A stretch of 32,000 bases of DNA, taken from the NCBI RefSeq assembly GCF_015694705.1, contig NZ_JADQDR010000005.1, forward strand, positions 327,447-359,446, read 5' to 3'. The translations under genes and the position numbers were made by a program. Below are positions 1-32,000 of the stretch, in pieces. The notes under the pieces were generated by a model that was not told the origin of the DNA, searched no databases, and saw nothing but the letters and a program-made list of their open reading frames with translations. This DNA comes from Pontibacter rufus (GTDB lineage Bacteria; Bacteroidota; Bacteroidia; Cytophagales; Hymenobacteraceae). The stretch's first letter is position 1. Each line of letters opens with the position of its first letter.

Positions 1-817
1 TGCCAAGCCGTATGCCTTTGTCGGTATGCTGCACCGTGCAGCACTCGTTTACGGCATCATGCTCCAGAAAAAGGACATACTGCGCATCGGCGGCTTTGGG
101 CAGAAAGGCAGCTTTCTCTTCCAGTGTTAACAACGGCCTGGTATCATAACCCATTACGTAAGGCAGCGGGATATGCCCCACTGAAGGCAGCAAATCAGCC
201 ATAAAAGCAACCGTTTTCCCTTTATAAGGTATCAGGGGCACCATCATTTTATCGGTATGCCCACTGGCATAAAAGATATCGAACTGCGAAAAGGGAGAAG
301 GCGCTCCCGGATCGACGAACTGCAGGTGGCCGCTCTCCTGCACCGGCAGGATATTCTCTTTCAGGAAAGAAGCTTTCTCACGGGCATTTGGTTTGGTGGC
401 CCATTCCCAATGTTCGGCATTCGACCAGTACGTAGCATTCGGAAAAACCAGCTCCAGGGCACCTTCCTGATTTTTATACTTTACACCGCCGCCACAATGG
501 TCAAAGTGCAGGTGTGTCAGGAAAACATCGGTAACATCCTCCGGCGCAAAGCCCGCTTTATGCAAGGATTTCTGAAGAGTGGCATCGCCGTGCAGGAAAT
601 AATGGCTGAAGAATTTTGCATCCTGCTTGTCGCCAATGCCATTATCAATTAAAATCAGCCTGTTGCCGTCTTCAATCAGCAGGCAACGCATGGCCCAGGT
701 GCACAGGTTGTTTTCATCGGCCGGATTGGTACGCTGCCAAAGCGATTTGGGCACCACGCCAAACATGGCGCCGCCATCCAGCTTAAAAAAGCCTGTATCA
801 ATCACATGAAGTTTCAT
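1..817 (-). CDS. MBL-fold metallo-hydrolase (C-terminus runs off the left window edge)
   Basis: Absent from the ORF track because it is open at the window edge. My reverse-strand translation from the ATG at 817-815 reads MKLHVIDTGFFKLDGGAMFGVVPKSLWQRT...FLTHLHFDHCGGGVKYK...ASGHTDKMMVPLIPYKG... with no stop down to base 2. THLHFDHCGG is the HxHxDH zinc motif of the metallo-beta-lactamase fold. Confidence 0.8.
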   Translation of the reverse strand, partial: MKLHVIDTGFFKLDGGAMFGVVPKSLWQRTNPADENNLCTWAMRCLLIEDGNRLILIDNGIGDKQDAKFFSHYFLHGDATLQKSLHKAGFAPEDVTDVFLTHLHFDHCGGGVKYKNQEGALELVFPNATYWSNAEHWEWATKPNAREKASFLKENILPVQESGHLQFVDPGAPSPFSQFDIFYASGHTDKMMVPLIPYKGKTVAFMADLLPSVGHIPLPYVMGYDTRPLLTLEEKAAFLPKAADAQYVLFLEHDAVNECCTVQHTDKGIRLG

Positions 818-903
818 GGTGCGCTGTGCTTTATAAACTATTATGCGGGCTGCAGTTCTTAATTTTAAACGCTGCCTTTCTAACTCTCTAATTCTTTAAC
901 TTT

Positions 904-1854
904 CTAACTTTCCAGCACCACGCCCATATTCGAGAACTTATCGATGCGCTGCATGATGCGCTCCCGGGCATCTACTGATTCCAGCTCGTCCAGCAGTTTT
1001 ATGATTTTCTTTTTGAGAGAATGCATCATTTTTTCCGGCTCTGTATGCGCGCCTCCCAGTGGCTCTTTGATGATGCCGTCTATAAGCTGCTGCTGCAACA
1101 TGTCTCTGGCTGTGAGTTTCAGGGCTTCGGCAGCCTGTTCTTTATAGTTCCAGCTGCGCCATAGTATGGAAGAGCAGGACTCCGGTGAAATAACAGAGTA
1201 CCAGGTATTTTCCAGCATCATCACCCTGTCGCCGATGGCAATGCCCAGGGCACCGCCGGAAGCGCCTTCGCCAATAATAATGCAGATTACGGGCACTTTG
1301 AGCATAAACATTTCTTTCAGGTTACGGGCAATGGCCTCCCCCTGCCCGCGCTCTTCCGCCTCCAGCCCCGGAAAAGCACCTGGCGTGTCAATCAGCGTAA
1401 CAATGGGTTTGTTAAACTTTTCGGCCATTTTCATCAGGCGCAGCGCTTTGCGGTATCCTTCGGGGTTGGCCATGCCAAAATTGCGCATCTGCCGCTGCTT
1501 GGTATTGCGCCCCTTCTGCTGGCCAATAAACATAATGCTGCGGCCATCTACTTCGCCAAAGCCGCCAACCATGGCATTGTCGTCGCCCACAGTGCGGTCG
1601 CCATGCAGCTCTATAAATTTATCAGTGATGCCGTGGATGTAATCTAAAGTATAAGGCCGCTCCGGGTGGCGCGACAGCTGCACGCGCTGCCAACGGGTCA
1701 GGTTCGCGTACGTTTCCTTTTTCAGGTTCTTAATCTTCTCTTCCAGGGCCTTTACGGCCTCAGACACATCTACCTGGCTATCGGTAGCCAGTTGTTTCAT
1801 ATCCTGCAGTTTGCCCTCCAGGGCAGCAATGGGCTGTTCGAAATCTAAAAGCAT
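904..1854 (-). CDS. accA: acetyl-CoA carboxylase carboxyltransferase subunit alpha
   Basis: 316-aa ORF with an ATG at 1854. The translation has the typical AccA layout (LDFEQPI...[12 protein letters not shown]...[26 protein letters not shown]...EPLGGAH). Confidence 0.95.
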
Positions 1855-1877
1855 ATGTCTCTCGCTAGTTTCAGCTA

Positions 1878-1885
1878 CAAATTTA
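1878..1885 (-). promoter_or_regulatory. candidate Bacteroidetes-type -7 promoter box (TAAATTTG) for accA
   Basis: The minus strand reads TAAATTTG, matching the TAnnTTTG consensus, 23 nt upstream of the accA ATG. I see no convincing -33 TTTG. Confidence 0.35.
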
Positions 1886-2008
1886 ACAGTTTCCTGAAAT
1901 GCAGGCCGATAAGATTTAAATTTATCACTCCCTCAAAAATATATTTCGTGTGTATGAAGCATTTATGGTTAATGAGATAAAATATAGTCTCAAAAAGATG
2001 CTTGGGGC

Positions 2009-2039
2009 TTGCAGAATTAAAATCAAGCACATACCTTTG
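2009..2039 (+). promoter_or_regulatory. candidate promoter of the tRNA-Asp pair (-33 cTTG / -7 TACCTTTG)
   Basis: TTG at 2009-2011, a 20-nt spacer, then TACCTTTG at 2032-2039 (TAnnTTTG consensus), 37 nt upstream of the first tRNA. Confidence 0.45.
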
Positions 2040-2076
2040 CATCACTTTAACAGGCAGTGTTGAAGAAATTAAAGAT

Positions 2077-2150
2077 GGTCTGGTAGTTCAGTTGGTTAGA
2101 ATGCCGCCCTGTCACGGCGGAGGTCGCGAGTTCGAGTCTCGTCCAGACCG
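2077..2150 (+). tRNA. tRNA-Asp (anticodon GUC)
   Basis: Hand-folded 74-nt cloverleaf. Acceptor GGTCTGG/CCAGACC, D arm GTTC-AGTTGGTTA-GAAT, anticodon stem CCGCC/GGCGG with loop CTGTCAC (GTC), variable AGGTC, T arm GCGAG-TTCGAGT-CTCGT, discriminator G. No encoded CCA. Confidence 0.95.
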
Positions 2151-2207
2151 CAGTTAAATTCTGCGGATACGCAGGCAAAGCAAAAGGCTTTGCACCAGTA
2201 AAATATT

Positions 2208-2281
2208 GGTCCGGTAGTTCAGTTGGTTAGAATGCCGCCCTGTCACGGCGGAGGTCGCGGGTTCGAGTCCCGTCCGGACCG
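2208..2281 (+). tRNA. tRNA-Asp (anticodon GUC), second tandem copy
   Basis: Same 74-nt cloverleaf and anticodon loop CTGTCAC. It differs from copy 1 only by paired compensatory changes in the acceptor stem (GGTCCGG/CCGGACC) and T stem (GCGGG/CCCGT). Confidence 0.95.
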
Positions 2282-2288
2282 CAAAAAA

Positions 2289-2319
2289 GCCCCTTAGTGT
2301 AATACTAAGGGGCTTTTTT
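2289..2319 (+). terminator. rho-independent terminator after the tRNA pair
   Basis: Stem GCCCCTTA (2289-2296) pairs with TAAGGGGC (2306-2313) around a 9-nt loop, followed by TTTTTT (2314-2319). Confidence 0.8.
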
Positions 2320-2438
2320 ATTTTCTATTATAAGCGTGCGAACCTGTACAAAGGGAAGCTTCCCTCCGCCTGAAGCATTTCCCGGCATTATCTTTCAAAT
2401 TCTTCCTCCTGCTCCTGCTGAGATTCCTTAATCGAAGT

Positions 2439-2469
2439 TTTGACATTAAAACTTTAAGACCTATATTTC
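2439..2469 (+). promoter_or_regulatory. candidate promoter of the NIPSNAP gene (-33 TTTG / -7 TATATTTC)
   Basis: TTTG at 2439-2442, a 19-nt spacer, then TATATTTC at 2462-2469 (one mismatch to TAnnTTTG), 48 nt upstream of the ATG at 2517. Confidence 0.4.
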
Positions 2470-2516
2470 ATGCTAGATTCGATACTATCACTCTAACTTT
2501 ATAAACCTATACAAGC

Positions 2517-3320
2517 ATGATGCCTAAACACAAGCGTCCTTTTTTAATTAGTGCCTTTTGCCTGGCACTGATAAGTTTATTGTCTGTTTCACGGGCATTC
2601 AGTATGGCTCCCACACCCGAGTTGTATGAACTTAAAATTTACCATATCAACAATGCGGAGCAGGAAGCACGCATAGATAAGTTTCTGCAAAACGCCTATA
2701 TTCCTGCCCTCCATCGCGCAGGCATAAAACATGTGGGCGTATTTAAGCCTATAGAGAGTGATACTTTAGCCGGAAAAAGAATCTACGTCTATGTACCTTT
2801 TAGCTCATCCGCACAATTTTTCGCGCTGCCGCAGGTCCTGCAGAAAGACAAAAAATATGCCGCTGCCGGCAGTGACTATTTAGATGCCTCTTATGACAAC
2901 CCGCCCTATTCCAGGTACGAAACAGTCCTGCTGGAAGCTTTCCCGGACATGCCGCACCACCAGATCCCTGACCTGAAAACGCCTCCCAGCGAAAGAATAT
3001 ACGAACTGCGCAGCTACGAAGGCCCAACAGAAAAACTCTACCAGAATAAAGTGCAGATGTTTAACCAGGGCGGCGAAGTAGGCCTGTTCAAGCGTCTTGG
3101 ATTTAACGCTGTCTTTTATTCAAAGGTATTGGCCGGCAACCACATGCCTAACCTGATGTATATGACAACTTTTGCAGACATGGCCTCTCATGATGCACAC
3201 TGGAAAGCGTTTGTCGATGATCCGGAATGGAAAAAGCTCAGCGCCATGAAAGAATACCAGCACAATGTTTCTCACTCAGATATCTTGCTCCTTCACCCGA
3301 CCAGCTATTCTGACATATAG
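2517..3320 (+). CDS. secreted NIPSNAP-family protein (two NIPSNAP-like halves)
   Basis: 267-aa ORF with a signal-like N-terminus (FLISAFCLALISLLSVSRAFS). It has two repeats of the NIPSNAP pattern (YELKIYH...; YELRSYEGPTEKLYQNKVQMFNQGGEVGLFKRLGF...MYMTTFADMASHDAHWKAF). Confidence 0.8.
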   Translation: MMPKHKRPFLISAFCLALISLLSVSRAFSMAPTPELYELKIYHINNAEQEARIDKFLQNAYIPALHRAGIKHVGVFKPIESDTLAGKRIYVYVPFSSSAQFFALPQVLQKDKKYAAAGSDYLDASYDNPPYSRYETVLLEAFPDMPHHQIPDLKTPPSERIYELRSYEGPTEKLYQNKVQMFNQGGEVGLFKRLGFNAVFYSKVLAGNHMPNLMYMTTFADMASHDAHWKAFVDDPEWKKLSAMKEYQHNVSHSDILLLHPTSYSDI

Positions 3321-3346
3321 CAGAACCATTACTGAAAAAAAGAAAG

Positions 3347-3381
3347 ATGCCTGATTCACTTAAACGGATCAGGCATTTTTT
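3347..3381 (+). terminator. rho-independent terminator after the NIPSNAP gene
   Basis: ATGCCTGAT (3347-3355) pairs with ATCAGGCAT (3368-3376), followed by a T-run to 3381. Confidence 0.75.
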
Positions 3382-3540
3382 ATACCTGCGTTTCCTCCCG
3401 GAGCACTCGAATCAGCAGGTCTATGTCTACAACATAGTATAAGTTAAAGTACTTCATACCTGGATGAAATGCCTCACAACATGCATGCTGTTATTTGTTG
3501 TTCGCGTAGTATGGAGCGTCATCTTCAATTTTATAGTTCA

Positions 3541-3570
3541 AACAAAAAGCCTGAAGATTGCTCTTCAGGC
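3541..3570 (-). terminator. rho-independent terminator closing the polysaccharide locus
   Basis: GCCTGAAGA (3549-3557) pairs with TCTTCAGGC (3562-3570) around a 4-nt loop. On the minus strand the hairpin is followed by TTTTTGTT (complement of 3541-3548). It lies 50 nt downstream of the dehydrogenase stop. Confidence 0.7.
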
Positions 3571-3619
3571 TTCCGGAGTTAAAGCTTTATACTTTATTTA
3601 TTCCTATACTATAATCAGG

Positions 3620-4936
3620 TTACAACCTGGCATCTACCAGGCTTCTGTCCAGGCAGGCTTTGGTGTCGAAAATAACGGCGTTGTTGCGCTTATACTTCTG
3701 ATAATCGAAGCTCAGGAACTCGTTGTGCGCTACCGCTACTACAATAGCATCATACACCACGTTTTCGTCCAGCTTGTTCAGAATATGCATGTTGTATTCA
3801 TGCGCTACTTCCGCAGCATCTGCCCAGGGATCATAAATATCTACCTGCAGGCCAAACTGCTCCAGCTCATGGTAAATATCTACTACACGGGTATTGCGCA
3901 CATCGGGGCAGTTCTCTTTAAACGTAAAGCCCATAATCAGTGCCTTGGAGCCTTTTATTTTATGGTCCTTGTTTATCATCAGCTTTACCACCTTGTCGGC
4001 CACAAACTGGCCCATGTTGTCGTTTACCCGGCGGCCCGATAAAATAACTTCCGGATGGTAGCCCAGTGATTCGGCTTTATGCGCCAGGTAATAAGGATCC
4101 ACACCAATGCAGTGGCCGCCTACCAGACCCGGCTTATACTTCAGGAAGTTCCATTTGGTGCCTGCCGCCTCAATTACATCGTTGGTGTCAATGCCGATTT
4201 TATCAAAAATAAGAGCCAGTTCGTTTACGAACGAGATGTTCACGTCGCGCTGGGCATTTTCGATAGCTTTGGAAGCCTCGGCCACTTTAATGCTCGGGGC
4301 TTTGTGCGTGCCGGCATCAATGATAGAACGGTATAGATCGTCCACCCTGGAGGCAATCTCAGCAGTTGAGCCGCTAGTTACTTTCTTAATTTTTGTCAGC
4401 GTGTTGATTTTATCGCCTGGGTTGATGCGTTCAGGCGAGTAACCCGCAAAAAAGTCTTTGTTGAATTTCAATCCTGATACTTTTTCAAGTACAGGCACAC
4501 AATCCTCCTCAGTGCAACCTGGGTAAACGGTAGACTCGTAAATCACCACATCACCGGTTTTCAGCACCGAGCCCAGCATTTGGGAAGCCTTGATTAAAGG
4601 TGTCAGGTCAGGCGCTTTGAACTGATCGATAGGTGTTGGCACCGTCACGATAAAAGTGTTGTAGTTCCGCAGGTCTTCTTTGTCAGAAGAAAAGTGAAGG
4701 CCTTTTTTCTTCTTATCTTTTTTGAGGCCGATCACGTGCGTCAGATCAGCAATGTTGGCTTCCTGCGTGCGGTCTTTGCCTTCGCTCAGTTCCTGCACAC
4801 GATCCACATTGATGTCAAAACCCAGGACATCATACTTTTTACCAAACTCGATGGCCAGCGGGAGCCCCACATAGCCCAGCCCAATAATGGCAATTCTGGC
4901 ATTATCCACGATGCCGTTGTTTCCGTTGTTATTCAT
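3620..4936 (-). CDS. nucleotide-sugar 6-dehydrogenase, UDP-N-acetylhexosamine dehydrogenase class (TviB/WbpO-like)
   Basis: Rossmann N-terminus ARIAIIGLGYVGLPLAIEF and the catalytic-Cys region LVGGHCIGVDPYY typical of this class. The track ORF begins at a TTG (4954). The first ATG (4936, MNNNGNNGIV...) is the more likely start. Confidence 0.85.
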   Translation of the reverse strand: MNNNGNNGIVDNARIAIIGLGYVGLPLAIEFGKKYDVLGFDINVDRVQELSEGKDRTQEANIADLTHVIGLKKDKKKKGLHFSSDKEDLRNYNTFIVTVPTPIDQFKAPDLTPLIKASQMLGSVLKTGDVVIYESTVYPGCTEEDCVPVLEKVSGLKFNKDFFAGYSPERINPGDKINTLTKIKKVTSGSTAEIASRVDDLYRSIIDAGTHKAPSIKVAEASKAIENAQRDVNISFVNELALIFDKIGIDTNDVIEAAGTKWNFLKYKPGLVGGHCIGVDPYYLAHKAESLGYHPEVILSGRRVNDNMGQFVADKVVKLMINKDHKIKGSKALIMGFTFKENCPDVRNTRVVDIYHELEQFGLQVDIYDPWADAAEVAHEYNMHILNKLDENVVYDAIVVAVAHNEFLSFDYQKYKRNNAVIFDTKACLDRSLVDARL

Positions 4937-5022
4937 TGTTTTGGTTGATGACAAAATACGTTTTCAGACCAAAGGCTGGCAAATACGGCTGTTTTGTCTT
5001 CTGGTTAAATTAATTTTAAATT

Positions 5023-5766
5023 TTATAAAAACTGCACCAGCTTCCGCAGGGGCTTCAGGTATCTTGTATAAAATCCCGGTTTCAGGCCATTTACCTGCCA
5101 GGCTGCATAATCTTCCCGGTTCGCCCGGATCCGGTTCCGGAGTGTTACATTGCTCTTGCCGCCTACACGCATTTTTACCAGCGTTTCCGGGATGTAAGCG
5201 GTGCTGACACCATGCTTGTAAAGAAAGCGGAGCATCAGCTCATAATCTGCTGCACTCCTGAAATGTGTGTTGTACAGCCCGTAGCGATCATAGCAGGATT
5301 TCTTCACATAAAATGTAGGATGTGGCGGCATCCAGCCATACATAAAGTTTTCGCGCTTATAGCTGCCCGACACCCATTTTCTGACCACTTTCCCGGTATC
5401 CTCTTTCTCCACATACAACAAGTTTCCGTAAACGCTGTCTGTCTGATAGGCTTCAAAAGCGGCCGCGACACATGCTACGGCATTTTCATTATAAAAGATG
5501 TCATCAGAATGCAATAATCCGATTATATCGCCTGTTGCCAGCTGTATGCCCTTGTTGATGGCATCATACAGCCCCTGATCTTTTTCGGAAATAAATTTCG
5601 TAATCCGGTCGCCATATTTTTTCACCACCTCCACGGTTCCGTCTGTCGACAGCCCATCCACCACTATATACTCTATGTCCGGATACGTCTGGCTTAATAC
5701 CGATTCAATGGCATCCGCAATCGTTTCGCGGTTATTGTAAACAATGGTAATAATGGATATTTTCAC
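5023..5766 (-). CDS. family 2 glycosyltransferase (GT-A)
   Basis: 247-aa ORF, KISIITIVYNNRETIADAIESVLSQTYPDIEYIVVDGLSTDGT...LHSDD (DxD-type motif). The start codon is GTG (complement of cac at 5764-5766). Confidence 0.85.
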   Translation of the reverse strand: MKISIITIVYNNRETIADAIESVLSQTYPDIEYIVVDGLSTDGTVEVVKKYGDRITKFISEKDQGLYDAINKGIQLATGDIIGLLHSDDIFYNENAVACVAAAFEAYQTDSVYGNLLYVEKEDTGKVVRKWVSGSYKRENFMYGWMPPHPTFYVKKSCYDRYGLYNTHFRSAADYELMLRFLYKHGVSTAYIPETLVKMRVGGKSNVTLRNRIRANREDYAAWQVNGLKPGFYTRYLKPLRKLVQFL

Positions 5767-5809
5767 TTACTTAATGAATGTGCTGAATGACCTAAGGTAT
5801 TGGCAACGG

Positions 5810-5817
5810 CAAATTTA
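5810..5817 (-). promoter_or_regulatory. candidate internal -7 promoter box (TAAATTTG)
   Basis: The minus strand reads TAAATTTG 44 nt upstream of the GT2 start, inside an unusually long (286-bp) and partly very AT-rich intergenic gap. No clear -33 element. Confidence 0.3.
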
Positions 5818-6052
5818 CGGTTTCTGATCGTGATTTCGCGTGATATTCTAAAATCTTTATTAAACTATATTATAATTTTATTTGATCTGTAAAAAGAAAG
5901 CCAAAGTTCCATCTCCCGCGCGCATACCAGCCCACTTTCTGACACAAGTATAGCGTATCCCGCATAATTTGTATATTAACGCAAGACTGGAAACTCATCC
6001 AAACAAAAGGCAGCCATACGCCGCTACAGCTAAAATCCGATACTCATAACTC

Positions 6053-6625
6053 TTAACTTATAACCCGCTTCCGTTTTGCCGTGGCCGGGTTGCCCTGGTA
6101 AACAGTATAAGGCGCCAGATCACTTGTTGCCACAGAGCCGGCAGCCAGTACGCTATGGGTGCCGCAACTGACGCCCGGACAAACAATGGCTTTTGCTCCT
6201 ATCCAGGCGCCTTCCGCAATCCTGATTTCTCCTACCACCAGATCAAAACTCGTCTTTTTATAATCATGGCTGCCAGTCAGCAGCATCGCGCCCTGCGATA
6301 GCGTTACATGCGCTCCTATACTTACCAAAACCAGGTTATCTATCCAGACGTTCTCTCCTATCCAGCAATGGCTGCCCAGTTGCAGCAGCCAGGGGTACTT
6401 GATGTTGACACCAGGCTTGACGATCACGCCTGCTCCTACCTGCGCCCCGAATAACTTCAGTAGCCATACTTTAAAAGTACTGAAAGGGTTTAGCGGATTC
6501 AGAAAAAAAAGTACATTGATGAAATACCAGAGCATCCGCCTGATAGCGCTGCCACCAGGCTGATACCAGCTATTGTTATAACTGTTCAGATTTACTTTGT
6601 TTTGATCTTCTGAATTTAAAGACAT
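6053..6625 (-). CDS. WcaF-like hexapeptide-repeat O-acetyltransferase
   Basis: 190-aa ORF. The hydrophobic N-terminal segment (MLWYFINVLFFLNPLNPF) is followed by left-handed beta-helix repeats (IGENVWIDN...IGAHVTLSQGA...IAEGAWIGAKAIVCPGV), as in colanic-acid WcaF-type enzymes. Confidence 0.85.
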   Translation of the reverse strand: MSLNSEDQNKVNLNSYNNSWYQPGGSAIRRMLWYFINVLFFLNPLNPFSTFKVWLLKLFGAQVGAGVIVKPGVNIKYPWLLQLGSHCWIGENVWIDNLVLVSIGAHVTLSQGAMLLTGSHDYKKTSFDLVVGEIRIAEGAWIGAKAIVCPGVSCGTHSVLAAGSVATSDLAPYTVYQGNPATAKRKRVIS

Positions 6626-6649
6626 TTAATATGTTTTTCTTCTTCCAAA

Positions 6650-6680
6650 GACCCGGCAGGTTTTAAAAACCTACCCGGTC
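6650..6680. repeat. intercistronic palindromic element, copy 1 (GACCCGGCAGGTTTTAAAAACCTACCCGGTC)
   Basis: Imperfect palindrome (two mismatches in about 13 bp) lying exactly between the GT4 stop (6698) and the acetyltransferase start (6625). It is near-identical to the reverse complement of the element at 9756-9788. Confidence 0.6.
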
Positions 6681-6697
6681 TGCAGTCAGTATGCGGC

Positions 6698-7861
6698 TTA
6701 TACTTTAAAAAGCTGCCTGTTCTGCTGTATAATCTCCGCCGTTATCACCTTTTCTCTTAAGTATAGCTGCGTCTGCCGGCACATGTGCTGGTATTCCTCA
6801 TCCCCCATTTGCACGCAGTGCGCCAGCACTTCCCTGAATTTTGCTCCGTCCTGCAGCGGAATGTCCCAGCCTGCCTGCGCCGCCTCCAGTCCGCGCCAGG
6901 GCGTCTTGTCGCTCAGAATTACGGGCAAGCCGGCGGTAAGGCTCTCTAAAATAATGTGGCCAAAGTTTTCGCCCCTCGTTGGCAGGAACAAGGCATGGTA
7001 CTGCAGCAACGTTTCCGGCACCGTACTACTGTGTACGCTTCCCTTGTAGCTAACCCGGATATTGTCCGGCAGCAACTTTATCCGCTCCAGGCATTCTTTC
7101 CAGTAAGCGGCATCGTTAACCGGGCCATAGATGTCGAAATCAATTTCTCCCCCATCTGCCAAATCCTTTAAAATCTCCAGCGCATACCGGGTATTTTTTT
7201 CCGGTGATATGCGGGCAATGCTGACTAGTTTCAGTTTACCGGTTTCTTTTGGTATGGCTGCAGCTGCTTCGTGCCCGTTCAAAACTTTGGGCAAATTAGC
7301 TGCCACTGCAATTTTAACCTGCTTTCCCAGCACATCCTCGATATGCGCCTGCTCCACCACATTGGTAGCATGGAAAGTTGTATTGGCGTAAAGCTTTAGG
7401 CGCTTTGCCACATAAAAGAAAGCCCGCTTTTTCCCGGGCTTTACCCCTACGGCACCAGGGGCAAACATGCCCCTGGCTGCCACCACCACAGGCACGTGCA
7501 GGTGCCTCCTGGCAATTAATAAAGGGAATAAAGAGAAGTACTTTGAGAAAATACCGTTTATATAAAGGGCATCAACAGGCAGCTTTCCCATCACTGCCTT
7601 CAGTGAAGTATAGCTCAACTTATCAGCTGAAAAATAATAAACCTGCACGCCTGCTTCCAGCAGATACCACGTGTTGGCAGGAATACCCGGATAAGGTTCT
7701 TCGGAAGTATAATCCGTGTTGCGCGTTACCACATAAAAGTCGAACTCGTCTTTCAGGTGCGCTATCAGGTTGGCGCAGGACTGAATTGGCCCTCCCGCTT
7801 TGTAGCCCGGCAAAAACCAGTCAATGGTAATCAGGATACGTTTTTTATACTTCGATTCCAT
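6698..7861 (-). CDS. family 4 (GT-B) glycosyltransferase
   Basis: I chose the start at ATG 7861 (MESKYKKRILITIDWFLPGYKAGGPIQS...). The C-terminal GT-B motif is PTRGENFGHIILESLTAGLPVILSD. The track's longer ORF (to 8014) would overlap 170 nt of asnB and its extra residues are low-complexity. Confidence 0.85.
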   Translation of the reverse strand: MESKYKKRILITIDWFLPGYKAGGPIQSCANLIAHLKDEFDFYVVTRNTDYTSEEPYPGIPANTWYLLEAGVQVYYFSADKLSYTSLKAVMGKLPVDALYINGIFSKYFSLFPLLIARRHLHVPVVVAARGMFAPGAVGVKPGKKRAFFYVAKRLKLYANTTFHATNVVEQAHIEDVLGKQVKIAVAANLPKVLNGHEAAAAIPKETGKLKLVSIARISPEKNTRYALEILKDLADGGEIDFDIYGPVNDAAYWKECLERIKLLPDNIRVSYKGSVHSSTVPETLLQYHALFLPTRGENFGHIILESLTAGLPVILSDKTPWRGLEAAQAGWDIPLQDGAKFREVLAHCVQMGDEEYQHMCRQTQLYLREKVITAEIIQQNRQLFKV

Positions 7862-9728
7862 TTTCCTGCATCCAGTTTTCCAATACCACCAGCGCCCATA
7901 CCCGCGACCAGGTAACGGCAGCATCCCCATTAAGGAAACGCTGCCACAACTGCTGCAGCGCTGTGGCCTGCAACAGACCGCGCCTGCCCAGGCTTTGTAT
8001 CTTTTCGTCGGCAAAGGTATACAGCTCCTGCTTCAGCCAGTGTTGCCAGGGCAGCACAAAGCCCATCTTCGGCCTGTTGATGATCTCCATCGGCAACAAA
8101 TCTCCCAACGCCTCCGTCAGCAATTTCTTAGGAGATACAGGATATTTATACTTGTCCGGCACGCCCAGCACATATTCCACCAGCTCATAATCCAGGAACG
8201 GCACGCGCACTTCCAGGGCATGGGCCATACTCATCTGGTCGGTATCGCGCAGCAGCGTGTTTTGCATGTAGGTGCTTATTTCGGCCACCGACACCTGGCT
8301 CAGGAGCGGCAACCTGTCCTGCTGCTGTTCCTGCACCTGCTGGCTGGCCGCTACTATCTGCTGCACCCGGTTACTTTCGAGCACTTCACGGCCTGTGAGT
8401 TGCCGCAGGTACGCATCGGGGAGCACCTGGCGCGTAATTGGGTAGGACTGATCCAGCTTCCAGGAAGGCAGGCTTAACAACTCGTTTATTTTATCCGAGG
8501 AGACAGACGGCCTCAGCGCGGCCAGCGAGCGGCCGGCCATGCGCCGCATCCCCAGCGGCAAAGCGGCTAACCATTGGTAGCGGTGCAGGGTGGCCATGCG
8601 CTTAAACACATCATAGCCGCCGAACAGCTCATCACCGCCCAGCCCGGAAAGCGCCATCGTGATGCCGGCTTCCCTGGTTACCTTCGAAACCACATACGTA
8701 TTCGGGCCGTCGCCGCTCGGGTGGTCCATGGCCTGCAGCGCAGCCGGTATCAGTTCCAGGAAGTCGTTGGGCGACAGCTTTATCTCGGTATGGTCGGTGT
8801 CAAATTTTTTGGCAATGGCGGCGGCATACTTTGCTTCGCTGAACGCTTCTTCGGCAAACGTGACCGCAAAGGTTTTTACACGCTGCGAGGCTACCCGGCT
8901 CATCAGCCCTACAATGGCGCTGGAGTCGATGCCGCCCGACAGGAAAGCGCCGAAGGGCACATCCGCTACCAGCCGCCGCGCAACTGCCTGCTGCAGCAAA
9001 TTATGTATATCCTTTTTTACTTCCGGGTAAGATTTACCGGCAGCTTCGTAGCTGGCATTCTTTTCCGGCGACCAGTAAGCCGTTATTTCCACCTGTTTAT
9101 CCCGGACATGGATGCAGCGGCCGGGCAACAGCATCTGCACGCCCTGCACCATCGTATCGGGGGCATGCACTGTCTGGTAACGCACATAATCTGCAAAAGC
9201 CGCTGTGTTGAGCTTGCGGGGCACCAGGCCGCCGGCCAGCAAAGCCCGCACCTCCGAAGCAAACAGCAACACATCACCCTTCTGGTAAAAGTATAAAGGC
9301 TTAATGCCCAGCCGGTCGCGGAAAATGAAGGTTTCCTGCCTGGCCCTATCCCAAATAGCGAAGGCAAACATGCCATTGAAGCGGTGTACGCAGTCGCGGC
9401 CCCATTGCTGCCAGGCGGCCAGGATGACTTCCGTATCGGTTTGCGTCCGGAAAGGATATTCCGGGAGCTGCTGTTTCAGTTCGCGGTAATTGTATATTTC
9501 ACCGTTGAAGATCAGCACCAGGTTACCGTCGGCGCTCACCATCGGCTGGTGCCCGGCACCGGACAAATCGATGATGGAGAGCCGCCGCTGGCCAAAAGCC
9601 ACCCCGGGTTCTACCAGGGTGCCGCAGTCGTCCGGTCCCCGGTGGGCAATGGCCCCGTTCATGGCGTCCAAAATCCGCCCGGCTTCCGCTGTTGCTGCTA
9701 TTCCAAGAATGCCACTAATGCCGCACAT
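7845..9728 (-). CDS. asnB: glutamine-hydrolysing asparagine synthase-family amidotransferase (WbpS-like role likely)
   Basis: 627 aa. N-terminal nucleophile MCGISGILG, the Ntn-amidotransferase domain, then the PP-loop synthetase motif AFLSGGIDSSAIV. Its 3' end overlaps the next GT4 start by 17 nt (7845-7861). Confidence 0.9.
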   Translation of the reverse strand: MCGISGILGIAATAEAGRILDAMNGAIAHRGPDDCGTLVEPGVAFGQRRLSIIDLSGAGHQPMVSADGNLVLIFNGEIYNYRELKQQLPEYPFRTQTDTEVILAAWQQWGRDCVHRFNGMFAFAIWDRARQETFIFRDRLGIKPLYFYQKGDVLLFASEVRALLAGGLVPRKLNTAAFADYVRYQTVHAPDTMVQGVQMLLPGRCIHVRDKQVEITAYWSPEKNASYEAAGKSYPEVKKDIHNLLQQAVARRLVADVPFGAFLSGGIDSSAIVGLMSRVASQRVKTFAVTFAEEAFSEAKYAAAIAKKFDTDHTEIKLSPNDFLELIPAALQAMDHPSGDGPNTYVVSKVTREAGITMALSGLGGDELFGGYDVFKRMATLHRYQWLAALPLGMRRMAGRSLAALRPSVSSDKINELLSLPSWKLDQSYPITRQVLPDAYLRQLTGREVLESNRVQQIVAASQQVQEQQQDRLPLLSQVSVAEISTYMQNTLLRDTDQMSMAHALEVRVPFLDYELVEYVLGVPDKYKYPVSPKKLLTEALGDLLPMEIINRPKMGFVLPWQHWLKQELYTFADEKIQSLGRRGLLQATALQQLWQRFLNGDAAVTWSRVWALVVLENWMQENGIEV

Positions 9729-9755
9729 TGTTTTGTTTTATACTGTATATTTTGC

Positions 9756-9788
9756 AAACCCGGTAGGTTTTAAAAACCTGCCGGGTTT
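9756..9788. repeat. intercistronic palindromic element, copy 2 (AAACCCGGTAGGTTTTAAAAACCTGCCGGGTTT)
   Basis: A stem of about 14 bp (AAACCCGG-T-AGGTT / AACCT-G-CCGGGTTT) lying between the GT4 stop (9825) and the asnB start (9728). A 10-nt direct repeat GTTTTATACT occurs at 9735-9744 and 9785-9794. Confidence 0.6.
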
Positions 9789-9824
9789 TATACTAGAGAG
9801 GTCATTTCTCTATTCAACCGCCCC

Positions 9825-10895
9825 TTACGCTTCCTCTCCCTCTTTCACCAGCGCCATCAGTTTGGCGGCCCATATAGCCGGCGTATTCTGCTGCGCCAGG
9901 CTTATACTTTGTTCGCCCATTTCCAGCAGCACTGTATCCGGCAGCAGCACCACCTGTTTCAGTGCGTCTTTTATTCCGGTCACATCGCCTGCTTTAAAGG
10001 AAAAGCCGTTGACGCCTTCCTGCAAAAAAGCGGTGGCCGCGCCTACCTGCCGGCTGCAAAGCAGCGGGAATCCGGCAGCGGCAAACTCATGCACCACCAC
10101 TCCCCAGGGCTCGAAATGCGAAGGTAAAACAAACACCCCGGCCTGGCTAATAAATTGTGTTATATCTTTAGGCTGCACAAAGCCAAAGTGCCTGATGCGC
10201 GGGTGCTGTGTCGCCACCGGTTCCAAGGGGCCCGTACCCAGGCACCACAGTTCCCAGTCGTTCGGCACCTCTTCCTGCAGCTGCACGAAAGCCTGCCACA
10301 GTTCCGTAATCCCTTTCTGTGGCACATAGCGGCCCACATACAGGAAACGTTTCGGAAAGGCAGCATGCTTGGCTGCGTTTGCAGCTGCGCCGGCCTGCTG
10401 AAACATGGCAACATCAGCGGCATAGTAGCCCTCCAGAATGCTGTCCTCCCGGAAACCCAGCTTCCGGGCATATTGCTTTTGCGGCGCACCCGCCACAAAA
10501 GCGTGCGTAAACAGCTTCTGTAAGGTAAAAGGAGCGAGCAGGCGCGCCAGTTGCTGTTTCGCGGAGCCGAACCAGTGGTTGTCCATCCCCACCAGCAAAG
10601 GCACCCGCTTCTGAAAGCTCCTGACCACCGCCAGGTAGTCCTTGTCCAGCCAGCCACTGCAGAAGAGTAAATCCGGATTAATGCTTTGGGCCAAGGCAAC
10701 CAGTTGGGGGCGCGTATAGTCCTCCTTCTCGTACACACATACGCCTTCGGGGATCGTGAACTGAAAAGGGGCTTCTTTGTTAACCGGCCAGCGCACCAGG
10801 TGCACCTCGGCCTGGTACTCCGTCACCAGCGCCTGCACACAGGCCAGAAAATATTCCGCGAGTTCGGTGTACAGAAAAAGGAACTTTGGTTGCAT
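9825..10895 (-). CDS. family 4 (GT-B) glycosyltransferase
   Basis: 356 aa. GT-B C-terminal motif LPSHFEPWGVVVHEFAAAGFPLLCSRQVGAATAFLQEGVNGFSF. Confidence 0.85.
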   Translation of the reverse strand: MQPKFLFLYTELAEYFLACVQALVTEYQAEVHLVRWPVNKEAPFQFTIPEGVCVYEKEDYTRPQLVALAQSINPDLLFCSGWLDKDYLAVVRSFQKRVPLLVGMDNHWFGSAKQQLARLLAPFTLQKLFTHAFVAGAPQKQYARKLGFREDSILEGYYAADVAMFQQAGAAANAAKHAAFPKRFLYVGRYVPQKGITELWQAFVQLQEEVPNDWELWCLGTGPLEPVATQHPRIRHFGFVQPKDITQFISQAGVFVLPSHFEPWGVVVHEFAAAGFPLLCSRQVGAATAFLQEGVNGFSFKAGDVTGIKDALKQVVLLPDTVLLEMGEQSISLAQQNTPAIWAAKLMALVKEGEEA

Positions 10896-11019
10896 GTAAG
10901 ATAATGTTCTGGTACTTCTTTATTGTTATACATTGGAGCTCTTCGCGGAAAAGCGCGCGCTGCGGCTCCTCTCCCATTTCCTGCTTACCCGATGGCCGTT
11001 TCAAGTTGCAGGGCGCCTG

Positions 11020-12402
11020 TCAGGAATGCAAAGGCTCTGGCATGGCCGGAACCCTTTTGTTACGGTCAGGCCGGGCAATAGCTACTGCAGGCGCGTCTTT
11101 CACGATATATATCAGCAGCGTCAGCATGATAAGTAACAGGATAGTATAAGGATTAAGTGAACCGATAAGCCAGGACTCCACCATGTTGGAGGCAATGACA
11201 GCAAAGACTATGGGGATAGCTAAATAAGATCTATTAGCAGCCTTCCAGAACAGCACGCCCCAGCCAGCCACAAACAGAAACAAACCTATCAATCCAGTAT
11301 CAAGCCATACAGTCAGAAATGTATTATGTGCATTACCTTCATGCCCTAGCCTACTGAGCTCGTAAAAATGCTGGTGATAAATGTACTCGGTATAGTTAAA
11401 GCCATTTCCTACCCAAGGGCTTTTCTGTATCTGCTCCCACGCAAACGCACGGGCCACTACCCTGCCGCCACCCGCCTCTAATGAATCAACCCTTAAATAG
11501 TCTTCAAATCCAAAAGTACTGGCAATTGCCACAATGTCAATATCAATAAGGATAAGCATTATACCTATTGCCGCAGATAATATCAAGCCCGCTGCCTTAT
11601 TGCGCCTCGAAAGAAATTGCGTAACAACAAAAATCAGCAATGATAAAGTTTGCCCTCTGGAACCACTCCATAAGAGCGACGCTATAATGAGAACAGGAAT
11701 TAATAGATGCTCTCTTTTTGAAAACAGGTGCGGGAAGTAATGCTGTACTATGTAGTAAAGTATATAAAACAGAAAGCAAAAAATACCCAATCCATTCGGA
11801 TTACCCAAAGCACCAGAAGAACGGCCGCCATAATTATACATTACAATTGTCGGATTTATCATGTATAGCACAAATCCGGCAACAAATACAGCAACACCGC
11901 TAAGAACGAAAGTGCGGAGAAACTTCTCCCCATAGGTTTCATAAAGCGCATAGAATGTTGTAGGCCCAATAACTATGAGAAGTAAGTAAGAAATAGTTTT
12001 CTGAAAAGCTGATAATGCAGCCGGGCTATATATAATACATAACAGGGCTACAAGTATAAATGGCAGGAAATAAACATACCATTTAATGTATGTCTTAAAT
12101 GAAAATGTCCCAACTTTGCCTTTCATCAAAGCTAAGGCAAAAAGCACTACAACTAAGGTTTTAAGATCTTGTGCAAATCTAAGCTCAGGATGCCTGCTGT
12201 CAGAAAGAATAATGATAAAAATAAATCCGATGAAACAGTAGACGATTTTTCCTTTATTGAATAGAAATACTAAGTGCAAAAATATAAGGGGCAAAGCTCC
12301 ATAACGCAGAACAACACCAAAAGCCAGCCATAGCAGCATGGTAAGCAGGAGTTGTTTGTTTGTATAAATACCCTGTGAAACTGCGCTATGCTTTAAGAAC
12401 AT
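11020..12402 (-). CDS. wzy: O-antigen polymerase/ligase-family membrane protein (Wzy-like)
   Basis: 460-aa polytopic membrane protein with about 10-12 hydrophobic spans. It has a Wzy_C-like loop (LLWSGSRGQTLSLLIF) and a large loop, ...RVDSLEAGGGRVVARAFAWEQIQKSPWVGNGFN.... Confidence 0.75.
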   Translation of the reverse strand: MFLKHSAVSQGIYTNKQLLLTMLLWLAFGVVLRYGALPLIFLHLVFLFNKGKIVYCFIGFIFIIILSDSRHPELRFAQDLKTLVVVLFALALMKGKVGTFSFKTYIKWYVYFLPFILVALLCIIYSPAALSAFQKTISYLLLIVIGPTTFYALYETYGEKFLRTFVLSGVAVFVAGFVLYMINPTIVMYNYGGRSSGALGNPNGLGIFCFLFYILYYIVQHYFPHLFSKREHLLIPVLIIASLLWSGSRGQTLSLLIFVVTQFLSRRNKAAGLILSAAIGIMLILIDIDIVAIASTFGFEDYLRVDSLEAGGGRVVARAFAWEQIQKSPWVGNGFNYTEYIYHQHFYELSRLGHEGNAHNTFLTVWLDTGLIGLFLFVAGWGVLFWKAANRSYLAIPIVFAVIASNMVESWLIGSLNPYTILLLIMLTLLIYIVKDAPAVAIARPDRNKRVPAMPEPLHS

Positions 12403-12472
12403 TTCAACTTTACTGAAGAGCTTATTTGTCTAAAAAAGTACTTTTATCCTACTAACGATATATGAACTTCAC

Positions 12473-13384
12473 CTAATACATAGGCAATCTAATCCATTCT
12501 CTGAAGGCAGTAAAAGATAAGGGAGCTCTTTTGGTCTTAATATAAGCAGAATGTTGCAAATATCTTTTCATACCCATTGTAAAACTCATCAGGTTATTCT
12601 TCCTTATGCACAACTCCCAAAATAATCTTGGCACATAATATAAAAGTATCGAAGGTAAAGTTACGAAAGGCAAATAAAGGGACAGCACAATGAGATAATT
12701 TGAGGAAAGCATCATATTGCGCCACGTATACCCATATATCCCTTTATCTTTTTTAGAATCTTTCTGGGTTTGTCGGAGTTTAAAGTCAACTCTATGGTGA
12801 ACAATTAGATCATCCCTGGTAACAGTTTGGAAGCCTGCTTTAAAAGCTTTTAGAGAGAAATCTAATTCTTCACAATAAAAAAAGAGTTGTTCTCTGTACA
12901 GTCCTACCTTTTCCAGCACTTCTCGCTTAATGATATGACCACAGCCGATAAAATTTTTAATATTTCTTATCGCAGCGCCTTCTATCCTAACTTCAGGCAA
13001 TTGCAACTGGTTGAATACATGGAAGTTAAATATGCCATAATGTGCTTTGGACTGCAAAATGGAAATCGCTTCAGTTACATGTGCCGGATCTATAAAGCAG
13101 GAATCGTCATCTAAAGAAAGAACAAAAGGCCTATTTGTAATAGACATTAAATAGTTGCGATTGCTGATTAACCCTTGAGCAATGCTATTGTACTTTATTA
13201 AAATTCCAGGATGAGCCCTTTTAACGATTTCAAAAGTGTTATCCGTCGAAGCATCATCTACTATAAAGATATTTGTCTCCGGAATGCCATACCTTAACAA
13301 CAGTTTTAATGTTTCTGTCAAATCATTAACCCTGTTACGCGTTGTAATAATAATATCTACTAGATGTATTAGTTCCATTTTCAT
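12473..13384 (-). CDS. family 2 glycosyltransferase
   Basis: 303 aa. VDIIITTRNRVNDLTETL...IFIVDDASTDNT...LSLDDDS (DxD). Confidence 0.85.
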   Translation of the reverse strand: MKMELIHLVDIIITTRNRVNDLTETLKLLLRYGIPETNIFIVDDASTDNTFEIVKRAHPGILIKYNSIAQGLISNRNYLMSITNRPFVLSLDDDSCFIDPAHVTEAISILQSKAHYGIFNFHVFNQLQLPEVRIEGAAIRNIKNFIGCGHIIKREVLEKVGLYREQLFFYCEELDFSLKAFKAGFQTVTRDDLIVHHRVDFKLRQTQKDSKKDKGIYGYTWRNMMLSSNYLIVLSLYLPFVTLPSILLYYVPRLFWELCIRKNNLMSFTMGMKRYLQHSAYIKTKRAPLSFTAFREWIRLPMY

Positions 13385-13477
13385 AAAAGCGAAGACGTGG
13401 CAAAAATGTCAATTTCTTATACATTAACAGGTCATAAAAATTTTGAATCAATTATAGCTAAACACAAAAGGTTGCTA

Positions 13478-14608
13478 CTAATGATGAATAACCTCAATTA
13501 GTTTTGTTATAAATATATTTACAGGATCATCAGAGTAAATATCTTTTATAGTTCTTTTTGCAATTATCCCTAAGCTCTCCCACTGTTTTTTTCTTTCCCA
13601 AGCACTTTCTAGCGCACGGCTAAAATGCTCTTGTGTAGCTGCCTCGGCAACAAAGCCGTTTAAACCATCTTTAACCAACTCACTATGCCCTGCTACATCA
13701 GTTACCACAGCCGTTCTGCCACAATACATGGCTTCAATTAAAGATAAAGGCATCCCTTCATATCTTGATGTTAAAACCAGTAAATGGTTCTGATTCCAAA
13801 TATCAGTAACATTCGAAACATGCCCTTTAAAATTTATGTTATGGGTACCACAGTATGCTGCAAGCTTTTTAGCTAATTTTGTATTCCCCATTCCATAAAT
13901 ATTTAATTTAAATTTCCGCTGCTCCCATTGTTTTTCGGCAAAGCATTTTAATAGAATGTCTGTTCCCTTATGGGTAAAATCAAGCCTGGCAACATGAGCT
14001 ATATTAATAATATCTTCATTTGGCCAATTCAGTTCTGGAACACTATTAAGATTAAAAGGATTTGGTATTACAATAGCGTTATTCAACTTTTCTGCAATCT
14101 GAGTTTGAAATAATTTCAGATTGCTGTTAGAGACAAAAAAAGCTGCTTTAGCGGATTTAAATGCCTCTGCAATATCGTCTACATTTGTATCTGTTGGCCA
14201 TCCATATTCCGTATTAAGCTGTGAAATTGAACAATAGGAAATTTTTTTGTTCTTGCAGTATAACATTAGGTTATATGCCCCGAAACAAGTCGCTTGGGAG
14301 AAAACAACCATATCTGGCTTTTCTTGATAAATATGTTCTTCATATGAGTTCTTTATAAACCCTCTGTAAGAGATTAACTGAAATTTGTCCAAGGCCTGAC
14401 AAAGAGTATCTCTGTAAGTGCTTTTTCTGTATTTTATTATAACACCTTCATCAATCAACCTTTTGATTTTTGGATGCACTGTACCATAATAACCTATTGA
14501 GGCGGCTATTTTATATCCCTTATGCACTAACCTGACAGCAGCTTGTGACCACAGTTCTTCACTCCCTCCCCAAGGTGAGCCAGCTGTTGTAATAAAAAGT
14601 ATTTTCAT
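13478..14608 (-). CDS. family 4 (GT-B) glycosyltransferase
   Basis: 376 aa. MKILFITTAGSPWGGSEELW... and TSRYEGMPLSLIEAMYCGRTAVVTDVAGHSELVKDGLNGFV. Its start directly abuts the stop of the upstream gene (14608/14609). Confidence 0.85.
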   Translation of the reverse strand: MKILFITTAGSPWGGSEELWSQAAVRLVHKGYKIAASIGYYGTVHPKIKRLIDEGVIIKYRKSTYRDTLCQALDKFQLISYRGFIKNSYEEHIYQEKPDMVVFSQATCFGAYNLMLYCKNKKISYCSISQLNTEYGWPTDTNVDDIAEAFKSAKAAFFVSNSNLKLFQTQIAEKLNNAIVIPNPFNLNSVPELNWPNEDIINIAHVARLDFTHKGTDILLKCFAEKQWEQRKFKLNIYGMGNTKLAKKLAAYCGTHNINFKGHVSNVTDIWNQNHLLVLTSRYEGMPLSLIEAMYCGRTAVVTDVAGHSELVKDGLNGFVAEAATQEHFSRALESAWERKKQWESLGIIAKRTIKDIYSDDPVNIFITKLIEVIHH

Positions 14609-15874
14609 TTACTGAAATAATTGAATTAGTCTGTCGGTAGCTTTAGGATATGAGTGCTGTTCAATATCAGCTTCGATTGTAGCTGGGATGGAAGTTCGAT
14701 AGAATTCAAACAATGAGAGCAAGTCCTGCAAGCAATTATCAGGGCTAATAATCACACCATAGCTATTACTTCTAATAAATTCTGAAACTAAACCTTCTTT
14801 AGAAACTAAGATTATAGGTTTATGGAAAGGCAGCAATGCGATATTTTTTGTGGTTAAATTATCTTTCCAATTATCCCCAAGAAATGAAAGTAAGAAATTA
14901 GCGTTCGAAACTTCATTATAAAATTTTTCCTCAGATACTTTTTCTTTCAGCTTAACGCTATCTTCTATCCCTAAATCTTTAACAGCATTCGATAACATAT
15001 TATGCTGTCCGTATAAACTAACCTCAATTTTACTATAAAGAGCACTATCTCTATTCTTAATCTGCTTTAAAGCTTTCAACAAAGGAATAAAAGCATCAAC
15101 TACCGCAGTAGTCGTGATTGTCCCACCATATATAAATCTATATTTATCTTCTTTGGATTTAGAAACAAAACCAAAATTGTAGTCATCAGGATCATAATTA
15201 TGAGTAAAAAGCTGGAATTTTTTTTGATCAATATACTCGTAACGTTTTTTAAAATCCTCTAACATAGGTTTATATGTAAATAGAAGAAAGTTCGCATTTT
15301 CTGCAGTATATTTCTCCATCTGTTCTTCTACTCTTAGAACTCTCTTACTGATATTAGTTAATCCATACACTTTACCATCTAACCAAGAGTCTCTAAAATC
15401 ACATATGATATTTAATGAGGGGAACTCATTTTTAAGTAGCGTCACATAATAGTTAGATCGATGCGGCGGTCCAGTACTGATTACATTGGTAATTTTATAT
15501 TCTTTGATTAGTTTCCTAGAAATTGAAAGAAGATTATTCTTCCAAAATAATGCTTCATCTTGAACAATACCTTTACCGCAGATCTGTAAAATCAGACCTG
15601 CGACTTTTCTTATTAACCTGTTGAAGAGCGAGGAACCATTATTTAGTAATCTATGCGGATAACTATTATCAATGTAATATGTTTTAATGTTCTTAGACTT
15701 GATATCATTCGTCCAATTAGTACTTACTTTATCCTTTGAAGGAGGAGTTGCACCAACAACATGTACTTCATAGCCCTTCAATGCTAAGTACTTAGCGAAT
15801 TTAGCCCATCTCCTGCCACCGATTGCAGGATATGGAGGGAAGGCGTAAACGACAAGTAATAATGATTTACTCAT
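14609..15874 (-). CDS. probable GT-B glycosyltransferase (GT4-like N-domain, divergent C-domain)
   Basis: 421 aa. The N-terminus LLLVVYAFPPYPAIGGRRWAKFAKYLALKGYEVHVV resembles GT4 N-terminal domains. I see no clear EX7E motif. Confidence 0.6.
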   Translation of the reverse strand: MSKSLLLVVYAFPPYPAIGGRRWAKFAKYLALKGYEVHVVGATPPSKDKVSTNWTNDIKSKNIKTYYIDNSYPHRLLNNGSSLFNRLIRKVAGLILQICGKGIVQDEALFWKNNLLSISRKLIKEYKITNVISTGPPHRSNYYVTLLKNEFPSLNIICDFRDSWLDGKVYGLTNISKRVLRVEEQMEKYTAENANFLLFTYKPMLEDFKKRYEYIDQKKFQLFTHNYDPDDYNFGFVSKSKEDKYRFIYGGTITTTAVVDAFIPLLKALKQIKNRDSALYSKIEVSLYGQHNMLSNAVKDLGIEDSVKLKEKVSEEKFYNEVSNANFLLSFLGDNWKDNLTTKNIALLPFHKPIILVSKEGLVSEFIRSNSYGVIISPDNCLQDLLSLFEFYRTSIPATIEADIEQHSYPKATDRLIQLFQ

Positions 15875-16509
15875 TTTATTTCATCTGGCCTAGCTATCGC
15901 CGTAAGCACAAGTTCGTTTTTAGGAGTCACTATAAAATTACTTGGGATTGATTCTTTAATTAAACAATTAGCACCGATGACTACATTATCACCAATAATT
16001 ACATCCTTAAGAATTGTGACATTTGAACCTATCCAACAATTATTGCCAATTTTAACTGTCCCTATACTAAACCCTTGTTCTTTCACATTCATGCTTCGAT
16101 CTTTAAATCGATGATTGTGGTCATAGATTTTAACGCCTTCTCCTAGTATGGAATTATCTCCTATACAGACATCCCCCATGCAGTTAACGGAGCAACTATT
16201 GTTAAAGAATACATTATTGCCAATTAAGATGTGGCCAGCATCTACAAAAAAGTGGCAATCATTTCTCATGCTCACATTATCTCCAAATTCGATCAAGCTA
16301 TCTTGATGCAAAATGTTTAGGCTGAATCTTCTCCCGATAGATAAGCTGTTTTTAAACTTCAAATTCTTACTAAATAGCAACTTAAAGAACCCTAACTTCA
16401 ATCGTTTGGAAACTAAAAGTTTGAAATAATAAAACTTAATTATGAAGATTCTAATCATTAAAATAGGAATGGATCGGAAAATGCTTGATCTAATTTTGTG
16501 GTATTGCAA
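15871..16509 (-). CDS. hexapeptide-repeat (LbH) O-acetyltransferase
   Basis: LbH repeats IGNNVFFNNSCSV...IGDNSILGEGVKI...IGNNCWIGSNVTILKDVIIGDNVVIGANCLI. The track start at 16509 is a TTG and the first ATG is at 16458, so the 5' end is uncertain. ATGA overlap with the next gene (15871-15874). Confidence 0.8.
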   Translation of the reverse strand: MQYHKIRSSIFRSIPILMIRIFIIKFYYFKLLVSKRLKLGFFKLLFSKNLKFKNSLSIGRRFSLNILHQDSLIEFGDNVSMRNDCHFFVDAGHILIGNNVFFNNSCSVNCMGDVCIGDNSILGEGVKIYDHNHRFKDRSMNVKEQGFSIGTVKIGNNCWIGSNVTILKDVIIGDNVVIGANCLIKESIPSNFIVTPKNELVLTAIARPDEIK

Positions 16510-16582
16510 TTAATTAAAAGATAATGTAAGCTAAACACTTTGTGCAACATTAATTAGATTAGAAGATAAATCATCCAATATA

Positions 16583-17524
16583 CTACTTTTTAAGTTTACT
16601 CAGAATACTTCTTAGTTTTTGCACCTTTTTAAAGCCAAGCCACTTATAGGCTGTAATATAACTGGAAGTTGTAGCCGCTGAAACTCCTGGAACAAAATTA
16701 CTAGATAGAAACGCTTCGAATAATCTTATACTTTCCGCTGAATTATACTTGTAAAGCTCCCTTATCTTATCAAAAACTATTTGTGACACATCTTCAATGA
16801 CATCTAAATCAGTACCGCTTATTTTAAGATATTTTAAAATGTTGCCTCTAATCTCGGCATAACGGATAATGTTATCGACTGGAGTATCCTGTGATATAGA
16901 ACCTGAGTCGCGGACACGAATAATAGTTAATGGCTTAGAATCAAAGTAAACGATAGCACCATGTTGCAATAACCTGAACATAAGGTCTGTCTCTTGACTA
17001 CTTAGCAGATCTTCATTCCAGCCGTTTATTTGCAGCAATGCATCTTTCCTAAAAAAATTTGCGCAAGTGTTCCCCAATCCGTTCGATGCCAAGGCTATCC
17101 ACTTGTCCTTACATTTTACAATATTTTGGGTCTGTATCCCTCTTACACTTTGCTTTATGGAGCTACCGGCGATGAATACCAAGCTTGAATCAGTCTGAAT
17201 TAAGCTTAGCTGGTGCGATATTTTATTTGGCTTTAGTAAATCGTCTGCATCCAGAAACTGTATCCACTCTCCTTTAGCTAAACTTAAACCTTTGTTCCTG
17301 GCGGCGTTCGCTCCTTTTTTACTTTCAGAAGTAACTATAAGTCGGGGATACTTCTCTTTTAATGCAAGTAAAATATCGTAGGTATTGTCAGTAGAGTTAT
17401 TATCAATGCAGATAACTTCTATACTTGCGTAAACTTGCTCATATACACTTGCCAGGCATTCTTCAATGTAAGCTTGAACATTGTAGCAGGGGATTATAAT
17501 AGAAACAAGCAAAATATCAGTCAT
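16583..17524 (-). CDS. family 2 glycosyltransferase
   Basis: 313 aa. VSIIIPCYNVQAYIEECLASVYEQVYASIEVICIDNNSTDNT...QFLDADD. Confidence 0.85.
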   Translation of the reverse strand: MTDILLVSIIIPCYNVQAYIEECLASVYEQVYASIEVICIDNNSTDNTYDILLALKEKYPRLIVTSESKKGANAARNKGLSLAKGEWIQFLDADDLLKPNKISHQLSLIQTDSSLVFIAGSSIKQSVRGIQTQNIVKCKDKWIALASNGLGNTCANFFRKDALLQINGWNEDLLSSQETDLMFRLLQHGAIVYFDSKPLTIIRVRDSGSISQDTPVDNIIRYAEIRGNILKYLKISGTDLDVIEDVSQIVFDKIRELYKYNSAESIRLFEAFLSSNFVPGVSAATTSSYITAYKWLGFKKVQKLRSILSKLKK

Positions 17525-17534
17525 TGAATAAATA

Positions 17535-18323
17535 TTACATCTTGAATAAGTTACTGATCCTTTCTTTATACTTTCTTACTCTATTGCTATAAATTTTGGG
17601 CTGATATACTGGAAAGTCTTTTAAGAATTTGGCCCTAGCTTTCCTTAACTCGATTCTATACTTCTCAAAATCCTTGATAGTATCTACATCCCAATAACCA
17701 TAGGAATCTAGATAAGTAGAATAATCATTACCTCTTGAGGTAATGCTATTAGGGGAAAGAAGCCGCACATATAATGGATTATTTGCCTCCAGGTATACAA
17801 CCTTCTTATCCTTGTAGTATAAATGGTAGGTTTGAGAATGATCCTGATTAAATAGATCTCTGCCACTTTTTCCATAGGCAGAAATAGCATGATCATACTT
17901 ATGTATAATCGTGTTGGGAAACCAGTCTCTTTGCTGTTGACTAATTAAGTCAGAGGTGATTTCATAAAATGTGTGTTTAGATTCTGTAAGCGCATCAAAT
18001 GAATATTTGGAAGCATGCTGCAGAGCATTAGGCATTATCAAATCATCATCGTCTAAGCGTATAAGATATTCCGGCTTAATGTGGCTTTCTACATATTGTA
18101 GTCCAGACTTAATCTTTTCATACTTGGTTGCAGCTGCATTATCAACAAGGTAGATAAGATTGTCATTTTCTTCTTCCTCTTCATCAGTAATAATCAGCGC
18201 TTTCCAATCAGTAAAATTCTGATTCAGCAAAGCTTTTTTACAAAGTTGCCATAATGCATCTCTAACATCGCTGCGAAATTGTTTGGGAGTTCTTGGAATT
18301 AGAAACAGATATTTTGTATTCAT
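17535..18323 (-). CDS. hypothetical protein, possibly a divergent GT-A-fold glycosyltransferase
   Basis: 262-aa ORF matching the codon and AT bias of its neighbours. The only recognisable cue is a GT-A-like arrangement, ...KSGLQYVESHIKPEYLIRLDDDDLIMPNAL. I cannot assign a family. Confidence 0.45.
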   Translation of the reverse strand: MNTKYLFLIPRTPKQFRSDVRDALWQLCKKALLNQNFTDWKALIITDEEEEENDNLIYLVDNAAATKYEKIKSGLQYVESHIKPEYLIRLDDDDLIMPNALQHASKYSFDALTESKHTFYEITSDLISQQQRDWFPNTIIHKYDHAISAYGKSGRDLFNQDHSQTYHLYYKDKKVVYLEANNPLYVRLLSPNSITSRGNDYSTYLDSYGYWDVDTIKDFEKYRIELRKARAKFLKDFPVYQPKIYSNRVRKYKERISNLFKM

Positions 18324-18337
18324 AACTTTTACATTTC

Positions 18338-18362
18338 ATTAATACATATGAGATGTATTAAT
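18338..18362. repeat. perfect 10-bp inverted repeat (ATTAATACAT-atgag-ATGTATTAAT)
   Basis: The arms at 18338-18347 and 18353-18362 are exact reverse complements. The repeat lies 15 nt upstream of the ATG (18323) of the 262-aa gene, within a 246-bp AT-rich gap. Confidence 0.5.
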
Positions 18363-18569
18363 CCAATAATAAGAAGATTGTAAAGACAATTCTACTTAAT
18401 GAGCTTTTAGAGTCAGGCAGCAAAATGTCGTTGATGAATCTAATAAGGTTAATACTTACAATAAATTCCTCTTTCAATATTTTATCAACTTTTCTAAATT
18501 CTGAAGGTAGTTATAATAAATGTTATACTAGCTTTCAACGACTTTTATCCAAGAGATGAATTCATTATT

Positions 18570-19511
18570 TCACTTCTGAAAATTATTTAAGATTCTTGCT
18601 TTAAGCTCTGAAACGGAGAATTGTTGACAATAATAGAACGGCTGTATTGCTATTCTTAGTAGTACTATATGTGTCCTTGTATTAATTGATTCATAAAAGT
18701 TAGTCTTGCTCTTAAGCTTTATCCTGTATAGGTGTAATAGGGTAAGTGAAAACCCATATCTATGCTCTTTATCAAAATGTTTAATGTATTTTCTTAATTG
18801 GTAAATTCTTTTATTTAATCTATATGAATCTAGATCGGTTCTTTGACTTACTCCTCCTTCATGCTTGAGATGCGTACACCAGATGTTGTCATGAAATTTT
18901 ATTAAGCCATGCTGTGAAATCATAAGTTGAAGAGTATAATCACCACTATAAACTTTATAAAACCAGTCAGGCCACTTATCGAAGAGATCATTTCTGTACA
19001 CCATGGAAGCTGTTGGCATAAACCATCCATTTACTACATCTTTGTGGTTAAATGTAGTCCTTTGTTGTAGCTGCTCAAACCTTTCTCTAAACGTCTCGGT
19101 TTTATCCTCCTTATTCTGGTGTATTACCAAAGCATCATGAAAACTCATTACATACTCTGGGTTAGCCTCTAAAAAATCAATCTGCTCCTGGAGTTTACGC
19201 TCGTACGTCCAGAAATCATCTCCTTCGCAAAGAGCAATATATTTACCATGTGCAGCAGCGAAAGCAGTTCTCGTTACTATACCATCCCCAATAGATTTCT
19301 GATTAACGCTCTGATATATTGGTTTAATAATGTCAGGATATTCTTTTTCATATTCCTTTATTATTTCCTGGGTTCTATCTGTGGAAGCATCATCATGAAT
19401 TACTACTTCAAAAGGAAAATCAGTTTTCTGCATAATGAAACCATCCAATGCTTTCCTGATGAAAGGTTCGTGGTTATAAGTTAAAGAAACAATGCTCACT
19501 AATGGTTCCAT
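18570..19511 (-). CDS. family 2 glycosyltransferase
   Basis: 313 aa. VSIVSLTYNHEPFIRKALDGFIMQKTDFPFEVVIHDDASTDRT...CEGDD. Confidence 0.85.
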   Translation of the reverse strand: MEPLVSIVSLTYNHEPFIRKALDGFIMQKTDFPFEVVIHDDASTDRTQEIIKEYEKEYPDIIKPIYQSVNQKSIGDGIVTRTAFAAAHGKYIALCEGDDFWTYERKLQEQIDFLEANPEYVMSFHDALVIHQNKEDKTETFRERFEQLQQRTTFNHKDVVNGWFMPTASMVYRNDLFDKWPDWFYKVYSGDYTLQLMISQHGLIKFHDNIWCTHLKHEGGVSQRTDLDSYRLNKRIYQLRKYIKHFDKEHRYGFSLTLLHLYRIKLKSKTNFYESINTRTHIVLLRIAIQPFYYCQQFSVSELKARILNNFQK

Positions 19512-19543
19512 GCTTTTAATAGACTAAACTTTGGATAAAGTAT

Positions 19544-21328
19544 TTACTTAATTAACTCCTCATAAGCCCAAACTTTCTTCACTCTACCGCTTTCCAGCTC
19601 AACTATAGCATCGCATCGGTGCAAGGTCGTGAGCCGGTGGGCGATGATGATAATGGTCATGTCGTTGTCGGCGAGACGTGCCACGGCTTCGTTAATTTCA
19701 TTTTCGGTAGCCGAGTCCAGGGCGCTGGTGGCTTCGTCCATAATCAAAATGGTCGCGCCGTGGTACAAAGCGCGGGCAATGCCTACGCGCTGCCTTTGCC
19801 CGCCCGACAGCAGAGAGCCCCTGTCTCCTATTTTTGTTTGTAAGCCATCCGGCAGTTGCGCCACCACATCCGTTAAGCTGGCCAGCAGTATGGCACGGTC
19901 CAGTTTGGCAGCATCTATGTCTTCTTTAGCTAATCCAAACGCAATGTTCTCGGCCAGCGACGCATCCAGAATGTATACTTCCTGCTGCACATAGCCAATC
20001 CTGCTGCGCCAGCTTACCACATTTGTTTCATCCAGCCGGGTGTCGTCAATCCATATTTCCCCGGCAGTTGGTTTATAAAAACCAAGCAGCAGGTTTACGA
20101 GCGTGCTTTTCCCGGAGCCGGACCGGCCAATCAGGCCGATGGTGCTGTTCTTTTTAATGGTGAGGCTCACGTTGTCCAGAACAGCCTTTTCGTCCTTATA
20201 AGAAAAGGAAATATTTGAGAACCTGATGTGCGTGGTAAAATCAATCTTGCCGGTTGTATTTACGGCGGGCGCTTTGTTATCAGCCTTTATTTCATCCAGC
20301 ACCTTAAACGTATACTGGTAGCCTTTAACGCTTATAAGCGCAATCATGGAGCGGTTAATAGACGGAAGTATGCGGTAGGCAGCCAGGGCAAAAACAGACA
20401 GCAAACCGATAATATGGCTTTTGTCCTGCACGTGAAGCACCCCGTACAGGGCCACCAGGATAATGGCGGCCATCATACCGGTTTCTATCACTTTGGTGGG
20501 TGCCTGCTGCAGCACCTTGTCTAAAATTCTTAAATGCGACGTCCGGTTCAGCAGTCTTTTATGGTTTTCCAGGAAAAAAGCCTCCGAGCTGTTCATTTTC
20601 ACATCGATGTACCCGTAAGTAGACTGGAATAAATTAATACCCTGCTTTGGGCTTATTTCGTTCAGCTCCGTCTGGATGGCAAGCGACCTGTTTTTTACCG
20701 CCTTGTAGAACAGCGAAAATACAGGTATGATAAAGATTAACAACAGGGCTACCACCAGCGGATCATAGACCAATATCGTTACCAGTATTACCAGAATAAT
20801 AACGGCCTCGTTGATAAGTGTTATGGTGTTCAGCACAATGCCGTTGGTGAATTCGAGCGGTACTGAATTAATATTACGGATGATGTAATTGGGGTTGTTG
20901 TTCTTGTAAAACAAAAGCCCTTTCTGCTGGTAAATCGAAAAAAGGCGGCCCGAAAAATACTTGTAGAGGTTATAGGAAAAAGCGGCCTGGGTTTTATAAA
21001 TCCAGAGGCTTATCATGTTTTTTACCACAATAAAGGCCAGCACGGAGAGCGCCAGCACCACCAGAAAGCTGGTTTCGGAGGTAAAACCGAGCAGGTCGTA
21101 CAGCCAGCTGAAGGCTTTGTTGTTTGCGACAACGTTGTCCTGCAGCAGGATCATGATGATGGGCAGAATGGCCGCCAGCCCCAGAATGTCCAGAAAGGAA
21201 TTGAAAAGCAGGAGCGCCATCATTCCCAGTGCTTTGGGCTTGGTCTCAGCAGGCAACAAAGCAGATACTTTCCGGAGGGTGGTAAATATTATATTATCGC
21301 CAATCATGTTTATCAGCAAATCTTTCAA
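19544..21328 (-). CDS. fused TMD-NBD ABC exporter (MsbA/PglK-like half transporter)
   Basis: An N-terminal membrane domain of about six hydrophobic spans, then Walker A GRSGSGKST, signature LSGGQRQR and Walker B ILIMDEATSALD. The track start at 21328 is a TTG immediately after an in-frame TAG. The ATG at 21307 (MIGDNIIF...) is the likelier start. Confidence 0.9.
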   Translation of the reverse strand: MKDLLINMIGDNIIFTTLRKVSALLPAETKPKALGMMALLLFNSFLDILGLAAILPIIMILLQDNVVANNKAFSWLYDLLGFTSETSFLVVLALSVLAFIVVKNMISLWIYKTQAAFSYNLYKYFSGRLFSIYQQKGLLFYKNNNPNYIIRNINSVPLEFTNGIVLNTITLINEAVIILVILVTILVYDPLVVALLLIFIIPVFSLFYKAVKNRSLAIQTELNEISPKQGINLFQSTYGYIDVKMNSSEAFFLENHKRLLNRTSHLRILDKVLQQAPTKVIETGMMAAIILVALYGVLHVQDKSHIIGLLSVFALAAYRILPSINRSMIALISVKGYQYTFKVLDEIKADNKAPAVNTTGKIDFTTHIRFSNISFSYKDEKAVLDNVSLTIKKNSTIGLIGRSGSGKSTLVNLLLGFYKPTAGEIWIDDTRLDETNVVSWRSRIGYVQQEVYILDASLAENIAFGLAKEDIDAAKLDRAILLASLTDVVAQLPDGLQTKIGDRGSLLSGGQRQRVGIARALYHGATILIMDEATSALDSATENEINEAVARLADNDMTIIIIAHRLTTLHRCDAIVELESGRVKKVWAYEELIK

Positions 21329-21831
21329 CTATACTTATACCGGGCAACAGGATACATTATCGCTGCTTTGCTGTACTTTTAATACTTAGCGTCGTTGTTG
21401 CGTGTGCTCATCAGTAACCTGGATGGCTTTTCTGGAGCATGATATAGTCCTTGTTCCTTAAGCCGCCTGCATTGGTAACATTCCAGAGCCTCAATGCAGT
21501 CTGCTATCCAATTCTGTTCTGTAGCAACATGCTGTATTCTTTAAAAAGTTAAGAAAGAGAATTGCATCATATCTGCTACAACGTTTATTAAACCATAAAG
21601 ACATGAATTTAATTTTCTTTAGAAGCCCCGAAAAGACCTTTAGTTGGCCAAAGCCATTTCTACAGCACATGCCTCCCGGAAGATGCGAACTCAGGCTACC
21701 AAAGCACTGCTGCCGGCCCAAAGCACATTTCTGATTCCCAGAAGTTAACTAACCAGCTATTTTTCCGGAAAGTTCAATTGTACTATTCTAAATAATTTCC
21801 TCTGGCAAATATAGCAATAAAAAGGACATTA

Positions 21832-22974
21832 TCACTTTCTTGTCTTCACCAGTCCGGGCAATTGTGCAATAAACTTATTTAAATGAGATTTATCAGCCAT
21901 TTTAATATACAGGGCATTATTGTATAGCATCTGCTCTTCACCAAGCTTCAAATCTCCGCTCTTCAATGCTTTTTCCAGATCTTTCTCTACAGAGTAAATA
22001 TGAAAACCCAGCTTTTTAAGCCATGGATAGGTGGGGTTATTCTCACTTAAAAAGATTTTAGCGCCATAAAACAATAACATGAATATATTACCCAAGGCCA
22101 TTTGCCTGTAAGAATTAAATACTGCTGTTGTAACAGTATTTAAAAGGTGCAGGTATTCCTGGTAAGGCATAAAATCTTCCAGTATATGGATATCAATAGA
22201 TAGCCCTTTCATGATCTGCATTATATTCTCCCGGTAAACCGAATTATAGCCATAGCCAAAAGGCACAATCACTTCGCCTTTGTATTGCAACTCCTCTAAC
22301 AGAATAAAGATATCCACATGGTTATTTCCTGGTGCAGATGAGTTTCCTACCAGGATCTTCGATTCGGCCTTGGCGGAATAATCCGGTTCGGGAAAAGTGG
22401 TAGTAACAGGAATCTGCAGAAATTCAGGAAGCGTAGTTACGTGGCTTTTTAAATAATTGTATTCGTCTTCATTATACCAGGCAAAGTAATCAACCGTAAG
22501 AATAGCTTTCTGCACCTCAGTTAAAAAGGAAAAATCTCCTTTAAAGAGCTGCTTGCCTAAATCCACCTTTTCTTTAAGCCTTTTTTTCAGAATTTCCTTA
22601 ATCTCAGGCGTACATATTTTTCTTGTTCTTTCTGTGAAATTATACTTGCTTAAGCTAGTCTGATTATAAATTTCTGTTCCGAAGAAATGCCAGATAATGA
22701 CAGGCTTTTTGGATAAGGCATTTATAAATAAAGCCTTTTCGTAAGTAAGGTTGTAAACAATTATAATATTAAGTTCTGATAAATTGCCGACTACATCTTT
22801 AAACCAATGCTTGGATTCGGGCTTTACCCATTTAGTTATGTCCGCATATTTTCCTGTATAGGTAAATTTTTTCTTTATATAGATAATCTGGTTCTCACAT
22901 CCATTGAAAAAATAGCGAGGAAGTACCAAATCAATAAATTTATCATCATCAATTACATGCAATATTTTAAACAT
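21832..22974 (-). CDS. WecF-like (GT56, 4-alpha-L-fucosyltransferase family) glycosyltransferase
   Basis: From my memory of E. coli WecF, ILVGNSSAPGNNHVDIFILLEEL...VIVPFGYGYN...YLHLLNTVTTAVFNSYRQMALGNIFMLLFYGAKIFLSENNPTYPWL parallels ILVGNSGDRSNEH...VVVPMGYP...[31 protein letters not shown]. The track start at 22995 is a TTG. I prefer the ATG at 22974 (MFKILHVIDDDKF). Confidence 0.65.
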   Translation of the reverse strand: MFKILHVIDDDKFIDLVLPRYFFNGCENQIIYIKKKFTYTGKYADITKWVKPESKHWFKDVVGNLSELNIIIVYNLTYEKALFINALSKKPVIIWHFFGTEIYNQTSLSKYNFTERTRKICTPEIKEILKKRLKEKVDLGKQLFKGDFSFLTEVQKAILTVDYFAWYNEDEYNYLKSHVTTLPEFLQIPVTTTFPEPDYSAKAESKILVGNSSAPGNNHVDIFILLEELQYKGEVIVPFGYGYNSVYRENIMQIMKGLSIDIHILEDFMPYQEYLHLLNTVTTAVFNSYRQMALGNIFMLLFYGAKIFLSENNPTYPWLKKLGFHIYSVEKDLEKALKSGDLKLGEEQMLYNNALYIKMADKSHLNKFIAQLPGLVKTRK

Positions 22975-23223
22975 GATATTAAATTTCAGAAGCAAACTGT
23001 AATTTTTACCTGTGGGCTATAGTGGGAGAGTGTTAACATCAGCAAGACCTGTATTATGCTGTTGAGCAGAATCAAAGATATGCTGATATCCTAGTTGCCA
23101 TCTGCTGATTCTTACATATTAACTGAAAGAGTACTCAACATGCTTTCCATGTAAATACTAATCAGGTCTAAGCCAGAGGCAGTACTTTGTAAACCTGCTT
23201 ACAAATTTTACCGGATATGTTCT

Positions 23224-23877
23224 TTACAGGGCTTTTCTTAAGAATTTAGCCGGATTGCCTGCCCATACTTCGAACTCACCAACATCTTTCAGCAAAACAC
23301 TCCCCATCGCCAGGGTAGAGTAATTCCCAATAGTCAGAAACTCCCTTATGGTGGCGTTTAAGCTTATGTGCACGCCCTCACCGATTTTCAAATAAGCGCC
23401 GACACATGATCCTGCGGCAATAAAAGTATGGGAGCCGATAATGTTATTATGCCCGATTGTAGCGCCCACCATCACACGGCAACATTTACCGAACTTAGTA
23501 CCAGGTGAAACAGAAACATTAGGCATGATAACGCAGCCAGGTGCCAGCTCAACATTTGGTGCCACGTATGCGGTCGGATGAACAAAGGTTGCTAACCGCT
23601 CCTCAGGAATTAACAATGAGTCAAAAAGCTCGATTCTCTCTTTTTGCCCGTCTATCTTGTAAATCGTGTTAATGAAATAATATCCTTCCTTAATAAACTT
23701 TTTGACATCCTTTAACCCGCCCCGGACTTTATAGCCTTCTATCTCGTCGCAGTCGTCGCGATCATTAATATAACCGTCGAACTCATATGCTGTGTAGCCC
23801 CGCATGTTTGCATCAATCATTGCATTCGCAATCACTGATGCATTTCCCAAGCCGCCAAATATCAATACCTTCTTCAT
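23224..23877 (-). CDS. PglD/NeuD/PerB-type nucleotide-sugar N-acyltransferase (Rossmann-like N-domain plus LbH)
   Basis: 217 aa. N-terminus MKKVLIFGGLGNASVIANAMI followed by LbH repeats (VELAPGCVIMPNVSVSPGTKFGKCCRVMVGATIGHNNIIGSHTFIAAGSCVGAYLKIGEGVHISLNATI). ATGA overlap with the upstream gene. Confidence 0.8.
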   Translation of the reverse strand: MKKVLIFGGLGNASVIANAMIDANMRGYTAYEFDGYINDRDDCDEIEGYKVRGGLKDVKKFIKEGYYFINTIYKIDGQKERIELFDSLLIPEERLATFVHPTAYVAPNVELAPGCVIMPNVSVSPGTKFGKCCRVMVGATIGHNNIIGSHTFIAAGSCVGAYLKIGEGVHISLNATIREFLTIGNYSTLAMGSVLLKDVGEFEVWAGNPAKFLRKAL

Positions 23878-24575
23878 AGTAATTCATATTGCTTTAAATA
23901 CTCCGCGATATTTTCTTTAGAGTTGAACATCAGCACATCCAGTATAGAAAGCCATGGTACAAAATCATTATTAAACTGCTGGTAAACAACCGGCAAGGAT
24001 TTAAGAAAGTTTAGGTTTATACCCTGCTGTGCAAAGTCTTCTTTGGTATACAACTCTCTTCCTCCTATGGCATTGATATAATCAGATCCGCCCGTTTTTT
24101 TTACTATGTCAATCAGCCGGTCTCCCTTTTTTAAATCCACGTTCTGAAAATCACATTGCGAGCTCCTTTTCAACTCCGTTTTTATGTTAAGATAATCACA
24201 GATGCTTGTGATACCCGCGGTAGCTAAATCGGCGATGCTTTCCGGCCTTTTGTTTAAAACAGCATGAAGCAAGGTATTAATCTCTTCAAAAAAAGGAGCT
24301 TTCCTGTAAGCGGCCTCTATTGTTTTGCAAAACCCGGAAATATCTTTGCTCGACCAGTCTACCCCTATTTCATTAATTAATTTGCTCTGGCTTGCCTTAA
24401 TGCACGGAATAGTAAACAGGTGCTCTTTACCATTCAGTAAAATTCTATTTCTGTTTATCCACCCTTTCTTTATATACTGTACATCATCATAAATCACGAA
24501 CAAATCTACGGCATCAATCAATTGAAAATAACCTATGTAAGGAAATACGTATGGCTGCATTATCGCAACTTTCAT
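23874..24575 (-). CDS. WbqC-like family protein (function unknown)
   Basis: 233 aa. The opening MKVAIMQPYVFPYIGYFQLIDAVDLFVIYDDVQYIKKGWINRNRIL is the characteristic N-terminus of WbqC-like proteins of O-antigen loci. ATGA overlaps on both sides. Confidence 0.75.
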   Translation of the reverse strand: MKVAIMQPYVFPYIGYFQLIDAVDLFVIYDDVQYIKKGWINRNRILLNGKEHLFTIPCIKASQSKLINEIGVDWSSKDISGFCKTIEAAYRKAPFFEEINTLLHAVLNKRPESIADLATAGITSICDYLNIKTELKRSSQCDFQNVDLKKGDRLIDIVKKTGGSDYINAIGGRELYTKEDFAQQGINLNFLKSLPVVYQQFNNDFVPWLSILDVLMFNSKENIAEYLKQYELL

Positions 24576-25459
24576 CTACTTCTTTTATCTAACTGTTCCT
24601 GTTTTTTTAAAACCTTCTTCGCTTTGGCAATAATTGGCGGCCCCACAAACTTACCTTTCATGATGGCCACACCTTTGCCCTCCAGGCTAGCTTCTTCAGC
24701 CAGCCTGAGCATTTCTTTAGCATCGTTCAGCTCCTGCAGAGTAGGGGAATAGTATTGATGAACCAGCGGAATTTCTGCTGGATTCAGTAAAAGCATGCCT
24801 TCAAAACCAAGCTTAAGAGATAAAATAAGGTTTTTCTCTAAATCCTCCAGATCATGCACGTTTACATGTACAGTATCTATCGGAATAATATTGTGAGCAC
24901 GTGCCGCCATGGCAATCAATGCTCTTGGCGTAAACAGGCTTATATGCTCTGCATCATGAATTCCCTGTAAATCCGTTACAAAATCTTCTGAGCCGTAAGC
25001 AATGGCTATAACCCTTTTGGAGGCGGAACAAATCTCCTGCACATTAAGTACGGCAGAAGCTGTTTCAATTAATGGTATGATCTTATAAGTTCCGACGGGG
25101 ATCTTTTTCTCATACTCTATTGTTTCTAAAAGCTTGCAAAAGAAGTAGATATCTTCGCCCCTTTTTGCTTTTGGATACACAAAGCCATTTACCCCGGGAA
25201 TAGTTAACTGGTAGACGTCCTTCAATAACTCGCCGCTCTCCCGATCGTTTACCCTTGGGAAAATCACCCGGTTTTCAAACAAGCCTTCACTAATGTACTT
25301 TTTTATTTTATCTCTTGCTACCTGCTTATTTGATAAGGGCTGAACAGAATCTTCAATATCAAAAAGTAAAATATCTGCATCGATTTTCGCAGCACTCTGT
25401 AAAAGCTTATCATTGTGACCTGGCACAAACATTAAGCTACGCATCAGATATTCGCTCAT
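24572..25459 (-). CDS. CitE/HpcH-HpaI-family protein (citryl-/malyl-/citramalyl-CoA lyase-like), paralogue 2
   Basis: 295 aa. RSLMFVPGHNDKLLQSAAKIDADILLFDIEDSV...IPLIETASAV...AYGSEDFVTDL is the classical CitE-like beta-subunit pattern, including the acidic metal-ligand positions. Confidence 0.8.
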   Translation of the reverse strand: MSEYLMRSLMFVPGHNDKLLQSAAKIDADILLFDIEDSVQPLSNKQVARDKIKKYISEGLFENRVIFPRVNDRESGELLKDVYQLTIPGVNGFVYPKAKRGEDIYFFCKLLETIEYEKKIPVGTYKIIPLIETASAVLNVQEICSASKRVIAIAYGSEDFVTDLQGIHDAEHISLFTPRALIAMAARAHNIIPIDTVHVNVHDLEDLEKNLILSLKLGFEGMLLLNPAEIPLVHQYYSPTLQELNDAKEMLRLAEEASLEGKGVAIMKGKFVGPPIIAKAKKVLKKQEQLDKRSR

Positions 25460-25461
25460 AC

Positions 25462-25920
25462 TTAATTGCGTTTTGGTATTAGCACCTTGCGTCTGAATCT
25501 TAATACAGGCTTCTTATCCTGGTTGTAGGCGGTTGTTTCTACATAGATAATACCCCTATCAGCTTTGGTCGCTGACGCCCACTTGTCCAGTACTTTGGTT
25601 TCAGCATAAATCGTATCGTTTATAAAAACGGGCAACAGATGCTGCACTTGCTCGTATTCAAGGTTTGCAATAGCCTTGCCGCTGATATCTGGCACGGTCA
25701 TGCCCACCGTTAAGCTAAACACAAGCGTTCCGACAACTAGTATCTTCCCATGTTGCTTATCTGAAGCATAATCCGCATTCGTATGCACCGGATGATGGTT
25801 CATGGTTAACAAGCTGAACAAATTATTGTCGCTCTCAAATATTGTTTTAGAAAGCACGTGCTGAATCAGTTCGCCAACTTTAAAATCCTCATAATAATTT
25901 CCCAGATTACTTACGTGCAT
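25462..25920 (-). CDS. single-domain MaoC-like (hot-dog fold) acyl-CoA hydratase/dehydratase
   Basis: 152 aa. YEDFKVGELIQH...TIFESDNNLFSLLTMNHHPVHTNADYAS...GIIYVETTAYNQDKKPVLRFRRKVLIPK. It keeps the hydratase-2 motif scaffold and overlaps the upstream gene by 14 nt. Confidence 0.85.
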   Translation of the reverse strand: MHVSNLGNYYEDFKVGELIQHVLSKTIFESDNNLFSLLTMNHHPVHTNADYASDKQHGKILVVGTLVFSLTVGMTVPDISGKAIANLEYEQVQHLLPVFINDTIYAETKVLDKWASATKADRGIIYVETTAYNQDKKPVLRFRRKVLIPKRN

Positions 25921-26740
25921 TTCCTTTACCTTTTTCAGTTATAATCTTAGCCCGTTTAATGTGCGGGCGTTCAATCACTTCATTTCCAATCACTATCGGA
26001 GAAAACTCTAGGTTTTCTCCGGCTTTGCTATAAGCATCCATCACAACCGCAGCCCACTGTACTTCTTCCTCGCTGAAATAATCAAAGGTATTAAAAATTT
26101 CTAATTGCCATGGATGAATCAGGAACTTGGCATCATAGCCTTTTTCAAAGCCGTCAGCCAGTTCCTCTTTAAACAACGTTTGATCCTGTAGCTCCATAGA
26201 AGCAATATCGATACAATCTACTTCTGCCGCTTTTGCTGAATACAGGAGCTTCTGCCTGGGGTACTCCAGATTTTTCAAGGTATGCTTTGCTCCAAGTATG
26301 GAGACCAGGTCATGACTGCCTAATCCTACCCCTTTAATTTGTCCGTTCGCATTAAACAACATACTGTCTAAATCAATGAGCATTCTGGGATGCTCCACAA
26401 GCACAATAAACTGATGATTAGAATTTATATCCAGTCCTGTTACCAGCGAATTAAACTCTTCGGCAGAAAGCAGCTTAGGTAAAACAATTTTGCTAAAGCC
26501 TTTTTCTAATAATAATTTTAGAACTCCGCCATCAATCTGCTGTTCAAAGCTTTCTCTCAGGGGCACTCTTAACCAAAATTCATTCACATTGGTAGAACGG
26601 AGAAGCGTGTTTATGATTTCAGCCCTTTCAGAGCCTTTTACTGCATCCTCCAAGTCAATAATAATTTCATCAACCCCTTGATTTCGGATAAATTCAAGGT
26701 TGCTATATCTTGTTCCGGGTATAAAGAAATATGAACGCAT
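25907..26740 (-). CDS. CitE/HpcH-HpaI-family protein, divergent paralogue 1
   Basis: 277 aa. MRSYFFIPGTRYSNLEFIRNQGVDEIIIDLEDAV...FIVLVEHPRML...GLGSHDLVSIL...AKFLIHPWQ has the same fold signature as the other paralogue but is more divergent. Confidence 0.7.
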   Translation of the reverse strand: MRSYFFIPGTRYSNLEFIRNQGVDEIIIDLEDAVKGSERAEIINTLLRSTNVNEFWLRVPLRESFEQQIDGGVLKLLLEKGFSKIVLPKLLSAEEFNSLVTGLDINSNHQFIVLVEHPRMLIDLDSMLFNANGQIKGVGLGSHDLVSILGAKHTLKNLEYPRQKLLYSAKAAEVDCIDIASMELQDQTLFKEELADGFEKGYDAKFLIHPWQLEIFNTFDYFSEEEVQWAAVVMDAYSKAGENLEFSPIVIGNEVIERPHIKRAKIITEKGKGNARK

Positions 26741-26749
26741 AAGTTTCTG

Positions 26750-27832
26750 CTAGTAATTTTGGTAACGTAAAACCAGGCGGGCAATTAAATGCACATCCTC
26801 AGGCTTTAAGGAGTGATAAAGCGGAAAGCAAAGGACGCGCTGCACAATATCCTCGCATACAGGCAAAGGCGACGTTTTAGTAACATAAGGCAGTTCAGCC
26901 AGGGAAGGATAGAAATACCTTCTGCAAAAAATGTTGTTAGCTGCTAGTCTCTTATAGCACTCCTGCATGAGCTCAGCAGATTCGAAGACAAAGGGGTAGT
27001 AAGCAAAATTATACATTGTGCCTTCCTGGATTCTGGGTCTGAAACCATTTACGTGGCGCATGTACTGGTCATAATTTGCGCTCAGCTCTTTACGCCTGTC
27101 CAGAATTGCCGTGATATGGTTTAGGTTTACGAGGCCCATGGCCGCATGGAATTCAGAATTCTTTCCGTTAATCCCTATTTCTGCAAATGCTTCCGGACCA
27201 CTATGCCCGAAGTTGCGCATGTACGCCATCTTCTTGAGCAAATCAGGGTTGTTTGTAAAAACGGCTCCTCCTTCTATGGTATGAAACAGCTTTGTTGCAT
27301 GAAAACTGGTGGTACTGATGTCTCCGTAATCAAATATGGAACGCCCTTTATACTTTGTGCCGAAACAATGTGCTGCATCATAAATAACTTTAAGTCCATA
27401 CTTGTCGGCAATGGCCTGGATGGCATCTATGTCGCAGGGGTTTCCATAAACGTGCGTTGCCAGTATGGCAGATGTGCGCTCCGTAATGGCCGCTTCTATC
27501 TTTGTGGGATCGAGATTTAACGTTTCCGGATCAATATCGACGAAAACCGGCATGCAGCCTTCCCATACTATACTGCTGGTGGTAGCAACATAAGAAAACG
27601 GTGTCGTGATGATTTCCCCTTCCAACCCGAGCGCCTTGATGGCTATTTGCAGGGCTATGGTACCATTAGAAAGGTATAGCAGGTGATTAACCCCCAGGTA
27701 TTGCTTTAGCTTGAGCTCCAGATCATTTACTATCGGTCCATTATTGGTGAGCCACTGGCGCTCCCATATATCCTTTATGTAAGACTGGTATTCTTCAACA
27801 GGTGGCAGAAAAGGCTTGGTGACAGGTATCAT
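26750..27832 (-). CDS. DegT/DnrJ/EryC1/StrS-family PLP-dependent nucleotide-sugar aminotransferase
   Basis: 360 aa. MIPVTKPFLPP...NGTIALQIAIKAL...THVYGNPCDIDAI...DAAHCFG...TSFHATKLFHTIEGGAV (PLP lysine). ATGA overlap with wzx (27829-27832). Confidence 0.9.
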   Translation of the reverse strand: MIPVTKPFLPPVEEYQSYIKDIWERQWLTNNGPIVNDLELKLKQYLGVNHLLYLSNGTIALQIAIKALGLEGEIITTPFSYVATTSSIVWEGCMPVFVDIDPETLNLDPTKIEAAITERTSAILATHVYGNPCDIDAIQAIADKYGLKVIYDAAHCFGTKYKGRSIFDYGDISTTSFHATKLFHTIEGGAVFTNNPDLLKKMAYMRNFGHSGPEAFAEIGINGKNSEFHAAMGLVNLNHITAILDRRKELSANYDQYMRHVNGFRPRIQEGTMYNFAYYPFVFESAELMQECYKRLAANNIFCRRYFYPSLAELPYVTKTSPLPVCEDIVQRVLCFPLYHSLKPEDVHLIARLVLRYQNY

Positions 27833-29274
27833 CTTTTTAGAATTAATCGTCTGAAATCAATAATAGCAGGCATTTTTATCAGCTGGCTTATTCCCAGGTA
27901 TAGTATAAAATACAGGCACCCCGTTATACCCACCCGCATGAAATCGATCATGTGCAGCATCTGCAATAAAACGTATTTGTCTATTAGCCAGGAAAGTACC
28001 CCAACCAATGCAGCTAAAATAATCATTGGCGCAACATTCTTTACCTGCTCTGTCATGGGGTAGCCAATCATTTTACCACTATACCACGAGTTTATAAAAT
28101 AAGCTACAAACGAGATTATCACCTGCAGGTATAACAAGCCGTAAATTCCAAAAGGAATGGCTACAATGATACCGACTGTAATAAAAGCCTTTTTAATGAT
28201 CTCTAATTTGAGAAACAACTCACTTCTGCCTTTTACTTTCAGGATGTTTAAATTATACGAATTTAACGGATATAGTATACCTGCCGCGCATAATGTCTGA
28301 AAATACGGGACAGCAGGCACCCATTTTTCGGTTAAAAGAAAGCGTATCAGAGGCTCGGCAATTACACCAAGCAATATCATGGTAGGGGCAATCCAAAAGA
28401 GCACCTGCTGCATTAATTTCTTATAGGCCATTTTCAGCTTTTCATTTTCATGCTGAATGGACGAAAACATGGGGTATGTTACTTTATTCAGCGCAGTGGA
28501 AATGTTCTGCACGGGTAGCTGCTGCAGGCTCTTCGCTCTTGTATAATAACCCAGATAGGCAACCGGGAAGAACTTGCCGATTATCAGGTTGTATATATTA
28601 TTATAAATTGTATCCAGCAGCCCCGAAAGGGTCAGTTTATATCCAAAGCTAAAGTGGTATTTAAAACGCTCCTTGTCGAACAGGAAGTTCGGGCGCCAGC
28701 CGCTGTAAATCCAGTGCTGCACAGCGGATAAAAAAGATTGAAACAGATTCATCCAGACCAGGCTCCATACACCATAATCCAGGTAAGCCAGTATAACACC
28801 TAGGATTCCTCCCCCGATTACAGAAGGTATCTGTATTTTCATCTGGGTCTTAAAATCCATTTCTTTGGTTAACCGGGTGCTCTGTACCCCTACAAAAGCG
28901 CTGATTATAAAAGATATGGTATATATCCGGATAATAGGTGTTAAGATCTCCTGGTCATAAAATGAAGCGATAAAAGGAGCCGAAAAGAAAAGAATCACAT
29001 AAATGAAGATGCTGCCTATTATATTGATAAAGAAAACGGTAGAATAGTCTTTCTGATCAGCATTGGGCGTTCTAATCAGGGAGGAGGACAAGCCACTATC
29101 CATTAAAGAGCTTCCTATTGCCATAAAGACAGAAAGCATGCCTATTAAACCATAATCTGCCGGAAGCAGAACCCTGGCCATTATAATGGATACACCAAAA
29201 TTAATCAGTTGCACACTAAACCGCTGACTGAAAGTCCAGAACAGACCGGAAATTGTTTGCTTTTGTAGGCTCAC
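27829..29274 (-). CDS. wzx: Wzx-type (MOP/PST superfamily) oligosaccharide flippase
   Basis: 481-aa polytopic membrane protein. LQKQTISGLFWTFSQRFSVQLINFGVSIIMARVLLPADYGLIGM is the typical PST N-terminus. The start codon is GTG (complement of cac at 29272-29274). Confidence 0.85.
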   Translation of the reverse strand: MSLQKQTISGLFWTFSQRFSVQLINFGVSIIMARVLLPADYGLIGMLSVFMAIGSSLMDSGLSSSLIRTPNADQKDYSTVFFINIIGSIFIYVILFFSAPFIASFYDQEILTPIIRIYTISFIISAFVGVQSTRLTKEMDFKTQMKIQIPSVIGGGILGVILAYLDYGVWSLVWMNLFQSFLSAVQHWIYSGWRPNFLFDKERFKYHFSFGYKLTLSGLLDTIYNNIYNLIIGKFFPVAYLGYYTRAKSLQQLPVQNISTALNKVTYPMFSSIQHENEKLKMAYKKLMQQVLFWIAPTMILLGVIAEPLIRFLLTEKWVPAVPYFQTLCAAGILYPLNSYNLNILKVKGRSELFLKLEIIKKAFITVGIIVAIPFGIYGLLYLQVIISFVAYFINSWYSGKMIGYPMTEQVKNVAPMIILAALVGVLSWLIDKYVLLQMLHMIDFMRVGITGCLYFILYLGISQLIKMPAIIDFRRLILKR

Positions 29275-29331
29275 TTATTGTTTATTATGCTGTTTTCAGA
29301 AATTCTGAAGCAGTTTTTGATTGAATGGGGG

Positions 29332-29339
29332 CAAATATA
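29332..29339 (-). promoter_or_regulatory. candidate -7 promoter box (TATATTTG) for the wzx operon
   Basis: The minus strand reads TATATTTG immediately downstream of the gmd terminator hairpin and 58 nt upstream of the wzx GTG. The -33 position falls inside the hairpin and shows no TTTG. Confidence 0.3.
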
Positions 29340-29342
29340 AAT

Positions 29343-29380
29343 AAAAGACCGGGTTATAGCTTTCCATAACCCGGTCTTTT
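29343..29380 (-). terminator. rho-independent terminator after gmd
   Basis: A 15-bp perfect stem, AAAAGACCGGGTTAT (29343-29357) with ATAACCCGGTCTTTT (29366-29380), around an 8-nt loop. It starts 19 nt after the gmd stop and on the minus strand runs into TTTTATTTATATTT. Confidence 0.75.
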
Positions 29381-29398
29381 ATTTATATTTATTTGGAT

Positions 29399-30514
29399 TT
29401 AAGATTCGTGGTAGTTCAGCACTTTGTGTCCGCCTTCTACCAGGTAGGTATCTCTTCGGAATAGTTCTAGGTCAGACTGCATCATATCTTTTACCAGCGC
29501 TGCCAGATCATACTTAGGTTCCCAGCCAAGTTTGGTTTTAGATTTGGTCGCATCGCCAATCAGCAGTTCCACTTCGGTGGGCCTGAAATAACTCGCATCC
29601 ACGCAAACTACTTCTTTGCCGGTTTCCAGTTTATAGGCCGGGTTGGTACAAGCCGCAATATAACCTTTTTCGTCCACACCTTCCCCTTTAAATTCGATTT
29701 GAATGCCTGCTTCGGCAAAAGCCATCTTCACAAAATCGCGCACGGTGGTAGTTACGCCGGTGGCTATCACGAAGTCCTCAGGTGTGTCCTGTTGCAGGAT
29801 GCGCCACATGGCGTCTACATAATCCTTGGCATGCCCCCAGTCGCGGCGCGCCTCCAGGTTACCCAGGTATAGTTTGTCCTGCAGGCCAAAAGCAATGCGC
29901 GCTGCGGCGCGCGTAATTTTACGGGTTACGAAAGTCTCCCCGCGCAGCGGAGATTCGTGGTTGAACAAAATGCCGTTGCAGGCAAACATGTTATAGGCCT
30001 CGCGGTAGTTTACTGTAATCCAGTAAGCGTACAGCTTGGCCACCGCATAAGGCGAACGCGGGTAAAAGGGCGTGGATTCAGATTGCGGTACCGCCTGTAC
30101 CAGACCGTATAGTTCGGAAGTGGAAGCCTGGTAAATCCTTGTCTTTTCGGTCAGCCCCAGTATTCGGACAGCTTCCAGGATGCGCAGGGTGCCCAGCCCG
30201 TCGGCATTGGCGGTATACTCCGGCATATCGAAACTCACCTTTACATGGCTCATAGCAGCCAGGTTATAGATCTCATCCGGCTGGGTTTCCTGTATAATGC
30301 GGATCAGGTTGGTGGAATCTGTCAGATCGCCGTAGTGCAGCTTGAAGTGAATGTGCTTCTCGTGCGGGTCCTGGTACAGGTGGTCGATGCGGTCAGTATT
30401 AAAAAGGGAGCTGCGGCGCTTGAGGCCGTGCACCTTATAGCCTTTTTCTAAAAGCAATTCGGCTAAGTAAGCGCCGTCCTGTCCGGTTATACCTGTGATG
30501 AGGGCTGTTTTCAT
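29399..30514 (-). CDS. gmd: GDP-mannose 4,6-dehydratase
   Basis: 371 aa. [30 protein letters not shown]...STSELYG...[10 protein letters not shown]...[21 protein letters not shown] is the canonical Gmd sequence. Confidence 0.95.
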
Positions 30515-30669
30515 TTCTATGTCAATTTTAATTTCAGTACTATATGTTGTTCCGGATAATTGCCTGAATCAGGATTCTCAGGAGGAGTAACATCCTGGCG
30601 CTGCGCTCTTCCGAGTCTAACCCCACCATCAAAGTCAGGGAATTTGCCACTAATTAGTGCCCTCTTCTT

Positions 30670-31614
30670 TCAGGAAATTGCCGGAGAGGGATTTTTCGTT
30701 TTAAAGTCCGCATACGCCAGGCCAATACCCTCCTGCAATTCAATCTTATGCTTCCAGCCGAGGCGGTGCAGCTTCGTCACGTCCATCAGCTTGCGGGGTG
30801 TGCCGTCTGGTTTGCTTGTATCAAATACCAGCCGGCCCTCAAAACCTATTGTTTCTTTTATGAGCAGGGCCAGGTCTTTGATGGCGATATCCTCGCCTGT
30901 GCCAATGTTCACCAGCTCACGGCCCGAATAATTTTCCATCAGGTAAATGCAGGCTTCCGCCAGATCGTCAGCAAAAAGGAACTCCCGGCGCGGGCTTCCG
31001 GTGCCCCAGACCACTACTTCAGGAGCGCCATTTTCTTTCGCCTCATGAAATTTCCGGATCAATGCCGGCAGTACATGCGAGTTTTGCAGATCATAGTTAT
31101 CATTGTAGCCATACAGATTTGTCGGCATTACGCTAATGAAATCGCAGCCATACTGGTCGCGGTAGGCTTCGCACAGTTTAATGCCTGCTATTTTGGCGAT
31201 GGCATAGGGCTCGTTGGTTTGTTCCAGCGGCCCGGTCAGCAGGTATTCTTCCTTCAGTGGCTGCGGGGCCATTTTCGGGTAAATGCAGGAAGATCCCAGG
31301 AACTGCAGCTTCGTTACGCCGCTTTGGCAGGCAGCCTGAATGACGTTTGCCTCTATCATCAGGTTTTCGTAGAGGAAGTCGGCCCGGTAGGTGTTGTTGG
31401 CCTGAATGCCTCCTACTTTGGCAGCCGCCAGAAAGACATAATCCGGCTTCTCTTCCGCAAAAAAATCCGAAACAGCCTGCTGGTTGCGCAGGTCCAGCTC
31501 CGCCGACGTGCGGGTAAGGATATTTTCGTAACCGGCGGCTCGCAGCTTGCGGCAAATGGCAGATCCAACCATCCCCCGGTGACCGGCCACATATATGCTA
31601 GAAGATTCTTCCAT
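30670..31614 (-). CDS. fcl: GDP-L-fucose synthase (GDP-4-keto-6-deoxymannose 3,5-epimerase/4-reductase)
   Basis: 314 aa. [14 protein letters not shown]...LGSSCIYPK...[10 protein letters not shown]...[26 protein letters not shown] is the canonical Fcl/WcaG sequence. Confidence 0.95.
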
Positions 31615-31647
31615 GCTATACTAAAGTCTTTCTATCTCTAAATCTAC

Positions 31648-31655
31648 CAAATTTA
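31648..31655 (-). promoter_or_regulatory. candidate -7 promoter box (TAAATTTG) for fcl-gmd
   Basis: The minus strand reads TAAATTTG 33 nt upstream of the fcl ATG, within the 226-bp gap after the wzc stop. No clear -33 element. Confidence 0.3.
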
Positions 31656-31840
31656 ATCTTTACTGCGCCAATGCTGGCCTGAATTTGCAGCCGGTATGAT
31701 AAATCTGTGCAGATCCAGCATTTTATTACTCCACTGGGAGAGCCTTATTTCCGGAAAGGGAATTCACCTTATTAAAGCTGCCATACTTTCAAACGCCCTG
31801 TACCTGAATAGCAGGAGCTCCTCGATCCAGTTATTCAGAA

Positions 31841-32000
31841 TCAAAAGATCCGCCACCATGGTTTTGCCTGTTCGTCTTCGGCATAATAGCCGTAGCCATA
31901 ACCGTAGCCATAGCCGTAGCCATAGTTAAGCTTCTTGAAATCCACATCATTAAACAGGATGGCCGTATTCCGGATTTTGCCAGCTTCATACTGCTGTTGT
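31841..32000 (-). CDS. wzc: polysaccharide co-polymerase/tyrosine autokinase (Wzc/BY-kinase), C-terminal 52 codons only
   Basis: Not in the ORF track because it is open at the window edge. My reverse translation reads QQQYEAGKIRNTAILFNDVDFKKLNYGYGYGYGYGYGYYAEDEQAKPWWRIF*, with a TGA stop (complement of 31841-31843). The C-terminal tyrosine cluster is the hallmark of BY-kinases. Confidence 0.75.
   Translation of the reverse strand, partial: QQQYEAGKIRNTAILFNDVDFKKLNYGYGYGYGYGYGYYAEDEQAKPWWRIF
31884..31925. repeat. tandem hexanucleotide repeat (ATAGCC/GTAGCC)n encoding the (YG)n tail of Wzc
   Basis: The plus strand reads ATAGCCGTAGCCATAACCGTAGCCATAGCCGTAGCCATAG, about 7 units of a 6-nt period. 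Confidence 0.8.

Follow-up and report, generated by a model that had tools for sequence, protein, structure and literature searches.

A compact amino-sugar gene cluster in Pontibacter rufus

The window, which is the whole 32,000-nucleotide stretch of Pontibacter rufus DNA that we analysed, includes a mosaic polysaccharide locus with seven closely packed genes, all on the minus strand. From the list of open reading frames and the sequence, the gene order is wzx, DegT, CitE-like 1, MaoC, CitE-like 2, WbqC, and LbH. The first gene of the unit (27829–29274) encodes a Wzx-type flippase (Pfam Polysacc_synt_3, 1.2e-94; it also matches MOP flippase models in NCBIfam, all below cut-off). Next are a DegT aminotransferase (26750–27832; DegT_DnrJ_EryC1, PF01041, about 1e-95); CitE-like 1, which we will call CitE1 (25907–26740; HpcH_HpaI, 9e-19); a single-domain (hot-dog) MaoC hydratase (25462–25920; MaoC_dehydratas, 1.4e-16, and MC_hydratase, 3.9e-16); CitE-like 2, or CitE2 (24572–25459; HpcH_HpaI, 1.5e-38); a WbqC-family protein (23874–24575; PF08889, 3.5e-74); and LbH, a left-handed beta-helix N-acyltransferase of the NeuD/PglD/VioB type (23224–23877; Hexapep, 8e-15). 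A GT56 (WecF-like) glycosyltransferase (21832–22995, minus strand; Glyco_transf_56, 1.4e-15) lies 228 nt downstream of LbH.

The wzx/DegT, CitE2/WbqC, and WbqC/LbH junctions are ATGA overlaps, as we checked in the sequence. DegT and CitE1 are separated by 9 nt, CitE1 and MaoC overlap by 14 nt, and MaoC and CitE2 are separated by 2 nt. The first-pass annotation of this DNA described a single coupled unit, which fits the co-directional, closely packed genes; all of its gene coordinates and junctions agree with the open reading frames and the sequence, and its family calls were correct, with Pfam matches from a profile-HMM search for all six proteins from DegT to LbH.

A scan for terminators found a palindromic hairpin with a 20-bp stem between gmd and wzx (29340–29383). 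No other terminator-like site in the scanned region (21500–30700) comes close to it in strength; the remaining matches are weak, with stems of 5–12 bp. In total there were 15 such sites, versus 8.9 ± 3.0 in shuffled sequences. The hairpin is likely a bidirectional terminator that forms the upstream end of the unit. At 37–46%, the G+C content of the cassette genes is lower than that of the housekeeping genes on either side (about 50%), consistent with horizontal acquisition.

CitE1-MaoC-CitE2 is a conserved and portable block

In a survey of gene neighborhoods, the CitE1-MaoC-CitE2 block was present in all 55 related loci, which we will call type I. These are from several lineages of Bacteroidota, two Leptospira MAGs, and Candidatus Formimonas. 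Because the gene order, including the 14-nt overlap, recurs in 55 independent loci, the arrangement is not due to chance. LbH adjoins the trio in 54 of these loci and DegT is nearby in 49; clustering of the open reading frames in the trio loci identified no further gene family that is common to all of them.

The host loci make sugars derived from 4-amino-4,6-dideoxyhexoses: dTDP-Qui4N/Fuc4N (14–17 loci), UDP-QuiNAc4N/bacillosamine (10 Bac-type loci, with a PglC-like transferase), and pseudaminic-acid types (21 Pse-type loci, with PseB/C/F/G/I-like neighbors). In the Pse-type loci, the trio and LbH lie between the PseF-like and PseG-like genes, so that the block occupies the position of PseH. 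The identity of LbH proteins follows the sugar context (0.59 within contexts versus 0.34 between), while that of the trio's proteins does not (0.39 versus 0.36, 0.70 versus 0.69, and 0.65 versus 0.64). Similarly, Spearman correlations are 0.54–0.70 among the members of the trio but 0.01–0.09 between the trio and LbH. By these comparisons, the trio co-evolves as a unit, whereas the acyltransferase tracks the type of sugar. The association of the trio with an N-acyltransferase, which the first-pass annotation had suggested, is strongly backed by this conserved adjacency across three sugar contexts and several LbH lineages.

Similar loci in Flexithrix and Lentimonas have a second gene order, MaoC-CitEa-CitEb-LbH (type II). 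The Lentimonas locus also encodes DegT, Wzx, and GT56, and in Lentimonas L091, GT56 follows the cassette. The second gene order belongs to a much larger family than the 55 type I loci: a CitEb-type query (P0268) had 1808 relatives at E ≤ 1e-20.

WbqC is present in just 6 of the 55 trio loci, and we found at least 8000 relatives of it. Four Hymenobacteraceae loci were examined, and in each of them WbqC is part of a trio-less DegT-Wzx-WbqC-LbH-GT2 island, and in the trio-less loci examined, it adjoins LbH. Since these four islands keep DegT, WbqC, and LbH, the trio is an add-on. WbqC does sit inside the unit, as described in the first-pass annotation, but the trio system does not include it: its role here is accessory, and it belongs to a far more common DegT-WbqC-LbH unit that lacks the trio. 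The region thus has two layers, a common amino-sugar unit (DegT, WbqC, LbH, Wzx, and a glycosyltransferase) and the trio, which in the window is inserted between DegT and WbqC-LbH.

The amino-sugar enzymes

DegT is a DesI/VioA-like PLP-dependent sugar aminotransferase that probably yields an NDP-4-amino-4,6-dideoxyhexose. Its best match in NCBIfam is the dTDP-4-dehydro-6-deoxyglucose aminotransferase DesI (259 bits, under the equivalog cut-off), and it shares 60% identity with its counterpart in the trio-less Hymenobacter island and 49% with the one in the Lentimonas cassette. The GT56 protein matches NCBIfam models for TDP-Fuc4NAc:lipid II transferases (2e-26, below cut-off) and probably transfers the N-acylated 4-amino-4,6-dideoxyhexose.

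LbH matches NCBIfam TIGR03570 (144.5 bits; the cut-off is 160.8) and VioB (PDB 7txp, 4e-17). It shares the fold and the catalytic histidine of PglD, VioB, and PerB, whose target is the 4-amino group of NDP-4-amino-4,6-dideoxyhexoses: His143 aligns to His125 of PglD. The characterized members of this group use acetyl-CoA, and we presume that LbH uses the trio's acyl-CoA. The residue before the catalytic histidine is glycine in all 53 aligned LbH proteins that are linked to the trio, serine in their trio-less relatives, and glutamate in PglD. In an alignment of the trio-linked proteins, no other residue was common to all of them, and no further basic residue was conserved as a possible binding site for an acyl carboxylate. 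The LbH in the window has the trio-type residues G142 and N145 and, like the rest of its subgroup, an aromatic residue in place of Asn144 of PglD. However, it is 70% identical to the LbH of the trio-less Hymenobacter island, which presumably uses acetyl-CoA, so a change in acyl specificity remains a proposal.

A sequence search of the PDB with WbqC gave no match. Its AlphaFold2 model (pLDDT 91) has one Foldseek match with E < 1e-3, to BshC (4wbd; E = 1.4e-4, TM-score of 0.48 over the query), followed by class-I aminoacyl-tRNA synthetases and ThiF/E1 folds. The predicted fold is nearest to that of BshC, the cysteine-adding enzyme of bacillithiol synthesis, which attaches an amino acid to an amino sugar at its free amine (PMC5790435). 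A step of this kind on an amino sugar is something that WbqC, beside DegT and an N-acyltransferase, could perform. However, BshC is just 11% identical to the WbqC model with no profile-level sequence link, and it is longer (540 amino acids) with a coiled-coil domain. To our knowledge, the BshC reaction itself has never been reconstituted.

The trio resembles CoA-ester lyases and hydratases, with altered lid residues

By sequence, MaoC is a hydratase of the mesaconyl-/itaconyl-CoA type. It matches NCBIfam RipB/Ich (129.5 bits, under the cut-off of 340) and, in the PDB, 4e3e and 8hgn (beta-methylmalyl-CoA dehydratase; 8e-30 and 8e-28). Its motif TMNHHPVH has asparagine where 1q6w has aspartate, and the C-terminal halves of 4e3e and 8hgn have asparagine as well. 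MaoC proteins from the 55 loci are 61–79% identical.

CitE1 is the fast-evolving paralog and CitE2 is highly conserved. CitE1's best matches are NCBIfam RipC_Ccl (81 bits, below cut-off) and RipC itself (PDB 3qll, 6e-12), while CitE2 matches TIGR01588 citE (194 bits, under the cut-off of 443), 1sgj (3e-28), and malyl-CoA lyase (5ugr, 4e-25). Both group with CoA-ester lyases instead of the free-acid HpcH/HpaI aldolases, as had been expected from the first pass, and the motifs that it listed are present (VLVEHP and GSHDL in CitE1, IPLIETA and GSEDF in CitE2). The conserved residues of CitE1 are D29/E31/D32/R58/E116/D144/H209-P210-Q212, and the invariant residues of CitE2 are D34/E36/D37/R69/E132/E158-D159; 'LNPxE' replaces 'IHPxQ' in CitE2.

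The aspartate in the lid domain of these enzymes is conserved across the whole superfamily, including 24 of 25 CitE proteins in our non-glycan outgroup, and is proposed to shuttle a proton for the alpha-carbon of the acyl-CoA (PMC3832036). The corresponding residue of CitE1 is Glu257, which aligns to the lid aspartate of 1sgj, CLYBL, and the acyl-CoA lyase beta chain 8khl. Along with His260 (in 'V-I-E-R-P-H'), this glutamate is found in 56 of 56 and 120 of 120 sequences. In CitE2, the aspartate is replaced by Gly273 ('GKFVGPP'; G273 in 55 of 55), and CitE2 falls in a large clade with [G/S/A]-P-P lids. In the type II cassette, the lids are S-P-P (the CitE1 counterpart) and G-P-P, so neither paralog has a lid carboxylate. 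The first-pass annotation proposed that both CitE-like proteins could be catalytic. The metal ligands are indeed kept, but with the lid aspartate missing from both paralogs, malyl- or citramalyl-CoA lyase chemistry cannot be assumed, and the residue pattern suggests that their chemistry is probably not a plain reaction of either kind.

Two known systems resemble the trio in part. In RipB/RipC (Ich/Ccl) and around Rv2498c of Mycobacterium tuberculosis, a MaoC-type (R)-hydratase lies beside a CitE-like CoA-ester lyase. The magnesium ligands and arginine of Rv2498c (Glu112, Asp138, and Arg64; PMC6689899) are kept in both CitE proteins of the window. But these pairs are catabolic, are found with a CoA transferase and outside of glycan loci, and include just one CitE, in which the lid aspartate is canonical; the window's proteins score 81–130 bits against the equivalogs, with cut-offs of 340–375. 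In the ethylmalonyl-CoA pathway of Rhodobacter sphaeroides, an Asp-lid lyase (Mcl1) and a Glu-lid thioesterase (Mcl2) are CitE-like paralogs that work with the MaoC-type mesaconyl-CoA hydratase Mch (PMC3832036). CitE1 shares the lid glutamate of Mcl2. The Mcl system assimilates carbon in central metabolism, Mch has a double hot-dog fold instead of a single domain, and the other paralog has aspartate instead of glycine.

The proposed role of the trio

We propose that the portable trio probably supplies one non-acetyl acyl decoration for amino sugars, via the neighboring LbH. We infer that the trio would build one particular short acyl-CoA from central metabolites, by way of a carboxylated beta-hydroxyacyl- or enoyl-CoA intermediate that the mesaconyl-/itaconyl-CoA-hydratase-like MaoC would handle. 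The adjoining LbH would then move the acyl group to the 4-amino group of the sugar. In the window, the acyl group may go instead onto an amino-acid or organic-acid spacer that was first added by the BshC-like WbqC. GT56 would add the acylated sugar to a lipid-linked repeat, and Wzx would flip it. The identity of the acyl group cannot be read from the sequence, and the malyl, citramalyl, mesaconyl, or HMG type suggested in the first-pass annotation is a guess. Several features count against our proposal: the window's LbH closely resembles a trio-less LbH, and the glycine is the one residue common to all trio-linked LbH proteins; both CitE-like proteins lack the lid aspartate, with no lid carboxylate at all in type II; and the glutamate of CitE1 marks the clade of malyl-CoA thioesterases, whose free-acid products would be of no use to an LbH acyltransferase.

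We also considered that the trio might yield a free organic acid, with LbH merely acetylating the sugar. One CitE-like protein would join an oxo acid to an acyl-CoA, MaoC would dehydrate or hydrate the product, and CitE1 would be the thioesterase, as is Mcl2. The acid would be attached by an ATP-dependent ligase (WbqC in the window and another enzyme in other loci) or used as an O-linked substituent. The invariance of CitE1's glutamate favors this idea, as this substitution has been reported only from the malyl-CoA thioesterase clade (PMC3832036), and so do the similarity of WbqC's model to BshC and of the window's LbH to a trio-less LbH. However, WbqC is missing from 49 of the 55 trio loci, no other family is common to them all, and the trio's one invariant partner is the thioester-using LbH. 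Furthermore, the Ser-Pro-Pro lid of the type II CitE1 counterpart implies that a glutamate-dependent thioesterase is not the general logic. We consider the free acid unlikely. There is a similarly small chance that CitE1 and CitE2 form one hetero-oligomeric enzyme with one kind of working active site, giving a simple lyase and hydratase pair, which is close to what the first-pass annotation proposed. Like RipC/RipB or Ccl/Ich in reverse, it would make citramalyl-, mesaconyl-, or itaconyl-CoA (or malyl-/fumaryl-CoA) for LbH. Because lid domains close over the neighboring subunit, and work in trans in CitE-like trimers (PMC3832036), the Glu lid of CitE1 could complete the barrel of CitE2, which has no lid carboxylate of its own. 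The paralogs also co-vary (Spearman correlation of 0.64) and are always encoded together (55 of 55), an Amycolatopsis locus likewise combines Gly-lid and Asp-lid paralogs, and the nearest relatives of MaoC and CitE1 are RipB/Ich and RipC. But as both type II paralogs lack the carboxylate, such complementation cannot be general, and the full set of metal and arginine residues in both proteins argues against a purely structural subunit.

Still less probable is that the trio hitch-hikes in these loci as a metabolic island (acting on itaconate or a different dicarboxylate, for example) and does not contribute to the glycan, whose sugar would be N-acetylated. MaoC and CitE are typically paired in the breakdown of itaconate and leucine (RipB and RipC are the best NCBIfam matches; PMC6689899), and the close trio-less relative of the window's LbH would fit. 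This seems inconsistent with the trio directly adjoining the N-acyltransferase in both type II loci as well as in nearly all type I loci, with the classifiable loci falling in three different sugar pathways, and with the lid residues of both CitE-like proteins, which differ from the aspartate of the catabolic enzymes. Also, in the loci with listed genes, there is no CoA transferase or ligase beside the trio.

A precedent for dedicated acyl-donor supply

Full-text searches of a literature library found no paper that describes this cassette, in agreement with the first-pass annotation, which was aware of no described acyl-donor pathway of this composition. The closest precedent for our proposal is the anthrose operon (antABCD) of Bacillus anthracis. 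There, an enoyl-CoA hydratase is dedicated to providing a hydroxyacyl-CoA other than acetyl-CoA, and its gene neighbors those of two enzymes that work on dTDP-4-amino-4,6-dideoxyglucose, a DegT-type aminotransferase and an LbH N-acyltransferase. The shared logic is that the acyl-donor enzymes, the aminotransferase, and the acyltransferase are encoded in one glycan operon. The parts differ: AntA is a crotonase-family hydratase, not a MaoC protein; the operon has no CitE-like proteins; its enoyl-CoA derives from leucine catabolism instead of being built within the cassette; and AntD belongs to a different subgroup of LbH proteins. Dedicated supply of an acyl donor for the N-acylation of a sugar is thus a principle that is already known, and the cassette in Pontibacter would be a variant of it.

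A tightly packed gene cassette in a mosaic polysaccharide locus

From about 3.6 to 31.6 kb, the window is a single large polysaccharide locus. It includes gmd, fcl, glycosyltransferases of families GT2, GT4, and GT56, a Wzy_C protein, and several acyltransferases with a left-handed beta-helix (LbH) besides the one considered here; it also encodes an AsnB-like amidotransferase, a UDP-sugar dehydrogenase, and an ABC exporter. Two of the window's proteins, CitE-like 1 and WbqC, have 100% identical NCBI entries from Pontibacter sp. 172403-2. The cassette is on the minus strand. The flippase gene wzx (27829-29274) is followed by a DegT sugar aminotransferase (26750-27832; PF01041, 321 bits across residues 13-351, so full-length), CitE-like 1 or CitE1 (25907-26740; HpcH_HpaI, 68.1 bits versus a cut-off of 25), a MaoC-like hydratase (25462-25920; MaoC domain, 60.6 bits versus a cut-off of 27), CitE-like 2 or CitE2 (24572-25459; HpcH_HpaI, 132.8 bits versus a cut-off of 25), a WbqC protein (23874-24575; PF08889, 249.8 bits, positions 1-216 of the 218 in the profile), and an LbH N-acyltransferase of the NeuD/PglD type (23224-23877). 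The first-pass annotation had described the same arrangement: its genes and coordinates match our list of open reading frames (ORFs) exactly, its family assignments all agree with the Pfam profile searches, and the junctions that it reported (three ATGA overlaps, a 14-nt overlap between CitE1 and MaoC, and gaps of 9 and 2 nt) can be seen in the sequence.

Between gmd and wzx lies a perfect palindrome with a 20-bp stem (29340-29383), which scores as a terminator on both strands. The remaining terminator-like sites are weak, with stems of 5-12 bp, and they are about as numerous as in shuffled sequences. Because the only strong hairpin is at the gmd/wzx boundary, the predicted signals fit a single transcription unit from wzx through the LbH gene.

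The G+C content of the polysaccharide locus is strongly mosaic (0.31 to 0.585), and the cassette genes are at 37-46% versus about 50% in the flanking housekeeping genes. G+C is 0.55-0.585 at 8-11 kb (the AsnB-like amidotransferase and a GT4) and 0.31-0.36 at 12-19 kb, where there are GT2, GT4, and LbH genes and a 421-amino-acid ORF with no Pfam match. This mosaic at 8001-19000 suggests that the locus was put together from several sources. We also noticed that the ABC exporter is a full-length fused protein (19544-21328; 594 amino acids, with ABC_tran at residues 384-535) that shares the locus with Wzx and the Wzy_C protein.

CitE1, MaoC, and CitE2 travel with an N-acyltransferase across sugar pathways

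A search with CitE1 found 141 relatives, mostly from Bacteroidota. We scanned one genome per species, which gave 80 loci, mapped the six window proteins onto them, and clustered all of their ORFs. CitE1, MaoC, and CitE2 are encoded in this order and on one strand in 55 distinct loci (type I loci). The trio is adjacent to an LbH acyltransferase in 54 of these 55 and is near a DegT aminotransferase in 49. These neighborhoods, which represent three sugar contexts, strongly support the trio's proposed link to the N-acyltransferase. The carriers include several lineages of Bacteroidota, such as Flavobacterium, Algoriphagus, Phocaeicola, Saprospiraceae, and Taibaiella. Among the carriers that can be cultured are Flavobacterium soli DSM 19725, Tenacibaculum discolor DSM 18842, Maribacter antarcticus DSM 21422, Gelidibacter sediminis DSM 28135, Algoriphagus marincola DSM 16067, and Myroides marinus DSM 23048. 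Outside of Bacteroidota, we found the trio in two Leptospira metagenome-assembled genomes (MAGs) and in Candidatus Formimonas, where the order is MaoC-CitE2-CitE1-LbH. The other loci among the 80, mainly from haloarchaea, have ordinary single CitE genes, and we used them as an outgroup. (L031, a contig of a "Bacteroidetes" MAG, and L033, a contig of a MAG labelled Vulcanococcus limneticus, agree in their gene coordinates and almost agree in their percent identities to the proteins of the window; contamination of one of the two bins is probable.)

In 21 loci, the context is of the pseudaminic acid type: genes for a PseB-like dehydratase, DegT, and a CMP-transferase are upstream, the trio and LbH take the place of PseH, and PseG-like and NeuB/PseI-like genes follow. 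In 14-17 loci, it is of the dTDP-4-amino-4,6-dideoxyhexose type, with a DegT like that of the window and often RmlA. Another 10 loci are of the bacillosamine/QuiNAc4N type; in these, genes for a PglC-like phosphoglycosyltransferase and for a PglE-like DegT come after LbH. Two bacillosamine-type loci also encode two conserved proteins of about 340-350 amino acids after LbH and the PglC-like transferase (L001:13475-15518 and L003:13435-15497); one of these two proteins lacks a Pfam match, and the other weakly matches a FemAB-like GNAT. Genes for proteins of 334-353 amino acids that adjoin the module had no Pfam match, save for one weak match to a FemAB-like GNAT.

To measure co-evolution, we compared pairwise identities across 41 loci. 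LbH follows the sugar context, with an identity of 0.59 within contexts and 0.34 between them. The trio does not: the corresponding values are 0.39 and 0.36 for CitE1, 0.70 and 0.69 for MaoC, and 0.65 and 0.64 for CitE2. The trio proteins co-vary with each other (Spearman correlations of 0.54-0.70) without co-varying with LbH (0.01-0.09). This pattern is what would be expected if the trio made one product regardless of the sugar and each pathway had its own transferase. We also considered that CitE1 might act on the sugar nucleotide, but ruled this out because its identity does not track the sugar context.

A second gene order

A CitE2-like protein that we used as a query (P0268; 36% identical to CitE2) has 1808 relatives at E <= 1e-20. 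We saw the gene context for two of these relatives, and in both the cassette has the order MaoC-CitEa-CitEb-LbH (type II; L090:4677-7609 in Flexithrix dorotheae and L091:4715-7614 in Lentimonas sp.). In Flexithrix dorotheae, the genes are PseB-like, DegT, CMP-transferase, a 343-amino-acid protein, MaoC, CitEa, CitEb, LbH, and NeuB. In Lentimonas sp., they are RmlA, DegT, MaoC, CitEa, CitEb, LbH, Wzx, and GT56, so the partner genes are the same as in the window. The type II MaoC is 62% identical to the window's MaoC, CitEb is 38-40% identical to CitE2, and CitEa is 27-31% identical to CitE1.

The CitE-like proteins lack the lid aspartate

The best sequence matches of both CitEs in the PDB are CitE-like proteins, malyl-CoA lyases, CLYBL, RipC, and beta chains of acyl-CoA lyases. 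Some of the matches are titled "HpcH/HpaI aldolase," but these include 4l7z/4l80, which is the malyl-CoA lyase of Chloroflexus (PMC3832036). Furthermore, the alignments of CitE1 and CitE2 extend through the lid hairpin, so the C-terminal lid domain is present. Given these matches and the lid domain, both proteins are nearer to CoA-ester lyases than to the free-acid HpcH/HpaI type, as had been supposed.

Most of the known active site residues are conserved. CitE1 has D29/E31/D32 (the D-x-E-D motif), R58, E116, and D144, and CitE2 has D34/E36/D37, R69, E132, and D159; all of these are invariant or nearly so across 56 sequences of each protein. In this superfamily, the Glu and Asp are Mg2+ ligands, the D-x-E-D motif binds water, and the Arg stabilizes the enolate (PMC3832036, PMC6689899). 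Another key residue is an aspartate in the lid (Asp299 of MCLR or Asp318 of MCLC), which closes over the adjacent subunit's active site and is the proposed proton shuttle at the alpha-carbon of the acyl-CoA; it is kept throughout the superfamily, and in malate synthases too, with one exception, a clade of malyl-CoA thioesterases that has Glu (PMC3832036).

We located the lid position with HMMER alignments to 1sgj, 5ugr, CLYBL, 4l9y, 3qll, and 8khl. Neither CitE1 nor CitE2 has the aspartate. CitE1 has Glu257, within V-I-E-R-P-H and with His260 nearby, in 56 of 56 and 120 of 120 sequences. CitE2 has Gly273 instead, within G-K-F-V-G-P-P (55/55). In the two type II loci, CitEa has Ser (S-P-P) and CitEb has Gly (G-P-P), and G-P-P was also found in 118 of 119 relatives of P0268 among the matches listed. 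The outgroup CitEs have the canonical Asp (G-E-M-I-D-x-P) in 24 of 25 sequences. CitE2 belongs to a large clade with [G/S/A]-P-P at the lid, of which P0268 is also a member, and in most CitE2 sequences, L-N-P-x-E replaces I-H-P-x-Q. The first-pass annotation had reasoned that both CitEs could be catalytic because the metal ligands are kept. The ligands are indeed kept, but the argument is incomplete, as the lid Asp is gone from both proteins.

What reaction might these proteins catalyze? With the lid Asp replaced in both CitE1 and CitE2, plain malyl-CoA or citramalyl-CoA lyase chemistry cannot be assumed from their sequences. They also score far below the curated equivalog cut-offs: against RipC_Ccl (NF038242, cut-off 375), CitE1 and CitE2 score 81 and 113 bits, and against citE (TIGR01588, cut-off 443), they score 59 and 194 bits. 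Pfam searches with the remaining ORFs of the window returned no alpha- or gamma-subunit family of citrate lyase. Judged by the lid residue alone, CitE1, with its invariant Glu257, has the Glu-for-Asp replacement of Mcl2-type thioesterases, and CitE2 does not.

The glutamate of CitE1 might instead complete the active site of CitE2, but as a general explanation this is weakened by the type II cassettes, since neither paralog there has a carboxylate at the lid. We also considered that CitE-like proteins with [Gly/Ser]-Pro-Pro lids might be a new reaction class within the superfamily, in which the thioester enolate would arise through a decarboxylation and no proton would be abstracted. The reaction might be a malonyl-CoA-dependent decarboxylative aldol onto an oxo acid, with the substrate's carboxylate at the site of the lid Asp, or else a vinylogous decarboxylation, similar to that of ECH2, of a CoA ester of the glutaconyl type. 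We consider a decarboxylative class unlikely. If it did exist, the cassette would correspond, at the CoA level, to the beta-branching set of polyketide synthesis (condensing enzyme, dehydratase, and decarboxylase), and in many genomes it would provide amino sugars with a hydroxyacyl or branched acyl group.

We also noticed three CitE-like genes in a row in Amycolatopsis pithecellobii (L074:6783-10795), following a Glu/Leu/Phe/Val dehydrogenase gene. Two of the three have Gly in the lid (KLVGTP and KVIGRP) and the third has the canonical Asp (SMVDAV). We examined this locus as a guide to function, but it gave no clue.

The hydratase hints at a dicarboxylic CoA ester

MaoC consists of one hot-dog domain. 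In NCBIfam, it matches RipB/Ich best, at 129.5 bits versus a cut-off of 340, and in the PDB, its top matches are the two halves of 4e3e (whose deposited name is MaoC domain protein dehydratase) and 8hgn (beta-methylmalyl-CoA dehydratase). In its motif T-M-N-H-H-P-V-H, the Asn is at the position of an Asp in the generic hydratase 1q6w; the C-terminal halves of 4e3e and 8hgn have Asn at this position as well. These similarities suggest that MaoC belongs with the hydratases of carboxylated enoyl-CoAs (mesaconyl, itaconyl). MaoC is our best clue to the pathway, and it hints at a route via a dicarboxylic CoA ester.

The acyltransferase and WbqC

The window's LbH scores 144.5 bits against TIGR03570 (NeuD/PglB/VioB), just under the cut-off of 160.8. 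Its His143 aligns with His125 of PglD (whose sequence and numbering we confirmed against 2vhe and 3bss), and this catalytic His is invariant in the 53 LbHs that are linked to the trio. The preceding residue is Gly in all 53, Ser in relatives without the trio, and Glu124 in PglD. Within the subgroup that includes the window's LbH, the trio-linked proteins combine G-H-[N/D]-N with an aromatic residue in the place of PglD's Asn144, and the trio-less proteins have S-H-N-C and Asn; the aromatic residue is confined to this one subgroup. Of the signature positions, the LbH of the window agrees with the trio-linked sequences at 9 and with the trio-less ones at 10. These differences fit, without proving, a retuned acyl pocket in the trio-linked LbHs. 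We looked for a conserved extra basic residue that might bind a carboxylate on the acyl group, and found none among the trio-linked LbHs. With that and with Gly before His as the only universal feature, we gave up on using LbH to tell an acidic acyl group from a neutral one.

WbqC does not belong to the trio system: just 6 of the 55 trio loci encode it, although its relatives number at least 8000. A five-gene island without the trio, DegT-Wzx-WbqC-LbH-GT2, is present in Pontibacter toksunensis, Rufibacter sediminis, and two species of Hymenobacter (L085:3303-8331, L087:4201-9305, L088:4191-9310, and L089:4304-9334). WbqC overlaps the start of LbH in these islands, as in the window, and between a Hymenobacter island and the window, LbH is 70% identical and DegT is 60% identical. 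Because these Hymenobacteraceae have related DegT, WbqC, and LbH proteins without the trio, the window's trio looks like an insertion into an older DegT/WbqC/LbH unit. The four islands lie outside any large polysaccharide locus, and may be housekeeping units for glycosylation with an amino sugar.

Neither single-sequence nor profile searches linked WbqC to a solved structure. An AlphaFold2 model of WbqC (pLDDT 91, pTM 0.90) has one structural neighbor at E < 1e-3, BshC (4wbd; E = 1.4e-4, TM 0.48); much weaker matches are to class I aminoacyl-tRNA synthetases and to ThiF/E1 adenylating folds. The bacillithiol enzyme BshC attaches cysteine to the GlcN-malate amine, a reaction that has never been reconstituted (PMC5790435). 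By analogy with BshC, WbqC might attach an amino acid or an organic acid to the sugar's amine, with LbH acylating the product; we regard this only as a lead. A spacer added by WbqC would fit the N-acetylglycyl-Qui4N of E. coli O121, from which the family takes its name.

Proposed role of the cassette

We propose that DegT would convert an NDP-4-keto-6-deoxyhexose to the 4-amino sugar. In the window, this sugar is probably linked to dTDP, since the best match of DegT is DesI-like, the GT56 is WecF-like, and related loci include RmlA. (DegT is below the NCBIfam cut-offs for the specific equivalogs DesI, WecE, and PseC.) From central metabolites, the trio would make a single short acyl-CoA of a non-acetyl kind, by way of a carboxylated hydroxyacyl-CoA or enoyl-CoA that MaoC would handle. 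LbH would then move the acyl group to the amine, or possibly onto the spacer from WbqC, and GT56 and Wzx would pass on the acylated sugar. On balance, we favor the general model that the trio supplies LbH's acyl donor. The acyl group itself cannot be read from the sequence. Candidates are malyl, citramalyl, and beta-methylmalyl, their dehydrated forms, and HMG or methylglutaconyl types; if there is a decarboxylation, 3-hydroxybutanoyl and 3-hydroxy-3-methylbutanoyl are also candidates. N-4-malyl amino sugars do occur, in Pseudoalteromonas rubra, Vibrio vulnificus, and Shewanella algae (PMC3210612).

Relationship to known systems and implications

Genes for acyl-CoA-modifying enzymes adjoin those for an aminotransferase and an N-acyltransferase in the window and in the 55 type I and 2 type II loci. 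The window thus has the same adjacency as the acyl-donor cassettes of the anthrose type, in which the hydratase AntA is found with AntC and AntD. Other glycan loci with acyl-donor enzymes include the tetronate genes of Vibrio cholerae O1 and the vio genes of Pseudomonas syringae. Outside of glycan synthesis, MaoC and CitE are paired in itaconate and leucine catabolism (PMC6689899), and in the ethylmalonyl-CoA pathway, two CitE paralogs work together with a mesaconyl-CoA hydratase (PMC3832036). Our searches of the full-text literature found no description of a cassette with the trio and an acyltransferase, and for organisms with the trio, they found neither a glycan structure nor an enzyme assay; lyase, hydratase, and aldolase genes go unmentioned in a paper on the O-antigen cluster of Tenacibaculum maritimum. 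None of CitE1, MaoC, and CitE2 has a model of its own in NCBIfam, and the source annotations are generic ("CoA ester lyase" or "aldolase/citrate lyase family protein"). Two non-canonical CitE-like proteins and a MaoC in fixed association with a NeuD/PglD-type N-acyltransferase appear to be a new combination. The module's portability across three sugar pathways, its broad distribution, and the absence of the lid Asp also appear to be new.

4-Amino-4,6-dideoxyhexoses and nonulosonic acids carry N-acyl groups that shape how O-antigens, capsules, and the glycans of flagellin and pilin act as antigens, and we know of no identified source of the acyl donor for most of the non-acetyl groups. The CitE-like proteins without the superfamily's lid Asp represent unexplored enzymology. 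For WbqC, a very common protein without an assigned function, there is now a hypothesis to test, that it is a BshC-like enzyme that adds acyl or aminoacyl groups to amino sugars. The same trio in three sugar pathways and 55 type I loci, along with a second order that belongs to a much larger family, is a possible genomic marker. If the trio makes one defined acyl-CoA, then one biochemical study would be enough to annotate every one of these loci and to predict a glycan decoration from sequence.
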